Source: an uncultured virus (IMG/VR IMGVR_UViG_2061766007_003336)
Taxonomy: Duplodnaviria > Heunggongvirae > Uroviricota > Caudoviricetes
DNA length: 64,000 nt
Virus record (IMG/VR): IMGVR_UViG_2061766007_003336
Strand: one strand, 5' to 3'
Positions 1-64,000 of the stretch are shown here, piece after piece. Under the pieces are notes generated by a model, which had not been told where the DNA came from, did not search any database, and worked only from the letters and a program-made list of their open reading frames with translations. Numbering within the stretch: the first letter of the stretch is position 1; each line of letters opens with the position of its first letter. The position numbers and the translations under genes are program-made.

Positions 1-41
1 GCCCCCCTTCCTGGGGGGGGGCTTGCCTGTTCTTTTTTTTT
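1..41 (+). terminator. Intrinsic terminator of an upstream gene (may be cut by the window edge)
   Basis: GC hairpin gcccccc-ttcct-ggggggggggc followed shortly by a T run. Confidence 0.55.
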
Positions 42-87
42 GGATTCTATATCGTTGGCCTTTTTTTTACTCAAAACGGCACTCTCT

Positions 88-102
88 AAATTGATATAAA
101 TA
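88..102 (+). promoter_or_regulatory. Plus-strand phage promoter-like motif, copy 1
   Basis: aaattgatataaata, matches the motif at 7743, 18087, 19590 and 51077; lies upstream of the first gene of a plus-strand block. Confidence 0.5.
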
Positions 103-156
103 ATTGAGGCGAAGGATGCCTTTAGAAAATTGATTCACTAAAAAGGAGGAAAAAAA

Positions 157-1485
157 ATGGAAAACGTCAACAACAACAAGATTTTTGCGGACGCACTCCG
201 CAAGGCTTTTATTGAAGAACGCGGCCTTACACAGGCAGCACTCACAAGGCTGCTGCAGCTGCCGCCTTCAACCGTCCACAACTGGCTGAGCGGGAGAGCG
301 GTGCCGAGGCCAAGGTTGTTCAACGACCTGAACATCCAGCTTGAGGGAGGTTGGCCTCCTGAAGTCTGGGAGGCTTACCACAGTCTCCAGAAGCCTAAGG
401 CCGCACCTGCACTGGAACCCAAGCCTGTGACAACGTTAGTTGTCAAGCTGGTAGAGGAAACCCCAGCGGTGCCAGCTGAACCTACAGCTGCTACGGAACC
501 TGCTGTAACACCGACGGCACCGGCCGGCAGACGCAGCTACGGCCGTCGCAAAATAGGCCCCTGGCTGCTCCAGGCGAGGGAGATGGCTAACAAGCCGCAG
601 GCCGAGGTTGCGGCTTATGTCGGCGTGATCCCTTCAATCATCTCCCAGTGGGAGCATGACAAGTGGGCTCCGTCTCAAGCGCAGCTTGAGAAATTGAAAG
701 AGCTGCTCGGGGTTGATTTCGACACGAGACCGCTGCAGTCGAAATATCAGCCCGAAGCTCAGGCTGCTGCGGACGTAAAAGAGGCAGTCATCAAGCCGCC
801 GCGCAGGCCTAGGCTTGAAACATTGCTCAAAGCCTGTCAGCCGGACTCAGGCAATGAGCCGATAAAGCTTAATCAGCAGGCTCTTCGGAACCTGGTGGAA
901 GTATGCCACGGCGTAGCTCAACTAGAAGAGCGCAAAGCGGCGCTCATTTCTCAGCTGCTCGAGCCGGAGAAAAAGCTCACGGCCAGGGAGCGTCTTGCTC
1001 ATCTTGCAGACCCGCAGGAAGGCCCGCTGCGTTCTATAAGTGCGGAATCGGGAATCCGATCCTTCGGCCAAATACTGACCACGTCGCTCGCGGGCTGGAG
1101 CAATGATGACAAAGTCAGTTTGACAGGATTAGCCCTGTCAAGGCTGACAGCTCTTGAGCAGGGCGAGACGCCGTCGGCTCAGGAGAGCATAAAACTGCTC
1201 CAGGATCTCGGTCTCGAAGCAGAAGACCTATTCCCCTGCGGACGCTTCGACGACGGATTCCCTGAGCTGCTCAGAGAAATTCTCGAAGAGGCTCAGGTGT
1301 CGACCGCGGAGTTCGCTAAAGTTACGGGTCTCAACCTTGGTCGGGTTGAGAACTGGCTGCAGGAAGAAACTGTTCCGAATAAGGCCGAAATAGGCATCAT
1401 ATCAGGAACCTGCGGTCTCAGCTACAACGCTGTCTGGAACTCAGTGTACAGACCGGATCAGCCGGTCTGGGAAAAAAGAAGGTAA
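157..1485 (+). CDS. Multi-domain XRE/Cro helix-turn-helix protein
   Basis: RBS aaggagg; repeated XRE-type HTHs (LTQAALTRLLQLPPSTVHNWLSGRAVP; PQAEVAAYVGVIPSIISQWEHDKWAP; STAEFAKVTGLNLGRVENWLQEETVP) with Pro/Ala-rich linkers. Confidence 0.85.
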   Translation: MENVNNNKIFADALRKAFIEERGLTQAALTRLLQLPPSTVHNWLSGRAVPRPRLFNDLNIQLEGGWPPEVWEAYHSLQKPKAAPALEPKPVTTLVVKLVEETPAVPAEPTAATEPAVTPTAPAGRRSYGRRKIGPWLLQAREMANKPQAEVAAYVGVIPSIISQWEHDKWAPSQAQLEKLKELLGVDFDTRPLQSKYQPEAQAAADVKEAVIKPPRRPRLETLLKACQPDSGNEPIKLNQQALRNLVEVCHGVAQLEERKAALISQLLEPEKKLTARERLAHLADPQEGPLRSISAESGIRSFGQILTTSLAGWSNDDKVSLTGLALSRLTALEQGETPSAQESIKLLQDLGLEAEDLFPCGRFDDGFPELLREILEEAQVSTAEFAKVTGLNLGRVENWLQEETVPNKAEIGIISGTCGLSYNAVWNSVYRPDQPVWEKRR

Positions 1486-1508
1486 AATTGAAAACTAAGG
1501 AGAGAAGA

Positions 1509-2342
1509 ATGGCAAAGATTTTTACACACGGCGTAAGAGCTCACGCCGATGAAATGTGGGCTTGCGGCGTTCTCATCGCTATGCGCCCCGATATTCAGTT
1601 TGATGAGATTATCAGAGACGCCAAGCGCGTCTCTGAAGCGACAGACGAGGACTTTGTCGTCGACTGCGGTGGGAAGCACGACGGCAAACATCTGTTTGAC
1701 CACCACCAGTTCGGCGGTGGTTATGACGTTCCCTGTGCACTCACCCTGGTGTGCAGAGCGTTTGCTCCGCACCTCTTGGATGATAAAGAATTCAAGGGGT
1801 GCTTTGAGCGTATTCGCGTACAGGATACGCAGGGGCTGCCGACTGCTGAAAAGGTATTCGGTAAATCAGACCCCTACGTGGAAGGGGAGCGGGTTCTCAT
1901 TCAGGAGTTTGAGGAAAACCCGCTCCTCGTCGCCGGCATCATTGCTCGGCGAGTCCTGAGGAAGAAGGCGGAGATCGACGAGTCTGAGAGGGCCAAAGAA
2001 TGGCTCTCAGCTCGTTACAGGGTAGAGATCGTCAACGACCTTACGGTCGTTGCCGTGGAAGAGAACCCGTTTAAAGCGGGGTTCAGCGTCGATGCCTTCA
2101 ATCTGGCGCTGAACGCGGTAGCCGACGCCGAGGTGGCCGACATCACCTACAGCTGGATTCCTGACGATCCTGCCGGAACAGGCCGGACGCTGTTCAGGAC
2201 GAAAGTCGGCACCGCAAAACGTGTCAACTTCGGTAAGGCGGAGCCTGCAAGCTTGGTGTTTTGTCACAGCACCGGTTTTTTGCTTGCTTTCCAGCCGGAA
2301 AACGAGCAGGAATACCGTAGACTTATTAAGGACTCTATTTAA
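1509..2342 (+). CDS. MYG1-family (DHH-type) nuclease/hydrolase
   Basis: Motifs THG..HADE, R(D), VVDCGG.HD, FDHHQ typical of MYG1; ATG at 1509 after aaggagag. Confidence 0.75.
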   Translation: MAKIFTHGVRAHADEMWACGVLIAMRPDIQFDEIIRDAKRVSEATDEDFVVDCGGKHDGKHLFDHHQFGGGYDVPCALTLVCRAFAPHLLDDKEFKGCFERIRVQDTQGLPTAEKVFGKSDPYVEGERVLIQEFEENPLLVAGIIARRVLRKKAEIDESERAKEWLSARYRVEIVNDLTVVAVEENPFKAGFSVDAFNLALNAVADAEVADITYSWIPDDPAGTGRTLFRTKVGTAKRVNFGKAEPASLVFCHSTGFLLAFQPENEQEYRRLIKDSI

Positions 2343-2352
2343 GGAGGCAAAT

Positions 2353-2565
2353 ATGAAAGAGGTAAAGTCTAATAATCCAGTCGGTGGCGGCATCGGTTTC
2401 TGCGGACTGCTCACCATTGTTTTCATTACCCTTAAGCTCACAGGAGTCATCACCTGGTCATGGTGGTGGGTGCTGGCGCCCCTCTGGGCTCCAATCGCAG
2501 TGGCCCTGATAGGCCTTCTGATTGTCGGCGGGATTATTGTTAACAACGTGAGGAGGGGTAAATGA
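2353..2565 (+). CDS. Small membrane protein
   Basis: RBS aaggagg; GGIGFCGLLTIVFITLKLTGVITWSWWWVLAPLW, a hydrophobic pattern common in small phage proteins. Confidence 0.8.
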   Translation: MKEVKSNNPVGGGIGFCGLLTIVFITLKLTGVITWSWWWVLAPLWAPIAVALIGLLIVGGIIVNNVRRGK

Positions 2566-2798
2566 GCAAGTTCTTTACAGTCCTGAGAACCCTGCTGATA
2601 TGCGGGGTCCTCGGGTTTGGTGTCGCGTACATGTGTGTGCGTGAATTAGATAAGGACGTCGCCCGAATATGCGGCGACACGCCTTATGAAACCGCGCCTC
2701 AACTGTGTATCTCGTGGTGGGAGGACCACGGGACAGCAGTTCCTGAGGAGGTGAAAGAAACTATCTTCCGTAATGCTGCGGAAAATCAGGAAGAGTGA
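2562..2798 (+). CDS. Small protein with N-terminal hydrophobic helix
   Basis: Overlaps upstream stop; RBS gaggagggg. Confidence 0.65.
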   Translation: MSKFFTVLRTLLICGVLGFGVAYMCVRELDKDVARICGDTPYETAPQLCISWWEDHGTAVPEEVKETIFRNAAENQEE

Positions 2799-3075
2799 AA
2801 CGGGTCTACCACCGCCCGTATCACATATATAGTGCAGCCGTTCAGGCCCGTCAGACAAGGCCAGCGTCTGCATTTCCCCGGGCATGAGCCCGTCTTACAG
2901 TCAGTCAATTAAACTGCGCTTTTCCGGGAGTCGGCGCAGTTTCCCTTAATCGTATCCAGACTTCCGGGTTCCGGCAGGCCGGGCCGGTGGTGACAAAAAG
3001 ACAAGCAAGCCAAATGACTGAAAAAAAAGACCGTTTCCGCCTTCCGGCCAGGCGGAACTTTTTAAGGAGAGCAGA

Positions 3076-3228
3076 ATGGAAAAAGAAAATTGGATGCAGG
3101 GCATGCCTGCACAATTAGTTGATGCCTACCTGAACGGCAACATCGGAGAGGTTGACTTTCTCTCTGATGGCAGCCTGCCATATCAGGAAGGCAACGCCGA
3201 CGCCGCTGAAGCGGCCGAGGCAGAATAA
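3076..3228 (+). CDS. 50-aa acidic peptide (not in ORF track)
   Basis: aaggagag RBS, ATG at 3076, MEKENWMQGMPAQLVDAYLNG...AEAAEAE*, followed by a terminator. Confidence 0.65.
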   Translation: MEKENWMQGMPAQLVDAYLNGNIGEVDFLSDGSLPYQEGNADAAEAAEAE

Positions 3229-3232
3229 GAGT

Positions 3233-3270
3233 AGAACTGCGGATCTGAACTGGTCCGCAGTTTCTTTTTT
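3233..3270 (+). terminator. Intrinsic terminator
   Basis: aactgcgga / tccgcagtt stem followed by a T run. Confidence 0.75.
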
Positions 3271-3322
3271 TCCGGTCTAAGGCGGGCTCAGAATAGTTCT
3301 GTTTTTGCGTTATCAGAATTTG

Positions 3323-3696
3323 ATGAGATTTTATTAACCTTTAGTGGAGAAAAAATCTCATGTGGCCAACGTAGACTAGCCCTGGGTGAGCAAGCGTTCA
3401 TCCAGGGCGCAAATCCACATAGTGCCCGTAAGGCAACCACAGTGGGGAGTTGCTGGAAAAAGCCGCTAGATAGAAAATTCGGGTCTGCGGATAACCGCCT
3501 TTAGGCGATACTCAACAGCCGGTGACCACCGGCTAAAACGAGAGCCAACTCGTTAGAAAAAGCAACAGTCTGGTGTCAAGAGATCTCCTACCAGACGCAC
3601 TCAGGAATGAGTGAAAAGTAGAAGCTCATCCGGAACTCCCAGACAGACAGTTTAACAGTTCCTGCTAGCAGGGCTGTTACTACTGTCTGTTTCTGG
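3323..3696 (+). ncRNA. Candidate large structured non-coding RNA (family unknown)
   Basis: ORF-free ~370 nt with about ten hairpins, GNRA-type loops (GTAA, GGAA) and a long-range gggagtt/aactccc pairing. Confidence 0.5.
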
Positions 3697-3743
3697 CCGG
3701 GCCTAAAATGTTATTTTTTAACGCATTTTGAAGGGAGGGAAAA

Positions 3744-3980
3744 ATGCGTGATATGTATAAAGAGCTCGAAGACTTCCTCTTCGGTGAAAAACCGAAAGCG
3801 GAGCTCCGAGCTCCAAAACCCAGTTGGGAATGGTTTTCGGACTGGGTCTGGGATGCACCGCGGTGGGCTCTTAAAGAGCCAGCCAAGGCGGTAGCATTCC
3901 AGCCTCAGGTCCGAAAGCCCTGGGCTGGTAGAATGGGTTTTAGCCCAGCGGCTTTCGCCGCCTGCGGCAAAACCCGTTAG
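3744..3980 (+). CDS. Small Trp-rich hypothetical protein
   Basis: RBS agggaggg; followed directly by a terminator. Confidence 0.6.
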   Translation: MRDMYKELEDFLFGEKPKAELRAPKPSWEWFSDWVWDAPRWALKEPAKAVAFQPQVRKPWAGRMGFSPAAFAACGKTR

Positions 3981-3982
3981 AC

Positions 3983-4042
3983 GTCGGGGCGGCAACGCCC
4001 CCGACTTTTTTCCATACAAAAACTCCCCCGTTTCCGGGGGAG
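3983..4042. terminator. Back-to-back terminators between convergent blocks
   Basis: gtcggggc-ggcaac-gcccccgac-tttttt (plus) then aaaaa-ctccccc-gtttcc-gggggag (minus). Confidence 0.75.
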
Positions 4043-4077
4043 CGATTCTCAGGTCTTTATTTTTTTCAGGGGGTCTT

Positions 4078-4437
4078 TTATTGCGGGGGGATAGTTGCGG
4101 AGGGCTGAACCGATACTGCGACGCCCGCCTGGTGAAGCAGAGCCTGTTCGCGGAACAGGGCGCGTATGTCTTTCATTACCTCCGTGTTGCTTTTCAGAAC
4201 GGCTGAGTTCTCGTTCAGGGTAGCTGTCAGGATGCGGTTCTGCTCAGCATATTTGGCCTGAACCTCCTTGTCGGAGTTACTGCGTTCCTGGTGGAATTTC
4301 ATTATTACATCCCTCAGTTCCTTTTCAAGAGCGTTGGTACGCTTGTAGAGATGAATGACACACACAACCAACGCACCTATAATCGTATAGGTTACCCCGT
4401 ATTCTGACAACATAGGGGTGATCGTCGTCATGTCCAT
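4078..4437 (-). CDS. Holin-like protein (one TM helix plus coiled coil)
   Basis: YGVTYTIIGALVVCVIHLY hydrophobic helix followed by coiled coil, BhlA/UviB-like layout; last gene of a minus-strand unit. Confidence 0.5.
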   Translation of the reverse strand: MDMTTITPMLSEYGVTYTIIGALVVCVIHLYKRTNALEKELRDVIMKFHQERSNSDKEVQAKYAEQNRILTATLNENSAVLKSNTEVMKDIRALFREQALLHQAGVAVSVQPSATIPPQ

Positions 4438-4449
4438 AGTACTGCCTCC

Positions 4450-5475
4450 TTACCACTGTGCCTTAACTGTTATGGTTGTTCCTGCTTTTACAGTACTGGT
4501 GTTCGGAACAGTCAGGCTGAGCAAATGCGTGGAAGAGTCAATCTCGAAGTCAATATTGAACACATCCGCTTCAGTACCTGTCGGATGCCCAGTGCCTTTT
4601 ACGTAGTAGTCAACAAGAGAAAGAGAATCAGATTCAATGGCTCCGTCAACAACTGCTGCGGTAACTACACCGAAAGTCGAGTAGGCTGATCCTGAAGCAG
4701 TGCAGTTAATGCAACAGGTGAACTTAAGCAGGCCCGTGAAACCGGTAAAGTCCTTATCCGGCATTCCGCGGAAACTGCCGGTGTCTGCAGCAATAGTAGT
4801 GCCGGAAGCATCACTGTCTTCCGTAACCGTGAATCTGCCGTAGTCACAGTTGTTATAGATCTGGTTAGCAAGTGCTGTGAGCGCTTCCGTTACAGTTTCG
4901 TTACCGGTAAGGTAATGCCCTGCAGTACCAGGGTCATAGTCAACTTCGGAACCCTTGGTTGCAGTCATCAGTTCAACTGAATAATCGCCGGCTATGTGCG
5001 GGTCACTCTGGGCAATTCCCACGCAGATGTATGACTCATGCCCAAATATATCAATTCCGTCAGTAATTGTTACGAGAACGATATCGCCGACCTTAGCGTT
5101 AGCCTGTTCTGTAAGAAGTTTAGCCTGGGCTGCAGCTTCTGCTCCTGCGCGGGTAGCACTTGTCGTGTGGTAAACTGTTCCGGAAATCGCGCCGTTAAAA
5201 ATCGGTGTCCATTCTGCGGGAGTAGCACCTACAGGGGCTGCGGAGCAGTATTTCAGAACAAAATTGGCATGATCATACCACAGGTCACCTTCCTTAGGAT
5301 TAGTCGGTTCAACCAGATAGACTTTACCGTAAATGCCGCCGAGGGTGGTTTCAAGGTCGCTGTTGCCAAGTGTGGTACCAGTGGCAACGGTTTTCGTGTT
5401 AACAAAAATATCGTTTGACCGTACAGCGTATCTCCTGCTTGTAGCAAGAGTTCCAGTCGGAGTTACTGTAGCCAT
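4450..5475 (-). CDS. Putative virion fibre/structural protein
   Basis: Thr/Ala/Gly-rich; EPTNPKEGDLWYD motif common in fibre proteins. Confidence 0.5.
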   Translation of the reverse strand: MATVTPTGTLATSRRYAVRSNDIFVNTKTVATGTTLGNSDLETTLGGIYGKVYLVEPTNPKEGDLWYDHANFVLKYCSAAPVGATPAEWTPIFNGAISGTVYHTTSATRAGAEAAAQAKLLTEQANAKVGDIVLVTITDGIDIFGHESYICVGIAQSDPHIAGDYSVELMTATKGSEVDYDPGTAGHYLTGNETVTEALTALANQIYNNCDYGRFTVTEDSDASGTTIAADTGSFRGMPDKDFTGFTGLLKFTCCINCTASGSAYSTFGVVTAAVVDGAIESDSLSLVDYYVKGTGHPTGTEADVFNIDFEIDSSTHLLSLTVPNTSTVKAGTTITVKAQW

Positions 5476-5493
5476 AATTCGCCTCCATAATTA

Positions 5494-6072
5494 TTATATT
5501 GTTAGTGTCGTTTTCTTATATACCCACATATATGCCTTCCAGCCTGATACGTCGCCGATCAGACCCGTTCCGTGACAGCGCACGGTTATGCTTCCTTCAT
5601 TATATTCAATAAATCCTGCCGGACTAAAATCATCAGTATTTATGTTAACGTCAAGGAACCAGGAGCTGTACGGCTGCGGTTCTTCAATGTCGTTATTCCA
5701 AGTAAATACAGTCGTGAATGTTCCGTCAGGACCCACTGCCGTCATTCTGCAGGATGCTATATCAGCATACTCCAACCCCGAAGGAAGATCTGAAAATACA
5801 AAATTCAGGTAGCCGTCTGAAAGGAAAACATGCCTGCTCTCGAGACATGGAACAGGGAAATCTGTTCCGGTCTGTGAATCTATATAATGTATCAGCTGCG
5901 GCAGTGTCAGACGGCGTACAGGGAATACCGGATCGCTTGATCCCGGAACGGTACGTCCGGGAACCGGGGAGGTCTCGTCCTGAACTATAAAGACGATGTT
6001 ATCATAGTGGGGGTCAGCCAGTTTGTCCTTTTGATCGAACAGAACTTTTTTTAACTGATTTATCGTCGTCAT
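5494..6072 (-). CDS. Hypothetical protein
   Basis: ATG at 6072 (MTTINQ) with ggagga RBS, downstream of a sigma70-type promoter. Confidence 0.75.
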   Translation of the reverse strand: MTTINQLKKVLFDQKDKLADPHYDNIVFIVQDETSPVPGRTVPGSSDPVFPVRRLTLPQLIHYIDSQTGTDFPVPCLESRHVFLSDGYLNFVFSDLPSGLEYADIASCRMTAVGPDGTFTTVFTWNNDIEEPQPYSSWFLDVNINTDDFSPAGFIEYNEGSITVRCHGTGLIGDVSGWKAYMWVYKKTTLTI

Positions 6073-6106
6073 CCCATCCTCCGCATACAGGACCTCATAC
6101 ACCTTA

Positions 6107-6135
6107 AGTATATATTTCTACCCGGCCAGCGTCAA
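6107..6135 (-). promoter_or_regulatory. sigma70-type promoter
   Basis: TTGACG-N17-TATACT on the minus strand. Confidence 0.75.
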
Positions 6136-6153
6136 GGCTGACGATAGTGATTT

Positions 6154-6531
6154 TCACTCATCCAGCGGCTTCAGCAGGTTTCTCAGAAACCCGGAAAACT
6201 TGCTGATGCTGTTGATAACATACACGTCACAGTACGGCTGAAGATTGGAGAAGCTTATCGTCTGGTTCTTGCTGAGCTTTCCCGAAGGCTTCTTCAGCTC
6301 AATGTACGCGGTATGCTTATCACAGCATACGTCTTCCCAGTGAACGATCAAATCAGGAAGGACAAGGTCAGTCTCTTTATCGGGTAGTTTGTATGCGTAG
6401 CAGCCGGAAAGGTTCAGCGTATCGAGCACAAGTTTTTCAAAATCACGCTCGGTCCACCCGTCCCATAGTGTCTTGTCGTCCAGACCATCGAACGTATGTA
6501 TGTAAGCTTTTATTTTTTCCGTATCAATCAC
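6154..6531 (-). CDS. VRR-NUC / PD-(D/E)xK nuclease
   Basis: LPDLIV...YIELKKPSGKLSKNQ is the VRR-NUC signature. Confidence 0.75.
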   Translation of the reverse strand: MIDTEKIKAYIHTFDGLDDKTLWDGWTERDFEKLVLDTLNLSGCYAYKLPDKETDLVLPDLIVHWEDVCCDKHTAYIELKKPSGKLSKNQTISFSNLQPYCDVYVINSISKFSGFLRNLLKPLDE

Positions 6532-7664
6532 GATATGTCTCCCGGTTCCCAGTAGTCATAGCCAGTCCCGAGCGCTGCGGTTCTCTGCGCTTCATATTTG
6601 GTAATGAATGCACGCACCGCGCTGCTGATAAGCTGTCGGTTCGATTCAGCGCTTTTGGCCGTTTTGGTAATTGATTTGTAAACTTTCGACTTGTAGTAGC
6701 CGGATATGTTTCCGGTAACTGCCGGGGCATGTGCAGTTTCCGCTCCTGCCAGACTGGAAATTACCGTTCCGCTGGAAGTGGTTGCCGCGGCAAGGCAGCC
6801 GTCAGCCACACCCTGAGAGTCAGTACCCCAGGTCAGTTCAGCTGATCCGAATACGTCCGGATTGGTGTCCTGGATGTCAGTCGGATTAACTATCCGGATA
6901 TAGACACTTTCATCCAGACGTTCAGTACTGCCGTCGGTATTGTCACTCTTAACTGTAAGGAACATATTTTTAGGCAGACTCAGTACTGCTCCGGTTTCGT
7001 CCGTGATCTCTTTAACGAATGCCGTGACGATGAATATTCTGGATGCGTTGGAGGAATCCGACGTAAACGACGTCACCCTGGTCTGCAGCGTAATTCTGAG
7101 CCTGGATCCTTCCAGGACGGCTTCATCATAACCTTCAGGATAGCGTAATGTGTCCATGCTGGTAGTAACCCTGACGCAGTCCCTGTATCCGTCGACCAGG
7201 GCTTTGATGGCTGTGTCGGTAGCGGTTCTGTCTGAGTTGATTCCCGGAACAAGATCCTTAACCACTTTAACAGGGGAGACAAACAGGCCTTCGGGGGAGC
7301 ACTCCGATACGGGTATTTCTGCATCATTCACCTGTTTCCAGGCCTCTTCGTCCCACGGTGCAGGGCCGCCGTCCGGAACCGGAGCCGCCACTGCAAGATC
7401 CTGCCAGTAAAGACTTGAGCCGTTCGGTTTTACCCTGTTGGTCAGATTAAAGTGCTCAGGGCATGCAACACCTATAAAGGTGCTCTCCGACACTTTTACT
7501 GTTTCACCGGCAGTGTCGGGCTTGCGGTACAGAAACAGCGCGTTGTCCATAAACACATTACCGCCTGAAATTCCCATAATGCTGTAAACCGAAGTGATTT
7601 TGTCCTCCCCGGGATTTACGAACGACCTGAATCCCGTTTTATACTGCAGCTTGGCTACCACCAT
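6528..7664 (-). CDS. Hypothetical (possibly structural) protein
   Basis: 378-aa ORF, RBS ggaggaag, own promoter. Confidence 0.75.
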   Translation of the reverse strand: MVVAKLQYKTGFRSFVNPGEDKITSVYSIMGISGGNVFMDNALFLYRKPDTAGETVKVSESTFIGVACPEHFNLTNRVKPNGSSLYWQDLAVAAPVPDGGPAPWDEEAWKQVNDAEIPVSECSPEGLFVSPVKVVKDLVPGINSDRTATDTAIKALVDGYRDCVRVTTSMDTLRYPEGYDEAVLEGSRLRITLQTRVTSFTSDSSNASRIFIVTAFVKEITDETGAVLSLPKNMFLTVKSDNTDGSTERLDESVYIRIVNPTDIQDTNPDVFGSAELTWGTDSQGVADGCLAAATTSSGTVISSLAGAETAHAPAVTGNISGYYKSKVYKSITKTAKSAESNRQLISSAVRAFITKYEAQRTAALGTGYDYWEPGDIS

Positions 7665-7700
7665 CTCTTCCTCCGTACAAAGTTACGCACACACGCCTGA

Positions 7701-7728
7701 AGTATACTTTGACGCTGAGGTTTTTCAA
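7701..7728 (-). promoter_or_regulatory. sigma70-type promoter
   Basis: TTGAAA-N16-TATACT. Confidence 0.6.
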
Positions 7729-7742
7729 CTTTTGGACCCCCC

Positions 7743-7757
7743 AAAATGTCATAAGTA
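7743..7757 (+). promoter_or_regulatory. Plus-strand phage promoter-like motif, copy 2
   Basis: aaaatgtcataagta, identical to 18087-18101. Confidence 0.65.
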
Positions 7758-7799
7758 AGTGGAGGAATTTTACTGACATCTTATGAAGGAGGAAACAAC

Positions 7800-9275
7800 A
7801 TGTTAGGAACTTTTCAAAAACCGGCCAATGCTGCCTGGGTTACGCTGGCAGGGCCTGAGACGGACCATATCAAATATATGTCCCGAGCGTATATTTCATC
7901 AGGATTAAATTGGGAACCTGAAGTACGGTCTATGTTCTGGACAGGTGCGTTTTACGACCTGAATACGGACACAGTTGAACCGTATGCGCAGGCCTCAACG
8001 GCTCTCTACCGTCTTCTGGGCAAACTTGAGAAGACTGGAAACTGTGACCTCAGACTGACTGCCGGAGCGCCGCTTCCTGTTACAGGGGACTTTGATCTCA
8101 CGGTCGTTCCGTTCAGCAGTAATAGGGAAATGCTCTGGGGTCTGATGCAGGCGAAAGACCATTATTATGAAATCTGCTACACAACGGCAGGAAGCTGCAT
8201 CGTTCTTGCCGCCAACGGATGTGTCCGCTGTGACAATAGTCTAAGATGGCTGGATACTGATGTTTATATCCTGCCTGTCTGCAGCACTTCGAAAAAAACT
8301 GTTCAGTGCTTTAGCGGAGTTAAGCTTGAACGGTATTTTGACATCGAGTCAGGCTGCAGATGCGTCGATTTAGAAATCAATCTGAAATTTGACGGAACCG
8401 AGGAGACAGTCAGGGTACCTCTGTGTCTGTATGCCGATGTCTACAGACCGTCGGCGTTGCCGCTCCGCACAGCCCCGTACTCCGGTCAGATAGACTATAT
8501 GTTCCGACTGGCGCTGGCTTACCGTTCACTGGCGCCTAGGTATAGTAGCGGCTACCTGTTCCCTGAGGGTATCAGTTCGCTTATCAATATTGCAGGGCTG
8601 GCACGCAACGCCGGAATGAAATATTGGTATGACATAGAGCAGATCCGGCAGCAGCTGGCATCAGGTATCGCTGAGTGGGAGAGCACCCCTGATACCACAA
8701 AAGCATTTGAGGAGATTATGGACGGTCCTGTCACTCTGACCCAGTACAAACTGTCAGTCCTGTTTGAGATGGAGATAGCATCAATTCTGTCAGGAACCGG
8801 CGAAGGCATTATCACCAGAGAAGGGTGGAAGCCCGCCCTTAATATCCCGAGACTGGCATCAGTGGCCAGAAGGTATTGGGTGAAGAAACGCAATCTGCCC
8901 GTTACTGTTCTGGAAGACGGATATACCGTACTGTTCCTGACCAGAGCTGACATAGAGGAAGCTCACTCCAATCTTCTGTGGGACAATGATAAAACCGTCG
9001 TGCTTATGCTCCGGCATCGCCGGCCTCTGCCTGTCCGACCCGTGGTGACGTTAAAAGATTTCAAGACAATGCTGACCCAGTGTGCTGATAATATAATGTA
9101 CCCGGAGATGCCTGTCATCAACGGCACGCTTGAGCAGGATTTGTGCCGCTTGATCGAGGATAATACGGGTGACATTTATAAATCAACGTTCGATACGATC
9201 TGTCATAGAGCTGCAGTAGCGGCCTGTCAGCGTATGGTGCACAGGACCTTAGAATATTTCAAACACATTCTGTGA
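7800..9275 (+). CDS. Hypothetical protein A1 (paralog of 10947-12431)
   Basis: RBS aaggagg; shares IDYxxRxA, GW, YxVL, LW and TxKDF motifs with 10947-12431. Confidence 0.85.
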   Translation: MLGTFQKPANAAWVTLAGPETDHIKYMSRAYISSGLNWEPEVRSMFWTGAFYDLNTDTVEPYAQASTALYRLLGKLEKTGNCDLRLTAGAPLPVTGDFDLTVVPFSSNREMLWGLMQAKDHYYEICYTTAGSCIVLAANGCVRCDNSLRWLDTDVYILPVCSTSKKTVQCFSGVKLERYFDIESGCRCVDLEINLKFDGTEETVRVPLCLYADVYRPSALPLRTAPYSGQIDYMFRLALAYRSLAPRYSSGYLFPEGISSLINIAGLARNAGMKYWYDIEQIRQQLASGIAEWESTPDTTKAFEEIMDGPVTLTQYKLSVLFEMEIASILSGTGEGIITREGWKPALNIPRLASVARRYWVKKRNLPVTVLEDGYTVLFLTRADIEEAHSNLLWDNDKTVVLMLRHRRPLPVRPVVTLKDFKTMLTQCADNIMYPEMPVINGTLEQDLCRLIEDNTGDIYKSTFDTICHRAAVAACQRMVHRTLEYFKHIL

Positions 9276-9288
9276 GGAGGAAATAACA

Positions 9289-10938
9289 ATGGCAACGTCG
9301 TATGATGTAGAGGGGATGGTGTCGGTTCTGTACTGGCCTATGCCCAACGAAAAGGAAATAGTCAAGTTCGCAACCAAACGCCGTCCGGTTGCGGCCCTTT
9401 ATGATGGCTCTGTATGCGGAGCCGTACGGATAGGCTGTACCGGGAACATGCTTTCAGGCAGTCCCGTAACGGCCGCACGCAATATCGACAGCGCACGTGA
9501 GCTGCTTGAAGGGATGGATGGTGCAGGCGTCAGTCATGTCCTGCAGGCGCAGATCGCTACCAAGTCACCCAATATGATCATAGAACAGACTAACGACGAT
9601 ACGGGAGTCAGATCTTTTGCGCAGCCGCGTCATCCCGAAGACTCTGAAAGTGATCCTCCGGAATACACCAGAGTCTCGTTCTTTAAGATCACTCCTGAAA
9701 CGGAGTATATTTTCATTAAGGAACACGGCAGGCTTCTGGATTACAGCGGAGTCACCCGTAACTGTATATATCCTGTATGGGCGGCTGTTCCTGTGGGTGA
9801 TCCAGCAAGCATTCCCGAGAAGTACAGGTTTCTCGGCGCATCGTACTCCGGCAATACTCCTGCGGAAACCGTAGGTCAGATGGTGTTTAAGGGCGAATCC
9901 GGAACCTGGTACGTCTGCCAGGTCTATGACAACAAAGACACAACTACCAGAGCGTGGTTTACGTCATCAACCTGTATTGAGCACACCGGCAATCTTGACG
10001 TGTCCCAGTATGTGATTTCTGCGTACGCTGGCGTTTTGATTGATGACTCAGGGACCTACGGTCCCCAGCCGCTGGGGGATCTTCCGCTTGAATGTTTCGG
10101 AACCGACGACTCGCGTCAGACGTCCAATATGGCAAAAAAGCCCTACGGTCTCAACCTGCTCCTCGGAGACCGGTCATGCACCTGTCTGAGTCCTGCAATG
10201 TTCAGGGTTCCGCCTTATTCACGGGGGATAATATCGGCGTTAAACGCAGGTCTGTATACCCATGCCGACGCTGCCGGGGAGCCTTGCGGGGCTCTTCTGC
10301 CAAGAGGACCGATGTCGCAGTCTCACGGAGTAGGGGTGCTGAGGGAATTTCTGGATTCAAGCGGAGCTAGACCATATCTGCTGACATCAGTACCGTCAGA
10401 TTTCATCCCGATCATCTATGACGGAGGTACGACAGGGTCGCTTCAGCGTGACTACGGGAGAGACCGTATGCTCTGGGACAGGGTGCCGCCTGAAGTACGT
10501 GCAGTCATTGCTGTGATCCTGAAACACATGGCCCTTGCCGGGTTTAAAAAAATAATGCTGGGCAGGGTCCTTTACGAAGGACTCGGTCCTCTGGCAGTCG
10601 AAGCGGGTATTGAAGTTCAGCAGGTTCAGAGTGCTGCACAGCCTGACGCAGATGCCGTCAGTCTCATCAAGGAACATCCGGGGCTGATCGAAATGACTTC
10701 CAGACTGGGTTGCGCACCGTCTCTACAGTGGGTAAACCGAAACATCAGTGCGCAGGGGGCAGATAACGCTCTGACGAAATGGGAAGAACACAGGGAAGAT
10801 GATGATGACCTGGCGGAACCGGTAAAAGGTATAGTTCTTCCCCCGCAGCAGAGCTTGAAACTGTACACCCTTACCGCTTTAAGAATATATATCAACCGCA
10901 GATGGGATTATCTCGATGTCCGTCTGGGAATCTATTAG
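9289..10938 (+). CDS. Hypothetical protein B1 (paralog of 12424-14046)
   Basis: RBS gaggagg; shares IxPExE..FI, WxAVP...IPExY, ETV...KG and YxxSAxxG with 12424-14046. Confidence 0.85.
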   Translation: MATSYDVEGMVSVLYWPMPNEKEIVKFATKRRPVAALYDGSVCGAVRIGCTGNMLSGSPVTAARNIDSARELLEGMDGAGVSHVLQAQIATKSPNMIIEQTNDDTGVRSFAQPRHPEDSESDPPEYTRVSFFKITPETEYIFIKEHGRLLDYSGVTRNCIYPVWAAVPVGDPASIPEKYRFLGASYSGNTPAETVGQMVFKGESGTWYVCQVYDNKDTTTRAWFTSSTCIEHTGNLDVSQYVISAYAGVLIDDSGTYGPQPLGDLPLECFGTDDSRQTSNMAKKPYGLNLLLGDRSCTCLSPAMFRVPPYSRGIISALNAGLYTHADAAGEPCGALLPRGPMSQSHGVGVLREFLDSSGARPYLLTSVPSDFIPIIYDGGTTGSLQRDYGRDRMLWDRVPPEVRAVIAVILKHMALAGFKKIMLGRVLYEGLGPLAVEAGIEVQQVQSAAQPDADAVSLIKEHPGLIEMTSRLGCAPSLQWVNRNISAQGADNALTKWEEHREDDDDLAEPVKGIVLPPQQSLKLYTLTALRIYINRRWDYLDVRLGIY

Positions 10939-10946
10939 GAGGGAAT

Positions 10947-12431
10947 ATGAATGTATTAAGTTTTTCACCGCTGAAAGGGTCTCAGCTCAGACTGTCCTGT
11001 GACACGTCTCACTGGAGCGGGATGCCGTATACCCGTCCTTTGCTGACAGGCGGGGTTCCTAACATGTTGATCGGGGGGAAGGATAATCCGGAGAACTGCC
11101 CCTGGGAACTTAAAAACGGAGGCTTTATCATGCTGATGAAATCACTGGAGGAGGCGGGTTTCTCACCGCGGACAAGCCCCAGCAGTCTCACTGTCGAGAC
11201 TGAAGTGTACTTCCAGCTTGTGATTATGCCGCTGACTCAGTTTGCGGCAAAGCACTTCGGTGACTACCTGAAAATCATTGCCAGGTTTCCGGTTGCCACA
11301 TCGTTCGTCAGTGCCTACACGACCTGTGCGGATGAGGCGGTTATTCTGTCCTGTATTGCTTCGGAATTCGGCAAAGCCGTCGTCTATGTCCTTGTCCCGG
11401 CAACATGGTCGGCATCTCCTCAAGTCAGGTTTACGCCGCAGCCGTATTGCGACGTTAAAACACTTGATCTGAACCTGACCTTTCTTACAGACAGGAACGA
11501 GTTCTTTCAGGAGGGCTTCAGTCTCAGGAACTACTGGGATGTTTTCGACCCGGTAGCATCAGTGGAGGCTTCGTATATGTTTCACGCCAGTATTGATTAC
11601 GCCTATAGAATTGCAAAGGTAATGGATGATACATATAGGGGCATGTTCAGTGGACGGACAGGTGCTAGACTGATGCCGTGGAAAGACGCAGTCAACACTG
11701 AGATGTACCGGCACCAGCTTGGTATTATCTTCCGGAGGTGGGACAGTGATCCCGTCTTCATGGACAGGTTGTCTGACCTTGTCGGTGACACTGTCAATGT
11801 TACCGGAACGGCGTGGAAGGCAGCCTGGCTGATAGGCAATACTATCCAAACCATGATGTACGGCGTCAGCAGAGATGATGACAGTTACGGTATGCCTGAA
11901 GGATCCTTTGATAAAACCGGATGGCACAGTACCTGCGGACTATCTGATGGTATGGGCAGGCTTGTCAGAAAGTATATATTTAACCATAATATAGTTGACA
12001 GGAGGTGGGTAGTCGAATTACTGGGTACAAAACGTCCTTACAAGGTTCTGCTTTATGATGCAGCTTACCTGCACACCAGAAAGGTTCCGCTATGGATTCC
12101 GGAAGACATTCTGCTGCTGCCGTTCGATACGCAGCCTAAGCCGCCTGAGCATAACGCTATGACGGTGAAAGATTTCAGAGAGTATGTCGTGAGCAATAAA
12201 AAATGTTTCCCTGGGACACTCAGCAGTATTCCCTGCGCTCTCCGGTGGACCAAATGGGACAGTTTTGAACGTGCTCTTGCGGTGCTTGCCGCAGACAACT
12301 CTTCTTCACCGTTGCCGGTTTCTGACTGGAACCATACCGTAAACGTCTTCTGGAGCGTGACTACGTGCTTTAAAGCAGAAAAGTCAATGCAAATTCTGAA
12401 TCAGCTAATGGAGGGAACAGCCGATGATTGA
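10947..12431 (+). CDS. Hypothetical protein A2
   Basis: ATG at 10947 after aggaggg; paralog of 7800-9275. Confidence 0.85.
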   Translation: MNVLSFSPLKGSQLRLSCDTSHWSGMPYTRPLLTGGVPNMLIGGKDNPENCPWELKNGGFIMLMKSLEEAGFSPRTSPSSLTVETEVYFQLVIMPLTQFAAKHFGDYLKIIARFPVATSFVSAYTTCADEAVILSCIASEFGKAVVYVLVPATWSASPQVRFTPQPYCDVKTLDLNLTFLTDRNEFFQEGFSLRNYWDVFDPVASVEASYMFHASIDYAYRIAKVMDDTYRGMFSGRTGARLMPWKDAVNTEMYRHQLGIIFRRWDSDPVFMDRLSDLVGDTVNVTGTAWKAAWLIGNTIQTMMYGVSRDDDSYGMPEGSFDKTGWHSTCGLSDGMGRLVRKYIFNHNIVDRRWVVELLGTKRPYKVLLYDAAYLHTRKVPLWIPEDILLLPFDTQPKPPEHNAMTVKDFREYVVSNKKCFPGTLSSIPCALRWTKWDSFERALAVLAADNSSSPLPVSDWNHTVNVFWSVTTCFKAEKSMQILNQLMEGTADD

Positions 12432-14046
12432 CATTAAAGATTTTATTCCGGTATGGGTTACTGTGGATAGTGACGCAAGATATAGAGACCATCCGAAAGA
12501 TTTCAGCAAAACCAGGTTCCTCAGGTATGATATAGGGGGTCCTGGTGAAAAGCACACTCTGTCCTTCGCCGGCAACGGCAGCATGGAACCTCAGATCTGG
12601 GATATCGGGGAGCTGTCCTCCCTCAGAGCGCTGCTCTGCAGCGACTGGGTGGACCTTAACAACGCCTACGCAGATATACTGACCGACTGGCAGGAGCAGA
12701 CTACGATGGTTTTACCATACCCTGACCAGTACAGCAGGCATCTGCTCTTTCTAAGATGCCTGAAGCCGCTCGCACCGGAAGACGCTGCTGAGCTTAAGTC
12801 TCTGCTGCGGCCTGAACATTTCCAGCGGGGACGGATCAGCGAAGATACGACGTTTCCCCCGTTACGTGATTTTGTATACACTCGAATCTCCCCGGAAATC
12901 GAAGCTGAGTTTATCCGGCAGGAAGTTCCTCTGGTGGAAGCAGCCTACGGTCTCTGGATCTGGAGAGCCGTACCGTTTCACGAGTTTTCTGATATCCCAG
13001 AGCCCTATCAGCTGGTAGGTCTTTATCCGGTATGGCGCGGTGTAGAAACAGTTTATGAAGTTGTCTGCAAAGGTGTTGACACTGGCCTGATGTATCTGAC
13101 TGCCTGTTCCAACCGGATGAACGCCAGACATAACAACGTGCATGCCGGGGCATTCGCCGCTCCGACTCCGCTGCTCTGCGGTACAACTGACAGTTCAGCC
13201 TATGCTGTCAGCGCGTTTTGCGGGATCAGAGTCGAGCGTACACCCGAAGCAGTGATTTATGATCCTGAGGCATCCCTCTCTTCTGAGACGTCAAAAATCA
13301 TCCGTTCGGAGTTTTTCCGCAGAACAAAGCTGTTTAACCGCAGTCCGCACGACCTTCTTCCTGATTCCTCCCTGGCCGTAGCAGTAGTCAGTCCGGTTAA
13401 CAGAGAGGATGCTGCTGCAGAGTCTGCATTGCATCTTGCTGTACCTGGTCTTAACGAATATGACGGCTATTCAATGCCTTACCGCCACCCCGAACTTAGC
13501 TGGACTCTGGACAGAACCCAAACCCAGTGCAGCAATTCACTCAGGTCTACAGCCAGTCCGCTTCCTTCAACGGTAGCCAGGAGTTCAAATCACGTGTTTA
13601 TGAATCTGTTTGACTATGATACAGATACGCTGTACCTGGATGCTCCTTCGTGGAACAACACCGTGTGGGATGACCAGGACTGGAAAGTGATGGCAGATCT
13701 TCTGCAGCACTACGGTATAAAGCGTCTGATCATCAAAGGACAGGGGCCGCTGGGTATGAAGATAATCCTGTCCGATCATGGTATCAAGGTCAACAGAACT
13801 GACAATGACATCCCTCAGGTCTGGTTCCATAATCCGGTTTATATACCGATTCCGGGCGGCGGTGCAAACCACTGCGGTGCCGACGACCTTATTGCTGCTA
13901 TTGAACAGTATTTGGAAACATCGGTGATGACCACCAGCGCAGGAAACTGCATGACTCCGAGAGCAATACGACTCTGGGCGCTGTGCAAGTGCCTTGAATA
14001 CAGGTTCAGGGAACTTGACTGCCGCGCAAAATTTTACCCAGGGTAA
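12424..14046 (+). CDS. Hypothetical protein B2
   Basis: Overlaps upstream stop; paralog of 9289-10938. Confidence 0.85.
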   Translation: MIDIKDFIPVWVTVDSDARYRDHPKDFSKTRFLRYDIGGPGEKHTLSFAGNGSMEPQIWDIGELSSLRALLCSDWVDLNNAYADILTDWQEQTTMVLPYPDQYSRHLLFLRCLKPLAPEDAAELKSLLRPEHFQRGRISEDTTFPPLRDFVYTRISPEIEAEFIRQEVPLVEAAYGLWIWRAVPFHEFSDIPEPYQLVGLYPVWRGVETVYEVVCKGVDTGLMYLTACSNRMNARHNNVHAGAFAAPTPLLCGTTDSSAYAVSAFCGIRVERTPEAVIYDPEASLSSETSKIIRSEFFRRTKLFNRSPHDLLPDSSLAVAVVSPVNREDAAAESALHLAVPGLNEYDGYSMPYRHPELSWTLDRTQTQCSNSLRSTASPLPSTVARSSNHVFMNLFDYDTDTLYLDAPSWNNTVWDDQDWKVMADLLQHYGIKRLIIKGQGPLGMKIILSDHGIKVNRTDNDIPQVWFHNPVYIPIPGGGANHCGADDLIAAIEQYLETSVMTTSAGNCMTPRAIRLWALCKCLEYRFRELDCRAKFYPG

Positions 14047-14074
14047 GCAAACACGATACACAGAGATGCAGGCA

Positions 14075-14776
14075 TCAGTTGCCTGTATCTTTGTGTATCT
14101 GCTCCAGTTCCGTCAGTTCTTCGCCTTCAGGGGCTTTGAGCCTCATAAGAGGATCGAACTCTATATTCATTATTTTTCCCGGGGTTTCGAGACGGGACTT
14201 AACCTCGTTCTGAATATCATCGACAAAGTTGAACGCCATCGTCTCTACCGGACTTTGTTCGAGCTCGGTGCCTTTCATCGTAAGGACAGCCTCCTTCATA
14301 AACGCAGTCAAGGCTCTCATAGCTGCAGCAGTAGGATGCTGCATACACTGCTCGACCATCCCGGAAAGTCCGCCGAACATTTTTTTCAGGTTGGTTTCAA
14401 CTTCGTCGTTGATTCTGAGCCTGTGGCTCTTGTTGAATTTGCTGTCAATATAGCTCCAGCCGTTTTCAAATACATTGATCAGCAGGTTCTTCCTTGCCTG
14501 TTCGCTCTCCGTGGCCTCGGGAGCTGAATTGACGAACTCATACATCTTCAGTCTCGGCATATCCCGGTCTATGGTGAAGAAATATGAACGATAGGTCTCT
14601 ATATCCTCAGGGGTCCAGCCCAGAAGATCGTAGAATACTCCGGGAGGAGTATCGTTATCAATAAGAAGCGCTTCAACGATGTAACGCGAAAAAAGAGAAT
14701 GGTATGCGTCCTTAAGGTGTTCAGGGGCCTCTTTCAGCCCTAATGGCACATTGGCATAGACCTCTTGAAAACGCAT
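14075..14776 (-). CDS. Hypothetical protein
   Basis: 233-aa helical-looking ORF in a minus-strand unit. Confidence 0.75.
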   Translation of the reverse strand: MRFQEVYANVPLGLKEAPEHLKDAYHSLFSRYIVEALLIDNDTPPGVFYDLLGWTPEDIETYRSYFFTIDRDMPRLKMYEFVNSAPEATESEQARKNLLINVFENGWSYIDSKFNKSHRLRINDEVETNLKKMFGGLSGMVEQCMQHPTAAAMRALTAFMKEAVLTMKGTELEQSPVETMAFNFVDDIQNEVKSRLETPGKIMNIEFDPLMRLKAPEGEELTELEQIHKDTGN

Positions 14777-14800
14777 ACCATTTTAATTCCCTAGAAATCC

Positions 14801-15322
14801 TTATTTGCGGTTTTCGATGTCTCTGAGGATGCTGCGGACTCTGTTGCTGCGGAGTTTAGCTGCAGCAATGATGTCACCGGTGGTTTCCTTGGTGTTCTTG
14901 CTTACACCGACACCTGCATCAGCGTACTCTTTGCTGGTGATGTCACCTTCTTTCTTAGCATCCTGCATGATGCTGTTGTCAAGAGCGCCGGAAGCAACGG
15001 TCTGTTTCTTTTTGAGATCTTCGTTGGTACTTTCGTCGGTTCCTTCACCACCCTGGATCGTAGCGTCAGCGTTGCCCTGGTTTGCAGCGATGAGTGATGC
15101 GGCATTCTCGGTAAGCTGGGAGACTACGTTAGCAAGCTTTACGACAACGTCCTGCATTGCAGCAGTCTTCTCGAAAAGAGCGGCTACAGCACCGGGAACG
15201 TCCTGAGCAATCATCTGATAACGTGCAGCAGCTCCGACGATCGGATTCATGTTTGCTGCAGCAAGTTTGTCAGCGGCCATGTTGATGTCATCAACGTAAT
15301 CAAATTCGTAGTTTCTGTTCAT
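14801..15322 (-). CDS. Ala-rich putative internal head protein
   Basis: ATG at 15322 (MNRNYEF) after ggaggt; repeated K-x-A motifs (DKLAA, EKTAA, VKLA). Confidence 0.7.
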   Translation of the reverse strand: MNRNYEFDYVDDINMAADKLAAANMNPIVGAAARYQMIAQDVPGAVAALFEKTAAMQDVVVKLANVVSQLTENAASLIAANQGNADATIQGGEGTDESTNEDLKKKQTVASGALDNSIMQDAKKEGDITSKEYADAGVGVSKNTKETTGDIIAAAKLRSNRVRSILRDIENRK

Positions 15323-15364
15323 TTGGTACCTCCATGTCTTAATTAAGATGAACAAATACACTGT

Positions 15365-15393
15365 AGTATAGATATATTCACAACCATTGTCAA
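15365..15393 (-). promoter_or_regulatory. sigma70-type promoter
   Basis: TTGACA-N17-TATACT. Confidence 0.8.
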
Positions 15394-15400
15394 CTTCACC

Positions 15401-16129
15401 CTAGCTGCTTCTGAGATAGTCGTTAATTACTCTTACAATGTCGTTGTAGGCTTTGTTGACTTCGTAATAGGAACTTACCTGATTCGACATCCCTCTGTAA
15501 ATATCCTTGGCGTTCGGAGGAGCGGCATCAGGGTCTTTAAGGGCCTTTTTTATTTCCGCCCATACCTTTTTTTTCACAGGGTCGTTCTTAAACTCTTCAC
15601 CCAGGTAGTCCAGGTCCAGCCGGTGATCGCTGTGCAGATACTCAACCGGGCGGAATGTTTGGGTGGAAGTATTGTAGGTCTTACGCTCTCTCTGAAGAAA
15701 CTCTTTTACTTTCTTCAGGGAAAGACCGCTCATATCCGACAGCACGACCGGGTCAGGATCGATGTCTCCGAACTCGTTCGTGTATTCGTCATAGGTTTTC
15801 TTGAAGTTTCCGAAATCCTTGATGCTATGCTCCGGCGTATGAAGCGTAGGACCGTACTTATAGACGTCGCGGTGTATCGGCATCATTGTGTTGACCACGT
15901 GTGTCGACAGCTTCGATTTTGACGGGTCCCAGGTTTCGATTGCTTCTTTCGCATAGCCCATGCCTTTATAGTACAGTGCCCTGGTGTCGATACCCCTGGA
16001 CAGGTTGACCGACTGGACGGTACTATAGACCAAATCCTCCATCTCTTTAAGAGCCAGGTTCAGGTACTGCTTATCGCCGGTCTGCTTATACAGACGGGCG
16101 TATTCTTCTTCTTTTCTTGTCTGTACCAT
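15401..16129 (-). CDS. Phage sigma70-family factor (divergent, FliA/group 3-like layout)
   Basis: Region 2-like GD...L...LV...GID..ALYYKG...EAIETWDPSKSKLSTHV; LHTPEH resembles IRIPVH; region 3-like PDPVVLSDMSGLSLKKVKEFL. Confidence 0.65.
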   Translation of the reverse strand: MVQTRKEEEYARLYKQTGDKQYLNLALKEMEDLVYSTVQSVNLSRGIDTRALYYKGMGYAKEAIETWDPSKSKLSTHVVNTMMPIHRDVYKYGPTLHTPEHSIKDFGNFKKTYDEYTNEFGDIDPDPVVLSDMSGLSLKKVKEFLQRERKTYNTSTQTFRPVEYLHSDHRLDLDYLGEEFKNDPVKKKVWAEIKKALKDPDAAPPNAKDIYRGMSNQVSSYYEVNKAYNDIVRVINDYLRSS

Positions 16130-16132
16130 GGA

Positions 16133-17185
16133 TTATCCCTCAAAAAGCATGTTGTTCAGAAACATTCTGTAATGGACTTCAGGATTCGCCGTGCCAAGAT
16201 TCAACCCAGGAGCCTTGAACGCTATTTCCGACGGAGTGATTCTCGTCAGGGATGTTACGTTGAACGTCTTGTTGAGCACGGCGTCAGGTCCCTCTGTCAG
16301 AACCATGCTGATCGTTCCCAGCAAGGGCATGATGTTTTGCCCGTGGACCACCACTTCTCCGTTTGACAGTGTGACCCCGGACACTTTAGGAATACAGGCG
16401 TCAAATTTATACTTTGAGATTATATGGTCTTTGCCGAGTTCTATGACGGACAGCATGAGTGTAGGCGTCGGGTCGATCTGGATCATGTTGGCGCTTGAAG
16501 CAACAACCGAAAGGTAGCCGAGTCTGTCTGATACGAGGAAGTCACCTATATACACCGCAGGGAACCTCGGTACTGTAATCTGCCTCTGATCTGTCGCCTG
16601 GGGAATAAATTCATCAATACTGGGATCTTTGACCAGCTGAGTGATCGGCAGGATCTTTGTGGGAACAGGTGTGTAAAATCCTCCGACATAACCGCCGCCG
16701 TAGCATACCTCGCATCTCGGGTTGGATGCTTCTTCAAAATCTCTGTTGTAGCATTTGCATTTCCTGCCGGTCTTACGGTAACGCAGAATATATGCGGTAT
16801 CTGCCCAGTTGTAATTTCTGAAAAACAGGCCTGCCTTGTAATTGGCGGCGTTAAGCACCTGTCTTATCAGTTTGGACTCCGTCTGCATCGGCCTTACGGT
16901 AAGCGTATCAAGTACATCCCCGTTTGCGTTGACCGCCTTAACGATATATTCAATTTCCCTTTTCAGAATCGACTTCTGGAAAAATGTGATATCGTTGTAG
17001 TGAGGGTCGCTGACTGTAGCCAGAATCTCGCCCGCTTCCTTAAGATCCTCGCCGGATATGGCACCGTCCGGGGCGCCCCTCCTGTGTGAGTAAACCTTGA
17101 ACACGTATGTGTCGGCAGGTGCACCTTCCCATGCAAAATATACTGACTGCGTCTGCGCACTCGGTACCAGTTCGACAAGCTTCAC
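16133..17185 (-). CDS. Putative neck/head-completion protein with Cys cluster
   Basis: GRKCKCYN...PRCEVCYGGGYVGGFYTP motif; downstream of an adaptor-like gene. Confidence 0.5.
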   Translation of the reverse strand: MKLVELVPSAQTQSVYFAWEGAPADTYVFKVYSHRRGAPDGAISGEDLKEAGEILATVSDPHYNDITFFQKSILKREIEYIVKAVNANGDVLDTLTVRPMQTESKLIRQVLNAANYKAGLFFRNYNWADTAYILRYRKTGRKCKCYNRDFEEASNPRCEVCYGGGYVGGFYTPVPTKILPITQLVKDPSIDEFIPQATDQRQITVPRFPAVYIGDFLVSDRLGYLSVVASSANMIQIDPTPTLMLSVIELGKDHIISKYKFDACIPKVSGVTLSNGEVVVHGQNIMPLLGTISMVLTEGPDAVLNKTFNVTSLTRITPSEIAFKAPGLNLGTANPEVHYRMFLNNMLFEG

Positions 17186-17196
17186 AGCAGCCTCCG

Positions 17197-17664
17197 TTAG
17201 AAATATCCCTTTGAACTGCCGCGGACTCTCGTATGGCCATAGTAATGTCCGTATGGACTAGAGATGGATGCAGTAGAATCTTTGAAATCCCAGGCCTTTT
17301 TAAACTGGTAAAGCGAACTGGTAAAGCGCTGTTCATACATGGACATCAGGTTGGAAAGCACATTATACTCCTCGCCTATGCCAAGGCTGACGCCGTGCTC
17401 GACAACGCCCTGCGTATAGTTAATAGCCAGGTTGTTGAGCTTTATCTGGATCAGAGTGGCCGCTGTGCCTTCCAGCATTATATAGTCCGGGATCGAGCTT
17501 GCCTTCAGCCCGTCCAGGACCGGCGGTGTGTTGAGCGCCCGATCGTTTGCCAGTCCGATAGCCAGCTCTATTTCCGAGTCTTTAAAATATTCTGTCAGCA
17601 GTTTCATGTTTTCGCTGGGATAGTCTCTGAAAAACTGTCTGACTTTTGCTACAGTTATCGCCAT
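17197..17664 (-). CDS. Putative head-tail adaptor
   Basis: 155 aa; VRQFFRD...F.DSEIELAI pattern of gp6/gp15-like connectors. Confidence 0.45.
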   Translation of the reverse strand: MAITVAKVRQFFRDYPSENMKLLTEYFKDSEIELAIGLANDRALNTPPVLDGLKASSIPDYIMLEGTAATLIQIKLNNLAINYTQGVVEHGVSLGIGEEYNVLSNLMSMYEQRFTSSLYQFKKAWDFKDSTASISSPYGHYYGHTRVRGSSKGYF

Positions 17665-17718
17665 GGCAGTTACCTCACACTCAGGTTAATGGCCGTCTAC
17701 GCCTTCTCCGTTACCAGT

Positions 17719-18003
17719 CTAAGAAGCAACGGAACTCTCCACTGTATCAAGCAGTTGGATGAGGCTGTTCAGGGCTTCGACATCCTCAACGACAGGTCGG
17801 CTGCAGAACCTGCGTTTAATGTAAAGCAGCAGCGCTTCCCGTCCTGTAGGTGCATTCTCTTCATCACTGACTGGGTCATCCCAGGATGCGTTTGACAACG
17901 CACCGTTCTGCTTGAACAGGGTAACAATGAGATCATAGTCCGGAAGTCTGTTATTCCACTTCGGATCAGCGGGGCTGAGGTGATGCACTCTGTTGTCGCT
18001 CAT
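17719..18003 (-). CDS. Hypothetical protein
   Basis: ATG at 18003 after ggagg. Confidence 0.7.
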   Translation of the reverse strand: MSDNRVHHLSPADPKWNNRLPDYDLIVTLFKQNGALSNASWDDPVSDEENAPTGREALLLYIKRRFCSRPVVEDVEALNSLIQLLDTVESSVAS

Positions 18004-18035
18004 TTGTTTCCTCCATAAAAAACACAACCGTGCGT

Positions 18036-18064
18036 ATTATAGCTTCCGGCAGCGGCTTTTGCAA
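18036..18064 (-). promoter_or_regulatory. sigma70-type promoter
   Basis: TTGCAA-N17-TATAAT. Confidence 0.75.
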
Positions 18065-18086
18065 GAACAGCTGTTCCAGGAAGACG

Positions 18087-18101
18087 AAAATGTCATAAGT
18101 A
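18087..18101 (+). promoter_or_regulatory. Plus-strand phage promoter-like motif, copy 3
   Basis: aaaatgtcataagta. Confidence 0.65.
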
Positions 18102-18144
18102 CTTGTAGAGGATTTGTCGTTTTGATTCAAAAGAGGAGGAAGAC

Positions 18145-19110
18145 ATGAACGAAAACGAAAACATTGACATCAACAACGTTTTAACCGGCAGGGATCCTGA
18201 GCCGGACACGGGTCCGAGTGACCCGGATCTGAAGGAGATCAGATTTGACGGAGGAAGAACTCCAGGAGACTTAAACGGGGGATACCGTATTATTCCTCCC
18301 GCTCTGGTCAACGGGATAATTCAAGACGAGGCGAAAGGTCAGCTTAGGGGGCTGTATGACAACGTGGCCACGATGGGTTTCGCTAAAATCAATCTTCAGA
18401 CCAACAGATACGGAACCAGTTCAGCGTTCCCGGCAGACGGTCTGGTGTCTGGCAAGGTGCACGGGGACACGGCTGACAGGCTCAGAGTGTATCCGGGAGC
18501 TTACGTTATAGGGGGTCTCAATAAAGCCGTAACCTGCGCACCAAGATGGGCAGGGTCGGAAAAACGGATTCTTGTTCCGTATACTGCGAACATGTACAAT
18601 ATCTCGCATGTTACGTCTCCAGGACCTGATATGATGGCCAACATGCCGCATAGTCATCTCAGATGGGTAAAAGGGGCTTGCGTCAGGATATGTCTTGGCG
18701 GAATTACATCAGGCGGTCTGGCAGACTGGGCATTTAATGCAGACCTGATGCTTGGATATAATCAGGACCTGATGATGCCTTATCCCCCCGGATTTCTTCC
18801 TGTTTTTGTGCCACAGTATGGTGATACACCGCTAAGACGGCTTCAGGATGAGCAGCTCGGACGTCTTATGGCTGCGTTTATGCCGTGGAATCAAGAGTTC
18901 GACTCCCGTGACCCGCTGGCGCTGCAGCACCTGCTTGAGGCTGACAGTCCTGAGCTGGAAGAGGCTGTCCACGACTACGCTGCTGAGGGCCGGCTCGGGG
19001 ATTATTATGTGCAGGAGCAGTGGTATAACAAAGTCTATGACCTGTATATCAGGGTTCTGGCGGATACGTTTATCTATTTATATAGCCACTCCGAACCGCC
19101 GCGAAGATGA
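18145..19110 (+). CDS. Possible prokaryotic E2-like conjugating protein
   Basis: PHSH....G..RICLGG resembles the HPH..G.ICLG active-site pattern of prokaryotic E2 families; upstream of E1 and JAB genes. Confidence 0.45.
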   Translation: MNENENIDINNVLTGRDPEPDTGPSDPDLKEIRFDGGRTPGDLNGGYRIIPPALVNGIIQDEAKGQLRGLYDNVATMGFAKINLQTNRYGTSSAFPADGLVSGKVHGDTADRLRVYPGAYVIGGLNKAVTCAPRWAGSEKRILVPYTANMYNISHVTSPGPDMMANMPHSHLRWVKGACVRICLGGITSGGLADWAFNADLMLGYNQDLMMPYPPGFLPVFVPQYGDTPLRRLQDEQLGRLMAAFMPWNQEFDSRDPLALQHLLEADSPELEEAVHDYAAEGRLGDYYVQEQWYNKVYDLYIRVLADTFIYLYSHSEPPRR

Positions 19111-19123
19111 CATGGAGGATGAA

Positions 19124-19591
19124 ATGAAGAAGATTTATATCGGGTCCTGGTGGGATCTGGTCAGAAACATTCCGTCCTGGATCCAGACCAGGATGGTGCC
19201 AGTTGACTATGCCAAGCATAGATCAGGGCTGATGATCTCGGTGTCGGAGGTAAGGGAGCCTCTGGACTTTCCTGAGTTTACTACCATGCCTGACCGTCAG
19301 TTCACAAAACAGAATGTTATAGATTTCGTTACCATGGTAGGAGGCACCTCCTATAACTTCGTTGTTAACTGTAACGGTACGTGGTATGAGATCATCACGC
19401 CGTTTGTATTTTATAACGGTGAGCGTAAATATATCAGTGCTGATCTGCTCGAGGCACTGAACGCCTGGTTTCTGCTCTGCGGCTGCAACCTCTCGGTAAA
19501 TGAGCAAACGGCGTTTATAGGAAAGCTGTTCCCTAAACCGGAGAGCGGCAGAATTGATCCGGAAGATGCGAGATCATTCCTAGGGATCTAA
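19124..19591 (+). CDS. Hypothetical protein
   Basis: ATG at 19124 (MKKIYIGSWW) after ggagga. Confidence 0.75.
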   Translation: MKKIYIGSWWDLVRNIPSWIQTRMVPVDYAKHRSGLMISVSEVREPLDFPEFTTMPDRQFTKQNVIDFVTMVGGTSYNFVVNCNGTWYEIITPFVFYNGERKYISADLLEALNAWFLLCGCNLSVNEQTAFIGKLFPKPESGRIDPEDARSFLGI

Positions 19592-19605
19592 AAGTGGTAT
19601 AAGTA
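19590..19605 (+). promoter_or_regulatory. Plus-strand phage promoter-like motif, copy 4
   Basis: aaaagtggtataagta. Confidence 0.6.
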
Positions 19606-19670
19606 AGTGTGGAGGCAAGGCGCGGTTTGCCAAGCCTCATTTAAAAACCCTATATATATGGAGGAATGCC

Positions 19671-20384
19671 ATGGACAAACGTCTGGCAAAAGAGCAGCTC
19701 GACTCTTTCAAAAGCGAGCATTCAGTATTGGCACAGTGGCTCGGAACCCTTCCCTGCGAAAAACAGGTGATCGTTCTCCGGGATCTTCTTCAGACTGCAG
19801 AGATGAAGAGGAAATACGCTGAACTCTGCAAAATCAAGTTTACGGCTGAAACCTATACTCAGTCGTGGTTCCCTAAACCTGAGTCCTCGATTGAAGAGAT
19901 TGCCGCAGACCTCAATACATTCTACGGCACTACCGAGCAGATTCCTGTAGAGATCAGAGAGCTCCTGATCGAGAGCAAGCTGATGAAACCGGAACCCGCT
20001 GAAGAAGAAGAGGAAGAGGTCACACCCGACGATCTCCTCAGCGATGATGCAGCTGGTGATTGTATGTGTGCGGAACGCACGTGTGCGGCGTCAGTCACGG
20101 GCATTATTGTTCCATATCTCTTTACTGCCGGTAACCGCAGCTTCAAGGTTGAATCTGCCAACAGGGAGGAGTTCGTTTCCAGATTGACAAATCTGGTCAT
20201 GGAACTCAAGCGCGACGGGTATGCGGACGATATGCTCCCGTCACAGTTCAGGCACGTCAGCCCTGAGTTTCTGAAAATTGTTGCTGGCACGATCTATGAT
20301 CAGAGACGCAGCGAACTTCAGGCAGACCCCAATGCAGGTCCCACACACGAATACGCCGCTAAGAAATCCACAGGCGGCTGTTAG
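19671..20384 (+). CDS. Protein ending in GG-C; candidate ubiquitin-like modifier
   Basis: C-terminus ...YAAKKSTGGC*; acidic linker separates two domains; directly upstream of E1. Confidence 0.5.
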   Translation: MDKRLAKEQLDSFKSEHSVLAQWLGTLPCEKQVIVLRDLLQTAEMKRKYAELCKIKFTAETYTQSWFPKPESSIEEIAADLNTFYGTTEQIPVEIRELLIESKLMKPEPAEEEEEEVTPDDLLSDDAAGDCMCAERTCAASVTGIIVPYLFTAGNRSFKVESANREEFVSRLTNLVMELKRDGYADDMLPSQFRHVSPEFLKIVAGTIYDQRRSELQADPNAGPTHEYAAKKSTGGC

Positions 20385-20407
20385 TCAAGTCTGACTCCTC
20401 ATAAGGA

Positions 20408-20468
20408 CAGGGCGGAGTTGCTCTTACCGGGCTCAGGCCCGGAAGAGAGGCTCTGCCCTGATTTTTTT
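20408..20468 (+). terminator. Long hairpin/terminator between the GG-tailed gene and E1
   Basis: cagggcggag...ccggg-ctcagg-cccgg...ctctgccctg then attttttt. Confidence 0.7.
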
Positions 20469-20488
20469 AGAATCATAAGGAGGAAAAA

Positions 20489-21379
20489 ATGCTGAGAATA
20501 GTCCAAGTCGGTGCCGGAGGGACCGGCAGCTGGTTTGCCAGGACGCTGGGTCAAATAATTTGTCAGTACCATGCCCAGTACGGGGACGGCATCCTGCTTG
20601 ATCCGGTAGAATGGCTGATTGCCGACTATGATAAAATTGAGAAGAGGAACCTTCAGCGCCAGCCGTTTCTTGGGGGGATCGGCGTCAATAAGGCTAAGTT
20701 CCTTACAGGTCAGGTGCTTCAGCCTCTTTTTGACATCAACGAAGTAAAAGCCAGGCTGCGGAGGGCGGATGACATGGTTCGCGGTAACGCTCTCGAGCAG
20801 CTGCTCGGGGCAAATCTGAGCAGCAATGACGGTAATCCGGCTCTAGTCCAGTTAGTTGTCAGTTGCGTTGACAATACGTATTCGCGACAGCTTATGGAAG
20901 AGTGTCTGGCAGCAGTAAGACCGAAGCGGACATGGTATCTGAACATGGGCGTCAGCCCTGACGGAGACTGGTTCGTAGAGCGTGTCGCCGCTGACCTGCT
21001 CGTTCCGACACAGTATGACAGTCTTACATACCCGGACGCTATGCTTAGTTGCGGGCAGCGTGCTGAAACAGGTCCTATGCCGCAGACGGTCTACAGTAAC
21101 ATTATGGCAGGCAGTATGGCGGCGCATTCAATCGCTATGCTGGCAGCCGATATACTTAGCGGCAAGGAGCCTAAGAAATTCGTTGGTGTTACTGGAAAGG
21201 ACTTCCAGGCGCAGGAGATTACGGAAGAAGTTTATTTACAATGCCACGCTGCAGACCTGGTAGCCTCGGCATTAAAAACGGAGGAGGAGAAAGATGTTCA
21301 AAATCAAGACGACGATCCCTGTCCCAGTCCAGATGAACTTGGCTGGGGAATCGGCGAAGGAGAAAATGATAATGAATAA
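20489..21379 (+). CDS. ThiF/E1-like adenylyltransferase
   Basis: VGAGGTGS, DYDKIEKRNLQRQ, NKA, SCVDN..SR, and C-terminal SC...Q...N typical of E1s in prokaryotic Ub-like/PRTRC operons. Confidence 0.9.
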   Translation: MLRIVQVGAGGTGSWFARTLGQIICQYHAQYGDGILLDPVEWLIADYDKIEKRNLQRQPFLGGIGVNKAKFLTGQVLQPLFDINEVKARLRRADDMVRGNALEQLLGANLSSNDGNPALVQLVVSCVDNTYSRQLMEECLAAVRPKRTWYLNMGVSPDGDWFVERVAADLLVPTQYDSLTYPDAMLSCGQRAETGPMPQTVYSNIMAGSMAAHSIAMLAADILSGKEPKKFVGVTGKDFQAQEITEEVYLQCHAADLVASALKTEEEKDVQNQDDDPCPSPDELGWGIGEGENDNE

Positions 21380-22991
21380 GAAAGCGTGTTTACTAATTGA
21401 GGAAGGCCCGCTTTACGACATTATGATGCTGAACGCTGCAGGCTGTGACAGTTTAACAATTAACGGGGTTGAGTTTACTGCCGCCGGTAATGATGAAACA
21501 GTTAGTCCTGATGACCTGCTGGAGCCTGCAATACTGCACCCGGCATTAGTCGCGCTGGCCAACAAGGGCCCACTCACTGTGTGGGTTCATAAAAAGATCC
21601 CCACTTCGATTCTTCTCGAAGTGCGGAAAGTCCTTCAGTTGATATATGAAAAGTACCATACTGAAGGTGCTGTCCTCGTAGTGTATGATACTACGACAGG
21701 CACATTTGAAACAATCGTTCCTAAGCAGACTGACAGCACCACGCTCTGCAATATCGAGCCTGAAGACAGTCAGTGCTGGCTCTCAGATACGAAACGGATC
21801 GCTGCAAACTTCCACTCACACCCGTTCGGGGGACACACCAAATTCCTGTCCCCTACAGATCACGTGCAGGCGTTTGCGATTCCGGGAGCGCCGATTGCTT
21901 CATTTAATTTTGATCCCAAGCCGAGGATCGGGAATCTGTACAACTTCGGCGAAATGGAATGTGAGTTCGGCAGTATTCCGCTCCAGGACCCGAAGCAGTT
22001 CACCGAGGGCTATCCTGAAATGTTCGAACTGACTCAGGCTGACAGAGACAAATGGCAGCCGCTGATTGATGCGAGAGTCAACGGCGGCAGACCTGCCGTC
22101 CTGCCGGCTAAGACCGCAGGTAAAGCATCTTCAAAGAAAGACGATAAACCGACGTGGACTCCTTGGAAAGATGATGACGATGACCCGCTGGCCTGGTCTC
22201 TGCAGGATTATGAAGCAGCAAGCCTTGCCGAGCACATGGGGGACGTAAAAAATCCGTACTCAGGTCTGCTCCACAAAGGCGGGGATATGTTCAAGTTCCC
22301 GTTGAGCGATGATGAGACAGATGTCCCTGAAGAGAGTCCATGGTCACTCGACAGTCTCTCTACGGAAGCCGGGATCGATGAGTGTAGCGCTCCTGACTGG
22401 GTAAAGTTCATATCCGAGTTAGCTGATGAAACCGGATTCGACTGGCAGGAAATGAATGCCACACTCAACAGGGCAATCGAGAAGCTCGCGGATAAGTTCT
22501 TCCCTGATCACTATCCGATCCCTCTGGATGCCTGGACACCTGAAGCCATCAAACTGCTCAGAGAAGTAACGATGGACTCCAGGGAACTCTCGAAGGCTGA
22601 GTGGAAGCTTATCGAGAAAAACTTTATGGAAGACATCGAAAGCAACGCTGCCTTCGGCGCCGACGAGTACTGGATTCCGTGTCTGGTTGCGCTGTATGCA
22701 ATCAGTTTCTGCAAAATCAGCACGAAGGCGAAAAGTATCTGGGAAATGTTTTATCGGAAATATATCTCCCTCTTCCTTAAAGATTCAGGGGAGGAGTTCT
22801 TCCGGAAGATGCCGGTACCGATACCGAAGCATCCGAAACAGCTTCCTAAACCGGCTGAAGCTGAGCAGGTTGAAGCTGAGAAGACACAACCGGCTGCGGA
22901 AACAGGTCCGCAGTCTGTAAAACCAGAAACTAGTAACAACGATAACATTGAAGAAGGCATGGATCCCGTGCCGGGAGTACAGGATGATTAG
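21372..22991 (+). CDS. JAB/MPN+ (JAMM) peptidase with long acidic C-terminal extension
   Basis: HTEG...PKQ...HSHP......SPTD JAMM motif. Confidence 0.85.
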   Translation: MNKKACLLIEEGPLYDIMMLNAAGCDSLTINGVEFTAAGNDETVSPDDLLEPAILHPALVALANKGPLTVWVHKKIPTSILLEVRKVLQLIYEKYHTEGAVLVVYDTTTGTFETIVPKQTDSTTLCNIEPEDSQCWLSDTKRIAANFHSHPFGGHTKFLSPTDHVQAFAIPGAPIASFNFDPKPRIGNLYNFGEMECEFGSIPLQDPKQFTEGYPEMFELTQADRDKWQPLIDARVNGGRPAVLPAKTAGKASSKKDDKPTWTPWKDDDDDPLAWSLQDYEAASLAEHMGDVKNPYSGLLHKGGDMFKFPLSDDETDVPEESPWSLDSLSTEAGIDECSAPDWVKFISELADETGFDWQEMNATLNRAIEKLADKFFPDHYPIPLDAWTPEAIKLLREVTMDSRELSKAEWKLIEKNFMEDIESNAAFGADEYWIPCLVALYAISFCKISTKAKSIWEMFYRKYISLFLKDSGEEFFRKMPVPIPKHPKQLPKPAEAEQVEAEKTQPAAETGPQSVKPETSNNDNIEEGMDPVPGVQDD

Positions 22992-23198
22992 AATGTCGGC
23001 AAAACCGTTCGGCAGCCCGCTACAGACTGCTGCCTGATGGTCTGTAAATGTCTGTGCCATAAGGTAGGAGGACAGTAAAATGAAACTGTTCTGCTACTGG
23101 CCAAAACCATTGCGCATTCTGCTGAAGGGGGCACGGAATGCGTTAATACTCCAAGTGCTCCTGCGGCAGTGCCGGTCAACACTGCCAAAGGCCTGTTA

Positions 23199-23507
23199 AT
23201 GGAGATTTGGGGGTTCGCTTCCCCGTCTCTGATAGATTTAGGCGTTATGTATCTAATGCCCTGGTTTGCTATCTCCTTGACGTATATGTCGCCGTTAATG
23301 CTTATCATTGAGGTCAGTCTTACCATAGCAGCATATGTTTCAGGATCGCGCAGGCAAGCAGTATGCTTTGCCGTTCTGCGTCAGATGTACCATATGTTTG
23401 TGTTTGGGGTAGGCTGGGTAATAATGGTGGAAATATTACTCGTAGGATTTGTCCTTATGTCAAGGATCGTTGGCCTGGGATTTTCACAAACAAAAAGCGG
23501 GGACTAA
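23199..23507 (+). CDS. Small multi-TM membrane protein
   Basis: Hydrophobic throughout; TAATG-coupled to a 39-codon ORF at 23080-23199 that has an aggagg RBS. Confidence 0.5.
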   Translation: MEIWGFASPSLIDLGVMYLMPWFAISLTYMSPLMLIIEVSLTIAAYVSGSRRQAVCFAVLRQMYHMFVFGVGWVIMVEILLVGFVLMSRIVGLGFSQTKSGD

Positions 23508-23518
23508 GTCCCCGCTTT
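23492..23518. terminator. Bidirectional terminator
   Basis: aaaaagcggggac-taa-gtccccgcttt between convergent genes. Confidence 0.8.
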
Positions 23519-23545
23519 CTGCTTAGATGATCTTTTTTTTTGCGT

Positions 23546-24502
23546 TTATGCGCCAGTGCTCTGTTCGCTGTCAGACGTAGAGGAAGCACCGAGGTAGTCG
23601 CTGAGGATCATAGAAAACAGACTGCCGTTGCCAGCACTCAAAACTCCGTTAGCGGATATGCCGCAGATATTGAGACAATCCTTATCACTGAAAGTAACAC
23701 GTTTTGCGAATGATGACGTAAACCCGCTGGTGCCTGCGTAGGTAACCGGGGTCTGCAGTGCTGCACTCAATTCAGCTCCCATGAGGGATTGGAGGAGACA
23801 GCCTTCGTAATACGTAATCTTTAGCGGAACACGATCCTTGGTTGCAGTAACTGCCATGATACCGAACGGGATTTTGTATAAATCCGATTTCGCAAAGTTG
23901 CCCCATGGAGCATTTCGGTCAGGAGCGACCGCCCACGGGTAAACAGACTCGTTTCCTATGTAGGAGCCATCGGATCCGTCTCCTGCCGGGTCCTTAGGGA
24001 AAAATCCGGCATATGTATTATCGTTCAGCATCCAGAAATACAGACGTTTAAGCATATTCCACCTCTGGTTCTCACCCGCAGCTGCACCGTTCTGGTCCAA
24101 ATACGAGCCGCTGCTTTTCTGGTTAAGCGCCCACGGGTCTTTGGTTACATACGCCGACGCAGTCACGTAAAGCTGCTTCTGAGTAACACTGCTGGAGGCC
24201 GGGGCTACAACAGTGTTAGCTGTACCCAGTGAATACAGTAACGGGTCGGGGTTTTTGTTTTCTGAGTCTACAAACTGGGTCGAGAAGAGCAGCGGGCAAA
24301 GTTTACTGAGTGCCTGTCCTGCTTCTACACTACCTGCCGATATCCCCGTCTGAACCGATTCGGTTAAGTCCTGGAGTTTATCAAACTTTGGCGGCCCTGA
24401 AAGAAGGAAAAATGTATCTGACGCGCTGTTGCACAGCGAGAGGGCAATCTGCTCTCTTACGCTGATATCGAAAAGATCGGTAAAAAAGTTATTACCTGCC
24501 AT
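23546..24502 (-). CDS. Putative tail tube protein
   Basis: Immediately after the sheath-like gene; C-terminal ITYYEGCLLQS beta pattern. Confidence 0.45.
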   Translation of the reverse strand: MAGNNFFTDLFDISVREQIALSLCNSASDTFFLLSGPPKFDKLQDLTESVQTGISAGSVEAGQALSKLCPLLFSTQFVDSENKNPDPLLYSLGTANTVVAPASSSVTQKQLYVTASAYVTKDPWALNQKSSGSYLDQNGAAAGENQRWNMLKRLYFWMLNDNTYAGFFPKDPAGDGSDGSYIGNESVYPWAVAPDRNAPWGNFAKSDLYKIPFGIMAVTATKDRVPLKITYYEGCLLQSLMGAELSAALQTPVTYAGTSGFTSSFAKRVTFSDKDCLNICGISANGVLSAGNGSLFSMILSDYLGASSTSDSEQSTGA

Positions 24503-24514
24503 GATTTAGCCTCC

Positions 24515-27500
24515 TTATTCTACATAAACTGTATTGTCAATGTATCTAGCCGGATCCTGCGAACTGATATGATGGTCAATAAGGATATGCGATCCGTCGA
24601 AGCTGATCGAAGCGTCCGATACCTTCTTGAGCAGAGTTCCGAGAAGATTGTAACGCGTTTCCGTGTATTTCTTCTTCAGGATGACGAGCGATGTGCCAAG
24701 TCCGCTGAGCAGTTCCGGGGTGCCGGTGTTCATCGGGCCTTTCCAGCGTTTGGTTACGTTGTACACGTCCTTACCGTACATGAGTACCGGAGTGATCTTG
24801 CTAAGAAGACCTCTGTCGGAATCTCCGTACATCGGATAGCCTACCGTGCAGTCGGTCTCACAGTACGGAAGTCCGCCTACCTCACTGTTGATCATGCAGT
24901 AGCCTGCGTCGAGAAGTGTCTCGAGGTCATCGTGGGAAAACTCCCTGAGACCGAGAACTTCGCCGATTCCCGGAAGCGAGAATGAAACAAGCGTGAGCGG
25001 CATGTGCGGCTGAGTCGCAAGTTTGGTTCCAAAGATAAGACCTGGGGTAGCATAGTCAGGCATCTTCGTGTAAGACGATGCCGTAACATACGCTGATGTA
25101 GTACTGAGGATCTTCGCAGTGCTGTCACCAAGCATGTTGTCCCTGAGAACTTTGCCTTCGTATGTAACGTCCCTGGTAAGAACTGTGACGCAGGCCATGT
25201 TGGTCGAGGTCTGGTCAGCAGCAAGTCTTGCAGCCTTTTCCATCGGAGTATAAACACGGTAGATCTCGAAGTCGGAAGTATAGTTCTGATACCTTGCATC
25301 AAAACTGCATTCGGTAAGACTCCAGCGTTCATCCGGACCCATATCAAGACTTTCGACGGTGAGTGTAATCGGATCAGCGAGGTCATCCAACGGATTCGGA
25401 TCAGTTATAAATTTAAACTTACCAGCGAACTCATCGTTGGCATCTTCCCACGTGCCTTCCCACACATCCTGGCTGATGATTGTATTGTTCGGGAGTTTTC
25501 TCTGAGTGTAATTGAGTCTGACTCTCAGAGTGTTGGTTCTGAGCTTTCTGCCTCCGTTTTCCGAGGCCGTATAAACTGCCTGGAACGGGTCATATATACC
25601 CTGACTCTCTGTACCGACAAGAGGTTTCTGAACCGCTTCAATGAAATATGACGGGATATACGCATCGTCGAACTCGATGAGATCATCACTGACGCTCTTA
25701 ACGGTAAGTACTGTGTCAGGATTGTTTTTATCCTTAACGAGGTCGCCAGGGATAACTTTCAACTCAGATGAGAAACCCGCGCCGTTCTTCTTGAGGGCGT
25801 ACGGATAATAGTTATCGGCGTCAATACGAAGAACAGCCGAGATGAAGTCTGTCCTGGTTACCGAATCTTTTATCGGCTTGAACTGGTAGCCGATTCTGAA
25901 ACGGGACTGCTCTTTCTGGTTCTCATGGTCGATCCAGTTGTAGAACGCATCCTCCGGGCCGTCGTCGCTGACGTACCATACATGAAAAATGTTCCTGTAT
26001 TTCTCAAGGGTGTCAGTACCGTTCTTGAGATCCGTGCAGGCGAGAACATACATCTCTGATGTCGTAAGCTGCTTAACAAGGCCGTAAGCGAAGCCAAGCT
26101 GGTTACGCGGATCCATCTGTCCGATAAGATCCTCAATACTCGTTCCGGTTCCGTCTGTGGAATAGTTGGGCGTAAAGTAAAGTCCGTTCTCACCGGTCAT
26201 TACATTACTTGTGACCATTTCCTCATATTCAAGTCTGAAGTAGCCGCATACAAAGTTGCTGCCGAGATCAGTGGCGCAGGGGAGCTCAGGTCTGTCACCA
26301 GGCTCGGTATCATACGTCATCAGGTACTGCTCTTCAGGGTTGTATTCCCTTCCTGTGAAGGTAAGTGTTGCAGGCTCTATTTTGAGAGCTCCGGTATTCG
26401 GATTGATACCGAGGTTGATGCGCATCGGATTGTCGTCCGATGTTCTGCACGCACACGCTGCGATGTCAATGAACGGCCGGTAGTCTGACGAATCAAACGC
26501 CGGATAACCCGTGGTGACAACTCGTGACGCATGGTCGATACCGTTTTCCTTAAGTACCGTTATAACGCCTCCGCGGTAGGACTTAAGTGTGCTGAGACTG
26601 TTGGTGGCGTCCTTGAAAGCCTTCTTGACTTTGAGCAGTGTCGTACCTTCATCCGCATCGTCTTCAAGCGAAGCTATGAAATCTTCGTAGCCTTCCTCAC
26701 CTTCGGACGGAACGTCCTCCGGGGACATGTCTGCCGGAAGCAGGTACGTTCCGCTTTCTGTAATAAGGAACTCCGAGTCAGTAGCGGCAAGAAGCTCAAG
26801 TACAGTATCGTCGTCATCATCGTCGTCGGGATCGCCGCCCGGATAGTAGCTGGAAACGTCTTTCGGGCCGAGATAGAACATATCCTTCGTGCTGATGATA
26901 CCGTTGAGAAGATCAAAATCTTTGTCATCCTCTATGTACGACGCGCATTCATAACTGATTGATGTGATCTTGTCGATTACGTAACCAGCAGTCGTGACGA
27001 GTTTGGACTCAGTATCAAATTTAAACGTATAGTCCGACGCAGATGCTTTATAAGCCAGCTTGTTGCTTGTTTTGAAGTATTCAGGGAGACTTTCCGCGTT
27101 TTCCACATACAGAATGCCTCTTACTCTCGGATCATCGGAGCTGTAGTCTACCAGCTTGACGTTAATGGATGTGTCCCCATGTTTCAGTACAAGTGCTACC
27201 TCGAGAGTTCCCGGCAGCATAGCTTTGGACTGGGAAGCGTCATCAAACATCGGAGCGGTGGAAACAACTGACAGGGTTTTGCCGTCGTCACTGATTTTCA
27301 GGAAAGCTGTCGGTTTTACCGAAGACGTGCTGCTGTAGGTCACTGTTGAATTACTGCCGTTAACAATACGGAAATGTGCTTCGTCATACGGGATCGCACG
27401 GTAGCCTTTCTTGTAGAAGTTGACGTATTTGAACAGTCTGCTGTCTCCGCCCTTGAAGTAGGTCCTGACAGTAGGGATGTTTACCGTGTTGCCTTTGGAG

Positions 27501-27757
27501 AACTTGGGGTATGCCCACGCTCCGTCGGTGCCTTCGGGGTTGATCCTTCTCGTTCCGTCTTCGTATGTCAGCCATTCGTCTGTACTCGGCGTGCAGTCAT
27601 CATCTTTAGGAAGGAACCATCCGTGACTCTTGAGGTCGTGGAGACGGGTGGCCTTACCCATGATGCAGCCGTAATAGGTTTCCAGTGCGGGGCTGACAGC
27701 CGAAGTACCGAAAACGTATTTGACTTGGGTGTATGGTAATACCATGGCATACCTCAC
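24515..27757 (-). CDS. Contractile tail sheath protein
   Basis: 1080 aa; C-terminal PHMPLT...FSHDDLETLLDAG..I...DCT...K...GPMN pattern of sheath proteins; own promoter. Confidence 0.65.
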   Translation of the reverse strand: MRYAMVLPYTQVKYVFGTSAVSPALETYYGCIMGKATRLHDLKSHGWFLPKDDDCTPSTDEWLTYEDGTRRINPEGTDGAWAYPKFSKGNTVNIPTVRTYFKGGDSRLFKYVNFYKKGYRAIPYDEAHFRIVNGSNSTVTYSSTSSVKPTAFLKISDDGKTLSVVSTAPMFDDASQSKAMLPGTLEVALVLKHGDTSINVKLVDYSSDDPRVRGILYVENAESLPEYFKTSNKLAYKASASDYTFKFDTESKLVTTAGYVIDKITSISYECASYIEDDKDFDLLNGIISTKDMFYLGPKDVSSYYPGGDPDDDDDDDTVLELLAATDSEFLITESGTYLLPADMSPEDVPSEGEEGYEDFIASLEDDADEGTTLLKVKKAFKDATNSLSTLKSYRGGVITVLKENGIDHASRVVTTGYPAFDSSDYRPFIDIAACACRTSDDNPMRINLGINPNTGALKIEPATLTFTGREYNPEEQYLMTYDTEPGDRPELPCATDLGSNFVCGYFRLEYEEMVTSNVMTGENGLYFTPNYSTDGTGTSIEDLIGQMDPRNQLGFAYGLVKQLTTSEMYVLACTDLKNGTDTLEKYRNIFHVWYVSDDGPEDAFYNWIDHENQKEQSRFRIGYQFKPIKDSVTRTDFISAVLRIDADNYYPYALKKNGAGFSSELKVIPGDLVKDKNNPDTVLTVKSVSDDLIEFDDAYIPSYFIEAVQKPLVGTESQGIYDPFQAVYTASENGGRKLRTNTLRVRLNYTQRKLPNNTIISQDVWEGTWEDANDEFAGKFKFITDPNPLDDLADPITLTVESLDMGPDERWSLTECSFDARYQNYTSDFEIYRVYTPMEKAARLAADQTSTNMACVTVLTRDVTYEGKVLRDNMLGDSTAKILSTTSAYVTASSYTKMPDYATPGLIFGTKLATQPHMPLTLVSFSLPGIGEVLGLREFSHDDLETLLDAGYCMINSEVGGLPYCETDCTVGYPMYGDSDRGLLSKITPVLMYGKDVYNVTKRWKGPMNTGTPELLSGLGTSLVILKKKYTETRYNLLGTLLKKVSDASISFDGSHILIDHHISSQDPARYIDNTVYVE

Positions 27758-27805
27758 TAAAATTGATATATCAACCAGCCTTTCTATAGAAAAAGGCTAC
27801 GCTTT

Positions 27806-27834
27806 ATTGTATAGGCTTTCGGCGATTTTTGCAA
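27806..27834 (-). promoter_or_regulatory. sigma70-type promoter
   Basis: TTGCAA-N17-TACAAT. Confidence 0.7.
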
Positions 27835-27848
27835 TCTTTTGAACAGTG

Positions 27849-28316
27849 TCAGCTGAGCTTTACACAGGAAACTTTCTTTATCAGATCGTACCCGACAGTA
27901 AAGACCAGTCTGCAGACCACCGAGTCTTTGGCGATGACAGTGCTGCCTGACGCTACGTGAGGAGAAGGAAAAACCAGCAGTTTAAGACCTTCTTTATCCT
28001 TTTTATATTGAAGGTTATACGAGTTTTTACAGATCAGGTGCATGATCGGACATGCTACGGGTGTTGTCCCGGTCATGGACTTAAGGGTGCCGTTGGCTGT
28101 CGGAAGAACCTGGTAATAGTAGCCGTTCGGTTCTACGGAGGCGTCTGCCGAGTACAGGAAAAATACCAGCCCGGTATCAAGTTCGAGCGGGCCACTGCCG
28201 CTGAGCGTAAGATCTTCCTTGGTCACGACTTCACCTAGACCGTGATTGTCGAACTGGAATCCGAATTTATCGCTGGTCTCCCTGTATCCCAGCTTAATCA
28301 CCTGGTCAACATCCAT
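27849..28316 (-). CDS. Hypothetical protein, possible degenerate dUTPase fold
   Basis: KEDLTL.....LELDTGL, GY..QVLP and VIAKDSVVCRLVF echo trimeric dUTPase strands; catalytic motifs absent. Confidence 0.35.
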   Translation of the reverse strand: MDVDQVIKLGYRETSDKFGFQFDNHGLGEVVTKEDLTLSGSGPLELDTGLVFFLYSADASVEPNGYYYQVLPTANGTLKSMTGTTPVACPIMHLICKNSYNLQYKKDKEGLKLLVFPSPHVASGSTVIAKDSVVCRLVFTVGYDLIKKVSCVKLS

Positions 28317-28319
28317 ATC

Positions 28320-31127
28320 CTACTCCTTAGTTTGTGTTTCGCGGGCCAACAGGCCAAGCCCTTGTTCCGCCCTGTCTATAACTTTGGCTGTCGTCTGTGA
28401 CCTGTCCATGGCCTGCACGTCTTCAGCATGCCTCGGGTCTGAGACCTTCGGCATACCTGCAAAGAAATCAGCGGATAGTATCACTGTTCCCGACTCGTTA
28501 TCCTGCATAAAGGTTTTTACCTCCTTGTTAGCATTGATACTGTCCCAAAACTGCTTCCAGCGTTTCTGGCGTTCAGCCTCAGTCTGACGGTTTTCGGCGT
28601 CTACTTTTTTACTGTAGGCGTCAAGACCTAGCCAGTCTATTTTACTGATTTCTTTAGCATCGTTTTCAATATCGTCCCGCCGTCTGTCAAGGTCCTCGAC
28701 TACTGCGTTATGATAGGCTTTTATCCGCTCCCACTCCGCTTTTGTCCTGACGTGGGCTTTGTACATCTCCGTAAATTCAGAAGGCCCTGACCATGATCCG
28801 AACAGCACGAATCCCGCATATGTTGAATTAGCAAGTTTCTCCTGATACAGCGCCGACATCAGGATGCCCGGCAGATCCCTGATACCACCCTTCCAGGTCA
28901 CGACGTACACGGAAGGCCAGCTCGGAAGGCCGAATGCGAGCAGGAATTTTCTCAGTGCAGCAAGGAAGTCCTTGATAATACGGTAATAGCGGTTGAACAG
29001 TGCGGTAATACTGTCGATGAACTGTTTGGTAGTGTCTATGCTGCCGCTCAGCTTATCGAGATAGGCATCAAGGGTGTCAAGGGCACGCATTGGTATCCCA
29101 AAAATATCTTTCGCCTGAGGAATAAGATTGAACAAATAGCCGAGTGTCCAGTCGTTTACGCCTGGTGGTGTACCTATGCCTTTCCAGCTGGGTTCCAGCA
29201 TTCTGGCGGTTTTAACGTTCTGAACGCGTACAGACACGAACATCGTCCGCATGTTGGCCCCGAAGTCACCTGGGGTCCAGAGGTTGTAGTAGGACGCCGG
29301 CTTGCTGCCGCCGTCAGCAAGAAACTCATGGCTGAAGTATTTGCAGCGGTCACTTACGAACGCCAGCACGATTGTATCTCCAGCTTCGACCCCTGTGTTC
29401 AGGCGGATCGTCGGTTTCAGTCTCGGGACAGCGGGATTGATTGTGTACCGTGCTGAATATTCCAGGTCGGACTGTTTCCGGCTTTCGTATTCGGAAACAG
29501 CGTTTTTAAACTCTTTCTGTGACAGGCATATTTTAAGGGCAGCAAAGAAAAGATCGCTGTCGGTCTTAATTTGCAGCGGATAACCCCTGGAACAGTCCTT
29601 ATACATATTCTTTCCGAATACTGGTCCGAACAGATCGGAATCGAGTTTTTCCCACAACTCCTTTTCTTCCGCCAGGCGGTAGTGGCTGGAGGCTGTGTAC
29701 CACCACTCTACCGCTGTGTTAAACAGAATGATCATGTCGTTGATAAACTCTCTGGTCCTGTCGATCACAAGGGCCTGTGCAAAACTGAATGACGGGTCGG
29801 TAAAAACCTCGGTGGTTTTACCTGTATCTTTTTTAACCAGGTAAACTGAGGATATGTAACAGGACTGGTTGTTGGCAAAATTGAGTTCGATCTTAACGCC
29901 GTTCTCATTACATGCCGCAGCGCCGAGCAGTATCCCTGGGAGAGCTGAAGGGAATCCTTTGTTATGCTCCTTAACAGTATTAAGCTCGTTCTTCCTAAGC
30001 TCCTTGTATACCGGAGGCACACCCCAATACGTCTTACTGTTGCCCTTGCGTCCGAGAACTCCCGCGGCAGTCGTTGCAAGCAGGCCCATAGCTGTTTTGC
30101 AGTTGGCTTTAAGATCGGCCTGCGCATCTGCAGTGTCACTCGACCAGGTATGGTCCCGCATATACTCAAGCTGCTCAAGAAGCCGCTGAGCGTCGTATCG
30201 GGTGTACGACCCGCCGCTCTCTGCATCCTTCTTTTTTCGCTGCTGAAGCAGGAGCTCGACAAAATCCAGCGTCTTACCCAAAAACTCAGCTGTCTCACCT
30301 GGGAATGACCCAGGAACAAACATAGCCATGCACAGTTCGTTTTCAGCGGTAGGACGGTTAAACCAGGACGAGCACATCTCGTTCAAGGTAGAGGATACGA
30401 AGGGAGCCATACGGTCTATGTTATGCGAAAGAAGCAGCTGCGGCCCGTCCTTTTTCTGAACAGGCTCCGGAGTGAGTTTGTCCCAGAGATTGAACCATGC
30501 GACTTTCATTTCTGATTTAAGCAGCGGGATCTGGAACATCGGCAGGAGCTGTTTGATCGCCGTTCTTATTGCCTGGAGGATCGCTTTAGCCAGAAGTATG
30601 GCAAGTGACACCATATCCAGAGCCTTGCCTATGATGCCCAAAACGATATTCAGAAGTTTTTTTACGTTATCCACCAGAGCCTCTATGGTATCTACTGCTG
30701 CCAGCAGATAAGTTTTCGCTGTATTGATGCCATCCATTATGGAGGGGACATTCTTGTCGATCGCTTCCCAGAAATCGACCCAGGTGCCTACAGGCTTCTC
30801 GCTGACTAACAGATCCGCTACCACCTGCTGCGTTACCGCCTGGGCTGCTGTGTCGGGATCACCGAATACCTCGCCGAGAGGGGATTTGACCTTTTCCCCT
30901 TTCTCGTATTTTTCTACAATCTTTGAATAACTGTCAGTGGCTCCGCCTACAACAGCCTCTGTATTGGATTTTTCCTCCAGTTCCGTTTTTCGGGACTCGG
31001 ATGCCTTGTCCAGTGTCTCCACACTGCTACTGTGCTTTACATAGGAATCAAAACTCTTGGTCTCGTCGACAAGGTCTGACACGTCCGGCCCGAAAGGTTT
31101 GGTATTTCCTGCTGTAGTTTTCGCCAT
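28320..31127 (-). CDS. Large tail/baseplate-associated protein
   Basis: ATG at 31127 (MAKTTAG) after ggggag; 935 aa with amphipathic helices; between the spike-like and sheath genes. Confidence 0.55.
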   Translation of the reverse strand: MAKTTAGNTKPFGPDVSDLVDETKSFDSYVKHSSSVETLDKASESRKTELEEKSNTEAVVGGATDSYSKIVEKYEKGEKVKSPLGEVFGDPDTAAQAVTQQVVADLLVSEKPVGTWVDFWEAIDKNVPSIMDGINTAKTYLLAAVDTIEALVDNVKKLLNIVLGIIGKALDMVSLAILLAKAILQAIRTAIKQLLPMFQIPLLKSEMKVAWFNLWDKLTPEPVQKKDGPQLLLSHNIDRMAPFVSSTLNEMCSSWFNRPTAENELCMAMFVPGSFPGETAEFLGKTLDFVELLLQQRKKKDAESGGSYTRYDAQRLLEQLEYMRDHTWSSDTADAQADLKANCKTAMGLLATTAAGVLGRKGNSKTYWGVPPVYKELRKNELNTVKEHNKGFPSALPGILLGAAACNENGVKIELNFANNQSCYISSVYLVKKDTGKTTEVFTDPSFSFAQALVIDRTREFINDMIILFNTAVEWWYTASSHYRLAEEKELWEKLDSDLFGPVFGKNMYKDCSRGYPLQIKTDSDLFFAALKICLSQKEFKNAVSEYESRKQSDLEYSARYTINPAVPRLKPTIRLNTGVEAGDTIVLAFVSDRCKYFSHEFLADGGSKPASYYNLWTPGDFGANMRTMFVSVRVQNVKTARMLEPSWKGIGTPPGVNDWTLGYLFNLIPQAKDIFGIPMRALDTLDAYLDKLSGSIDTTKQFIDSITALFNRYYRIIKDFLAALRKFLLAFGLPSWPSVYVVTWKGGIRDLPGILMSALYQEKLANSTYAGFVLFGSWSGPSEFTEMYKAHVRTKAEWERIKAYHNAVVEDLDRRRDDIENDAKEISKIDWLGLDAYSKKVDAENRQTEAERQKRWKQFWDSINANKEVKTFMQDNESGTVILSADFFAGMPKVSDPRHAEDVQAMDRSQTTAKVIDRAEQGLGLLARETQTKE

Positions 31128-31144
31128 AAGACTCCCCCTGATCG

Positions 31145-32332
31145 CTATGGAGTAAACAGGGATGGTGTCGGAAGAGTGACACCTATCGGATAATGAATAC
31201 AGTTCTGTCTGATAAAACCTGAGTTCAGCTGACCTAGTATTGCACCGAGCGGTGCACTGGCAGCTCCGGCTCCGCCGGTAGGCGGAAATGTCGAGCATGC
31301 GCTGGCTACGGTCATAACCGCAGTGGTCAGATTAGTAAGCAGAGTTTCCAGCAAAAGAGCACTTACTGCATAGTCGCCTACGCCTCCAAGAAAGAGCTGA
31401 CTGCCGCCGATGCCGACTGAGCCTGCCTTTGTCATCTTGATTCCGCTTACCGTACCGTTAGCTATGTCGATTTCGCCGCCCCCTGAAGACGGTATCGATG
31501 TAATCTGAACCGTCGGAGCAGTAATATCAACCTGTTTGCCGCCGGATATCGTTGTACCTGAATCCGAACCCAATGCTGCCGCGCCGCTGCTCTGCAGATT
31601 GATATCGGTAGCTGACAGATCAAATACATCAGAGCATTCCAATGCGACTTTCTTTGCGAGTTTCAGTGTGAGCTCGGAAGCAAAATCGAGAACTTTCTTT
31701 CCGGCAGGCGAGCTGTTGTTCTCAGAAGTGAGATCCTCGTGAAACAAAGTCACCATACTGCCCGAAGCCGGGTCGCATACCGTGGAAATGTCCAACCCCT
31801 TATCCGTCAGGGAGAAAATGAACGCTCCGTTATGCAGTTTCAGCTGGACGCCGTCCTGGTTGACTGCCAGCGACAATGCGTTTCCAAGACTTACGTCAAG
31901 GCTAGGTTTACTTCCGGGGGTATTGATATCAGCGCCCGTAAAAATGACTCTGATGTCATTGCCCTCGTACCTGAACGAGTTGGCTTTCAGTTCCACACCG
32001 GCCGAATCAAATTTCAGGAAGCACGACGTCAGCGCTCTGCCGATGATCAGTCTGCCTTCCTGCCTGAGCCAGGCCAGGAACCCGCTGTTCGGATACCTTA
32101 TAACTGTGTCCCCCGGGGTGCGGTAAGGCACATCCTTGTCCCACCCAGACTTCGGATCAAGCGACGGCATATACAGAACGGCTATGACTGCCTCACCATC
32201 GGACGTAACAATGGATCCTTTTTCCGGCATAGGAAGATAGTCCGGAACCTTTACATCTATTGCTCTGGCTCCGTCTTTTTCGATCGTAACGGTGCCGTTA
32301 AAGCTGACTTCTGCTACACGCCACGTACTCAT
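31145..32332 (-). CDS. Baseplate spike/hub-like protein
   Basis: N-terminal OB-fold-like segment (GTVTIE...MPEKGSIV) followed by Gly/Ser-rich beta-helix-like repeats. Confidence 0.55.
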   Translation of the reverse strand: MSTWRVAEVSFNGTVTIEKDGARAIDVKVPDYLPMPEKGSIVTSDGEAVIAVLYMPSLDPKSGWDKDVPYRTPGDTVIRYPNSGFLAWLRQEGRLIIGRALTSCFLKFDSAGVELKANSFRYEGNDIRVIFTGADINTPGSKPSLDVSLGNALSLAVNQDGVQLKLHNGAFIFSLTDKGLDISTVCDPASGSMVTLFHEDLTSENNSSPAGKKVLDFASELTLKLAKKVALECSDVFDLSATDINLQSSGAAALGSDSGTTISGGKQVDITAPTVQITSIPSSGGGEIDIANGTVSGIKMTKAGSVGIGGSQLFLGGVGDYAVSALLLETLLTNLTTAVMTVASACSTFPPTGGAGAASAPLGAILGQLNSGFIRQNCIHYPIGVTLPTPSLFTP

Positions 32333-32334
32333 GC

Positions 32335-33765
32335 TCAGCCTATATAGTTGACTACATCATTCCTGCTGCTGTCCCAGTTCTCCGAGATCAGACCGAAGTT
32401 GAACGTGCCTACGGTGTTGAAGGCGTTGGACAGATCTGGAACAGATGCTAGGTGACAGTCTTTAACAATGTACCTGCCTGCGCAGACACTGCACTTCGGA
32501 TTGCCGTAGCGCATGATCGTCTTGAATATCTCGGCGTACAGCTGTCTCCACTGGGTATCAGGAGTGTCTAACGTGGCACAACTCATAAACTGTACAGCAA
32601 TATTATTCTGCGGTGTTGCCACCTGAAGGAAACTGTGTTCGGACAGTGGAACGGTGTTTACTCCGTAAAGAGGCTCAGCCACAACTGCTGCTGCGGGATA
32701 AAACCTCACTACCACCGGCAGATCCGATGTCTGTATGCTTGATAATACTTCCTGCTGCAGCAACTGGTCGAGATACCAATCCATTGCGGCTGTTACGCCT
32801 GTCAGCACCTGCTCCGTAGTATTGTGACCGCTCCAACCGGTGTCGGGTCGGGTCGTGTTCGTGTAATAGTCATCAGGCAGGCCTGCTTGCCGAAGGTTAT
32901 TCACTAAGCGTACCGCGTCTGCTTTCCAGTAGTCGACGTATCCTTCTATTTCGGCAACTTTTGTCTGCGCCTCTGTCATACCAGGCTTAGGAGTTATTAT
33001 CTGGGCATAGTCTAGCACATCCTGAATCAAAAACTTTTGTAATCTCACTATCACAAACTTCCCGTCCTGTAAAGCTTCTAACTCTGGGTTCATAATTCCA
33101 AGATATAACTGATCAAAAATAGGGAATGTTTGGATAAGTTGTTCAAATAAGTCCGCATGTATCGACTGCGCCTGATCTCTTGAAATATACACGGCTTTTA
33201 ACTTGTCTGCAGACTCATTCAGTTTTGTTGACAACTGTTCAATGCCAGGCACTTTTTGATTTAAAATCGTCGTCGGGTAACCGGTTTCATCGTGGCCGAC
33301 AAACTTCTTCTGGATGTAATCTAAAGTATTTCTAATCCAGGTAGTCAGATCGGCTAGTGTAGGTCCTCTGAATACAGATGATCGTGTTGCGGCTTCTGAA
33401 GGAGCAGAAGAAGATCTGTTCAGATTGGGATCCCCAATACTGATAATATAGGAGGACGACATTCTTGGAGCTACTTCATCATATTTCATGGCGATTACCT
33501 GGAGCTCCGTCCTGAGCTGCCGGGTTCCCTCAGCTGAAAACTCAAGATAAAAAAACTGTTCGGGATCGGATAAAGCGGGGTATAGCTGCGATAACAGTTT
33601 TTGCGAGGACACGGTACGCAGATCCTGAGAATTATAATCGTGACCTACTCCGATTGCTTTTAAGAATGTCCTGTACCCGTCACTGTCTTTAGCTAACGGG
33701 GGGTATTTAGTGTACCCGTTAACATTCTGATAAGTCACGCTGCGAAGACTGCTTGTACTGTCCAT
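32335..33765 (-). CDS. Hypothetical tail/baseplate protein
   Basis: 476 aa, RBS ggaggt, within the tail module. Confidence 0.6.
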   Translation of the reverse strand: MDSTSSLRSVTYQNVNGYTKYPPLAKDSDGYRTFLKAIGVGHDYNSQDLRTVSSQKLLSQLYPALSDPEQFFYLEFSAEGTRQLRTELQVIAMKYDEVAPRMSSSYIISIGDPNLNRSSSAPSEAATRSSVFRGPTLADLTTWIRNTLDYIQKKFVGHDETGYPTTILNQKVPGIEQLSTKLNESADKLKAVYISRDQAQSIHADLFEQLIQTFPIFDQLYLGIMNPELEALQDGKFVIVRLQKFLIQDVLDYAQIITPKPGMTEAQTKVAEIEGYVDYWKADAVRLVNNLRQAGLPDDYYTNTTRPDTGWSGHNTTEQVLTGVTAAMDWYLDQLLQQEVLSSIQTSDLPVVVRFYPAAAVVAEPLYGVNTVPLSEHSFLQVATPQNNIAVQFMSCATLDTPDTQWRQLYAEIFKTIMRYGNPKCSVCAGRYIVKDCHLASVPDLSNAFNTVGTFNFGLISENWDSSRNDVVNYIG

Positions 33766-33827
33766 ATGACCTCCACTGGTCTACATGAAACCACACCGGG
33801 AAGTCTACTGTATTAGTTCTGAAAAGC

Positions 33828-33853
33828 AAAAAAAAACCCCGCCGGAGCGGGGT
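33828..33853 (-). terminator. Terminator after the major capsid gene
   Basis: accccgc-tccg-gcggggt followed by a T run on the minus strand; overlaps a weak TTGCTT-N16-TAGACT promoter (33802-33829). Confidence 0.75.
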
Positions 33854-33878
33854 AACTTTGGAGTTAGGTACATGGACC

Positions 33879-35219
33879 TTATTTGCTGAATTTCCAAACG
33901 TCGAGAGCGGAGATGGAGTAGGGGTTGTGGAACATGAACGTGATCTTCTCATCCGACCAGGTCGAAACATAGTCATTCTTGACTTCGATGTTGTTTTTAA
34001 CATCGCGGTTCCACAAGTAAACTCTACCGACATAGTTAAGCGGAGAGTAAACAAGGATACGTTCGAAGGTAGCCGCTTCAAGAAGCTCCTTGTAATCCAT
34101 GTAATCTACTGCGGAGTCGTCCTTAACGTTGAGTTTAAATGTCGAACCGTAGTTCTTTGCAAGCTGGTCAAGGAAGAACTGCGTAGCGTTCCTCTGGTTG
34201 CCCTCACTGGTGCTGCCTTTCGCGGCGCCGTTTACTGCGCCCGGATAAGCTGTCTCGTCAGCTGCGGTCGGAAGAGTGATGCTGTATCCGAAGTTCTGAA
34301 GAAGTTTCCAGAATCTGTAAACAGGGTTGCCGCCTGCTTCTTTATCGGTAACAGTGAACAGCGACTTTCTGTCTGCACCTTCTTTCTCAGAGCAGGATGC
34401 GAACGTAAGACCTCTGAAGTCTCTGAGCATGAGCTTTCTGAGTGAGTAAAGCGGAGAATCGTTCGGTGAGAATCCGCTCTTGAGGAAATCGCTTGCTACA
34501 CCGTTAACGATGCTGTGATCAAGTTTTCCGAAATCAAGGTAAAGATTCTCGGGCATAACGAGAAGTTCTCTCGGCTGGTTTTTCTTAATCGGTGAGCCGT
34601 GAAGGTTAAGAAGGTCGATGATCTGTTTGTGCGGAGCAACTTCCCACTCTGATTTGAAATCACAAGCGATGATGCTGCTTCCCTTAACTACATCTTCCAT
34701 CGAGCCGATGATCTGGTAGCAGCCGTAGAACCAGAATCTGTCTTCCTTTTTGAAGATCGAAAGGTGGCGGCTGTCCTTCATCTCTTTTACGAAATCATAC
34801 GGGTAGATCTCGATGAGGTCGAGGTATTTACCGATGATCGGAGTTTTGAGAGTGGTAAGGTAACCGCTTACGAAACGGCCGTTAGCAGTCGAAAGGTAGC
34901 CTTCGCCACCGAGTTTTCTCGGCTGCGTCTCGCCGATGAACTCTTCGACGTCCGGCTGAATCGGCATTTCGATACGGATTCTTTCGTGCTCGTTTTCGAT
35001 TTTGATTTTGTCAATGTCTGCACCGGTAAGGGTGTGGAACTGACCGTCTGCAAGAGCGCCGTAGATCTGTCTTGCAGCACCGTACATGTATCCGCCTACT
35101 GCGAGGATGTCGGAAAATTTGCTGGCGATTTTATCATAGGCGTTACCCGAGCGGATAGCTGAGGTAAGGTCTCTGACGATATCAATTTCCGCCTGTCTGG
35201 TGATAGTTTCGGTATTCAT
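33879..35219 (-). CDS. Major capsid protein
   Basis: 446 aa; last gene of a promoter-scaffold-accessory-accessory unit and followed by a strong terminator; LKTP...YPYDF.......I.KKED.F pattern fits an HK97-fold spine helix. Confidence 0.6.
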   Translation of the reverse strand: MNTETITRQAEIDIVRDLTSAIRSGNAYDKIASKFSDILAVGGYMYGAARQIYGALADGQFHTLTGADIDKIKIENEHERIRIEMPIQPDVEEFIGETQPRKLGGEGYLSTANGRFVSGYLTTLKTPIIGKYLDLIEIYPYDFVKEMKDSRHLSIFKKEDRFWFYGCYQIIGSMEDVVKGSSIIACDFKSEWEVAPHKQIIDLLNLHGSPIKKNQPRELLVMPENLYLDFGKLDHSIVNGVASDFLKSGFSPNDSPLYSLRKLMLRDFRGLTFASCSEKEGADRKSLFTVTDKEAGGNPVYRFWKLLQNFGYSITLPTAADETAYPGAVNGAAKGSTSEGNQRNATQFFLDQLAKNYGSTFKLNVKDDSAVDYMDYKELLEAATFERILVYSPLNYVGRVYLWNRDVKNNIEVKNDYVSTWSDEKITFMFHNPYSISALDVWKFSK

Positions 35220-35231
35220 AGTTGCCTCCTG

Positions 35232-35939
35232 TTAGCATACAAAATCTATGGTTGTGAAAAGGTTCCCGTCGTTGTCCCTGTAGGTTCCTGCATTGATTAC
35301 GGTAGTTCCCGGAATGTCTGCGATGTTGGTGGTATCGTAAACTTCAGGAGCGGCTCCGTCATATGATGCTGTAGGAACAATCTTGCCTTCTGAGCCTGCG
35401 CCGAAAACATTGTTTGCCTCTGCGCCGAGAGCAACAAGTTTAAGGCATCCGCCTATAACGACCTGGTTTGCGAATGTCTCGTCAACAGCCGGAAGGATAA
35501 CGCGTTTGATGTACGCATCCTTGAGCACGATGACGTTGTTGTATTCGCATTCAACTGCATCGTCACCGCATACTTCACTGAGCATGTTCATCTCAGCCTG
35601 CTCGCTTCCGAAGAGAACGAGACCTAGTCTGCCTGCGAATTTGGTTACAAAGTCTGCGAGTGTCGTAACCCCGTTAATACCTCTATCCGAAGCATAGGTA
35701 ACGATGGTGGTTTCTCCGGTAGTGCTGGAGAGTTTGGGAAGGTGATTGAAACCCGGGACACCGTTGGGAGCTGCATCTACGAGAACGAAGTCGTGTGCAT
35801 AGAGAGTTCCGTCAAGTGCCGGGCCGTCCAGAATGAGAGCACTCTGTCTGATAGCTTCGTGCGGATTAAAACCGCGTGCTACTATCGGAGTGGAGATGCC
35901 CATGGTCTTAGCTGACAAAATGATATTTTTCTTAGCCAT
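35232..35939 (-). CDS. Putative head decoration/accessory protein (paralog of 35958-36983)
   Basis: MGISTPIVARGFNPHEAIRQSALILDGP versus MGIPVPEVGRGINAHEAIRESVFTLDGP. Confidence 0.6.
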   Translation of the reverse strand: MAKKNIILSAKTMGISTPIVARGFNPHEAIRQSALILDGPALDGTLYAHDFVLVDAAPNGVPGFNHLPKLSSTTGETTIVTYASDRGINGVTTLADFVTKFAGRLGLVLFGSEQAEMNMLSEVCGDDAVECEYNNVIVLKDAYIKRVILPAVDETFANQVVIGGCLKLVALGAEANNVFGAGSEGKIVPTASYDGAAPEVYDTTNIADIPGTTVINAGTYRDNDGNLFTTIDFVC

Positions 35940-35957
35940 GATAATATCCTCCGATTA

Positions 35958-36983
35958 TTAACAAGTTATATCAAGCATAACGTTCACGTGTGAAACACCG
36001 CGAGCGTCTGTGGTTCTTTTCGGGTATGCTTTGTTGACTGTAACAGCCGGGCAAGCGACTTTCGTCCAGGAGCTGAACGGGCCGTCATACGGGTTGTCGT
36101 CGTCGCTGCCTGTGTCTTCAGGAACGTGTCCGAAAGACGCCGGAGCAAAAGCGACTTTGACCATCGTTTCACCGCCTTCGGTAGCCTCTTTAAAGAAGAA
36201 GCAGCAGCATTCGCCGGGGACTGTGTTGTCAACAGCTTCCTGAATTTTAGTATCGTCTGCAAGTTCAAGAACGCAGAGGTTCGAGATTCTGCATTTGCGG
36301 AGTCTTACACACATATCGTGTGCAGCATCCATTGTCTCTTCGCCGAGAACAGGATCAATGTACTGCATCTCAACGAACTCAGTACCGCATCTGATAAGGA
36401 AGATTCTGTTTGCAAGCCAGGTGAGTCTTTCTTCAAGAACTTCTGCAGCGTTGTCAGTGGCAGGAACCGGATCAGTCATTTCAAACTGAATTACGCTCGC
36501 TTCAACACTAACGAATGGATCAGGGAGGATCAGGCTGTACTGTGCGTCGCCGGCAACGGCGTCACGTTTTGTCGTGCCGTCCATGATCTGAACGCCGGTA
36601 TTAGTAGAGATGTAGGTCTCCTGGCTGGTGATCTTAGCAGCATCAGCTACCGGATCAAGCTGGATCTTTTCAGCAGGCTGCTCGGGGGTTACTACATGAG
36701 TGGTAGTCCAGGTGTGTTTCGGGTCAAGGTTGCTGAGGAAGGTAATAAGGTCGTCCATGCTCTCGTGACCTTCAAGAGGTGAGAAAGCCGGACAGCCGCC
36801 TGCCGGATCGAGCATTACGAACTTGTGATTGCTTGCAAGTTCAGCTCTGTCAGCCATGACCGGACCGTCGAGAGTGAATACGCTTTCTCTGATCGCTTCA
36901 TGTGCGTTGATACCGCGTCCTACTTCAGGAACCGGTATGCCCATTCTTTTATAGGGCATAAGTACGTGTTTGCTGGGCATCAT
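35958..36983 (-). CDS. Putative head decoration/accessory protein
   Basis: Paralog of 35232-35939 with an internal insertion; between the scaffold-like gene and the capsid gene. Confidence 0.6.
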   Translation of the reverse strand: MMPSKHVLMPYKRMGIPVPEVGRGINAHEAIRESVFTLDGPVMADRAELASNHKFVMLDPAGGCPAFSPLEGHESMDDLITFLSNLDPKHTWTTTHVVTPEQPAEKIQLDPVADAAKITSQETYISTNTGVQIMDGTTKRDAVAGDAQYSLILPDPFVSVEASVIQFEMTDPVPATDNAAEVLEERLTWLANRIFLIRCGTEFVEMQYIDPVLGEETMDAAHDMCVRLRKCRISNLCVLELADDTKIQEAVDNTVPGECCCFFFKEATEGGETMVKVAFAPASFGHVPEDTGSDDDNPYDGPFSSWTKVACPAVTVNKAYPKRTTDARGVSHVNVMLDITC

Positions 36984-37501
36984 ACGCGCCTCCCGAGAAC
37001 TGTTGCCAGTTTCTCTTCGTATCTTGCTTCAAGCGCAGCGTTTGCGTTATTGGAGTCTCTTCTGCTCGCCGTCTTGTCTGAACGGACCTGTCTGCTGTCT
37101 GAGTAAGCCGAACGGGTAACGCTGAGTTTGTCAAGAACTGTGTGTTTGATAATCGAGCCGAGTTTTTCGCCGTCAATCTTTTCGTCCTGCATGTCCGCTT
37201 TCGCGAATGCGTCCGTAAGATCGGAAGCGAGATCAGGATCGAGTTTGGCTACGGTCTCAACGAGCTCATCCTTCATTTCATCTGAAACGGCTTCGGACGA
37301 GTTCGATTCAAGAGCTTTGTCGACTTCTTCAGCGATTACCGAGCCAGCCTTTTCAGCAAGCTCCCTCTGGTTCGCAGCTTCCTCAGCTGCAGCCTCAGCG
37401 AGCTTCGTTACAGAGTCAAGTTCCTCTGTGAGGGCTTTTATGGTATTCTGCTGATCGGAAGCGAGCTTAACCAACTCTTCCATCGAATAAGGTCTATCCA
37501 T
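36980..37501 (-). CDS. Putative scaffolding protein
   Basis: Acidic, Ala/Glu-rich coiled coil upstream of the capsid genes. Confidence 0.5.
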   Translation of the reverse strand: MDRPYSMEELVKLASDQQNTIKALTEELDSVTKLAEAAAEEAANQRELAEKAGSVIAEEVDKALESNSSEAVSDEMKDELVETVAKLDPDLASDLTDAFAKADMQDEKIDGEKLGSIIKHTVLDKLSVTRSAYSDSRQVRSDKTASRRDSNNANAALEARYEEKLATVLGRRV

Positions 37502-37563
37502 TGTTTGCCTCCGTTATGATTCAAAATCCACCGCCGGACACAATATCCGGCTTTACGATACAA

Positions 37564-37592
37564 AGTATATTAAAGGGGAAGGTTTATGTCAA
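37564..37592 (-). promoter_or_regulatory. sigma70-type promoter of the head operon
   Basis: TTGACA-N17-TATACT. Confidence 0.8.
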
Positions 37593-37606
37593 ATTTGTCA
37601 GCGGAA

Positions 37607-38815
37607 TCAGATTTCATCTGAAATCTCGAACAGGGGATCGTCCATAAAGGATCTTTCCCTGAGGTATTTGCTCAGGCCTGCTTTCAGGGAAAGTTTCTCG
37701 CCGGTCGTAATGCCGTCATCCTTGAAATCATCGTGAGCCAGAGAATCGGCGTAGCGTCTTGCACCGCCTACCTCGTCGAAATTGCGTCTGTAAATCAGAC
37801 GGGTTATTCCGGCAGGTCTGGTCTCGAAATCCTCTCTGCTCAGTGCATTAAGAAGGGTAGGATTGTCTGCAGAACCGGTTTTTACACCGCCGCCTTTCAT
37901 CATCTGTTCCTGAGCTTCCAGTTGTTTATATGTATCCATGAGCTTACCTATATTTACATGAGGACCGGTAACACGTTTGCTTCTCTTCTGCATAGCTGCC
38001 ACCTGGTTGGTTTTTTCATATGCTTTGCCCAGCGCCTCACCTATCATCTGGCCGCGCTGCGCAGTCTGGATTCTGTTGCGGGAAACGGTGTCATGTGCCG
38101 CTCTGTATCTCTGGCCTTCGAGTCCGCCAGGCAGGTGCTGGTACACCAGGTTGAGGCCCTTCTTTGCGAACCCGCGCTTGTAGCCTTTCTTCAGAGCATC
38201 CCAGGCATACTGCTTTTCATCATCAGTCAGCCTGCGTCCCGTTTCTGCGAAATATTCTTTATCTGCGAGTTCGATAAGTTTATCCATATCGTATTTCTGT
38301 GATCTCATCACGGGAACTTTGCCGGTGGTTCTCAGCGCAGCCTCTGCGGCATAGTAACCCGTAGCTTTGGCGTTGGCCTGCTGCTGTTTCATCGTAAGTT
38401 CGTTTACTGCCTGGCTCATTCCCGACAGTGCCTGCGCCCTGGCAGCCTGGAAAGCACGCTCGTCATAGTAGTCCTTTGCGCTGTCAAGAGCTATTGAACC
38501 GAGATCACTCTTCTTGTTTATTTTATAGGTAATCTTGGGAGCTCTGATAGCCTGCGTAAGCATCCCGCCTACCGGCACTCCCTGTACCTGGGCGTTCAGA
38601 ACTTTCTCGTACAGTGCGCCTGCCTGGGGCGACGTTGCCGCTGTTCTCATAAGCGCACGCTTGAACACTTCGGGATTGAACTTACCGTCCGGACCCTGGT
38701 AGAGGTCTTCCGGTTTGCCTCCCTCGATACTGGACAATCCGGCCACGGCCGCGTTGCGCACTTTGACTCCGGTATCCGAAGTGATTGCATCATTAAGTGT
38801 TTCTAAAACTCCCAT
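37607..38815 (-). CDS. Putative internal virion protein
   Basis: ATG at 38815 after ggagag; Ala/Gln/Lys-rich, helical. Confidence 0.65.
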   Translation of the reverse strand: MGVLETLNDAITSDTGVKVRNAAVAGLSSIEGGKPEDLYQGPDGKFNPEVFKRALMRTAATSPQAGALYEKVLNAQVQGVPVGGMLTQAIRAPKITYKINKKSDLGSIALDSAKDYYDERAFQAARAQALSGMSQAVNELTMKQQQANAKATGYYAAEAALRTTGKVPVMRSQKYDMDKLIELADKEYFAETGRRLTDDEKQYAWDALKKGYKRGFAKKGLNLVYQHLPGGLEGQRYRAAHDTVSRNRIQTAQRGQMIGEALGKAYEKTNQVAAMQKRSKRVTGPHVNIGKLMDTYKQLEAQEQMMKGGGVKTGSADNPTLLNALSREDFETRPAGITRLIYRRNFDEVGGARRYADSLAHDDFKDDGITTGEKLSLKAGLSKYLRERSFMDDPLFEISDEI

Positions 38816-38857
38816 CTGAGCTCTCCATCCATATATGCCGTACAGCACGGCAGGGTC

Positions 38858-38886
38858 ATTTTACCTTTTAATGCGGGTTTTTTCAA
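38858..38886 (-). promoter_or_regulatory. sigma70-type promoter
   Basis: TTGAAA-N17-TAAAAT. Confidence 0.65.
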
Positions 38887-38894
38887 CTGCGGCC

Positions 38895-41800
38895 TCACGA
38901 TGTAATATGCTTGTACAGCTGCCTGCTCAGGTCTTTGGCCGCCGGGTCCCCCATTATCTGATTGGCTACCTGAATAAAAGTCCGGACAAGCTTCTGGGAA
39001 TCATACTCGACATCCTGAACCTGATCCTTTGCCTGACCTGCAAGGTCCTGTATCCAGTTAAACAAGTTGGTTTGTTTGGCCGCAGGGTCTGACATCGCCA
39101 TAATCGACTTAAGTCTTGCACCCTTGGTGTCACCGAACGTATCACTGATGGCTGCGATCTCCTCGTCCGTAAGATAAACGTCGGCACTGCCTTTGCCTGC
39201 CGCGTCGGTCAGCTTTCCTATTGCCTGATGGGCGCTGGCCTTGGCCTGCGGAGTAGTATCCATATTACTGCTGATCGCCAGCTTGATTTCCTCCATGACT
39301 CTGCCGACATTCAGCGTGCGGTCCTTCATGGCAGATGTCTGGATGATAAACTGGCTCAGCTCTCTGTCCTGCGACTGCTCGAGAACGGTACGCATCGACG
39401 ACATCGTCGATCCTTCCCAGGTCCATTCGGCGACGTCGTCGGATATCGCCTGGATTTCCTGCATGATGTCCTTGTCGAGCCGTGACGGGTTATTGCCTTT
39501 GGTTCTCAGGAAACTGCCTACATTGCTGCGCTCGTCGTTGATCGTGTAAACAATAGTGGCATAGATCTTTCTTACGGTCTCATAAGTCATGCTGGAATGT
39601 AACTTGCCTGACCGGCTGAGACTGTCGTATGCCCTCCTGGACAGGAAGTTGATCAAAGAGTTGCACATTGCATCTGACAACGGCTCGGATTTACCGTCCT
39701 TCCGCTGTCTCCTGCCAGGATCCTCTCTGTCTGCTTCGTGTATAAGATTACTATAGTTCTGAAGCACCTGCTGCAGGAGATCCTGAAGTCTTCCCAGTTT
39801 GGTTTCCCTGCTGAAATCCATACCGAACGACGCTACCAGCATCCTCAGCCACAGGATCAGGTGCCTGATTTCCGACCCTAGTGCCGTAACGCTCGTATCG
39901 GCAAGACCCAGCGTCTGACTGACTGCTTCGAAGTCAATAGCTGATCCTGTCATCGTCTCGAGGTAGTTGATTCCGCGGTCAACACCCTCGATGAGCGTAG
40001 GCATCCCGATCGTGGAGATTGCCAGATCAGCGGCAAATACTGCAGCTGCACCTATTCTGCCGCCCGGGATCGGAGCGAACATCATGGCAGTACCAAGTGC
40101 GATACCTGCTGCCTCCATTTCATTTTCATGTTCTTTCATCCACTGGGCGGTGTCTCTCAGGGCCTGACTGCCCCCTCTGAACCTGTTAGGATCTATTCCG
40201 GCTACAGTCAGACTGCCCATAAGCTGCTGGCGCATGATCTGCTCGTCAGTCAGGTGGGCTGTGGAAAGACCGCTTTCATTAGCAACCATCTGAATGACTT
40301 TGGCAACAGGATTCTCATAGTCCAGACTCGGGAAGATCTCGGTCATGGCCTGCTCAGCGGTCAGTCCTGCAATGTACGCCTTCATCTGGTCTTCCATGCC
40401 CATCGTAATACCCTCGTTGACCAGATCATTAGTACCCTGAATAAGAATATTCTGAATATCTTTAATTTCAGGCTTGTAATTGCCGTTAGCCATCCTGTCA
40501 ATGACCTTCAGGGCCGCTCTGCCTGCTGTGGCGGTGCTTGCTGCACGCACCATGAGACTTGCTACGGAAGAGCTGCCAAGTGTATCATCAGCCATATATG
40601 AAGTTCCGGAGTTATAATCCCTGGTCTCGGCCTGCGCCAGCCCGGCGGTATTATAAGTCTCGCTGCTGCCTGAGAAGTCAAATCCCATCTTTACGTCCCG
40701 CATGAACCGTTTGGCTTCTGTAGTCAGGTAAGGAACGCGCAACTGTGTATTCCACATAAAGTCATAAGAGAAATCCATCTCGTCAGCCGTGTACGGCTGG
40801 CTGTCCACCCTTATAAACGGAAGACTGCGGCGCTCCGGACTGAGACGTCCGGCAAACATACCGGACTGCATTGTGTCCTGAAGATCCCTTGCTCTTCTCC
40901 CCTTAGCTGCTTCAACTTCTTTGTACGCCGAGACAGCATCTGCATTACCCTGAGCCAGAACGAGCAGTGCCTCATCTCTTGTCATACCGAAGTCGTCCAT
41001 GTTACGCTCAAGCTGATGCTCAATGTCAAGCTCGGCCATCGGGCCCATGACACGTTTCTGGGACGTACGCATACGCTTCGGCAGATCAAGGTAGAACTCG
41101 ACTGCCCCCTGATCAAGGGACTTGTCTATCAGACGCTCGGCTCCGCCGAGAACATCGTCACCGCCTCCTGCCGCCAGCAGCATTCCCTGGGCTCCGGCAG
41201 CTCTGGATGCCATTATCTGAGTGTACACCGACGCTGCCGTATTGAGATTGCCGGTGGTGTAGTACTCGCCGGTGCCGTATCTCGCCAGCAGTCCCTGCAT
41301 TCTGGCGTCCCATGCTCCGGCATTCATCGCAGCCATAGAGTCAGGCCCGAACATCATGCCGTAACGCTGCGCCGATGCCTGAGCTTCCGCCATCGACGTA
41401 GCAGGACTGTACATATCACCTAGGATTTCGTACGTGTTGTGTCTTACTTCGCGCAGTCCCCGGCGGAAGTCGCCCTCACCAATCCTGGTTAAGGTTCCCG
41501 CATAGGACACAATCTCGTTGAGATCGGTTGTCTTGAGGATACCTGACAGTTTCTGGAAAATCTCGTTCGCCTGGTCAAGTGCGGAAAGTATTTCAATCCC
41601 TTTGCCGGTATGCAGATCTGCAGTAACGGCGTGCATCTGGCGCATTTTGCTGATTACTGATGCCGCCTGGTCAAGTGCCATGCCGTAGGATTCAGCGAAA
41701 TTGGACAATCCCGGAAGAGCTATCGCCTCAAATTCGGCTCTGTCCATAAGACGTCTCGGCAGGCCGAGTGCTTCAGAGACTTTGGCGTTAAGAGCCGCCT

Positions 41801-42440
41801 TCTGTGTCTCCTCCATCATATTGCGTTCCTGCTCTACCAGAGACCTGACGTCTTCGGCGCTGCCCTTCTCGGCTACACGTTTCATCTCCTGATACCATGC
41901 TATTTCCCTGTCAGCAGAGTTGGCGTCACGTCCTCTCATATATTCAGGGATCAGCGTGGGATCTGTAAAATAGCCTGCGGCAGCTGCATCTCTGCCGTAA
42001 CCGAAATCGTACCTGAAGCGGTCAACTTCACTGTGAAGGTTGAACGTTTCGGCAAACTCGGGCGACATCGTTTCCCGCGTCGCAGGAGGACGGTAGTCGG
42101 GACTGTACATTGTAAGCCGGCTGTTGATGTCCATCAGCTGCTGCGCTACGATCTGGCTCTGCTGCATCGCAGCGGTATCCTGATTAACGGTAGTCTGCTG
42201 CAGGCCGGCATACATATTCTGAGCGATCTTGGAATACTCGGTCATCGCCTGCCTGGTCGACATATTGCTTGAAGCAAGCTCCCTGATGACATTATCGAGT
42301 TTTACGCCCAGGTCCAGCTGACTCTGCTGCTGCTGCATTTTAGTCAGGGTATAGTCCAGATTACCAAGGGTCTCCTGGAGCAGCAGATTGGTTCGCTGGG
42401 TTTCGAGCTCCAGCTGGTTGGGTCTTCCTCCTTCAGGCAT
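38895..42440 (-). CDS. Tape-measure-like / ejection protein
   Basis: 1181 aa, Ala/Met/Gln-rich helical, one hydrophobic stretch (AAGIALGTAMMFAPIPGG...). Confidence 0.55.
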   Translation of the reverse strand: MPEGGRPNQLELETQRTNLLLQETLGNLDYTLTKMQQQQSQLDLGVKLDNVIRELASSNMSTRQAMTEYSKIAQNMYAGLQQTTVNQDTAAMQQSQIVAQQLMDINSRLTMYSPDYRPPATRETMSPEFAETFNLHSEVDRFRYDFGYGRDAAAAGYFTDPTLIPEYMRGRDANSADREIAWYQEMKRVAEKGSAEDVRSLVEQERNMMEETQKAALNAKVSEALGLPRRLMDRAEFEAIALPGLSNFAESYGMALDQAASVISKMRQMHAVTADLHTGKGIEILSALDQANEIFQKLSGILKTTDLNEIVSYAGTLTRIGEGDFRRGLREVRHNTYEILGDMYSPATSMAEAQASAQRYGMMFGPDSMAAMNAGAWDARMQGLLARYGTGEYYTTGNLNTAASVYTQIMASRAAGAQGMLLAAGGGDDVLGGAERLIDKSLDQGAVEFYLDLPKRMRTSQKRVMGPMAELDIEHQLERNMDDFGMTRDEALLVLAQGNADAVSAYKEVEAAKGRRARDLQDTMQSGMFAGRLSPERRSLPFIRVDSQPYTADEMDFSYDFMWNTQLRVPYLTTEAKRFMRDVKMGFDFSGSSETYNTAGLAQAETRDYNSGTSYMADDTLGSSSVASLMVRAASTATAGRAALKVIDRMANGNYKPEIKDIQNILIQGTNDLVNEGITMGMEDQMKAYIAGLTAEQAMTEIFPSLDYENPVAKVIQMVANESGLSTAHLTDEQIMRQQLMGSLTVAGIDPNRFRGGSQALRDTAQWMKEHENEMEAAGIALGTAMMFAPIPGGRIGAAAVFAADLAISTIGMPTLIEGVDRGINYLETMTGSAIDFEAVSQTLGLADTSVTALGSEIRHLILWLRMLVASFGMDFSRETKLGRLQDLLQQVLQNYSNLIHEADREDPGRRQRKDGKSEPLSDAMCNSLINFLSRRAYDSLSRSGKLHSSMTYETVRKIYATIVYTINDERSNVGSFLRTKGNNPSRLDKDIMQEIQAISDDVAEWTWEGSTMSSMRTVLEQSQDRELSQFIIQTSAMKDRTLNVGRVMEEIKLAISSNMDTTPQAKASAHQAIGKLTDAAGKGSADVYLTDEEIAAISDTFGDTKGARLKSIMAMSDPAAKQTNLFNWIQDLAGQAKDQVQDVEYDSQKLVRTFIQVANQIMGDPAAKDLSRQLYKHITS

Positions 42441-42456
42441 ATCCGCCTCCTAAAAA

Positions 42457-43272
42457 TTAGAAACTGTCCGCAGCCGCTACAGATTTATATTTCTTGTTAG
42501 GCTCCCAGAAGCTTCCCTTGAGCCCTGAATATATTTTGTGATCCGGATCGGCAAGGTCCATTACGGCGTTTGCCGGACTCGGTATTCCGGCTATGCCGAG
42601 GCCAATACCGGTAAGCGAATATGCTCCGGTCGGATCGAGTATTCTGCCTGCAGTAGTGTTCGTCAGGAAGTTGGCGACCTTTCCTGCCTTGCCGCCTTTT
42701 TTGACCAGGTGGCCCATTACTCCCTTATGCAGCTTGTTATACGCTCCGAGACCTACGTGACCTGCCGCACCCGCCAGCCACATTTTCGGATTGCGCAGCT
42801 GGTTTGCGAACGTCTTAAGGATACCGTCCCTGCGTCTTCCCTCTTCATCAGCGAATGCTCCCATACCTGCGCCCATAGCTGTCCACCCTAGCGTGCCTTT
42901 GATGAAATTTTTCGCCAGACTCAAGGGCCCTGCGGTCTTGTCATACATGGAGAATAGCGGAAGATCATATGCGGAGAGTTTGGGGAGAATGTTCTTCATG
43001 CTGCCGCGTTTACGCCATGCGCGTTTTGCAGCACCTTTGGCGCCGAGACCAAGGCTTGCGCCTATCAGCCAGGTGCCGGGGTTCTGCAGTCTGTCCTTAA
43101 ATACATCTTCAAATCCGTGGATATCAGTATGGCTTGTATCTAGAGCTGTGCCGAGTGCGGCTGTAGCGGCAGATCCTGCAGCTATCGGGAGGGCAACAGG
43201 CAGTACTTTTTTTCCTGCAGCCCAGGCTGCGTCGAGAAGTTTTCCGCCTATGCCTGAAGTCTTATCTAAAAC
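42457..43272 (-). CDS. Gly/Ala-rich membrane-type protein, likely reached by a -1 frameshift from 43266-43775
   Basis: The frame of 42457-42999 stays open ~90 codons upstream to the A10 run, with no start codon; the extension repeats the F...L.NP..WL.GA motif. Confidence 0.6.
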   Translation of the reverse strand, partial: VLDKTSGIGGKLLDAAWAAGKKVLPVALPIAAGSAATAALGTALDTSHTDIHGFEDVFKDRLQNPGTWLIGASLGLGAKGAAKRAWRKRGSMKNILPKLSAYDLPLFSMYDKTAGPLSLAKNFIKGTLGWTAMGAGMGAFADEEGRRRDGILKTFANQLRNPKMWLAGAAGHVGLGAYNKLHKGVMGHLVKKGGKAGKVANFLTNTTAGRILDPTGAYSLTGIGLGIAGIPSPANAVMDLADPDHKIYSGLKGSFWEPNKKYKSVAAADSF

Positions 43273-43775
43273 TTTTTTTTTTCGAGACTGTCCAGATACT
43301 CAGCGATAGCATAGATGTCACCGATGCAGCTGACTTTATCGTCACCAACCGGTCTCCTTGCAGGTTTTTTGCCTTGGTTTACAAACCCTCCGAATGAAGA
43401 TTTGATCTGGTCGGGGCTTATAGTGCTGGGTTCTTTTCTTTTGCCGACGGAGTCCTTACTCATTATCGGATCCCCTGATGCAGTGTTCATTATCGGATCC
43501 CCGGCAGCTTTTTTCACACTGCTTGAGCCGCAGCCCGCCTGCTTGACACCTTTCGACCCGCAGCCGCCGACTTTATCTCTCGCCTGAGCCGGATCAGTGG
43601 TCTTTTTCGCTGTCTGAGGGTTAGTGATAGATTTAATGGCGTCGCTGACTTTCTGGCTTCTGGTTTTGCCCATCTCTTTAATCAGAGTGTGCTGATCCGC
43701 CATAGCCGCGATTTTATCCATGGTCTCCCTGAGAGCACCTTTCGTGCTGTCGATTGTCATACCGCAATAGTTCAT
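43266..43775 (-). CDS. Lys-rich protein ending at a slippery site
   Basis: Ends GAA AAA AAA AAG TTT TAG; internal repeats GCGS and GDPIM. Confidence 0.7.
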   Translation of the reverse strand: MNYCGMTIDSTKGALRETMDKIAAMADQHTLIKEMGKTRSQKVSDAIKSITNPQTAKKTTDPAQARDKVGGCGSKGVKQAGCGSSSVKKAAGDPIMNTASGDPIMSKDSVGKRKEPSTISPDQIKSSFGGFVNQGKKPARRPVGDDKVSCIGDIYAIAEYLDSLEKKKF

Positions 43776-43809
43776 GTCTCATTCTCCGCAAGATCAAAAA
43801 ACTATACCG

Positions 43810-43838
43810 ATTATAGTGATACGCCTTCCGTGTGTCAA
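43810..43838 (-). promoter_or_regulatory. sigma70-type promoter
   Basis: TTGACA-N17-TATAAT (perfect consensus). Confidence 0.85.
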
Positions 43839-43843
43839 TAGAG

Positions 43844-44209
43844 TCACAAAGACATCAGCCTGAGAACGTCTTTCTCAGTGTGCCCGTCCCAGTGCGGAGC
43901 CTTTTCCAGCTCCCTGCAGTCAAACATATCCCAGTCCTTATCCTCATAATGATAGGTATACGGACCTTCGGGCGTGTCGAGTCCGACTATGAACCAACCG
44001 CCTCCGAAACACCTCTCACCATCCTCGTGTCTACGGGATTTCCAGGCCTTGTCCTTGTGGGACTTTACCAGCGCAGCGAACAGGACCATTCTCTGATGAT
44101 ACAGAGAATTAAAAGTGTGAAATCCGTCGGACAGCTCACCTATGTCGTAGATTCCTGCCAGTCTGCAGATTTCGTTACGCAATTCTTTGCTTCCGTTAAC
44201 CATTTCCAT
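43844..44209 (-). CDS. Conserved phage protein with WDGH motif
   Basis: SDG.HTF..LY.QR..LFA, WKS..H.DG, GWFIVG..TP.G..TYHY, AP.WDGHT. Confidence 0.75.
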   Translation of the reverse strand: MEMVNGSKELRNEICRLAGIYDIGELSDGFHTFNSLYHQRMVLFAALVKSHKDKAWKSRRHEDGERCFGGGWFIVGLDTPEGPYTYHYEDKDWDMFDCRELEKAPHWDGHTEKDVLRLMSL

Positions 44210-44927
44210 CATCTCCTCCTTTGATATGTTTTCCCATCCGGTATGCCAGAAGTGTGGATACCGCACCTACTGCCGGTGTCAGTGCATAAGTCCTCCAGCC
44301 TGTCCCGAGTCTCCGTTTTGCCGCAGCCAGAAATCTTTCAGGCGCACCTGATTTTCTCAGAAAGTTAAGACCTGTGCGGTTGGCAGAGAGTTCCCTCGCT
44401 ATTACCGGAATAGATGAAATAAACGGGGCTGCCGCGGCTCCGGCGAGCACGGCACCCGCAGGTGTTCCCGATGCTATTCCGGCAAAGGCTCCAAGAGCAG
44501 GCGTGCCTGCCAGCATCAGAGCCCTCCCTGCCGTTGTAGACATCAGGCTGCTGCCCTCAGCGATCCTGTGGGTCAGCCTTCCCAGCCGGTCGCCGTATCC
44601 TGGAACAAGATTCATAGCGTGCCCCAGCTCGTGCGCTGCGACGGCAGCTTCAGGATACACGCTGAGTAGCTTGCTGCCATGATTGTAAAAGCTTGCAGCA
44701 GCTTCGGGTGCTGCTTTGACTTTCAGACCCATTGACCGTGCCTTATCTGCCACTCTGCCTGCGAACCCGATGTTCTCCAGGCTGCGTGAAGCCTGAGACG
44801 TATCTCTGTTAAATGCTGAGTTCAGCCTGTCGATTTTGTAGGGGTAGTACAAAAGGGGAAGTACTGCGGCAGCTCCGTACATGTACGCCTTGGGGTTAAG
44901 TTCAGACTCGCGGTCCCACCTGTTCAT
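44196..44927 (-). CDS. Membrane-associated HExxH zinc metallopeptidase-like protein
   Basis: AVAAHELGHA, downstream RELSAN..G, hydrophobic helices. Confidence 0.65.
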   Translation of the reverse strand: MNRWDRESELNPKAYMYGAAAVLPLLYYPYKIDRLNSAFNRDTSQASRSLENIGFAGRVADKARSMGLKVKAAPEAAASFYNHGSKLLSVYPEAAVAAHELGHAMNLVPGYGDRLGRLTHRIAEGSSLMSTTAGRALMLAGTPALGAFAGIASGTPAGAVLAGAAAAPFISSIPVIARELSANRTGLNFLRKSGAPERFLAAAKRRLGTGWRTYALTPAVGAVSTLLAYRMGKHIKGGDDGNG

Positions 44928-44939
44928 AATTTCCCTCCT

Positions 44940-47900
44940 TTAGTACTTAGGTCCGTTTTCCTTGAAAGGTCTGCCTACCAGCCACGGTGTGACCGGTGAT
45001 GTTGATTCTGCAGGGCTGACCTTGCCCTCGGCAACCGCTTCGGTGATTGTGCGTTTGATATACTTCTGCGCCAGGTTGCTGACCCAGTCATCTTCAAGCA
45101 TACCTGAAGTGTAGAAACTCTTTACTACAGGTTTGACTCTTACGCCTTCGGGGAATACGAGTATCGTTTTCGGACCTTCCTTTTTGAAATAGTCATCGAT
45201 ATCAGACTGCGTCAGTCTGGTCCCTGCCGAATATTCCCCGACTTCTTCTGCCAGACTCATGCCGGGGAGCAGCTCCGACGGTTTGACGGGAACACCTTTC
45301 TTCTTCCCAAGGTCGAGCAGCGTATTGTAAGAGATTGTGTCACCAGGAAGATACGAATCGAAAGCGCTCATTACTTCAACGTAATTTACAGCACCTTTCG
45401 CTATGACGGCCAGAGTCCTGTCGTCCACACTGCCTTCCGTTACCAGCTTGAGATCCTCAATCAGAGCATCACGCCCTGCCTTGACTCCCTTAAGTCTCGT
45501 CATATCCGTGTAAGGAAGCACTCCTTCAGTGAGTTTGTCACCGAGTTTGACCTTGTCCCCTACCTTCACGAGAATGTCACTGTCGGGATGAACGCGGTAT
45601 TTTTTACCTGATTCCATGTATATCATAGCGGGTGCACCCTTTCTGATCTCAATCTCGCTTACGGTGTCGTCCCTTTCTGACAGCGTAGCGACGCCTGCTT
45701 TGCTGGAGTCACTGCTGAATACGTTGGTGAGTCTCTCGAGACCGCCGCCGCCTACATCCCTGGTGATGTCACGTCCGCCGTGCTTGGAGTCAAGCGCTTT
45801 CTGTGAAATAGGCTCATTGGCGCCCTGCGCTGCTCTGAGTCCTACGTTGGTTCCTATATCAAGAAATTTCCAGTAGGAATCGGTGCCGTAACATTTCTGG
45901 CAGATACCTTCTTTGGCCGCGCATGTCTTCGGCGACCTTACAAGGATCTTCCTGTGGGGCAGCTTGCTCTGGTTGTCAGAGGTAATTACTGATCCCTTCT
46001 TGATTCCCGGAACCGTTTCCTGGATGACTTTCCCCAGAACTTCGTCAGAGTTCCAGTCAACTTCAACTCCGGCGTCTGTTCCGCAGTCTTCCATCGTGAT
46101 GACCTCCTTCATTACGTTGTAGGTCATCAGCTTCAGCATTGCACCGGGCGTAGCTACGTTGAGGGCTGTGGCGATAGCGTCCTTCTTGACCTTAATGTTC
46201 TGCTGCCAGAAGTCATACATATTGAGACCTTCACCGTACGAACCTTTTGTCAGAACTGCAGTCTGAACGGGCTTATCCGGATCATAGGAAAGAATTGGAC
46301 TTACTACGATACTCGCCAGCTGCATGTCGGAACCTTTAGCGCCTGACTCGACATTAAGTCTCAGGTCTCCGGGATGGTTCCTTGCGGCATCCTTTGCTTC
46401 GTTCTGTGCTGACTGGAGCAGCTGCGCCCTTTTCTTGAGGTCTTTCTCGTTTTCGATAGCTCGGGAGTACTTATTCAGAATTTTGTCCCTCTCCTTCGTC
46501 ATCGGCTTAATGTCCTCGACACCTACCGTGCTTCCTATCTCTGTAGCATACTTCGTTCCGAGATGCTGTATCTTGTCGTAGATCTCAGTGATCCTGTCAG
46601 GGGCATTCCTCGCTGCGGTAGCAAACATCTTCTTTGCCGCCTTCTTGTCGCAGGGAACAGGAACATCAGCTGCTCCTTTAAGGATAGCGTTCATATCGGC
46701 CCTGAACTTTTTCGGATCCTTCTTCGACATCTGGTAAAGACCGAGAATGGTTTCGGAAAGGAACCCTATCGACAATCCGCCTATCTTAACGTCGTTGAAC
46801 ACATTCTTTGACAGAAGCATTTTATCCAGTGATCTTGATACTTTGGCATTCGACGGAACGTGGATCTGGATCGCATCGCCGTCGAAGTCTGCGTTCAAAG
46901 GCTGGGTAGCGGTCAGATTAAGATGAATACTGGTGTCAGGAATGATCTTCGGATGTGCTGCAAGCATACCGAATCTGTGCAGTGTGGGCGCACGGTTATA
47001 CAGCACGTTGGTCTCTGCCGTAACATCCTCAAGCGCCTTCCTTGCCTGAGGCGTATGTTCGAGCATCATCTGCGAAGCTTCAAGCGGCGGTACACCGATC
47101 TGCTTGAGCTTGTTCATCACGTGAGGTTCGAACATCTTCCATGCCATAACCTCGGGAATGCCTATCTCGTCCATTGACAGACTTGCATCCGCAACAATTC
47201 TGGCACGGCCGGACAGATCCTGGTTCTTCTTAACCAGTGTACTCTGTATGTAGCCGTTCTTCGGCGAACCCACACCGCTGAGATAGGGAAGGACTCCCCG
47301 TGAACCTTTCTTTCTAAGCTGAATATTTGCCGTTTCTTCTGTGCCTACCAGCGCACCGACGTTGTTGAGCAGCACTTTCTTGGCGTCCGGAGCGAAAGCG
47401 GTGTCCTTCACACTTTTCAGACCTTCATTGGCCAGCATTATATCCTTGTAGAACAGGTTTACATCAGAGACCTGTACGCCTCCGTCCTGGAGTTTGGTGA
47501 TCGGCCGCATGATTGGCGGCGGCACCGGTATTTCCGTAATAATATAATCACTGAGTTTGTCTCCTCTCTTCTGAGTATTCTTAAGGAACCTGAGCTCCTT
47601 GATCTCGTTATTCGACAGGTCATTCTTCTTTGACTTGGCAGTCAGTTCCTTGACCCTGCCGTCGATGTCGAAAGCATCAAGTTCTTTTTTCATCTGCTTC
47701 GTCGTGCTGTTGGCCTGCCACGATTTCATTTCAGCTTCCGATTTTCCGAGAACGAGTCTCAAATGGCCTTCGACCATCGGAGAAATGATCCCGTCCTCAA
47801 GTTTCAGCTTCGACCAGAGTTTTCCGTTCAGGCCGCCGGTGGTGTTGGGGTCAAACAGCCCTTTCTTCATAGGCTCGAGATCTTTTGAGTTAAGAAGTGC

Positions 47901-50900
47901 AGGTGTCTGTATCTCTCTGTGCTGTGCAAGTCTGTCAGTTATTTTGTCGGTAACCGGCATGATTGATATTGACTCATTGTCCTGTGTAACGTAGCCGCCT
48001 GCTGCTGTCAGCAGACCTTTCGTCTGCTCCCAGGTTCCCGAGGTGGTCTTTGTCGGAACAGGAATGCCCATTTCCATGCCTTTCCAGTACTCATCATTTT
48101 TCTGGGCCTTGATGTTTCCTGCGTCGGTCAGGAACGCTCTGGCATTGTGGGCTACCAGCGCCCCGAACTCTGCAGCACCGATACCTTTGGCACCTTCGTG
48201 ACCGCCCTTTGACGGAGTGCCTGCATACGAGTAACTGGGGCCTACGCCTCTGGCAGAAAGATCCTTGTCGCCCTTAAGCAGTTTCATAAAATATGTGTAA
48301 CCTACAGCGATAGGCCGCTCGATGTTCTTTCCGGTCGTCGGATCGAAGAGGATCTCCTTGTCCTTGATACCGTATTTCTGCATCTCTTTAACAGTGAAGT
48401 CGTTCAGGTTATCAGCCGTCGGGTTTTTCGCTACCGGAACCTTGTAATGTTCCTTTTTCTTTCCGGAAGCTACGATCTTTCCAAGCGCATTTTCGTAGAC
48501 CTGGCCGGGATTGATACGTGTCGTTACTACAATCGACGAATGGATTACGTCAATAGGCTGGCCGCTTTCGTCCCTTATCATCTGATCGTCCGGAATGATC
48601 TTGCCTATCGTTCCCTTGTTGCCGTACATACCGGTAAGCTTGTCACCTACGACAGCCCTGTCTTCGGAAACAACCGTCACTGACACAAATCCTTTTTTCG
48701 ACGCAACATCAACAACTTTTCCGTCAGTGACTGTTTCGTACAGCTGTGAGCCGTCGACCAGGTCAACTACGATCTTATTGCTGATCTTGCCGAGCTGGGC
48801 TATTCTGTCGTCAGGTGTTCTTCTTTCTATGATAAGCATGACCGGTTCGTGATATTTCACGGTCTCGCCTTTCTTGATTACGCCGTTTGCGTCATATTTG
48901 TCAAAGTCAACAAGATTCTGGTACTTGCTGCCGAACATGTTCATAAAGCGCTGCTTGTCCAGAATGAAGTTATCGTTGATCTTGGAACTGAACGTATGGT
49001 AATGCAGCGACGTGAGCTTTTCCGCACAGCTCTCGGAAATAACCACGCTGTCCTCAGAGTTCTCACCGTAGTACGGCATGAACGCCAGCTTCAGGTTCTT
49101 GCCGAGCGCGAGTTTGCCGTCGTCGGTGGTGTAGCCGTCCTGTACAACCATCTGTCCCTTTCTGATCTTGTCTCCCGGCTTGACCAGAGGGGTCTGGTTG
49201 ACACCGGTGTTGGTAGCGAACGGCAGATATTCATGGTACTGAATGACCTGTTTCTTCCCGTTTTCGTCCTTCAGCTCAATCTTTCCGTCACCGACTTTTG
49301 TAACGGTACCGCTGTAGGGAGACTCCATAGGAAGAAGCGATTCAAGATCCTTCCTCATTTTTCTGTATGTTGACACCCCCTTGTCGTCAACCGGCTCTAC
49401 CAGAGGAGTTTCTCCGTACTTCAGGGGAACAGCCTGTGTGACCTGGCGAGCCGTCATAAAACTTCTGTTGCCCTGTGTAGCCTGGGGAAAAGGAACAAGC
49501 TGGTTTACCGTATTGAAAAGGCTGGAAGTTCCGTGCGGGAGCTTGTAGTCGTAATGTTCTCCCTTCTTGAGCTTCTGCATCTTTCCCTTGTACATGACGT
49601 ATCTGTTCTTGTCCGAAGCAACCTCAGGAACAAGTACCTTCTTATCATATGTATCGGCAAGCGGGATATTTTTGACTTCGCCGCCGGGAGTCGAAAGCGG
49701 GAGGTAAATTTCTCCTGATTTGTCGATCTTGACATCGTCGGTCATGTTCAGCTGGATACCTACGTTCATGCCCTGAGCCGAAGCGGTAGGATCGATGATG
49801 CCGAAGTATGAGGAGTGAACGCCTCGTTTAGCACGTGACACCGCGTTCACGTCGGAGATACCTCCCATGCCCAGCGGAGAGATCTTTGTACTCGCAACGT
49901 ACATTCCTATCGGATTGTACTGCGGATCAAGCCTGCTCAGATCGGAAGAGTTGACCAGGCTGACGAGATACTTCGAAAAAATATTATTGAAGATTTTGGA
50001 ATACGCATGTCCTAGTTTGATTTTATGTCTTACGCCGTTCGCGATCTCGTTAGTGACTTTCTGAAGTCTGTCCTTGAAAAGCATGTTCGGCGGATAGAGC
50101 TTCTGGTAGTAAAGGTCGTCGGGGTCAATACCTTCATCCTCCCCTGCATTGACTTCGTAGAACTTCTTAAGGATCTCCTTCATAAAGGCCTTGTCAATCT
50201 TCTTGTGTTCATCGTTGAACAGGTACTTCGTAGTCTTGGGATCGACCGCAGTCTGTTCAAAATATTCCTTACAGCCCTTCCTGAGATCTTCAAGCGGGAT
50301 TGTTCTTACGTCCTCCTGCTTGAACTCATAGAGTTTGCCGTAGAGCTTTCTGAAGTTGTTGATCTGGGTCTGCTGTGCATCTACAGCGTCCCAGTGGTCT
50401 TTGGCAAACTGTTCATCAGTACAGTCAACAAGATCTTTTCTGGTAAAACCAAGACTCTCAAGCATGGGTCTGATTGCAACCGATCCGTTACCGATGTTCA
50501 TTACCACCAGGCCGGAAGCATCATCCATTGATAAATCAAAGTTACGTCCCTTGGCAAGGTTGAAATCCGCTACGGCTCCGCCCTGGCCGCCGTTAGTCGT
50601 ATAGACGTAAACCGACGACTTTCTTCTGGGCTGGTTGATCAGGTTGTATTCTGACCCTGTTACCATAAATGTGTTCCTGCCTTCAAGCAGCTGGGGAAGC
50701 TGGCCTATCTGGAGATGCCTTTCAAGTACTTTTTTTCTTCCTCCGTCATACTCCACTACGTCCCCGTAGACCTTGGTCAGAATACTTTTCTGAAAGGTTA
50801 CAGCCTCCTTGATGGCCATGGTCGAGTCTGCAGAGGAGTCTCTTTTAAACTCCACGTTCTCGAACGTAATATACGGTCCGTCGGCCTTCTTGGTCAACGG

Positions 50901-50987
50901 TATCTTCATCTCTTCGATTCCTTCCTTTACGCTCTGCTCCACATCATCGGGCTTGCAGCCCCATCCGACTTTTGAAAGTTCAGGCAT
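44940..50987 (-). CDS. rpoBC: Single-chain fused beta-beta' DNA-directed RNA polymerase (~2015 aa)
   Basis: beta motifs (ISPLGMGG, LALGKN..AFMPY.G.NSEDS, GDKLTG.YGNKG, RINPGQ) then beta' motifs (IPVPPP.MRP, DLSGR, NRAPTLHR, NADFDGD at 46875-46895, EDCGT, RSP.TC....ICQKCYG, AAQ..NEP.SQ); ATG at 50987 after gggag. Confidence 0.95.
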   Translation of the reverse strand: MPELSKVGWGCKPDDVEQSVKEGIEEMKIPLTKKADGPYITFENVEFKRDSSADSTMAIKEAVTFQKSILTKVYGDVVEYDGGRKKVLERHLQIGQLPQLLEGRNTFMVTGSEYNLINQPRRKSSVYVYTTNGGQGGAVADFNLAKGRNFDLSMDDASGLVVMNIGNGSVAIRPMLESLGFTRKDLVDCTDEQFAKDHWDAVDAQQTQINNFRKLYGKLYEFKQEDVRTIPLEDLRKGCKEYFEQTAVDPKTTKYLFNDEHKKIDKAFMKEILKKFYEVNAGEDEGIDPDDLYYQKLYPPNMLFKDRLQKVTNEIANGVRHKIKLGHAYSKIFNNIFSKYLVSLVNSSDLSRLDPQYNPIGMYVASTKISPLGMGGISDVNAVSRAKRGVHSSYFGIIDPTASAQGMNVGIQLNMTDDVKIDKSGEIYLPLSTPGGEVKNIPLADTYDKKVLVPEVASDKNRYVMYKGKMQKLKKGEHYDYKLPHGTSSLFNTVNQLVPFPQATQGNRSFMTARQVTQAVPLKYGETPLVEPVDDKGVSTYRKMRKDLESLLPMESPYSGTVTKVGDGKIELKDENGKKQVIQYHEYLPFATNTGVNQTPLVKPGDKIRKGQMVVQDGYTTDDGKLALGKNLKLAFMPYYGENSEDSVVISESCAEKLTSLHYHTFSSKINDNFILDKQRFMNMFGSKYQNLVDFDKYDANGVIKKGETVKYHEPVMLIIERRTPDDRIAQLGKISNKIVVDLVDGSQLYETVTDGKVVDVASKKGFVSVTVVSEDRAVVGDKLTGMYGNKGTIGKIIPDDQMIRDESGQPIDVIHSSIVVTTRINPGQVYENALGKIVASGKKKEHYKVPVAKNPTADNLNDFTVKEMQKYGIKDKEILFDPTTGKNIERPIAVGYTYFMKLLKGDKDLSARGVGPSYSYAGTPSKGGHEGAKGIGAAEFGALVAHNARAFLTDAGNIKAQKNDEYWKGMEMGIPVPTKTTSGTWEQTKGLLTAAGGYVTQDNESISIMPVTDKITDRLAQHREIQTPALLNSKDLEPMKKGLFDPNTTGGLNGKLWSKLKLEDGIISPMVEGHLRLVLGKSEAEMKSWQANSTTKQMKKELDAFDIDGRVKELTAKSKKNDLSNNEIKELRFLKNTQKRGDKLSDYIITEIPVPPPIMRPITKLQDGGVQVSDVNLFYKDIMLANEGLKSVKDTAFAPDAKKVLLNNVGALVGTEETANIQLRKKGSRGVLPYLSGVGSPKNGYIQSTLVKKNQDLSGRARIVADASLSMDEIGIPEVMAWKMFEPHVMNKLKQIGVPPLEASQMMLEHTPQARKALEDVTAETNVLYNRAPTLHRFGMLAAHPKIIPDTSIHLNLTATQPLNADFDGDAIQIHVPSNAKVSRSLDKMLLSKNVFNDVKIGGLSIGFLSETILGLYQMSKKDPKKFRADMNAILKGAADVPVPCDKKAAKKMFATAARNAPDRITEIYDKIQHLGTKYATEIGSTVGVEDIKPMTKERDKILNKYSRAIENEKDLKKRAQLLQSAQNEAKDAARNHPGDLRLNVESGAKGSDMQLASIVVSPILSYDPDKPVQTAVLTKGSYGEGLNMYDFWQQNIKVKKDAIATALNVATPGAMLKLMTYNVMKEVITMEDCGTDAGVEVDWNSDEVLGKVIQETVPGIKKGSVITSDNQSKLPHRKILVRSPKTCAAKEGICQKCYGTDSYWKFLDIGTNVGLRAAQGANEPISQKALDSKHGGRDITRDVGGGGLERLTNVFSSDSSKAGVATLSERDDTVSEIEIRKGAPAMIYMESGKKYRVHPDSDILVKVGDKVKLGDKLTEGVLPYTDMTRLKGVKAGRDALIEDLKLVTEGSVDDRTLAVIAKGAVNYVEVMSAFDSYLPGDTISYNTLLDLGKKKGVPVKPSELLPGMSLAEEVGEYSAGTRLTQSDIDDYFKKEGPKTILVFPEGVRVKPVVKSFYTSGMLEDDWVSNLAQKYIKRTITEAVAEGKVSPAESTSPVTPWLVGRPFKENGPKY

Positions 50988-51076
50988 AGTAATCTCCCGC
51001 CAACAGTTAACACCCGGCCAATATACTATTAAAAGCAAAAAAAATAAAGAATGCGCTGAGGCGTTTTTCCCGTATG

Positions 51077-51092
51077 AAAATTGACATAAGTA
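51077..51092 (+). promoter_or_regulatory. Plus-strand phage promoter-like motif, copy 5
   Basis: aaaattgacataagta upstream of the NAD cluster. Confidence 0.6.
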
Positions 51093-51153
51093 GGTGAGAC
51101 AGGAGTTTCGGCTGAACCCTGTCAAGTTGATCAACTTAATTTTGGAGGAGAAC

Positions 51154-51990
51154 ATGAAAGCAACATTCTCAGAACTCGTCGCTGCAATCAGAAACGATCT
51201 CGCGGGACGAAAGGCGGTTATAGGAATCTCCGGCGGAAAAGATTCCTCGATAGCAGCTGCGCTCATTGCGCTGGCTATCGGAAAAGAAAACGTCGTCGGC
51301 ATCTCGATGCCGAACGGTGAAGGCAAAGAAGACGAACCTTTCGTTAAGGCTTTGGAGAAATGGTTTGACCGGGAGTTCATCAAGGTCAACATCAAAAGCA
51401 CTTATGAAACGATGCTGGCTCAGATGAAAGGGATCGAGATCCTGGAGGACACCAGGATCAATCTTGCTCCGAGAATCAGGATGGCAATGCTGTTTGCCTA
51501 TGCGCAGAGTATCCCCGGTTCGCGGGTAATAAATACCTGCAACCTGAGCGAGGATATGCTCGGCTACTCGACGTTATTCGGGGATCTGGCCGGCAGCTAT
51601 GCCCCGTTGAAGTATTTTACGGTAAACGAGATCATCTCGGTTCTCGGGGAAACTCTCATCAAAAGCTACGGATTTCCCAGAGAGCTTGTTTACAGAGTTC
51701 CTACGGACGGTCTGTGCGGCAGCACTGATGAAGAGAAACTAGGCTTATCGTACTACGAGCTTGACAGCTTTATCAGGACCGGTAAAACCCTCGGGCCGCA
51801 AGACTGGTTCCTTGAGCGGGATTACGGCTGTTCAAACCTCGATCGTCGTATCGACTTTTTAGCTAAAGTACGATCTAAATACGAGGCCAATAAGTTCAAA
51901 CTCCGGATTGTCAATATACCTGGCCCGTCCATTGACCCGGCACAAGGTAAGAATTTCCTGGTCTACCCTAAGAACGGCGAAACAGAATAA
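51154..51990 (+). CDS. nadE: NH3-dependent NAD+ synthetase
   Basis: VIGISGGKDSS, NLAPRIRM, NTCNLSE...GYST.FGD, PTDGL...TDEEKLG.SY.ELD; ATG at 51154 after ggaggag. Confidence 0.92.
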   Translation: MKATFSELVAAIRNDLAGRKAVIGISGGKDSSIAAALIALAIGKENVVGISMPNGEGKEDEPFVKALEKWFDREFIKVNIKSTYETMLAQMKGIEILEDTRINLAPRIRMAMLFAYAQSIPGSRVINTCNLSEDMLGYSTLFGDLAGSYAPLKYFTVNEIISVLGETLIKSYGFPRELVYRVPTDGLCGSTDEEKLGLSYYELDSFIRTGKTLGPQDWFLERDYGCSNLDRRIDFLAKVRSKYEANKFKLRIVNIPGPSIDPAQGKNFLVYPKNGETE

Positions 51991-52010
51991 AATTTTTAAA
52001 GGAGGAGAAA

Positions 52011-52595
52011 ATGACAACAAAGTATTTGCTCGTCATAGACGGACAAAACGACTTCATCACCGGATCACTCAGAAATGAGGAAGCGATCCGCAAACTTCCT
52101 AACATTCTTAAGAAAGTTAAGGAGACGGATGTTAACGAGACCATGATCATCGCGACCCAGGACACTCACGGCGAGAATTATCTTGAGACGCTTGAGGGGC
52201 AGAAGCTGCCTGTCCCGCATTGTATCTACAGCTCGTGGGGCTGGCAGATCGAGGATGAACTCTACAGACTTTTGACTGAAGTCAAACCGACAGAGATCCG
52301 GAAACCGTTCAAACCGGCCACCGGCGTCGGCATTGTGACCAAGCCGACGTTCGGCAGCCTTGACCTGCTGGAAGGCATCTACACAGAGGTAGAAGATACC
52401 CCGGTAGAATTTGAGATCATAGGGTACTGCACGGATATCTGTGTGATATCAAACGCTCTCCTTCTGAGAGCGAAGTTCCCCAATGCTAAGATAACGGTCG
52501 ACGCATCATGCTGCGCGGGCATAACGCCTGAGCTTCATAAAGCTGCGCTGGCGGTTATGAAAAGCTGTCAGATTGACGTCGTTAACGAAGAATAG
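52011..52595 (+). CDS. pncA: Nicotinamidase (isochorismatase family)
   Basis: LLVIDGQNDF, TQDTH, PHC, KPTFGS, GYCTDICV. Confidence 0.9.
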   Translation: MTTKYLLVIDGQNDFITGSLRNEEAIRKLPNILKKVKETDVNETMIIATQDTHGENYLETLEGQKLPVPHCIYSSWGWQIEDELYRLLTEVKPTEIRKPFKPATGVGIVTKPTFGSLDLLEGIYTEVEDTPVEFEIIGYCTDICVISNALLLRAKFPNAKITVDASCCAGITPELHKAALAVMKSCQIDVVNEE

Positions 52596-52603
52596 GAGGC
52601 GAT

Positions 52604-53419
52604 ATGATAATTATAGACGGCAAACCTTATAAATGGGAGCATTTTCCCAATAACGAAACCAAATTTCCGTTTGTTGATATCCGAACCGATTCACAGATCA
52701 CCTGGCTTTGGGAAAATAACGAGGAGTTCTTCGTTATCCAGATGATCACGAAACACCTTAAGGACCACGACGGGAAGGTCAAACTCGTTGTTCCGTTCTG
52801 TCCCTACGGGCAGCAGGACCGCAAGATGCCTGGACAGCTCTTCAGCTGGAAATACTTTGCGCAACTGGTCAATGACGCAGGCTTCTACAGCGTCGTTATT
52901 GTCGACCCCCACAGCAGAGTTATGACCGCGTCACTCAACCGCAGTTATGCAACGTATCTGGAGCTTGACATGAGTACCCTGTTCCGCAGAGGGTACGATA
53001 TGGTGTTTTACCCTGACAACGGGGCTGCCAAGAAATATAGCGAGATTTACACCGATGTCCCTTACCGTTTCGGCAACAAGAAACGCGACCTGAGCACCGG
53101 AAAGCTCACCGGTTACGAGGTTATTGCCGATAAAAAAGATATCGAGGGCCAGAAAATTCTGATCGTAGACGATATCTGCATGGGCGGAAGCACCTTCAGG
53201 GAAGCTGCGAAAGCGCTCCTTGAGATGGGCGCTGAATGCGTGGGTCTCCAGATCACGCATTTTATGCCCCAGTCAGAAGAGTTCCTGAAGCATTTCAGGG
53301 AATACGGCATCAGCGAGGTTTACACTTACGGCGACGGTATATCCCGTCTGCTCTACGCAAATATGGATGCCGAGGAGTGTAAGTTTATTTCTTTAACGTC
53401 TAGACTGATAGGAGAATAA
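52604..53419 (+). CDS. prs: PRPP-synthetase-like pyrophosphokinase (Adps-like by context)
   Basis: FPNNE, PYGQQDR, DPHS, PDNGA, ILIVDDICMGGSTF. Confidence 0.85.
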   Translation: MIIIDGKPYKWEHFPNNETKFPFVDIRTDSQITWLWENNEEFFVIQMITKHLKDHDGKVKLVVPFCPYGQQDRKMPGQLFSWKYFAQLVNDAGFYSVVIVDPHSRVMTASLNRSYATYLELDMSTLFRRGYDMVFYPDNGAAKKYSEIYTDVPYRFGNKKRDLSTGKLTGYEVIADKKDIEGQKILIVDDICMGGSTFREAAKALLEMGAECVGLQITHFMPQSEEFLKHFREYGISEVYTYGDGISRLLYANMDAEECKFISLTSRLIGE

Positions 53420-53420
53420 T

Positions 53421-55226
53421 ATGAGTAGACCATGCACACTTTTGAAGACAGACTTCTACAAGCTCTGTCACCTGAATATGTACGACAAGCGTGTCGTACG
53501 TATGACGTCCTATCTGACCCCCAGAGGGTCGAGATTTCCTGAACAGAACTGGGTGATGATGTTCGGACTGCAGATGTTTGTACACAGATATCTGCTCAAG
53601 GACTTTGACAACAACTTCTTCTCACTCCCGTGGGAAGAAATCGAGGAGCAGTACAAAACGGTTCTTGAGAAATCGCTCCTCTATTCCGAAAGGGAATACA
53701 GTCAGACTCTCGAGAAGGTAAAGGCGCTTCACGACCTCGGATATCTGCCGGTAAAGGTCAGGGGTCTCCCTGAAGGCAAAAAGGTTCCTGTAGGCGTTCC
53801 CTGCGTTGAGATCAGTGTTACAGACGACCGTTTCGCCTGGGTAGGCCAGGCAGTCGAATGTCTTCTTTCCTGCAGTATCTGGCATCCGATGGTGTCGGCA
53901 ACAGTCGGTTACCGTTACCGCGAGCTTGCGCATGAGTTCGCGAAAAAGTCTTCGGACAAGTCGGACGGAACGATGTCGATGTGTGACTTCTCGCTTAGAG
54001 GTCAGGAGAGTATGGAATCAGCGGTCGCCAGCAGTGCAGGCTGGCTGGCATCGATGAAGAACAGCTCTACCGTTCCGGCAAGGGCACTCATAGAAGAGTG
54101 CTATCCGGCAACGGACAAGGACAAACTTCAGGTCTACGGTCTTACTTCGACAGAGCATTCCGTTATGACAACGGACTTCGCCATCAACGGCGATGAACGT
54201 GAGACCTACCGCAGACTCCTTACAGAGGTCTATCCGAACACCAGTTTCGCGGCTGTATGCGACAGCTACGACTACTGGCGCGTACTTACCGAGATACTTC
54301 CGTCGCTCCGACCTGAAATCGAGGCGCACAAAGGCTTCATAGGAGTACGTCACGACTCGGCTGAACCTGTAGAGGCACTCTGCGGCATTCCCCAGATCGT
54401 AATAGAACGCCCAGCAGCGCCGGATCCGAAAGGCGACTATAAGGACCTTTACGAGAAAGCGATCTCAGCATGCGGCGACTGTTTCGCCGAATACCAGGGA
54501 TCCGGTCAGAAGTTCGGTGAAGAGTTCAAGGTCTTCATCATCCTTACCGACAAGGAACATCCATACCCGAACCTCGGCAACCAGTATCTCGGCAAGATCG
54601 TTACAGGCAAATACGCTGTCGACAGATCAGACGGAATCTCCTATAAGATCACGAACGTCGAAACCCGTGAACGCACGTGGGAAGAGAAGGGTATGATCGA
54701 AACGGTATGGGAGATCTTCGGAGGAACAATCAACTCCAAAGGCTATCGTGTAAATAACCCGCACGTAAAGGCGGTTTACGGAGATTCTATCACCCTTGAG
54801 CGTGCAAGGAAGATTTTCGAGCGTATGGAAGCCAAAAAGTTCGCTATCGATAATATCAGTCTCGGCGTAGGCAGCTTCTCGATGCAGGCTGTCGAGTGGG
54901 GCGGTAAGCTCTACCCCTTCACAAGGGATACGTTCAGCATTGCCGTCAAATGCACATGGGCACAGCTGGACAACGGCACCAGGATTCCCGTCTATAAGGA
55001 TCCCAAAGGATTCACTGGCAAAAAGAGCCAGAAGGGCCTCTGCCTTGTTACCGAGGATCCTGAAAAAGGCTACGTCTTCACCGACGGTCACCTCGATCCT
55101 GAGCCGCTTGAGGCCGATCCTCATAATGCAATGATCACCTACTTTGCTAACGGATCCGAGGCTGAAGGACCGCAGCGTGACTTCGCTTACGTTCGTGAGA
55201 ACATCAATCAGTATTTCAAAGACTAA
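53421..55226 (+). CDS. nadV: NAMPT-family phosphoribosyltransferase (Namat-like by context)
   Basis: TDFYKLCH, DFSLRG, STEHSVM, DSYD, RHDS, GDSIT, TRDT, KDP...KKSQKG. Confidence 0.88.
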   Translation: MSRPCTLLKTDFYKLCHLNMYDKRVVRMTSYLTPRGSRFPEQNWVMMFGLQMFVHRYLLKDFDNNFFSLPWEEIEEQYKTVLEKSLLYSEREYSQTLEKVKALHDLGYLPVKVRGLPEGKKVPVGVPCVEISVTDDRFAWVGQAVECLLSCSIWHPMVSATVGYRYRELAHEFAKKSSDKSDGTMSMCDFSLRGQESMESAVASSAGWLASMKNSSTVPARALIEECYPATDKDKLQVYGLTSTEHSVMTTDFAINGDERETYRRLLTEVYPNTSFAAVCDSYDYWRVLTEILPSLRPEIEAHKGFIGVRHDSAEPVEALCGIPQIVIERPAAPDPKGDYKDLYEKAISACGDCFAEYQGSGQKFGEEFKVFIILTDKEHPYPNLGNQYLGKIVTGKYAVDRSDGISYKITNVETRERTWEEKGMIETVWEIFGGTINSKGYRVNNPHVKAVYGDSITLERARKIFERMEAKKFAIDNISLGVGSFSMQAVEWGGKLYPFTRDTFSIAVKCTWAQLDNGTRIPVYKDPKGFTGKKSQKGLCLVTEDPEKGYVFTDGHLDPEPLEADPHNAMITYFANGSEAEGPQRDFAYVRENINQYFKD

Positions 55227-55235
55227 CAAGTTAAC

Positions 55236-55261
55236 GGCGGGGCAGCTCGGGCTGCCCTGCC
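55236..55261 (+). terminator. Hairpin after the NAD cluster
   Basis: ggcggggcagc-tcgg-gctgccctgcc; weak U tail. Confidence 0.45.
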
Positions 55262-55279
55262 TTACCTAAAGGAGGAAAC

Positions 55280-55645
55280 ATGAATGAATACTTTCTTTTA
55301 GAATGGCACGCCGATGAGGCATTCCGCCAGCTGAAGCAGCTCTGTAAGGATTTCCCTGCAGAAACATTCCTGTACCACAAAGCGGGATACGATGAGAAAG
55401 ACGTTTCTGAACTGATCCAGTGGGTGGACGAGCATTACTGCAACATCGATCTGTTCCGCTACAAGTATCTCGTGCACATGACCCCTGAGCAGGTAGAGCT
55501 GCTCCGGATCAGACGCAGTGAGTCCGGAGAGAGTATCTACCCTGATCAGGCCGACAACAGCGAAATTGCTGCGGTAATGAGATATCTTGCTATGCTGGGA
55601 GCCTGGAGTGCATGCGTAGCGGGTCGGAGGAGTATCACGACCTGA
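55280..55645 (+). CDS. Hypothetical protein
   Basis: RBS aaggagg. Confidence 0.7.
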   Translation: MNEYFLLEWHADEAFRQLKQLCKDFPAETFLYHKAGYDEKDVSELIQWVDEHYCNIDLFRYKYLVHMTPEQVELLRIRRSESGESIYPDQADNSEIAAVMRYLAMLGAWSACVAGRRSITT

Positions 55646-55763
55646 GCGACTGCCGGCTCCCCGTTATGGTCCTTGATATGTATACTGCAGGGCTCAGCTA
55701 TATTGAAGACCAGTTTGTGAAACAATATCTTCCAGACAATAACGAATAAACAAAGGAGGAGGC

Positions 55764-56519
55764 ATGCGGTTCGGAATCATTTTAGCGCGACTGAGAAAGA
55801 AAAAAGGCTATTCCCAGGACGGTCTGTCCCGCAAGCTCGGTCTCAGTCTCTGTCCACTCAGGCAGTGGGAAAAAGGTGATAGGCTGCCGACGGAAGACAA
55901 TTTTCTGAAGATCCTGAAAGTGTTCGGAAGAAACGAGATGCTGATAGAGGCCTACTATAGGGCCCGCAACTCGGAAGGCGGATCAGGCACACGCGCCTTC
56001 AGAAACCCGCAGGGAGAGTCTTTCGGCAGCAGACTGAGACAGCTGATGACCGAACGTGAGCTCTCTGCCAACTCACTAGCCAGGTATCTTAAGGTGACGA
56101 CCAATATGGTACGGACATGGCTCAGGGACCAGAAACTTCCTTGTGCAGGCAACTTCGACAAGCTCTTTGACCTGCTCGGGGAGGATCTTGTTCTGGTAGA
56201 GCTGTACGTCTCTACACAGAAGTTTCAGCACAGCTGGGCCATGCTGCGCAACAACCAGAAAAAACAGAAGAGGTGTCCAGGACCGAGATCAGCATTCTGT
56301 GACACGCTGAGAAACGAAAGGCTGAAGCTGCACATGTCCCAGGCCGACCTGGGGCATGAGCTCGGGATCAGCAACTCGGCTGTGTCTTTGTGGGAATCGA
56401 AAGGAGTGCTCCCCGATCCGCCTAAATTCGAGCGGCTGGCGGGCATCCTCAATCTGTCTCAGGAGACCCGTGACGAATATGCAAAACTTAAGAAAAAGCG
56501 GTTGAAAGGAGGAGTGTGA
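55764..56519 (+). CDS. Triple XRE helix-turn-helix protein
   Basis: Three repeats of F...LR......SQ..L...LG.S...V..WE....P. Confidence 0.88.
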   Translation: MRFGIILARLRKKKGYSQDGLSRKLGLSLCPLRQWEKGDRLPTEDNFLKILKVFGRNEMLIEAYYRARNSEGGSGTRAFRNPQGESFGSRLRQLMTERELSANSLARYLKVTTNMVRTWLRDQKLPCAGNFDKLFDLLGEDLVLVELYVSTQKFQHSWAMLRNNQKKQKRCPGPRSAFCDTLRNERLKLHMSQADLGHELGISNSAVSLWESKGVLPDPPKFERLAGILNLSQETRDEYAKLKKKRLKGGV

Positions 56520-57118
56520 TGAGTGAAAAGAAAAAACAGTATAAGCTGTATTTAGGCAAGGCGTGGAACCAGTTTCACAAGCACTGGGAAACTATTGACC
56601 TTCTGTGGGGGGATGACGGTATCAGATTAAGCTATGATCCGATCCATAATGTCTACGACAGTCCGGTTTACGGACACTCAGGTGTCGACTGGCTGAAGCT
56701 GCTGGATTACATGGACCTTAGGGAGTATAACCTGATAACAGGCATCTCCGAAACCAGGTTCCGGGAGTTGTTCGCATCGATCGGGATGTATTCTGATGTG
56801 ATCGATGCTTTGCACATCCAGTACGAAGTCTCAGGCATGCGTCTCCCGATAGACAAAGACCGGACGATCTTCAGTAAAGCCCACAGAGCTGACCTGCTGA
56901 AACAGATCGATGAAAAAATCAAAGAGTCCTATGACTTTGCAATGAACGTTGTGATGGAATACGACGTAAAACTTGCAGACCGTACTGCAGACAGGATGAT
57001 CAAAGAGCGCCGTGAGAAACTTAATAAAACGCTGGACTGCGCAAAAGCAAACGTCGCTGACATCGAGCAGCGCATAGCTATGCTCTGCGGTCCTGAAGAT
57101 GAAAAGGAGGAAAAATGA
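56519..57118 (+). CDS. Hypothetical protein with C-terminal coiled coil
   Basis: Translationally coupled ORF. Confidence 0.75.
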   Translation: MSEKKKQYKLYLGKAWNQFHKHWETIDLLWGDDGIRLSYDPIHNVYDSPVYGHSGVDWLKLLDYMDLREYNLITGISETRFRELFASIGMYSDVIDALHIQYEVSGMRLPIDKDRTIFSKAHRADLLKQIDEKIKESYDFAMNVVMEYDVKLADRTADRMIKERREKLNKTLDCAKANVADIEQRIAMLCGPEDEKEEK

Positions 57119-57705
57119 AAATCAGTCTTACAGACTTTAGCAGTATTCTTCAGCATCGCCTCGTCAAATCAAAGACGGCAAAGCGCCTGGCATTCGAAAG
57201 TAGCCTGCTGCATCTGAAGGCTCAGACACAGGCATTAGCTGAAGAAATCCTGCCGTATGCAAGGACAATCTCGCTCAGCCGGCGTGAACCGCTGCCCGAC
57301 GCAGCAACGGCTAAATGGCTCGGCAAGTTTGACCGGTTTCTGGTTTCGCGCAAAAAGAATACTTTAGGTTTCCGTATCTGTGGCACCTACAAGAATGTGC
57401 ATCTTACTATGACGGCAGGATCCGACCCGGAACGGTATCATGTCTATGTGGACGTTTTGGATGACGCAAAAATAGTTATTGAAATTTACAACGCTGGCGA
57501 CTACTACACGTTTGAGGTTCCTAAGAACAGCGCTGTGCCAGAGCTTATCCAGACTGAAAGTCGGAAGGCAAAACCGATTTGGTACTTCGACGGCGTAGTC
57601 GAATGTATCGACTCGTTCTGCAAACAGATTCCGGATTTCTGCAAACGTTTCCAGAAATACGTAGAATCTGCAGCAACAGAATTAGGAGGAAGCAATGAAT
57701 GTTGA
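57115..57705 (+). CDS. Hypothetical protein
   Basis: RBS aaggagg, coupled ORF. Confidence 0.75.
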   Translation: MKISLTDFSSILQHRLVKSKTAKRLAFESSLLHLKAQTQALAEEILPYARTISLSRREPLPDAATAKWLGKFDRFLVSRKKNTLGFRICGTYKNVHLTMTAGSDPERYHVYVDVLDDAKIVIEIYNAGDYYTFEVPKNSAVPELIQTESRKAKPIWYFDGVVECIDSFCKQIPDFCKRFQKYVESAATELGGSNEC

Positions 57706-58687
57706 AGACACCATACGTTACGCCTTGATGGCATGGCCCCTTATCGAGACAAACCGCCTTACAGTACTTGACCAGATGTTTCTGACGATCGGAAACGGAT
57801 ACGAATGGAAAAACGGAGAGCTGGTTGAGCGGGTTCATGGCAGAGAAATCACGCCTGAAGACATTCCTACTGCTGAAGAAGCCGTGAAACTTGTCGTTCA
57901 GGACACCCTGATAGACCAGGACCCTGCGCAGTGGTATTCGGTCTGGAAGCTTAGAGAAAAAGATCCTGAGAAAATACTGAGGGATAAATTTAAGTATTAC
58001 GCTGAAATAATTACGGGACAAATTGAGCTTATCTACAGAATAGAAGAGCGTATGCAGGATATGTCTGTACCTGACAGGAAACGGTACCCCTACAGTTTCA
58101 TCACAGATAAATCGGTCCCGTCACGATTCAAGACAGGACTTTATCCAATATGCGAATACTCGGATATCTGCAATCTTCCTGACGACATCAAACCTGACTG
58201 GCTTAAAGAAGCACGCAGAGTTTATGACTTCATTATAGGTCACCCGGAGTTGATACCGGACTGCGACAAGCCTGACTTTGATAAATGGCTGCCTAAAGTC
58301 TATGAACGTCTGAAGCAGCTGGAAGGTCCAAAATGGTTGTACCGCCTGGAAGCGGCTAATCCTGACAATGGCCTCTGGTACAACTCAAACAACGAATATG
58401 TCTGGGGCTGCAAAGACTGCGAAGGTGATGCCAAAAACCTGCCTATGGGCTATGATGCCAGATACCATATTGACGGGAGAAACTGGTTCTCGTCATGCTC
58501 AAATAAGGAAGATCTTCTGCACTGGTACTCGAAAGAGGATGCACAGTGGCTTCTCGAACACGGGTTTGTCTTCACAAGATACCTGGCCCGTGATTACCAT
58601 GAATTCGACAAAGAGACCGTATTTCTTAAAGAGACTGCGGCCAAACGTGAAGTAGTGGACTTTTTAACCCTTTTTAAGGAGGACTGA
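57695..58687 (+). CDS. Hypothetical two-domain protein
   Basis: RBS aggagg; aromatic-rich C-terminal domain starting WLYRLE. Confidence 0.75.
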   Translation: MNVEDTIRYALMAWPLIETNRLTVLDQMFLTIGNGYEWKNGELVERVHGREITPEDIPTAEEAVKLVVQDTLIDQDPAQWYSVWKLREKDPEKILRDKFKYYAEIITGQIELIYRIEERMQDMSVPDRKRYPYSFITDKSVPSRFKTGLYPICEYSDICNLPDDIKPDWLKEARRVYDFIIGHPELIPDCDKPDFDKWLPKVYERLKQLEGPKWLYRLEAANPDNGLWYNSNNEYVWGCKDCEGDAKNLPMGYDARYHIDGRNWFSSCSNKEDLLHWYSKEDAQWLLEHGFVFTRYLARDYHEFDKETVFLKETAAKREVVDFLTLFKED

Positions 58688-58688
58688 T

Positions 58689-59324
58689 ATGACTACTAAA
58701 GAAGAAACCGCCGAAAAGTTTATCATGGCAGATATCAAAGATGCGTTCCTGAACAGGAACATAACGCAGGACACTATCTGGCTTGCCAGACACAAAACGA
58801 GCCGTATGACACTGCTTATATATGCAGGTCAACGCGCCTTTAGCCTGCAAAGCTGGAGCAACAGTACGGATAAGAGCCTTGACGCCAGAGCGTATGCACC
58901 TGTTCTTCCCGACGATCCGTGCTGTATAATGCACGGTCTCACATACAAAGAACGCCGGAGAGTTATGGATATGGCGGTCTTTACACAGAAGAAGCTTGGC
59001 AGATACCTGCCTCTGATAGAAAACACTCTTGACGCTCTCCCGTTCGGCCCTGAAAAGGACAAAACCTTCGAAGAGCTCCACGGTGTGCGTGACGCGCTGA
59101 TAAAAGCGTCGTTCCTGCAGATATCGGAATATATCAGAAAACACTTCGATTTCGAACGCGCCTGCCGCGAGGCTTACACGGAAGCGGGGCAGATCGTTCT
59201 TCTCAAACAGAAGATCCTTAAGAACGAAGAAGCGATCGCCGGCTGGCGGGCAGAAATAGAAAAGCTGGAGGCCAAGATCGAAACGCAGCGCTTCCAAAAT
59301 TACCCGGATGAAAAACGCGAATGA
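58689..59324 (+). CDS. Hypothetical protein with C-terminal coiled coil
   Basis: RBS aaggagg. Confidence 0.75.
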   Translation: MTTKEETAEKFIMADIKDAFLNRNITQDTIWLARHKTSRMTLLIYAGQRAFSLQSWSNSTDKSLDARAYAPVLPDDPCCIMHGLTYKERRRVMDMAVFTQKKLGRYLPLIENTLDALPFGPEKDKTFEELHGVRDALIKASFLQISEYIRKHFDFERACREAYTEAGQIVLLKQKILKNEEAIAGWRAEIEKLEAKIETQRFQNYPDEKRE

Positions 59325-59365
59325 CAGGAAAAACTCACAGTTACTAAAAGCACACGGAGGTAAAA

Positions 59366-59980
59366 ATGCACAAACCATTGAATTTTAATGAGGATTGCAG
59401 CGAGATCATCATTGCGATCGAAACGAAAGCTAAACAGACCAAAAACCGCATCGAACTAGACCGGCAACTAAAACATGCCCAGATCAAAGCCGAATGCGAG
59501 CTGCTGGAACCCATACTGAGAAATATCATTAAGGTCGGAAGAGCACTGCTGGACAACGGCTTTAACATCGGACACTTGTTCTGCAGGCCGTCACCATCAG
59601 GGCTTGAGAAATGGTTGAATTTCGGTTTCGTCATGCACGAACAGGATATGAGAGATCCTGGATGGCACCCTGAAGGGGGTGAATACGAAATAGACGGTAT
59701 AGGCTTTACCTCCCAGAAATGTTACGCGTCGCTGTCCGACAAACAGCATCTGTTTTTCCTCTATGATGATGCCGACGGGTATTGGACTGAGGCTGCTCCT
59801 GCCTTTACCAGCGAGACCTATCGCCCGCACATAAAGCCCGATTCTGTATGCCTCGAAGATAAAATCGCAGATTTCAAACGCCGTACCGGTAGCTTTGAGG
59901 ACAAGCTTTCAGAGTATGTAAACAGGATCGTCACCTGTAAGGACACAAGAAACATCAGACATCTGCTGAGGGAGGTTTAA
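59366..59980 (+). CDS. Hypothetical protein
   Basis: RBS ggaggt. Confidence 0.75.
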   Translation: MHKPLNFNEDCSEIIIAIETKAKQTKNRIELDRQLKHAQIKAECELLEPILRNIIKVGRALLDNGFNIGHLFCRPSPSGLEKWLNFGFVMHEQDMRDPGWHPEGGEYEIDGIGFTSQKCYASLSDKQHLFFLYDDADGYWTEAAPAFTSETYRPHIKPDSVCLEDKIADFKRRTGSFEDKLSEYVNRIVTCKDTRNIRHLLREV

Positions 59981-59981
59981 C

Positions 59982-60131
59982 ATGAAGAAAACATGCGGGT
60001 GCTGTTTCAACACCTACAAAGCAAAAATACCGCTTGCTCCGAAAGAGCAGGAAGTTGAGGAAAAAGAACGGGAAAAATACCTGAAACTTAAGGAAGAATA
60101 TCTGGAACTTGAGAAAAAATACGGAGGTTAG
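59982..60131 (+). CDS. 49-aa protein ending YLELEKKYGG (not in ORF track)
   Basis: RBS ggaggt; MKKTCGCCF...EREKYLKLKEEYLELEKKYGG*; tail shared with 60699 and 61689. Confidence 0.65.
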   Translation: MKKTCGCCFNTYKAKIPLAPKEQEVEEKEREKYLKLKEEYLELEKKYGG

Positions 60132-60133
60132 AA

Positions 60134-60709
60134 ATGACACAACTAACACGTGAGACGATTACTCTGGCATACGACCCGACTTACGGCTGGGTCAGCATAG
60201 TGGTTGACCTGGACGGTACAGCTCCTATGCTGTGGCTTTATACAGAACGAACCGGAGAGATCAGAGATACCGGTGGCATCCTTGCCGGCTTACACCCCGT
60301 AATCCCGCCCCTGGATAAAGGAGGGTCTTATAGAGAAGACCAGGTTTACTGCTGGGCGGGTCTGGACTGCTCCTCACGGGACGAAATCAAGGATCTGGTC
60401 TCGAACGTATATGACTGCCTTCAGGGTATGCAGGCAGCATGTCTCGGCCTTTTCGCTGCTCCAGAGATTGATGGCAAACGGGATAGAGAAAGGGAAGTGC
60501 AGTCTGTTGCCAAAAAAATCCTTAGTGAGGCGGTGGACAGACTAAAGGCTCTATTGAGTCATTCTGATCTTAAATCCGGAAAGCAGAGCGTAGAGACCAA
60601 CACAAGACAAGCAAGTGATAGACTTCGTGAGAGGATCGAAAAGCTGGAAACCGAATTGTCTAAACTAAAACGAATAGAGAAAAGATACGGAGGAAATAAT
60701 GACAACTGA
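60134..60709 (+). CDS. Hypothetical protein C1 (paralog of 61115-61696)
   Basis: ETI.LAYD...GW, PVIPP, Y.WAGL and SDL..G shared. Confidence 0.85.
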   Translation: MTQLTRETITLAYDPTYGWVSIVVDLDGTAPMLWLYTERTGEIRDTGGILAGLHPVIPPLDKGGSYREDQVYCWAGLDCSSRDEIKDLVSNVYDCLQGMQAACLGLFAAPEIDGKRDREREVQSVAKKILSEAVDRLKALLSHSDLKSGKQSVETNTRQASDRLRERIEKLETELSKLKRIEKRYGGNNDN

Positions 60710-61118
60710 AACGAAGAACTCGGCTACGCCGTTTGATGTTATCGCTGAATGTCTGCCTAAAATTGACTTTGATAATCTGGACAGACTGAACCAGAGTATA
60801 AGAGAACTGCTCACTGACAAGAGATACTGCGATTTTCTGACCAAGCAGCCGTTCTGGTACCTTGACAGTGACCTCATTACCAGTGTGACGGCTACATACT
60901 GCGGGGAGTATCTTGAAGTCAGTGTTTCGTTCCGCAGTGAAGAAAGCTATGACAACCAGACTGTAGAACATGTAAGCCTCCCGATTGTTTATCTTACAGA
61001 CAGAAAAACGCTCGAGCAGGATATGGCTGCGGAAAAGGCAAAGCAGGAAAAGCAGCGTGAAGAAAGAGAGCGTCAGCAGTATCTGGAACTCCAGAAGAAA
61101 TATGGAGGCCATGAATGA
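60699..61118 (+). CDS. Hypothetical protein D1 (paralog of 61689-62114)
   Basis: LPK..FD, VS.P..YLT.R and EERE..QYLELQKKYGG shared. Confidence 0.85.
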   Translation: MTTETKNSATPFDVIAECLPKIDFDNLDRLNQSIRELLTDKRYCDFLTKQPFWYLDSDLITSVTATYCGEYLEVSVSFRSEESYDNQTVEHVSLPIVYLTDRKTLEQDMAAEKAKQEKQREERERQQYLELQKKYGGHE

Positions 61119-61696
61119 CACCGCTCGCACATGAGACAATCGTTCTGGCATATGATCAGAATTTAGGATGGATAACGTTAAACATTGACGACGATTACTA
61201 CAAGCTTCCTCGGTTCAGACTTCAGTTCGAAATTGCGGAGGATGAGCCATTTATGGCACCGAATCAGATACTTGAACGCATAGTCCCGGTTATTCCCCCT
61301 GAAAATGATGATCAGAGTAAAATATCCGGAAAGCTAGCGTACCGCTGGGCAGGGCTTAACAAGGACAACAGGCTGAAACTCGGAAAGCTGATCCTGAAAA
61401 CTATAGAGCGCATGGACAAACTTACTAGTACATTGATCAGTATAGACAACCCTCCTGTCCCGTACACATTTGACTATATAAAAACTTTCCGGTCTATATC
61501 AGAACAGATCCTTTCAGCTTCCCTTTCCGTGATCCGGGCATTTCTAAACAGTTCAGATCTTACGGCAGGCAGACGCAGGGCTCTTATCAACACGAAAGCG
61601 GCCAGTAAAGCACGCAAGCAGCGAATTTCCCTGCTTGAAGCTGAACTCACGGAGCTGAAACACAAAGAGAAAAAATATGGAGGAACCAATGAATAA
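61115..61696 (+). CDS. Hypothetical protein C2
   Basis: Paralog of 60134-60709. Confidence 0.85.
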   Translation: MTPLAHETIVLAYDQNLGWITLNIDDDYYKLPRFRLQFEIAEDEPFMAPNQILERIVPVIPPENDDQSKISGKLAYRWAGLNKDNRLKLGKLILKTIERMDKLTSTLISIDNPPVPYTFDYIKTFRSISEQILSASLSVIRAFLNSSDLTAGRRRALINTKAASKARKQRISLLEAELTELKHKEKKYGGTNE

Positions 61697-62114
61697 GGAT
61701 CAATCACCGTACGAAGCGCTGGCAAAGTACCTGCCAAAATTCAACTTCGATCTTCTCAGCAAGATTAACCACGCGGTAAAAGAAATTCTCGACACGGAAG
61801 ACGATGACGTCCGCGAATTTATGTGTGGCGGACAGATACACAACTATCACCAGATCTATGACTTGGCTGTCAGCTACGTATGGTCGCACGAAAACAGTGA
61901 CGAACTTCAGGTTGAAGTCCTCGTAAACGTCCATGATCCATATGAGCACAGTACGGAGTGTCTTAATGTGTCGATACCGCTCAAATACCTGACGAACCGT
62001 CAGACGGTTCTCGATGCAATGGCAGCTGCAGAAGAAAAGTACCAGAAGGAGAAGGAAGAGCGGGAGCACTGGCAATACCTGGAGCTACAGAAAAAGTACG
62101 GAGGCAAACAATGA
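61689..62114 (+). CDS. Hypothetical protein D2
   Basis: ATG at 61689 after ggagg; paralog of 60699-61118. Confidence 0.85.
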   Translation: MNKDQSPYEALAKYLPKFNFDLLSKINHAVKEILDTEDDDVREFMCGGQIHNYHQIYDLAVSYVWSHENSDELQVEVLVNVHDPYEHSTECLNVSIPLKYLTNRQTVLDAMAAAEEKYQKEKEEREHWQYLELQKKYGGKQ

Positions 62115-62749
62115 CGAAGAAAAGACTAGACAGGCAAAAGCTTGCTAAAACACGGTCGGCGTTCCTGACCCGATTCCTGGAAGCCGACGACGCTAAGCAG
62201 TACCTTTTGTTCAGCAGATTTATACAGACGTTGTTTATACCTGAAGGCGGGTGGTTCGCGGATACAGGCAGTTTTAAAAACGTCAACGCTACCCTGCTGT
62301 CACGTATTATGGAGAAAGTGAACAGACATCCGTGGCTGTGGCAGAAACTGTTCATGGTCGAACCTGACGGGTGTTGCCAGCACAAAAACCAGGACCATGA
62401 TCTGAAAGAGGACACAAACTTTACTCCTGATGCCGGGAAGACCAAGGAGGAGGCAGAGCAGATCCGGGAGGAACTTGACAAATCACTCAAAAGTGTAACA
62501 GGCGGTACCGGTGGAGCCAAGTCGCTCTACCAGATCAAAACCATAAAGCTGCACGAGTTCCTGAGAGGGCTGCGGACTATCGGGGAGGCACTGAATATGT
62601 CAGCTGCGCAGCTTATAGAGCTGGAAGCGGCGATGCTGACATATATCGGGCGTCACTTTCCGGATAACGCCATAAATATTGGAGTAGCGGATAAAGACGT
62701 TCCCGAATGGTATCAACGCATGCTGGATAACCTGATGAGAAACGAGTAA
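62111..62749 (+). CDS. Hypothetical protein
   Basis: ATGA-coupled ORF. Confidence 0.75.
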   Translation: MTKKRLDRQKLAKTRSAFLTRFLEADDAKQYLLFSRFIQTLFIPEGGWFADTGSFKNVNATLLSRIMEKVNRHPWLWQKLFMVEPDGCCQHKNQDHDLKEDTNFTPDAGKTKEEAEQIREELDKSLKSVTGGTGGAKSLYQIKTIKLHEFLRGLRTIGEALNMSAAQLIELEAAMLTYIGRHFPDNAINIGVADKDVPEWYQRMLDNLMRNE

Positions 62750-62828
62750 TGGTATTCAAAAACACTAGTGTCTATCGCGCAGATAGCGGAGGACAAAGCA
62801 TATTATATAGTTAGTCAAGGAGGAAAAA

Positions 62829-63431
62829 ATGGAAATAATTGATAAAATCAGTTTGAGACCTGCTGTGGTCGAAAAGGATCAGGATGAAATTTATCTTTTT
62901 CTCTCTGATCGGAATGAGATCATCTTACACGACTGTAACAGCGATGAGTGCCTGTTAAGTCCGACAATGCGGAGTGTACCGCTCTGGGTAGGTACCGCTC
63001 AGGGGCCTAACTCATCACTGACGGCATGGATGTATGACGAACACACGCCGGAAAGCTGTCGTATAGCAGGACTGTCGCAGGATTCTGTTAACAGAGTATT
63101 CAAAGACATCGAAAGGGGAATACTGATAGTAAAATACCTTACGGATATCCGGGCGATCGGACAGATATCAAGACTTGTGCTGGATTCAGATGTAACATAC
63201 ATTGACACAACACGGGTAAGAATAGTAACTTCCGTCTGGAAGGACATAAAGCAGAACCTGACGTATGACGCAGCACTTGCCAAAGAACGTGTCGATAAGC
63301 ACAGGAAGGCTAGGATGGAGCAGATAGACAAAGACCTGGCATACTACCGGACTGCGATTAACAAATGTCTTGAAGAAAAGAAACAATTACAGGAGGCCTG
63401 TGAGAAGGTGGAGGGGTTCAATGAAGATTAA
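62829..63431 (+). CDS. Hypothetical protein with C-terminal coiled coil
   Basis: RBS aaggagg. Confidence 0.75.
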   Translation: MEIIDKISLRPAVVEKDQDEIYLFLSDRNEIILHDCNSDECLLSPTMRSVPLWVGTAQGPNSSLTAWMYDEHTPESCRIAGLSQDSVNRVFKDIERGILIVKYLTDIRAIGQISRLVLDSDVTYIDTTRVRIVTSVWKDIKQNLTYDAALAKERVDKHRKARMEQIDKDLAYYRTAINKCLEEKKQLQEACEKVEGFNED

Positions 63432-63708
63432 ATCTATGAATGATCGCGTGTTTGTTACCCTGTCAAGTGTCAGACCTTGTCCTAATGACTGCGGCTATCT
63501 TCTCGGAGAAGTGGCTGCATGCCCGAAGCGGAATCTTATTGATATTCTGATCGGAACTCAGGGAATAGAAGTCGGTGACACAGTCATATTTGGAAGGTTA
63601 TGCGGATCGCGTATTGATTTGGAGGACGAAGCATATTATATAGTCCACTCCAAAGACATTACGGGAGTAGTCAAGGAGGCACATAATGAGAGTAAAAATG
63701 AAAAGTGA
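63421..63708 (+). CDS. groES: GroES/Cpn10-like co-chaperonin
   Basis: MKIKSMNDRVFV...GEVAA...IEVGDTVIF....G..I......IV...DITGVV. Confidence 0.75.
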   Translation: MKIKSMNDRVFVTLSSVRPCPNDCGYLLGEVAACPKRNLIDILIGTQGIEVGDTVIFGRLCGSRIDLEDEAYYIVHSKDITGVVKEAHNESKNEK

Positions 63709-64000
63709 AAAGGCTGCACGCGAGTGGATGCAGTCAAGGATCAACGACTTTCCGAAGATGTTTCCGGTAGGCGGGATCTATTTTGCAACTGATATGGGGT
63801 TTACCGTATATTTTGACGACATCAGGCTGACATACCGTCTCGACTGGGGTTCACAGATTATCCAGGCGTTCGCATTGCCTGTGATTCGTGAAAACAGGTC
63901 TGTCAGACCGATTGAAAAGTATGAAAGCTTTCAAATGTGCTGCAACCAGCTGTCGGTCCTGAAAAACAGCGGCGAAGTTCTTGACGACACGCTGCTGGAA
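63686..64000 (+). CDS. Hypothetical protein, truncated by the window end
   Basis: RBS aaggagg, ATG at 63686, open to the end of the window. Confidence 0.65.
   Translation, partial: MRVKMKSEKAAREWMQSRINDFPKMFPVGGIYFATDMGFTVYFDDIRLTYRLDWGSQIIQAFALPVIRENRSVRPIEKYESFQMCCNQLSVLKNSGEVLDDTLLE

Follow-up and report, generated by a model that had tools for sequence, protein, structure and literature searches.

A phage-borne cassette of E1-like, JAB/JAMM and glycine-tailed proteins, possibly a diverged PRTRC-type system

Gene content and conservation of the cassette

The cassette described here comes from an uncultured cattle-gut phage and lies within a 64,000-nucleotide stretch of DNA (IMG/VR IMGVR_UViG_2061766007_003336), which we refer to as the window. 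It consists of five genes (Table 1), encoding protein A, protein B, the glycine-tailed protein C, a ThiF-family E1-like enzyme (E1) and a JAB/JAMM metallopeptidase (JAB). The original prediction of five co-oriented ORFs in a plus-strand island was correct, with minus-strand genes on either side, though it did not list the ORF of protein B. A strong AGGAGG Shine-Dalgarno site precedes the protein A ORF, and the E1 and JAB genes share a 14 nt overlap.

Table 1. Positions of the cassette genes and of two elements at their 3' side, counted from the first nucleotide of the window
Feature	Position	Strand	Description
Protein A	18145..19110	+	321 aa; invariant Cys183; candidate thioester carrier (E2 analogue)
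Protein B	19112..19591	+	155-159 aa, depending on the start (19112 or 19124); possible adaptor
Protein C	19671..20384	+	237 aa; invariant Gly236; proposed E1 substrate/modifier
ThiF-family E1-like adenylating enzyme	20489..21379	+	296 aa; Pfam PF00899, invariant motifs
JAB/JAMM metallopeptidase	21366..22991	+	541 aa; GGAG-preceded ATG at 21366; longest ORF from 21294
Small hydrophobic ORF	23199..23507	+	About 102 aa, 3' of JAB; cassette membership uncertain
G+C-rich hairpin	23496..23516		Between convergent plus- and minus-strand genes; A/T runs on both flanks; read in the sequence

All six of the other metagenomic lineages have the families of A, C, E1 and JAB in the same order, at 23-60% identity, and this recurrence of gene order makes the cassette more than a chance association. 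As had been proposed, an E1, a JAB and a Gly-tailed protein form a self-contained phage-borne set, and it is kept across diverged relatives. The slot of protein B is more variable: an HMM-detectable homologue is present in two of the six lineages, and in the other four the position holds an ORF of 169-181 aa that shares a weak motif. Protein B itself is an alpha+beta protein that is poorly conserved and contains no conserved Cys or His. In the six diverged lineages the cassette always adjoins the same two large genes. The island had been assigned to the virion module; the flanking ORFs showed no match to any structural (virion) family in Pfam, PHROGs, NCBIfam or PDB sequences. A Pfam scan of 48 window ORFs agreed with the earlier statement that ThiS/MoaD, thiamine and molybdopterin families are absent, and found no rhodanese, cysteine desulfurase or sulfur-using enzyme family. 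Pieces of RNA-library contigs from three runs in two studies map to C, E1 and JAB, but these are weak evidence because DNA carry-over is possible.

Two further elements lie 3' of the JAB gene. An ORF 33% identical to the small hydrophobic ORF occupies the same place in L010, and a DNA contig from run X5 that is otherwise about 96% identical has 338 other letters instead of 23157-23488. The hairpin, which is absent from the consensus scan listing, is likely to act as a bidirectional terminator.

The E1-like enzyme and the JAB peptidase

E1 consists of one adenylation domain followed by an acidic tail. It matches Pfam ThiF (PF00899) with 36.2 bits, above the cut-off of 28.1, and PF00899 is also present in 19 of its 20 database homologues. 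The motifs defined in work on MoeB and ThiF (Gly-rich loop, Arg-finger block, Lys and Mg-binding Asp) are invariant in all 21 family members as GAGGTGS (G8, G10, G11 and G13), DxDxxxxRNLxRQ (D46, D48, N54 and R57), K68 and CVDN (D128), and the nucleotide- and Mg-motif residues are kept in 30-31 of 31 PRTRC-like relatives. The predicted cysteine, C188 of an LSCG motif (codon 21050-21052), is the candidate catalytic Cys and is present in all 52 sequences compared (21/21 family members and 31/31 PRTRC-like relatives). These motifs and the Pfam match identify the window E1 as a real ThiF-family adenylating enzyme. Its best NCBIfam match is PRTRC_ThiF (E=5.3e-9), with a score of 35.8 bits that does not reach the 144.75-bit cut-off; the ThiF/MoeB equivalogs gave E-values of only 4.6e-4 to 0.057. 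The E1 profile also matches UBA5 and, weakly, MccB (E=0.72-0.78) and other non-Ubl adenylating ThiF enzymes.

The JAB core spans approximately residues 75-240 and is followed by about 300 acidic/helical residues that are poorly conserved, an extension that had been noted previously. Its JAMM motif is intact: the glutamate (E100, codon 21663-21665) and the H-S-H element (H150 to H152, codons 21813-21821) are invariant in 7/7 sequences, and the S..D element is found in each of the six sequences that reach that far. The window protein does not match Pfam JAB or Prok-JAB at E<=0.1, and three of seven family members match Prok-JAB, with a best E of 0.033. A search of the PDB with the JAB profile recovered AMSH/STAMBP (E=4.9e-4), with the JAMM residues aligned to the AMSH motif, and weakly BilC (E=0.69). 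No direct NCBIfam match was found at E<=1, which places the protein below the curated PRTRC cut-offs. Alignment by hhalign to JABs of large phages that themselves match PRTRC_A (E=1.1e-12) gave 97.4% probability and E=1.5e-11; by this profile comparison, the JAB is homologous to the PRTRC_A-like JABs of other large phages.

The glycine-tailed protein and the candidate carrier

Protein C starts with a helical domain, which a disordered, acidic linker connects to a C-terminal beta-beta-alpha-alpha-beta domain (residues 147-227 in an AF2 model with pLDDT 73) and a flexible tail, ...AAKKSTGG-C. The GGC terminus was predicted correctly. All nine family members have a Gly in the same column (Gly236, codon 20376-20378), with a K-rich tail before it and 0-3 variable residues after it, and a conserved terminal Gly with a short extension resembles a Ubl precursor. 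While the Gly tail of the "GG-tailed protein" was thus upheld, a Ubl or beta-grasp identity was not: the C-terminal domain aligned to Ubl/beta-grasp chains with Z of 2.3-2.9, below the 3.5-4.2 of unrelated chains, and Ubl, PB1 and Elongin B chains taken together had Z of 2.3-3.8, with unrelated matches of up to 4.2 in between. The label "Ubl" is therefore unproven for a two-domain protein of this size without a demonstrable beta-grasp fold.

A search of 1.84 billion representatives turned up only 16 relatives of protein A. The cysteine singled out in the original prediction (codon 18691-18693) is Cys183 and is invariant in 24/24 sequences, as are N149, G185, N198, D200, Q234 and D235. No His is invariant, and the histidines of the "PHSH" motif, on which the prediction also relied, vary in the family alignment. 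The AF2 model has a pLDDT of 73 and a pTM of 0.82, with low confidence in the region around the Cys.

The E2 fold that had been proposed for this protein did not emerge from Foldseek, VIA-align, Pfam, PDB profile or hhalign comparisons, all of which were negative or marginal. Foldseek against the PDB and BFVD returned nothing at E<=0.001 and no chain of the UBC fold, an alpha/beta fold with a four-strand meander; the best VIA-align match had a Z of 2.6, with UBC chains absent, and a second look gave nothing at Z>=2. None of the 24 A-family members matched Prok-E2 in Pfam, A did not match PRTRC_B in NCBIfam, and a profile search against the PDB found no match. In an hhalign comparison with 26 PRTRC_B/E2_D sequences (P=0.016, probability 2.8%), P..N and FN.DL blocks were aligned; hhalign probabilities overall were only 0.2-2.8%, with the Cys outside the aligned region. 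In E2 proteins a conserved, "HPN"-like Asn precedes the catalytic Cys; the Asn-Cys spacing of A is 34 residues, compared to about 7-9 in PRTRC_B. Protein A is a candidate E2-like protein, a reading to which only the Asn...Cys pair, the absence of any invariant His and the P=0.016 alignment point.

Comparison with known systems

The closest named relatives of the cassette are PRTRC-type cassettes, as had been suggested, based on the best E1 match and on the JAB alignment. PRTRC families are carried by plasmids and ICEs and include PRTRC_ThiF (TIGR03736), the JAB PRTRC_A (TIGR03735) and the Prok-E2_D protein PRTRC_B (TIGR03737); no function for PRTRC was found in the literature surveyed. PRTRC-like loci hold the nearest cellular relatives of the window E1, share its "SC" cysteine in 31/31 E1s, and also encode small proteins ending in ...KRAQHKG plus 0-2 residues. 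However, the window has E1 before JAB whereas the PRTRC order is E2-JAB-E1, every PRTRC score is under the curated cut-offs, the Gly-tailed protein of the window has 237 aa with an extra helical domain, and the cassette is carried by a phage. ParB-related, PRTRC_C, D, E and F families were not detected by Pfam (48 ORFs) or NCBIfam in the window, which is part of a genome, and PRTRC_B was not detectable there by HMM.

Other phages carry related sets. The E2_D-JAB-ThiF cassettes of large phages (IMG/VR L001, L006 and L007) have a JAB of the same subfamily with a long C-terminal extension, and the Acinetobacter jumbo phage vB_AbaM_ME3 has a ThiF and PRTRC_A pair. The E1s of these cassettes and of ME3 are distant relatives of the window E1 (27-36% over the N-terminus). 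The large-phage cassettes differ in having a Pfam-detectable Prok-E2_D (27.0 bits in L007, against a cut-off of 25) and E1s of 494-825 aa compared to 296 aa in the window, and no recognizable homologues of A, B or C were found in them. A JAB paired with a Gly-ended protein is also known in phages lambda and T1, where TAPI (a Ubl) has a conserved Gly at its domain end and TAPK combines JAB with NlpC/P60, as described in PMC1779556. Those phages lack an E1 and a Cys carrier, and their peptidase is a JAB-NlpC/P60 fusion; the window proteins showed no detectable sequence relation to TAPI or TAPK, with no PHROG match.

In CBASS, proteins other than a small beta-grasp Ubl can be conjugated. In both Bil (BilA-D) and type II CBASS (Cap2/Cap3), E1 activates a C-terminal Gly, a Cys serves as carrier and JAB trims or reverses, so the likeness to these systems named in the original prediction holds for functional logic. 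It does not extend to sequence or architecture: PADLOC models matched none of the five proteins (0 families at E<=1), and the window E1 is a single 296-aa domain. The resemblance is therefore functional only. Moreover, the cassette is encoded by a virus rather than by its host; the bacterial E1/E2/JAB systems act in antiphage defence, according to three reports (PMC10097602, PMC10557695 and PMC11601596).

Proposed mechanism and alternative explanations

We consider it an even chance that the cassette is a strongly diverged, phage-resident PRTRC-type system in which JAB trims C, E1 adenylates and holds its Gly, and A probably acts as a relay. According to this model, the JAMM peptidase would remove the 0-3 residues beyond the conserved Gly of C, and E1 would use ATP to adenylate this glycine and transfer it to a thioester on Cys188. 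Protein A, which has the invariant Asn...Cys pair and lacks a catalytic His, would then take over C as an E2-like carrier, possibly with protein B as an adaptor. C would finally be attached to a lysine of some target protein, in a linkage that the same JAB could reverse. The sequences show the enzyme families, their intact catalytic motifs, the Gly tail and the conserved synteny; we infer the order of the steps, the carrier role of A, a protein conjugate as the product and the target. A variable defence component is a less likely target than a fixed host factor or a protein of the phage, given that the cassette is fixed in the phage lineage with the same two large genes as neighbours.

The same components could instead deliver sulfur, as in QbsE/QbsD/QbsC, CysO/Mec+ and ThiS/ThiF, which are sulfur-carrier systems with a C-terminal thiocarboxylate. 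JAB-trimmed C would be adenylated by E1 and converted to the thiocarboxylate, the Cys of A would be a persulfide relay, and sulfur would be given to a phage-specific metabolite or a nucleic-acid modification. In QbsE-type arrangements, a stand-alone E1 and JAB accompany a carrier that extends beyond its terminal Gly-Gly; the single-domain E1, JAB and GG-C-ended C resemble this, and the one invariant Cys of A, its lack of an invariant His and the lack of a detected E2 fold are consistent with it. We nevertheless judge a sulfur carrier unlikely, given that the sulfur-related families named above and ThiS/MoaD are missing from the 48 ORFs, that C has two domains and no demonstrable beta-grasp fold, and that E1 and JAB group with Prok-E2_D-containing PRTRC-type cassettes, not with the ThiF/MoeB equivalogs. 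A modification confined to the end of C is less plausible still. MccB adenylates the C terminus of MccA, and E1 might likewise leave C nucleotidylated, amidated, cyclized or self-linked, without transfer to other proteins and with A and B in unrelated roles. The weak MccB match of the E1 profile would agree with this, as would the fact that neither an E2 nor a Ubl fold was demonstrated, yet Cys188 and a full JAMM motif are what thioester and isopeptide chemistry typically involves, C has the Gly end of Ubl systems, and A with its invariant Cys accompanies the set in 6/6 lineages.

Other alternatives concern the role of the cassette. Anti-defence genes are typically patchy in distribution, unlike a syntenic cassette fixed in six diverged lineages beside the same two genes. 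This weighs against a host-directed counter-defence module, outside phage morphogenesis, in which JAB would strip Bil- or CBASS-type conjugates while a host factor of defence or proteostasis is modified or titrated by E1, A and C. The lack of any PADLOC model for the five proteins and the presence of the cassette's own Gly-tailed substrate argue in the same direction. The antiphage action of the bacterial systems is in favor of such a module, and the long, variable C-terminal region of JAB could bring in substrates, but we assign it a low probability. It is also improbable, in our estimate, that the cassette has the role of PRTRC on plasmids and ICEs, perhaps in establishing or maintaining the phage genome as a replicon, with no link to the virion. 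The PRTRC_ThiF match of E1 and the PRTRC_A-like relatives of JAB are in keeping with that role, and in ME3 the genes for ThiF and "PRTRC system protein A" belong to the non-structural set; however, Pfam and NCBIfam detected no ParB-related or PRTRC_C to F family in the window, and gene order and partners differ. This explanation bears on biological role only and fits the chemistry proposed above.

Implications

The diverged PRTRC-type system proposed here looks like virus-owned, ubiquitin-style tagging in which two components have no recognizable fold. We speculate, tentatively and with more doubt than confidence, that one lineage of large rumen phages depends on a full conjugation pathway of its own, made up of a minimal PRTRC-derived E1, a Cys carrier with a new fold, a 24-kDa non-beta-grasp protein C and a dedicated JAB. 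If true, it would be the first case found in which covalent, ubiquitin-style tagging by enzymes belongs to the core functions of a bacterial virus.

In such a pathway, C would be attached via its C-terminal Gly to a phage protein, possibly of the virion, or to a host protein, and JAB would serve in both maturation and reversal.

Layout and conservation of the cassette

Homologues of protein A, the Gly-tailed protein C, the ThiF-family E1 and the JAMM metallopeptidase JAB were found, in unchanged order, in all six lineages represented by the eight loci of a metagenome scan (L010 and L017 from one assembly, L011, L012 together with L013, L014, L015 and L016). B was detectable by HMM in two lineages, and an ORF occupies its position in the remaining four. 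In each of the five loci that reach past JAB, the cassette faces convergent homologues of the genes at 23546-24502 and 24515-27757; the genes upstream differ among loci.

In the ORF map of the window, the five ORFs form a plus-strand run flanked on both sides by minus-strand gene blocks. As read from the sequence, the run ends with a sixth small ORF and a G+C-rich hairpin, ahead of convergent genes; a promoter and terminator scan gave background level only. All reading frames are intact in an independent 53-kb DNA contig (run X5, ~96% identical), in which the small ORF region is replaced: positions 23157-23488 are swapped for 338 unrelated letters, and this segment is therefore a variable slot at the cassette end. 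Acidic low-complexity stretches occur in three cassette proteins, namely in the linker of C and the C-terminal tails of E1 and JAB (window 20384-21379, 19980-20100 and 22800-22991), and their lengths differ among lineages.

Features of the cassette and of other genes in the window
Feature	Position	Strand	Remarks
A	18145-19110	+	321 aa; strong AGGAGG ribosome-binding site
B	19112/19124-19591	+	ORF, alternative starts
C	19671-20384	+	237 aa
E1	20489-21379	+	296 aa
JAB	longest ORF from 21294	+	probable start 21366 after GGAG; 14-nt overlap with E1 stop
Sixth ORF	23199-23507	+	small, hydrophobic, ~102 aa; downstream of JAB; 33%-identical counterpart in L010
RNA polymerase	44940-51401	-	single ORF, 2,153 aa; beta-like (Rpb2_6, E=4.8e-40) fused with beta'-like (Rpb1 domains) modules
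NAD-salvage trio	52011-55226	+	three proteins
Multi-HTH protein	157-1485	+	442 aa; three tandem Cro/C1-type HTH stretches
Multi-HTH protein	55764-56519	+	251 aa; two to three tandem Cro/C1-type HTH stretches
MYG1-like (UPF0160) protein	1488-2342	+	16 kb from the cassette in the window

IMG/VR, GenBank phages and the reference genomes yielded no close relative. As a single sequence, E1 had no close relative in IMG/VR, where its profile retrieved distant relatives only and no member of the 23546-24502 family was found. Among 185,579 reference genomes, E1 matched distant PRTRC-like E1s only and the 24515-27757 protein matched nothing; GenBank phages gave no DNA match and no match to JAB. The runs containing the sequence are labelled as bovine or other animal gut metagenomes. 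RNA-library contigs cover parts of the cluster only; their gaps are uninformative, and presence in them is not proof of transcription.

E1 and JAB

E1 exceeds the Pfam ThiF threshold (36.2 bits against 28.1), and its nearest named family is PRTRC_ThiF, the E1 of the PRTRC plasmid and ICE cassettes (E=5.3e-9, far under that model's cut-off). In an alignment built from 20 database E1 homologues (36-98% identity), the Gly-rich loop, the DxD...RNLxRQ block, K68, the Asp of CVDN and Cys188 are invariant, and all 31 of the more distant PRTRC-like E1s compared also keep Cys188. The solved relatives ranked highest by the E1 profile were UBA5 (E=0.0026) and other ThiF-type enzymes. The original prediction of a clear ThiF/E1 with a Cys in an SCG motif is borne out by the Pfam score and these invariant positions.

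The JAB protein of the window has no direct Pfam match, and Prok-JAB is weakly matched by three of seven family members (best E=0.033). Across the family, E100 and H150-S-H152 never vary, and every sequence long enough to cover S..D contains it. With the family profile, the JAMM core of AMSH/STAMBP was hit at E=4.9e-4 and BilC at 0.69, and hhalign aligned the JAB family over 186 columns with JAB proteins of other phage cassettes (probability 97.4%, E=1.5e-11), which themselves match Prok-JAB and the PRTRC JAB, PRTRC_A. The invariant residues and the AMSH/STAMBP match uphold the earlier assignment as a JAMM peptidase. The ~300 extra acidic residues pointed out at that stage are indeed present; they follow the core and are poorly conserved.

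Protein C and its Gly tail

In all nine C-family sequences, the Gly236 column holds a Gly that follows a Lys-rich stretch. The number of residues after this Gly varies: none in two sequences, one in three, two in three and three in one. Judged from these aligned ends, the tail pattern is that of a putative precursor trimmed to its terminal Gly. An AF2 model (pLDDT 73) predicts that C has a helical domain at its N terminus, joined through a disordered acidic linker to a C-terminal beta-beta-alpha-alpha-beta unit, and ends in a floppy tail. The top hits of fold searches (Z 4.2) were unrelated chains, with PB1 at 3.8 and Elongin B and EccD1-Ubl at 2.3-2.9, and a beta-grasp in the modelled C is not established by these searches or by one of the ESM Atlas. 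By hhalign, nothing was found between C and either the small proteins of PRTRC-like loci or the large proteins of the type found in phage L007.

Protein A and the E2 question

Only 16 relatives of A were found among 1.84 billion representatives. The 24 A-family sequences compared share invariant N149, C183, G185, N198, D200, Q234 and D235 and lack any invariant His. This pattern speaks against a hydrolase of the Cys-His type and is compatible with a thioester carrier.

The original prediction had also likened 18145-19110 to prokaryotic E2 active sites, and here every direct test for an E2 was negative or marginal. Foldseek found nothing at E<=0.001 in the PDB or BFVD; in VIA-align against 48,161 chains, Z peaked at 2.6, with helical fragments only, and none of the 314 chains of a second round reached a Z of 2. 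No match was obtained in Pfam (24 members), a PDB profile search, NCBIfam, PADLOC or the ESM Atlas, and two A alignments (A3 and A6) reached a probability of 0.2% against three phage E2_D proteins by hhalign. A hypothesis-driven hhalign comparison with 26 PRTRC_B/Prok-E2_D proteins (P=0.016, probability 2.8%) aligned the 'P..N' and 'FN.DL' blocks and left the Cys unaligned, that of A lying behind a ~30-residue insert. Taken together, we give an E2-like identity for A about an even chance. A three-motif regular expression run over 241,054 residues retrieved only A-family proteins. The E2_D proteins escaped it owing to a one-residue difference in P-x-N spacing, and the argument from motif identity was therefore dropped.

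Related systems

Three large uncultured IMG/VR phages (L001, L006 and L007) carry, in order, a small ORF, a 520-585 aa protein, Prok-E2_D, JAB and ThiF, and jumbo phage ME3 carries ThiF and a 'PRTRC system protein A'. Bacterial PRTRC-like loci contain PRTRC_B, PRTRC_A and PRTRC_ThiF with twin 80-88 aa proteins. In the reference-genome MAGs L029-L056, mostly Pyrinomonadaceae/Acidobacteriota, these twins are tandem paralogues, one with ...KRAQHKG and 0-2 further variable residues at its end, the other with ...P.GF, which suggests two putative Gly-tailed modifiers per system. The window cassette thus belongs to the broad kind formed by these phage and bacterial loci, strongly diverged and rearranged, and has new partner proteins.

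The three IMG/VR phage contigs are 93-152 kb long, with a small ORF of ~100 aa, a JAB of 614-681 aa and a ThiF of 494-825 aa. Their 520-585 aa protein has no family assignment, and a G-x ending is seen in two of their three E2_D proteins (…FGK, …GGN).

Proposed mechanism and significance

Building on the observed enzyme identities, motifs, Gly tail and synteny, the best-supported model is that JAB would trim C, E1 would adenylate the trimmed C and form a thioester with it at Cys188, and C would then be relayed via Cys183 of A and conjugated to a target protein. We consider it unlikely that the cassette is instead a sulfur-carrier system. To our knowledge, prokaryotic ubiquitin-style conjugation has so far been either an anti-phage weapon of the host (CBASS Cap2/Cap3, Bil) or uncharacterised on plasmids (PRTRC). 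A host-directed anti-defence role for the phage cassette seems about as unlikely as sulfur carriage. Slightly less probable still, and equally so, are a PRTRC-like replicon function and a C-terminal modification of the MccB type that involves no conjugation.

If the conjugation model is true, it would place such chemistry on the virus side, in a conserved core module rather than an accessory one. The cassette would offer a tractable model for PRTRC-type E1/JAB pairs, in which the substrate is obvious. A and the candidate modifier C are two families without a recognisable fold for structural study, and their structures would bear on the evolution of E2-like carriers and non-Ubl modifiers. The portion of Iyer et al. 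2006 (PMC1779556) used here covers types of bacterial operon with E1, E2 and JAB, as well as the Ubl-JAB pair TAPI/TAPK of lambda, and contains no phage E1; that of Ye et al. 2024 (PMC11601596) covers Bil and Bub architectures. The abstracts returned by a literature search contain no description of a phage-encoded E1-JAB-Gly-tail system or of PRTRC function.

Other genes of the window

The cluster had been placed within the virion module. This placement was not supported: none of the large ORFs beside it matched a structural-protein family in Pfam, PHROGs, NCBIfam, PDB profiles or phage tblastn. The window is phage-like in other respects, with a fused RNA polymerase with PHROG matches, a NAD-salvage trio and multi-HTH regulators. 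The deposited phages closest to the polymerase are Vibrio phages D181, D148 and D69 and Salmonella phage Arash, at only 27-28% identity. The trio consists of an isochorismatase-family (nicotinamidase-like) protein, a ribose-phosphate pyrophosphokinase-like protein and a 601-aa nicotinamide phosphoribosyltransferase (PHROG 448, E=2e-140). A 34%-identical homologue of the MYG1-like protein lies at 6446-7276 of locus L011, ~430 nt upstream of its gene A.

What the first reader, a model, noticed from the sequence alone, without database searches (positions are those of the whole stretch)
44940..50987. Compact single-chain beta-beta' RNA polymerase of bacterial type in a phage
Seen: beta then beta' conserved blocks in one ~2015-aa frame. 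The end of beta (SGTWEQTKGLLTAAGGYV) joins the start of beta' (ISIMPVT...EIQTP) through only a few residues near 47970-47990. The beta' N-terminal zinc finger is missing (GLFDPNTTGG goes straight to WSKLKL), the C-terminal Zn site is kept, and normally invariant residues differ (GRHGNKG to GMYGNKG, KLxH to KLLK). No alpha or omega gene is recognisable in the window. Known: cellular beta+beta' total about 2400-2750 aa; fusions occur in Helicobacter and Wolbachia; phiKZ-like phage enzymes are instead split and far more diverged. Its position among virion genes suggests it is packaged (inference).
Basis: partly seen in the sequence, partly recalled or inferred. Interest (0 to 1): 0.8.

Follow-up and report, generated by a model that had tools for sequence, protein, structure and literature searches.

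The report
Single-chain phage RNA polymerase with sigma
A large uncultured phage encodes the two big catalytic subunits of a bacterial-type RNA polymerase as one 2015-residue protein, a design shared by many unstudied phages and probably run with the phage's own sigma factor.

Summary
One minus-strand gene (44940-50987, ATG with a GGGAG ribosome site) encodes 2015 aa, with beta (residues 1-1006) joined directly to beta' (1007-2015). The catalytic motifs and the C-terminal Zn site are intact. The beta' N-terminal Zn finger is absent, and GRHGNKG/KLxH read GMYGNKG/KLLK.

It is neither an artefact nor a recent capture. Twenty protein clusters at 39-90% identity share the length (2008-2045 aa) and the junction. 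48 of the 80 nearest IMG/VR loci also carry a full fusion. Two trees place it in a phage-only clade beside Salmonella phage Arash and Vibrio phage D69, apart from bacteria and from the published mReC phages.

New here:
- The window also encodes a sigma70-family protein (15401-16129). Its homologues lie directly downstream of the polymerase in two clade relatives.
- No alpha or omega gene, and only one polymerase set, was found in five relatives' genomes.
- An HK97-like capsid gene lies in the same minus-strand run of genes as the polymerase.

Virion packaging stays an inference. It rests on the Arash proteome, which its authors themselves qualify.

Verdict: a real, probably active enzyme and a new variant of a known kind. 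It is common in metagenomes, and I found no description of it as a fusion.

The parts
44940..50987 (-). Single gene for a fused beta-beta' RNA polymerase, 2015 aa plus stop
   Evidence: Open frame; Pfam Rpb2_6, Rpb1_2 and others; PDB phmmer E 3.5e-63 to B. subtilis beta'; 20 clusters at 39-90% identity with the same length
50994..50998 (-). Shine-Dalgarno-like GGGAG, 6 nt before ATG 50987
   Evidence: Read from the sequence
47970..50987 (-). Beta module, residues 1-1006
   Evidence: Aligns to Synechococcus-type beta 8syi_C over query 86-962. Against Salmonella beta it lacks 1-23, 225-342, 934-1045 and 1128-1179
44940..47969 (-). Beta' module, residues 1007-2015
   Evidence: Against Salmonella beta' it lacks 1-19, 68-99, 142-179, 531-581, 705-719, 947-1134 and 1377-1405, and has 44 extra residues at 1901-1944
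48612..48647 (-). Beta double-psi-barrel motif GDKLTGMYGNKG (residues 781-792). Both lysines are kept; R and H are replaced by M and Y
   Evidence: R absent in 14 of 14 window-clade rows; GRHGNKG-type in 27 of the 28 bacterial rows the call lists (of 29)
47778..47861 (-). Site where the beta' N-terminal Zn finger is missing (residues 1043-1070)
   Evidence: No Cys in any of 13 rows of A1. The same Cys-free, Zn-finger-less pattern stands in the 16 fused-clade rows that one search printed (8 of 14 window-clade, 8 of 33 other; every row was unique there). Salmonella 68-99 is fully gapped
46875..46895 (-). Catalytic Mg site NADFDGD (residues 1365-1371)
   Evidence: N, A, D, D, G and D invariant in 13 of 13 rows of A1; the F is Y in one row, P0022
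45891..46085 (-). Second Zn site: C1635, C1689, C1696, C1699
   Evidence: Invariant in A1; aligned to Salmonella C814, C888, C895 and C898
15401..16129 (-). Sigma70-family protein (242 aa), the inferred initiation factor of the polymerase
   Evidence: ESM Atlas 0.96 to viral Sigma70_r3/SigF clusters. Fold with pLDDT 75; all 49 listed Foldseek rows are sigma factors, E down to 2e-5. Homologues in 4 of 5 relatives' genomes, including Arash gp10. Directly downstream of the polymerase in L179 and L086
33879..35219 (-). Probable HK97-fold major capsid protein in the same minus-strand run of genes (context for the packaging idea)
   Evidence: Model pLDDT 55.7. VIA-align: 50 of 50 listed entries are capsid proteins or encapsulins, Z 5.3-7.3. 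Foldseek gave nothing significant

Best explanation
The gene encodes a working DNA-dependent RNA polymerase of a large tailed phage. The beta and beta' catalytic subunits of a bacterial-type enzyme are made as one 2015-residue chain.

Shown:
- It is one frame, with the catalytic residues intact.
- The joint and the length are conserved across a deep, phage-only clade. Full fusion is the commonest state there (48 of 80 nearest loci), and splits inside beta' are scattered through the clade.
- No alpha or omega gene was found in five relatives' genomes, and each holds one polymerase set.
- A sigma70-family gene is present in the window, is conserved in the clade, and is adjacent to the polymerase in two close relatives.

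Inferred:
- The covalent joint replaces the alpha dimer as the assembly platform, so the chain is a self-sufficient core (about 0.6).
- The phage sigma gives it promoter specificity, making a two-protein holoenzyme (about 0.7).
- It is insensitive to rifampicin, because the counterparts of D516 and H526 are P and A (about 0.7).
- It is made together with the head genes and carried in the virion to start transcription in the next cell (about 0.45).
For: One frame, ribosome site and family matches.

Active-site conservation in A1, which spans 33-90% identity: the catalytic Asp triad and G of NADFDGD (F is Y in one row), most of NRAPTLHR, both beta lysines, the trigger-loop His (H1736) and four Zn cysteines.

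Fusion conserved: 20 clusters of 2008-2045 aa; continuous frames in L178, L179 and L181; 48 of 80 IMG/VR loci fully fused, 17 beta+beta'N, 14 separate, 1 partial.

Trees: the fused phage clade, the window clade and the bacteria are each one side of a starred branch, in FastTree (85 rows) and in IQ-TREE quick (50 rows).

Alpha (PF01000) in 0 of 5 and omega (PF01192) in 0 of 5 relatives' genomes; controls 14 of 14. One beta' catalytic locus in 5 of 5.

Sigma. The clamp-helix region is retained (13 of 48 identical, 4 gapped).

Packaging: in Arash virion mass spectrometry gp206 (beta+beta'N) had the most spectra (3516), gp216 had 1210 and sigma gp10 had 467 (passages of PMC10585845). A capsid-like gene is on the same strand 10 kb downstream, and its homologue follows the polymerase in L179.
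Against: There is no experiment on this protein or on any fully fused relative.

Residues near the active site differ from all cellular enzymes sampled: R and H of GRHGNKG, and H of KLxH. The bridge helix is only 6 of 37 identical to Salmonella, and the flap-tip region that binds sigma region 4 is 4 of 31 identical.

The sigma could instead redirect the host polymerase. In the window it lies 29 kb from the polymerase gene.

Sigma70-type promoter-like sites are enriched in window 1-20000 (40 against 18.6 +/- 4.1 expected). Several sit before minus-strand genes, which fits early transcription by the host enzyme and so weakens the need for a packaged polymerase.

The Arash proteome listed 116 proteins, including ribonucleotide reductases and ligases. 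Its authors say abundant enzymes may be carried over.

The capsid assignment rests on a low-confidence model and Z below 8.

The trees have no archaeal or eukaryotic outgroup, and the bacterial sample is skewed to Patescibacteria.
Confidence: 0.75

Rival explanations
1. The polymerase is real and active but is not packaged. It is made after infection under host transcription and, with the phage sigma, transcribes middle or late genes, like the non-virion polymerases of jumbo phages or T7.
For: Sigma70-type promoter-like sites are twice as many as expected in window 1-20000. Near-consensus sites lie before minus-strand genes, for example TTGCAA-17-TATAAT at 18064..18036, which heads the unit holding the sigma gene. 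A second, distinct motif, AAANTGNNATAAGTA, stands before five plus-strand units, so there are at least two promoter classes. The Arash authors themselves allow carry-over of abundant enzymes.
Against: In Arash the polymerase chain had more spectra than the major capsid protein (3516 against 1333). The gene heads a minus-strand run of genes that holds a capsid-like gene. Only one polymerase set is present per genome in 5 of 5 relatives, so no separate virion enzyme exists.
Confidence: 0.4
2. The fused chain is only the catalytic part. It still needs the host's alpha dimer and omega to fold and work, as the natural beta-beta' fusion of Helicobacter does (recalled).
For: No phage alpha or omega was found, so if they are needed they must come from the host. 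The beta module keeps the general bacterial layout.
Against: The beta' C-terminal stretch, where omega binds in bacteria (recalled), is cut down: 13 of 57 columns are gapped and 1377-1405 is missing. Jumbo-phage polymerases work without alpha and omega (PMC7598289, passages). Identity to any cellular subunit is at most about 33% (over only 15% of the query), 23-28% where 30% or more is covered, so host alpha contacts are unlikely to be kept across the many hosts of this clade. I did not test the alpha-contact surfaces.
Confidence: 0.25
3. A recently captured cellular rpoBC, a binned bacterial fragment, an inactive relic or an assembly chimera.
For: Fused bacterial rpoBC genes exist in the database (P0092-P0097, 2461-2621 aa). 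Some relatives sit in bins labelled as bacteria (L086, L088).
Against: The best cellular proteins reach about 23-28% identity (up to 33% over 15% of the query) against 39-90% for 20 phage-type clusters. Bacteria and bacterial fusions form their own starred clade. The two bins searched hold an ordinary rpoC on another contig. The frame has no stop and the active site is conserved. The same fusion occurs in independent assemblies.
Confidence: 0.03

Closest known systems
Salmonella phage Arash gp206 + gp216, and Vibrio phages D69/D181/D148
   Same: Nearest cultured relatives, at 27-28% identity. They are in the same starred clade as the window lineage (98-99). Beta is fused to the start of beta', the Zn finger is absent, and a homologous sigma is present (Arash gp10). 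There is one polymerase set and no alpha or omega.
   Different: Their beta' is cut after the catalytic barrel into a 1525-1527 aa chain and a chain of about 610 aa. In D181 and D148 the match spans a homing-endonuclease gene. The window's chain is unbroken. Their gene neighbours are not shared with the window. The Arash paper names the proteins beta and beta' and does not mention the fusion in the passages I read.
mReC, the multimeric-RNAP-encoding Caudovirales of Weinheimer and Aylward 2020 (PMC7481178)
   Same: Tailed phages with polymerase subunits that still align well with cellular beta and beta' and branch outside the cellular clades.
   Different: In 89 of the 104 'Metagenomic phage' rows of their Supplementary Dataset 2 that I read, beta and beta' are two different proteins (900-1563 and 899-1391 aa); none is fused (15 rows unread). 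Loci of that type (L066-L083; L082 and L078 have the contig lengths of two table entries) show the order beta' then beta. They form a separate long branch next to bacteria, not with the window.
phiKZ/AR9-type jumbo-phage polymerases
   Same: Phage-encoded two-barrel enzymes without alpha and omega; one form is packaged in the virion (PMC7598289).
   Different: They are split into four or five polypeptides, come as two sets per genome, have no recognisable sigma homologue and are far more diverged. Here there is one chain, one set in 5 of 5 relatives, and a sigma70-family partner. PHROG matches to their subunits are weak (E 5e-28 to 1e-7) against 2e-65 for the unnamed phrog_25354.
Cellular beta-beta' fusions (Helicobacter, Wolbachia: recalled; metagenomic examples P0092-P0097)
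   Same: Same order, beta then beta', in one frame.
   Different: The cellular fusions keep the full bacterial domain set and are 2461-2621 aa. They cluster with bacteria. The window's chain is 2015 aa, lacks the Zn finger and beta' residues 1-19, and is of phage descent.
crAss-like gp66, YonO and P23-45 single-chain two-barrel polymerases
   Same: Both barrels are in one polypeptide; the crAss-like and P23-45 enzymes are virion-borne (abstracts; text of PMC7481178).
   Different: Those have no detectable similarity to the beta and beta' profiles (PMC7481178). This one matches Pfam and solved bacterial subunits at E 1e-40 to 1e-63.

Membership tests
Bacterial-type two-barrel RNA polymerase catalytic core (beta + beta') | Beta' barrel with the NADFDGD Mg site | tested here: met
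   Residues 1365-1371; N, A, D, D, G, D invariant in 13 of 13 rows of A1, F replaced by Y in one row
Bacterial-type two-barrel RNA polymerase catalytic core (beta + beta') | Beta barrel with the two lysines of GDK...NKG | tested here: met
   K783 and K791 are invariant; the R and H between them are replaced
Bacterial-type two-barrel RNA polymerase catalytic core (beta + beta') | Beta and beta' Pfam domains in cellular order | tested here: met
   Rpb2_6 and Rpb1_2 are above cut-off; Rpb2_3, Rpb1_1, Rpb1_3 and Rpb1_5 are in order but below cut-off
Bacterial-type two-barrel RNA polymerase catalytic core (beta + beta') | Beta' N-terminal Zn finger | tested here: not met
   Salmonella 68-99 is gapped in 32 of 32 columns; no Cys in any row of A1 at this site
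Bacterial-type two-barrel RNA polymerase catalytic core (beta + beta') | Alpha dimer and omega as core subunits | tested here: not met
   None in the window ORFs. PF01000 and PF01192 in 0 of 5 relatives' genomes, controls 14 of 14. Use of host subunits was not testable.
Bacterial-type two-barrel RNA polymerase catalytic core (beta + beta') | Template-dependent RNA synthesis | not testable with these tools
   Needs the purified protein
mReC phage polymerases (PMC7481178) | Separate beta and beta' proteins of at least 800 aa each | tested here: not met
   The window has one chain. 89 of 89 table rows read have two proteins.
mReC phage polymerases (PMC7481178) | Falls in the mReC clade | tested here: not met
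   mReC-type loci L066-L080 form their own starred branch away from the window clade
phiKZ/AR9-type jumbo-phage polymerases | Subunits split into four or five polypeptides, two sets per genome | tested here: not met
   One chain here; one beta' catalytic locus in 5 of 5 relatives' genomes. The window's own whole genome is not held.
phiKZ/AR9-type jumbo-phage polymerases | No sigma homologue | tested here: not met
   A sigma70-family gene lies at 15401-16129
Arash-like fused phage polymerase clade | Beta joined to beta' without the Zn finger; shared descent | tested here: met
   The junction and the Zn-finger-less motif are shared in the rows printed. The window clade groups with Arash and D69 at 98-99 support.
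Arash-like fused phage polymerase clade | Presence in virions | not testable with these tools
   Known only for Arash, from one proteome
Sigma70 family (for the 15401-16129 product) | Fold of sigma domains 2, 3 and 4 | tested here: met
   All 49 listed Foldseek rows are sigma factors, alignments of 235-275 columns, E down to 2e-5. Pfam and NCBIfam gave no match.
Sigma70 family (for the 15401-16129 product) | Binds this polymerase | not tested
Only gene linkage is available.

The most novel reading that the evidence does not exclude
A two-protein holoenzyme: one self-folding beta-beta' chain plus one cognate sigma, needing neither alpha nor omega. It would be carried in the capsid and injected, so that a whole overlooked clade of phages of roughly 165-195 kb transcribes independently of the host. 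This clade would be distinct from both mReC and phiKZ-like phages, with the fusion as its ancestral state. It would be the smallest known bacterial-type polymerase system that still uses sigma-type promoter recognition.
Probability: 0.3. Interest if true: 0.8.

Novelty: new variant of a known kind. Interest (0 to 1): 0.6.

Why it matters
Bacterial polymerase is built on an alpha dimer, and the known phage relatives are either broken into many pieces (phiKZ, AR9) or diverged beyond recognition (crAss, YonO).

This form is still readily alignable with the bacterial enzyme, yet it is one chain about 16% shorter than the Staphylococcus pair (2015 aa against open frames of 1185 + 1215 aa). No alpha or omega gene is in sight, and it has its own sigma.

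If it works alone, it gives three things:
- a simple system in which to ask what alpha, omega and the Zn finger are for;
- a possible one-gene-plus-sigma orthogonal transcription module;
- a marker for a large phage clade that published surveys of phage multisubunit polymerases did not list.

If it only works with host subunits, it is still a new way for a phage to replace the host catalytic core.

Tried and rejected
- Whole genome of the window: not held.
- Earlier findings of this scan: none, by place or by sequence.
- Single-protein scan of IMG/VR: no relative found. The alignment query was needed.
- Neighbour annotation by PHROGs, Pfam and NCBIfam: almost nothing, even at E up to 0.1-1.
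- tblastn of all window ORFs against 171 loci around relatives' polymerases: only the polymerase is shared. The 1181-aa neighbour had no match in five relatives' genomes.
- ESM Atlas for that neighbour: only a weak tape-measure lead (0.89-0.91, low shared counts). I do not rely on it.
- Foldseek on the capsid-candidate model: nothing at E <= 0.001. Only the wide VIA-align search gave a consistent picture.
- Literature: seven searches (one more was malformed). None found a paper describing a fully fused bacterial-type beta-beta' polymerase in phages. The library holds open-access papers only.
- The idea that this is an mReC member: rejected on the supplementary table and the trees.
- The iterated sigma profile drifted to cellular sigma A. 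That shows homology, but its counts for bacterial loci are not relevant here.


Full report
**Observation.** The minus strand holds one open frame from 51401 to 44940. It matches the first residue of the relatives and gives 2015 aa. Pfam finds Rpb2_6 (residues 572-925, E 4e-40) and Rpb1_2 (1254-1382, E 7e-23) above their cut-offs. Rpb2_3, Rpb1_1, Rpb1_3 and Rpb1_5 are in the cellular order but just below cut-off. Among solved structures the best matches are bacterial. B. subtilis beta' scores E 3.5e-63, and an 1100-aa beta aligns over query residues 86-962.

**Anatomy.** I aligned the two halves with full-length Salmonella and Staphylococcus subunits and 20 other sequences, then read off named regions. 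The names of the regions and their roles are recalled; the numbering was checked on the Salmonella letters printed there.
- The last beta residue aligns with residue 1006 and beta' residue 20 with residue 1007. The joint (window 47970-47972) therefore has no added linker, and beta' residues 1-19 are gone.
- Beta lacks Salmonella 225-342, 934-1045 and 1128-1179. Staphylococcus lacks these three insertions too.
- Beta' lacks 68-99 (the four-Cys Zn finger), 142-179, 531-581, 705-719, 947-1134 (the large trigger-loop insertion, also absent from Staphylococcus) and 1377-1405. It has 44 extra residues at 1901-1944.
- Kept: NADFDGD, NRAPTLHR, both lysines of GDK...NKG, the trigger-loop His (H1736), the second Zn site (C1635, C1689, C1696, C1699), and the clamp-helix region (13 of 48 identical).
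- Weakly kept: the bridge helix (6 of 37 identical), the flap-tip region (4 of 31) and the rim helices (15 of 54 gapped).
- In the rifampicin cluster I the counterparts of D516 and H526 are P and A. By recalled resistance genetics this predicts insensitivity.
They are specific to the window's lineage: no R in 14 of 14 rows, whereas most other fused-clade rows that the call lists keep R and most keep the H of KLxH.

**Relatives and the fusion.** A search of 5.8 billion proteins gave 224 hits.
- Twenty clusters (P0002-P0021) have 39-90% identity, full coverage and lengths of 2008-2045 aa. They come from four kinds of source.
- Dozens more at 27-32% identity are also about 1990-2100 aa. Others are about 1450 aa (beta plus the first part of beta') or 2400-2900 aa with intein domains.
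- Cellular beta' proteins appear only at E about 1e-60, with mostly 24-28% identity (up to 33% over 15-17% of the query).
- In alignment A1 the junction is conserved.
- IMG/VR holds at least 508 relatives among 588 candidate stretches, all at 35% identity or less.
- In the best 80 loci I classed the open frames with two profiles cut from A1. 48 are full fusions (median frame 2109 aa), 17 are beta+beta'N, 14 are separate genes and 1 is partial.
- Metagenome loci at 92%, 62% and 46% identity again show one frame.
- The fusion is therefore neither an assembly artefact nor rare.

**Phylogeny.** I built a supermatrix of 1672 columns, with beta and beta' aligned apart. It was analysed by FastTree (85 rows) and by IQ-TREE quick with LG+G4 (50 rows).
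- Both trees give a starred clade of all fused and beta+beta'N phage forms.
- Inside it is a starred window clade, joined at 98-99 support to Arash plus Vibrio D69 and to two IMG/VR beta+beta'N loci.
- The bacteria sampled, including the long bacterial fusions, are one side of a starred branch.
- The beta+beta'N label needs three changes on the tree. So splits within beta' arose more than once inside a fused clade.
- Limits: there is no archaeal or eukaryotic outgroup. The bacterial loci came from a pattern scan that favours Patescibacteria. Many rows have odd composition.

**What is in print.**
- *Weinheimer and Aylward 2020.* I read the Results, two Methods sections, term passages and Supplementary Dataset 2. 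They describe phages with beta and beta'. In the 89 of 104 phage rows that I read, the two are always different proteins. Two of my 'separate' loci have the contig lengths of their entries (152,423 and 149,482). That group has the order beta' then beta, and in my trees it sits on a long branch next to bacteria. The window's clade is therefore not their mReC.
- *The Arash paper* (passages). It names gp206 and gp216 beta and beta' without noting that gp206 is a fusion.
- *Reviews of jumbo-phage polymerases* (passages). They describe split enzymes without alpha, omega or sigma homologues.
- *Searches.* Seven literature searches found no description of this fused form. Subscription journals are not covered.

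**Partners.**
- *Sigma.* The 242-aa product of 15401-16129 has no Pfam or NCBIfam match. The ESM Atlas puts it next to viral Sigma70_r3 and SigF clusters (0.96). Its model (pLDDT 75) matches only sigma factors in the 49 listed Foldseek rows (E down to 2e-5).
- *Sigma homologues in relatives.* They occur in 4 of 5 relatives' genomes. One is Arash gp10, annotated as a sigma factor and seen in the virion proteome.
- *Sigma position.* In the 62% relative L179 the sigma gene lies 2.2 kb downstream of the polymerase on the same strand. In L086 it lies 240 nt downstream. Several homologues share contig lengths with polymerase relatives.
- *Alpha, omega and copy number.* Alpha and omega profiles hit 0 of 5 relatives' genomes against 14 of 14 controls. 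Each genome has one beta' catalytic locus.

**Context and packaging.** The polymerase gene heads a run of minus-strand genes from 50987 down to 23546.
- Its members have no family matches.
- A fold of 33879-35219 has low confidence (pLDDT 55.7). In a search of 48,161 chains it matched only HK97-fold capsid proteins and encapsulins in the 50 listed rows (Z 5.3-7.3). Foldseek found nothing significant.
- In L179 the homologues of window genes 37607-38848 through 33879-35219 follow the polymerase and sigma in the same order. In Arash the portal gene precedes the polymerase.
- Together with the Arash proteome this makes packaging plausible.
- Against it: sigma70-type sites are enriched in window 1-20000, and the Arash authors add their own caveat.

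**Mechanism.**
- Most likely, the chain is a self-assembling core whose covalent joint does the work of alpha. The phage sigma supplies promoter recognition.
- A motif found in passing, AAANTGNNATAAGTA, is a candidate promoter class. It has five copies, all 55-80 nt before plus-strand genes, against 0.32 expected.
- Which enzyme reads which class of promoter is open.

**Novelty.** It is a new variant of a known kind. Phage multisubunit-type polymerases and beta-beta' fusions are both known. This combination is a fully fused, still bacterial-like chain with a cognate sigma, in a wide phage clade. It is plentiful in public data, but I found no description of it.

Noticed in passing
window 88-102, 7743-7757, 18087-18101, 19591-19605, 51078-51092 (+): Motif AAANTGNNATAAGTA: five copies, all on the plus strand, each 55-80 nt before the first gene of a plus-strand unit. 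Expected 0.32; 0 of 100 shuffles reach 5. It is a candidate phage promoter class without a -35 element.
   Followed up: partly
window 1-20000, e.g. 18064..18036, 15393..15365, 7728..7701, 6135..6107 (-): Sigma70-type promoter-like sites are twice as frequent as in shuffles (40 against 18.6 +/- 4.1). Near-consensus ones sit just before minus-strand genes, including the unit that holds the sigma gene.
   Followed up: partly
window 51155-55226 (+): NAD salvage cluster: NAD synthase, an isochorismatase-family protein, a ribose-phosphate pyrophosphokinase-like protein and nicotinamide phosphoribosyltransferase. The true start of the first gene is probably ATG 51155, not GTG 51094.
   Followed up: partly
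window 36980-38848 (-): A 413-aa gene and a 173-aa gene lie upstream of the capsid-like gene. The short one has a faint match to the C-terminal part of a portal profile (phrog_1497, E 0.045). They may be a portal in two frames. The same two-gene layout is seen in L179.
   Followed up: no
window 157-1485 (+) and 55764-56519 (+): Proteins with two or three Cro/C1-type helix-turn-helix domains in one chain.
   Followed up: no
window 63370-63708 (+): Cpn10 (GroES-like) co-chaperonin, Pfam E 2.4e-07.
   Followed up: no
window 20489-21379 (+); 43844-44266 (-); 1488-2342 (+): A ThiF-family protein, a WDGH-domain protein (E 8e-42) and a MYG1-exonuclease-like N-terminus.
   Followed up: no
window 60099-60190 and 61080-61171 (+): A 92-nt direct repeat at 74% identity spans the starts of two neighbouring genes (60134-60709 and 61115-61696), which look like tandem paralogues.
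   Followed up: no
relatives P0024-P0026, P0031, P0035, P0063; loci L027, L051, L073, L081: Many fused polymerase genes of the wider clade carry intein or LAGLIDADG domains, with frames up to 3596 aa. The window's copy has none.
   Followed up: no
L066-L083, L004 (Cobetia phage Carin-5): The mReC-type phages have the gene order beta' then beta, the reverse of bacteria. Carin-5 has a sigma gene directly upstream. Several mReC contigs in the published table carry two polymerase sets.
   Followed up: no
P0091, P0095, P0098 (2228-2276 aa): A third group of fused beta-beta' proteins, on contigs of 54-170 kb. It branches between the phage fused clade and the bacteria and keeps GRHGNKG.
   Followed up: no

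Follow-up and report, generated by a model that had tools for sequence, protein, structure and literature searches.

Four genes of NAD+ metabolism form a tight operon on probable phage DNA

In a 64,000-nucleotide stretch of DNA from an uncultured virus (IMG/VR IMGVR_UViG_2061766007_003336), referred to below as the window, four + strand open reading frames lie between positions 51154 and 55226. They encode NadE, a single-domain NH3-dependent NAD+ synthetase (51154..51990; 278 aa); a PncA-like nicotinamidase of the isochorismatase fold (52011..52595; 194 aa); an Adps-like short Prs paralog (52604..53419; 271 aa); and a Namat-like transferase whose base pocket is remodelled (53421..55226; 601 aa). 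Gaps of 20, 8, and 1 bp separate the genes, and the co-oriented, adjacent Prs-like and Namat-like genes, with 1 bp between them, form a NARP1-type pair. An earlier note on this DNA had described a tight nadE-pncA-PRS-like-NAMPT-like operon, a description borne out by the coordinates, which agree exactly, by the family matches, and by the short gaps. Upstream, a divergent intergenic region of 166 bp (50988..51153) separates nadE from an RNA polymerase gene on the - strand; it contains a ribosome-binding site (GGAGGA) 4 nt upstream of the nadE ATG, and a sigma-70 consensus scan of this region found no + strand site. Promoters of phages may differ from that type. The window is plausibly phage DNA, probably from a large gut phage. 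It encodes a fused beta-beta' RNA polymerase with matches to PHROGs of jumbo phages, and relatives of the module are found on IMG/VR viral contigs; no capsid or terminase was recognised among the window ORFs.

The two outer enzymes of the expected chemistry have clear family signatures. NadE matched Pfam NAD_synthase (PF02540, E 7.1e-38), scored 115.3 bits against TIGR00552 (cut-off 63.65), and had the NH3-dependent NAD+ synthetase 2E18 as its best solved match (1.5e-24); an SGGKDS P-loop of the SGGxDS type starts at residue 26, and there is no glutaminase domain. Relatives of the module carry NadE in two architectures, with lengths of more than 500 aa in 22 of 67 genome loci, and one long NadE that we examined has a CN_hydrolase domain. 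The PncA-like protein matched Pfam Isochorismatase (PF00857, 4.1e-19) and phrog_19305 (5e-30), and its best solved match was the pyrazinamidase/nicotinamidase of P. horikoshii (1ILW/1IM5, 1.9e-6). Alignment with 1ILW paired VIDGQNDF, QDTH (residue 50), PHC (residue 69), and TDICV (residue 141), in keeping with the Asp-Lys-Cys triad and the D-x-H ... H metal site of a PncA nicotinamidase. Its PRK11609 score of 21.9 bits, where the cut-off is 174, means that it is not an equivalog of that model.

The transferase resembles Namat but has a different base pocket

The transferase matched phrog_448 (2e-140) and the Pfam NAPRTase and NAMPT_N domains. Among solved structures its best matches were Namat 9W5X/9W5W (301 bits, E 1.3e-88), with 267 bits for H. 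ducreyi NadV and 149 bits for Xcc Nampt, and Foldseek ranked Namat first for an AF2 model (mean pLDDT 87.7), with a TM score of 0.92 normalised on the target. The sole NCBIfam match at E up to 0.01 was NF006629 (370 bits, cut-off 405), a model named nicotinate phosphoribosyltransferase that we assume covers NadV/NAMPT-type proteins despite its name; together with the NAMPT_N domain, this match sets the protein apart from PncB-type enzymes. The Nampt-like catalytic core (His245, Arg306, Asp308, Phe189, Arg192, Asp13', and Tyr15') is present in the window protein and invariant in 38 variants, and the two pocket groups described below do not vary at the equivalents of these residues, which serve catalysis and ribose-phosphate binding. 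Residues 327-421 (54399..54683, + strand) form a 95-residue insert that falls in a gap of the alignment to 9W5X and is absent from solved Namat; it had no Pfam match, and the AF2 model gives it a pair of helices and a sheet of three strands, at block pLDDT values of 49-85.

The base pocket is where the window protein departs from canonical Namats. Cys188 (53982-53984), Asn214 (54060-54062), Ser216 (54066-54068), and Ser243 (54147-54149), all encoded on the + strand within 53982..54149, occupy positions that in canonical Namats hold His, Gly, Asp/Glu, and Ala. Ser216 aligns with Namat D215, which hydrogen-bonds nicotinamide (PMC12774641), and the amide-binding Asp is therefore missing; among 38 relatives this position is Ala in 29 and Ser in 9. 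At columns 188, 214, 216, and 243, 38 Ala/Ser-type sequences had no residue in common with 57 Asp/Glu-type ones, and in a set of 150 unbiased representatives Ser243 occurred in 47 of 49 Ala/Ser sequences and Ala243 in 99 of 100 Asp/Glu sequences. By our motif alignment, these columns correspond to H191, G217, D219, and A244 of human NAMPT. A table in one review lists D219S as a substrate-affinity switch and H191R, G217R, and A244M as preventing inhibitor binding (PMC4919578), and another review says that Asp219 sets NAMPT substrate specificity (PMC7096376). A nicotinamidase in the operon predicts a changed base pocket, and one is present: the argument that this enzyme makes sense only beside a transferase using nicotinic acid, raised before the pocket was analysed, gains support from Ser216 and the three other changes.

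The remodelled pocket is linked to PncA and NadE

Nearby genes separate the two pocket types. Around 84 distinct Ala/Ser-type relatives we found PncA in 76, NadE in 76, a Prs-like gene in 80, and all three in 73, and because the gene set recurs so often, the arrangement of the four genes is far beyond chance. Around 72 distinct Asp/Glu-type Namats the numbers for PncA, NadE, and the Prs-like gene were 0, 0, and 70. A Macro-domain gene (PF01661, 1.8e-6) accompanied 56/84 Ala/Ser loci vs 3/72 Asp/Glu loci. Gene orders were PATE (44), ATEP (28), and, solely in the window, EPAT. Within the available DNA, at least one partner was absent from 11 of the 84 Ala/Ser loci, three of which (L011-L013) had none of the three, and 8 of 18 PncA-anchored loci had no Namat-like ORF within 6 kb. 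The Ala/Ser loci were collected with a pattern containing the diagnostic STEH, which in part accounts for their uniform type. In a tree, the Ala/Ser sequences fell on one side of a branch with support 78, and a single origin followed by inheritance may lie behind the perfect contrast, which we therefore describe as conserved linkage rather than repeated convergence.

These results bear on one alternative explanation, namely a canonical nicotinamide-type NARP1 in which Adps and Namat make NAD+ directly and PncA and NadE are unrelated or auxiliary neighbours. The adjacency of the Prs-like and NAMPT-like genes and the intact catalytic core are what such a system would have. We nevertheless regard it as highly improbable, as the whole clade has substitutions at the amide-binding Asp and at three further pocket positions, the operon's own nicotinamidase would break down the nicotinamide that such a system needs, and PncA and NadE each keep company with the Ala/Ser type and never with the Asp/Glu type.

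Features of the clamp and the Prs-like protein bear on the donor

In Namat, the motif of the selectivity-clamp helix (SCH) is GSX(phi)X(phi)X(phi)TRD, where positions 3 and 7 are aromatic (PMC12774641). The corresponding window region, GSFSMQAVEWGGKLYPFTRD (54870..54929, + strand), reads GSF, a 9-residue insertion, and PFTRD, so that position 3 is Phe and the position-7 aromatic is displaced to just before TRD. An aromatic occupies position 3 in 37 of 38 Ala/Ser-type relatives and precedes TRD in 33 of 38; position 3 is not aromatic in H. ducreyi NadV, Xcc Nampt, or RB43 Nampt. The SCL stacking residue of Namat is Arg, Lys, or Tyr (Arg40 in SPbetaL1), and window Arg38, which aligns with Arg40, is Arg in 33 of 38 relatives.

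The Prs-like protein matched phrog_619 (2.9e-55) and ICP1 Adps (37% identity over 170 aa, E 8e-24); its best solved PRPP synthetase scored 4e-13. It is short, with 271 aa as compared with 280 in ICP1 Adps and 315 in E. coli Prs. It lacks two marks of a canonical PRPP synthetase, scoring 84.4 bits against TIGR01251 (cut-off 113) and having a PP loop, DDICMGGSTF, without the DT of the E. coli Prs loop DDMIDTGGT, which presumably binds ribose-5-phosphate. Adps is distinguished by a remodelled PP loop (Cys215-Ser220), a Phe221 lid, and the absence of C-terminal alpha11-alpha12; the window protein has Cys215 and Phe221, as do 27 and 24, respectively, of 37 Prs-like partners of Ala/Ser-type relatives. 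Also present are Lys185, the catalytic residue of Adps, and the acceptor residues His121, Asp161, Asp212, and Asp213, but these do not discriminate because they are common to PRPP synthetases. Adps R87, F92, and D216 are replaced in the window protein by Gln, Met, and Met. Three cultured bacteria that carry the module each also encode a canonical Prs (390-417 bits), with the copy in the module falling short of the cut-off at 84-107 bits.

The main rival to ADP-ribose chemistry is Preiss-Handler-type salvage, in which the Prs-like protein would make PRPP, the NAMPT-fold enzyme would convert nicotinic acid and PRPP to NaMN, host NadD would convert this product to NaAD, and phage NadE would finish the synthesis. 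The pocket change points to nicotinic acid and is silent on the donor, Namat itself also accepts PRPP (PMC12774641), and the only NCBIfam match bears a phosphoribosyltransferase name. The transferase's near-equal similarity to H. ducreyi NadV, which is a genuine Nampt using PRPP, the break in the clamp helix, and the loss of Adps R87, F92, and D216 all tell against our preferred reading. NadD was present in all three of the module-bearing bacteria examined, one of which has no further NAPRTase-family gene, which fits a PncB-like role for the transferase. We still consider PRPP-based salvage quite unlikely. A second, dedicated Prs paralog would be needless where a canonical Prs is present, and this one has Adps-type PP-loop residues in place of DT; the clamp Arg and aromatics are kept, though absent from true Nampts; and salvage accounts neither for the Macro gene in most Ala/Ser loci nor for the failure of nadD, found in none of the annotated loci, to travel with the module. 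The Macro gene, the Adps-type features, and the largely kept adenine-clamp residues favour ADP-ribose chemistry.

No adenylyltransferase was found in the window

We listed 133 window ORFs of at least 90 aa and searched 125 against Pfam. The other eight were the four cluster genes, searched separately (nadE being listed in a longer form, 51094-51990), and four ORFs inside them, one on the + strand and three antisense. CTP_transf_like (PF01467) matched none of the 125 ORFs or four cluster genes, in accord with the earlier note, which had seen no NMN/NaMN adenylyltransferase in the cluster or window. Because most window ORFs match nothing in Pfam and the scan covers the window only, a divergent or distant NMNAT may be present in the phage. 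Among five module-bearing phage contigs rated 90-100% complete by CheckV, four had no PF01467 match.

A proposed route through nicotinic acid and NaAD

We propose, with a probability of about 0.6, that the four genes are a nicotinate-type NARP1 that would rebuild NAD+ through nicotinic acid and NaAD. First, PncA would deamidate the nicotinamide freed by NAD+ cleavage to nicotinic acid. Second, the Adps-like Prs paralog would convert ADP-ribose and ATP to ADPR-PP. Third, the transferase, whose pocket no longer has an acidic residue for amide recognition, would join nicotinic acid to ADPR-PP in a new reaction, releasing NaAD directly and so making an NaMN/NMN adenylyltransferase unnecessary. Finally, NadE would convert NaAD, ammonia, and ATP to NAD+. 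The enzyme families, tight operon, remodelled pocket, and conserved linkage are plain in the DNA; we infer every substrate, the ADPR-PP donor most of all, as well as the role. The same route from nicotinamide to NAD+ had been suggested before; the pocket change and the PncA/NadE linkage now add to it, and its donor keeps the standing of a prediction. Our literature searches found no description of NaAD synthesis from nicotinic acid and ADPR-PP; if the proposal is true, this transferase reaction would be new and the pathway would be a nicotinic-acid version of a counter-defence route already known from phages.

In phages, the module would likely restore NAD+ after NAD-cleaving defences, a role that we assign by analogy with NARP1, since the module is also chromosomal and NrtR-linked in gut Clostridia. 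On the chromosomes of three cultured gut Clostridia it adjoins an NrtR regulator gene, with ordinary cellular genes (e.g., asd, AhpC-family, YaaA, and PspA) on its flanks; there it might recycle NAD from ADP-ribose. This setting, and the fact that no defence or anti-defence gene was recognised beside the module in the window, would also suit a module with the proposed chemistry whose phage role is a general, auxiliary metabolic boost of host NAD+, which we think somewhat unlikely. NADase effectors yield exactly ADP-ribose and nicotinamide; NARP1 counters Thoeris, DSR, Nezha, Kongming, and SPARSA-type NADases (sources including PMC12774641 and bioRxiv 10.64898/2026.01.28.702374); and that preprint describes the Macro/Adpp add-on, which the Macro genes of relatives recall, as a counter to aRES. 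For the full claim, that a nicotinate ADP-ribose transferase with PncA, Adps-like, and NadE partners provides a self-contained, adenylyltransferase-free route, widespread in gut Clostridia (with NrtR) and in their phages, where it would counter NAD-depleting immunity, we put the odds a little above even.

Comparison with known systems

NARP1 (Adps and Namat) is known from phages SPbetaL1, Bas63, and ICP1 and from Paenibacillus foliorum (bioRxiv 10.1101/2024.02.11.579819; PMC12774641; PMC13586617). The window module shares its adjacent gene pair, a transferase nearest to solved Namat that retains the catalytic His, ribose-phosphate residues, clamp Arg, and position-3 aromatic, a short Prs-like protein with Lys185, Cys215, and Phe221, and, as proposed, independence of an adenylyltransferase. 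It differs in the replacement of Asp215 (by Ser, and by Ala in most relatives) and of the pocket His, Gly, and Ala, in the clamp-helix insertion, in the loss of Adps Asp216, and in joining the pair to a nicotinamidase and an NAD synthetase, with NaAD rather than NAD+ as the predicted transferase product. NARP1-AP of Vibrio phage Gary (bioRxiv 10.64898/2026.01.28.702374) adds the Macro phosphatase Adpp to Adps and Namat; the Macro-domain genes in or beside the module of relatives, assigned by PF01661 alone, recall it, whereas the window has no Macro gene.

Like the Preiss-Handler pathway (PncA, PncB, NadD, and NadE), the proposed route begins with a nicotinamidase, passes through NaAD, and ends with NAD synthetase, but its middle enzyme has the NAMPT/Namat fold rather than being PncB, and the module contains a dedicated Adps-like Prs paralog and no NadD. 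NARP2 (Nampt and a bifunctional NMNAT/Nudix protein, phage KVP40) and NARP3 (PnuC-like and NadR-like, phage Bas30; PMC13464706) are also phage-encoded systems of NAD+ restoration, but they need an adenylyltransferase and use amidated intermediates; the NARP2 hallmark of Nampt plus NMN adenylyltransferase is absent from the window by the PF01467 scan.

A similar arrangement occurs in phage phAss-1 (OQ749652.1; PMC10607447), where nicotinamidase, Prs-like, NAMPT-like (Ala type), and NAD synthase genes lie in a row. In the passages searched, the phAss-1 paper tabulates only the nicotinamidase and offers no pathway reading (PMC10607447). The phAss-1 homolog of the PncA-like protein is annotated as a nicotinamidase, and, unlike that of the window, the phAss-1 clamp motif is canonical (GAYTYQYVTRD).

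A four-gene NAD module in the viral window

Genes for NadE, PncA, a Prs-like (Adps-like) protein, and a NAMPT-like transferase lay in this order at 51154-55226 on the plus strand, with intergenic gaps of 20, 8, and 1 bp and a GGAGGA ribosome-binding site 4 nt 5′ of the first ATG, as expected from the tight four-gene cluster described in an earlier note. NadE (278 aa) matched NAD_synthase (7.1e-38) and TIGR00552 (115.3 bits; cut-off 63.65), and its solved-structure matches, all named NAD+ synthetase, did not distinguish between NaAD and NaMN as substrate. The PncA-like protein (194 aa) had an isochorismatase fold (PF00857, 4.1e-19; phrog_19305, listed as of unknown function, 5e-30), its top solved-structure match was the P. 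horikoshii nicotinamidase 1ILW (1.9e-6), and it contained D10, QDTH, PHC, and TDICV, which we take to be the nicotinamidase triad and metal site. The Prs-like protein (271 aa) matched phrog_619 (2.9e-55) and scored 84.4 bits against TIGR01251, under the cut-off of 113, and the NAMPT-like protein (601 aa) matched phrog_448 (2e-140).

In NARP1, a phage pathway that rebuilds NAD+, Adps converts ADPR to ADPR-PP and Namat combines ADPR-PP with nicotinamide to give NAD+. For the module, we propose that PncA would convert nicotinamide to nicotinic acid, the Adps-like enzyme would convert ADPR to ADPR-PP, a variant Namat would combine nicotinic acid and ADPR-PP to give NaAD, and NadE would convert NaAD to NAD+. 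Among the readings considered, this four-step nicotinate route explains the full gene set most economically, and we hold it to be probable (roughly 0.6).

The window was also said to encode no NMN or NaMN adenylyltransferase, and at that scope this was borne out: Pfam scans of 125 of the 133 window ORFs of at least 90 aa gave 0 matches to the NMNAT family PF01467, an absence that applies to the window and to recognizable sequences, the majority of window ORFs having no match of any kind. The other eight ORFs were the four cluster genes, scanned separately, and four ORFs inside those genes. Sigma-70 promoter-like sites (7 versus 4.3 expected) and terminator-like sites (3 versus 5.6 expected) were uninformative. 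A blastn search of the cluster against a phage collection returned a sole match of 147 bp and no close sequenced relative, and PADLOC, run on the module plus five ORFs downstream of it, gave only weak phosphoribosyltransferase-domain matches on the Prs-like protein (ShosT, 7.5e-6; PsyrT, 3e-4) and the HTH matches noted below, none of them usable.

The transferase combines a Namat fold with an altered base pocket

In a solved-structure search, the window transferase scored 301 bits with SPbetaL1 Namat (9W5X/9W5W), 267 bits with H. ducreyi NadV (9KE8), 149 bits with Xcc Nampt, and 132 bits with human NAMPT. Its AlphaFold2 model (mean pLDDT 87.7, pTM 0.89) was matched by Foldseek to Namat first (TM 0.92 on the target), HdNadV second, and NAMPT third, confirming a Namat fold at the level of the predicted structure. 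In Namat, Phe189 and Tyr15′ sandwich nicotinamide by stacking, and Asp215 hydrogen bonds to it (PMC12774641). Asp215 aligned with Ser216 of the window transferase; Phe189, Ser190, Arg192, and the catalytic His were conserved.

We compared 38 transferases with Ala or Ser at this amide-binding position with 57 that have Asp or Glu, all dereplicated at 85%. Seven alignment columns had no residue shared between the two types, including four that form the lining of the base site: column 188 changes from His in the Asp/Glu type to Gly, Cys, or Ala in the Ala/Ser type, column 214 from Gly to Asn, Lys, or Arg, column 216 from Asp/Glu to Ala or Ser, and column 243 from Ala to Ser. By contrast, the ribose-phosphate and catalytic residues were invariant across both types. 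In our own alignment, the four columns correspond to H191, G217, D219, and A244 of human NAMPT. Khan et al. are said to have found in 2006 that D219S makes NAMPT accept nicotinic acid. One review tabulates D219S as a substrate-affinity switch and H191R, G217R, and A244M as changes that block inhibitor binding (PMC4919578), and another states that Asp219 sets NAMPT substrate specificity (PMC7096376). The replaced base-pocket residues, above all Ser216 at the position of Namat Asp215, support the prediction, made previously from sequence, of a transferase that uses nicotinic acid.

An unbiased sample, the best 150 cluster representatives at 50% identity from 1.84 billion proteins, contained 49 Ala/Ser, 1 Val, and 100 Asp/Glu pockets, so that the Ala/Ser type makes up about one-third of these nearest representatives. 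Ser243 was present in 47 of the 49 and Ala243 in 99 of the 100. Among loci gathered in our database scans, a canonical-Namat subgroup (L145-L147, L150, L151, L155, L161, L164, L172, L177, L178, L182, and L185-L195) had Glu rather than Asp at the amide-binding position, and in most of these loci the Adps-like gene was downstream rather than upstream of the transferase gene.

The window transferase also contains a 95-residue insert (residues 327-421; window 54399-54683) that is not found in solved Namat and had no Pfam match. Across the family this site holds no insert, ~95 residues, or ~300 residues (921-aa protein of locus L205), and 25 of the best 150 representatives are 700-1114 aa in length; the longer insertions could represent mobile elements, inteins for example. 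The 921-aa relative was considered as a Namat-NadE fusion and rejected, as it is a Namat-like protein with the ~300-residue insert, and a Rosetta-stone search found no fusion proteins linking two of the four module families.

PncA and NadE accompany the Ala/Ser pocket

We scanned IMG/VR with the window transferase (16 loci), an alignment of its relatives (best 80 of 306 kept), the window PncA (18 loci), and, as a control, a canonical-Namat alignment (best 80 of 519 relatives kept). Every ORF in these loci was scanned with HMMs made from the module's own proteins, and linkage was counted over distinct transferase proteins of at least 400 aa. Among 84 transferases with the Ala/Ser pocket, 76 had PncA, 80 a Prs-like protein, 76 NadE, and 73 all three; among 72 with the Asp/Glu pocket, the respective numbers were 0, 70, 0, and 0. 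The pattern applied in the variant scans, STEH, includes the diagnostic Ser243, and the uniform pocket type in those scans is therefore partly by construction, but the neighbor-gene counts are unaffected by this choice. Because both pocket types were present on contigs from one large metagenome set, habitat alone is insufficient to explain the PncA/NadE split.

These counts bear on a reading in which the module is a canonical nicotinamide NARP1 and PncA and NadE are unrelated neighbors. Partners were incomplete in 11 Ala/Ser loci, several of them cut by contig ends or covered by 6-kb flanks only, three of the 11 (L011-L013) had no partner of any kind in the sequence covered, and PncA-anchored loci had an Ala/Ser transferase within 6 kb in 10 of 18 cases and none in 8. 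With 73 of 84 complete sets against 0 of 72, we regard canonical nicotinamide NARP1 with unrelated neighbors as very improbable. The gene order (P, PncA; A, Adps-like; T, transferase; E, NadE) was PATE in 44 loci and ATEP in 28, with EPAT in the window only. On another viral contig, a PncA-like gene lay between two Prs-like genes (L111:5113-7390), and no ORF resembling Namat was seen within 6 kb.

Bacterial and near-complete phage counterparts

A scan of species-representative genomes (best 80 of 396 relatives kept, 79 scored) placed PncA, Prs-like, and NadE genes alongside the transferase in 62 of 79 loci, mainly from gut or rumen Clostridia. Twenty-two of 67 distinct NadE partners exceeded 500 aa, and the one long partner examined contained a CN_hydrolase domain. 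In the cultured carriers Pseudoruminococcus massiliensis, Clostridium sp. HCP1S3_C6, and Filifactor villosus, ordinary cellular genes flanked the module, and a Nudix plus NrtR_WHD regulator adjoined it or lay within 2 kb. NrtR is an ADP-ribose sensor. Each genome also encoded a canonical Prs (390-417 bits versus 84-107 bits for the module copy). A general role in NAD supply is possible; by analogy, the module may in phages counter NAD-depleting defense.

The main rival to the nicotinate route through NaAD holds that the transferase makes NaMN from nicotinic acid and PRPP and that host NadD takes over from there. NadD was encoded elsewhere in all three cultured genomes, and one of them had no further NAPRTase-family gene, leaving room for a PncB-like role. 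PF01467 matches were absent from four of five module-bearing phage contigs rated 90-100% complete; the fifth had a weak match (25.3 bits) at least ~15 kb from the module. We consider the PRPP route rather unlikely.

In phage phAss-1 (OQ749652.1), which is classed as a genetic code 15 user and carries a suppressor tRNA, genes for a nicotinamidase, Prs, and NAMPT are annotated. WIC39685.1, encoded downstream of these and labeled a 'hypothetical protein', is an NAD synthase (PF02540, 7e-45).

Conservation of the linkage

Maximum-likelihood analysis of 96 sequences grouped 37 Ala/Ser rows in one clade (SH-aLRT 100), and a long branch separated the phAss-1 transferase from them. Separate origins for this pocket type were nevertheless not upheld: all 38 Ala/Ser rows fell on the same side of one branch (support 78), and a single origin is accordingly possible. 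Within the clade, the linkage survived gene rearrangements, occurred with either of two NadE architectures, and was kept in members as little as ~37% identical to the window transferase, and the Prs-like partners grouped in parallel, one set comprising 27 Ala-linked, 9 Ser-linked, and 6 Asp-linked rows. Judged from these comparisons, the linkage appears to be long-term conservation rather than repeated convergence.

ADPR-PP or PRPP as donor

Several features argue for ADPR-PP. First, the Prs-like protein gave a better match to ICP1 Adps (E 8e-24; 37% identity across 170 aa) than to the top solved PRPP synthetase (4e-13), kept the Adps-type Cys215 and Phe221, and lacked the DT of E. coli Prs (Adps positions from PMC13586617); it is also short, the clade median being 271 aa (canonical Adps, 280 aa; E. 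coli Prs, 315 aa). Second, the clamp Arg was present in 33 of 38 transferases, an aromatic at clamp-motif position 3 in 37 of 38, and an aromatic directly before TRD in 33 of 38; position 3 is Gln in HdNadV and Gly in Xcc Nampt and RB43 Nampt. Third, a Macro-domain gene (PF01661, 1.8e-6) lay within the module in 56 of 84 Ala/Ser relatives, compared to 3 of 72 Asp/Glu relatives. The Macro phosphatase Adpp, which converts ADPR-1''-phosphate to ADPR, is a NARP1 add-on (NARP1-AP) in 15% of NARP1 operons, according to a preprint (bioRxiv 10.64898/2026.01.28.702374). Finally, in phAss-1, an entirely canonical clamp motif occurs together with the Ala pocket, PncA, and NadE.

Other features argue against ADPR-PP. 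The clamp helix of the window transferase has a 9-residue insertion, a hairpin in the model; Adps Asp216 is lost clade-wide in the Prs-like proteins; the window Prs-like protein has Gln for Arg87 and Met for Phe92; the window has no Macro gene; and Namat also uses PRPP (PMC12774641).

Relation to known pathways

Depleting NAD+ is one of the most common ways in which bacteria defend themselves against phages, and the phage answers known to us are NARP1-3. The literature describes NARP1, NARP1-AP, NARP2, NARP3, and bacterial NARP1, and, in a preprint, a RyR-domain (RyDEP) partner that converts cyclic ADPR signals to ADPR for NARP1 (bioRxiv 10.64898/2026.05.28.727677). Our searches of the searchable literature found no description of a nicotinate-type NARP1; bioRxiv supplements may list such neighbors (e.g., Table S1, NARP1-operon genes, 10.64898/2026.01.28.702374). 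The NARP1 preprint text contained none of nicotinic acid, NadE, PncA, nicotinamidase, deamid, or NaAD, and nicotinic acid appeared beside NARP1 only as a background mention in the NARP3 paper. Among the papers listed for ADPR-PP and nicotinic, none described a nicotinate-type route, and no paper was found on nicotinamidase plus NAD synthetase as phage anti-defense. The phAss-1 genes are annotated in its record, with no pathway reading found in the searched passages of its paper.

If correct, the nicotinate route would add a reaction to NAD biochemistry (nicotinic acid + ADPR-PP to NaAD), would explain many genes now annotated as nicotinamide/nicotinate phosphoribosyltransferase or ribose-phosphate pyrophosphokinase, and would mean that a single pocket change shifts a counter-defense pathway to another vitamin form. 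Its presence on the chromosomes of cultured gut Clostridia would also make the module relevant to gut-microbiome NAD recycling and testable in culturable strains.

The surrounding element

The source element is probably a large phage. Module relatives were located on IMG/VR viral contigs, and upstream of the module, diverging from it, lies a gene for a 2015-aa fused beta-beta' RNA polymerase (44940-50987, minus strand; Rpb2_6, 4.8e-40; Rpb1 domains; NADFDGD motif) that matches PHROGs for jumbo-phage polymerase subunits. The window showed no recognizable capsid, terminase, or tail gene and had PHROG matches for only 6 of 43 large ORFs; there were 0 tRNA genes. Cluster genes apart, only 12 of 125 scanned window ORFs of at least 90 aa had a Pfam match; the element is largely dark matter.

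Two plus-strand proteins, at 157-1485 and 55764-56519, had at least three Cro/C1-type HTH matches apiece; the second, ~500 bp 3′ of the module, also gave PADLOC HTH matches. The window further encodes a ThiF-family protein (20489-21379, plus strand; 4.8e-9), a WDGH-domain protein (43844-44266, minus strand; 7.9e-42), and a GroES-like Cpn10 (63370-63708, plus strand; 2.4e-7).
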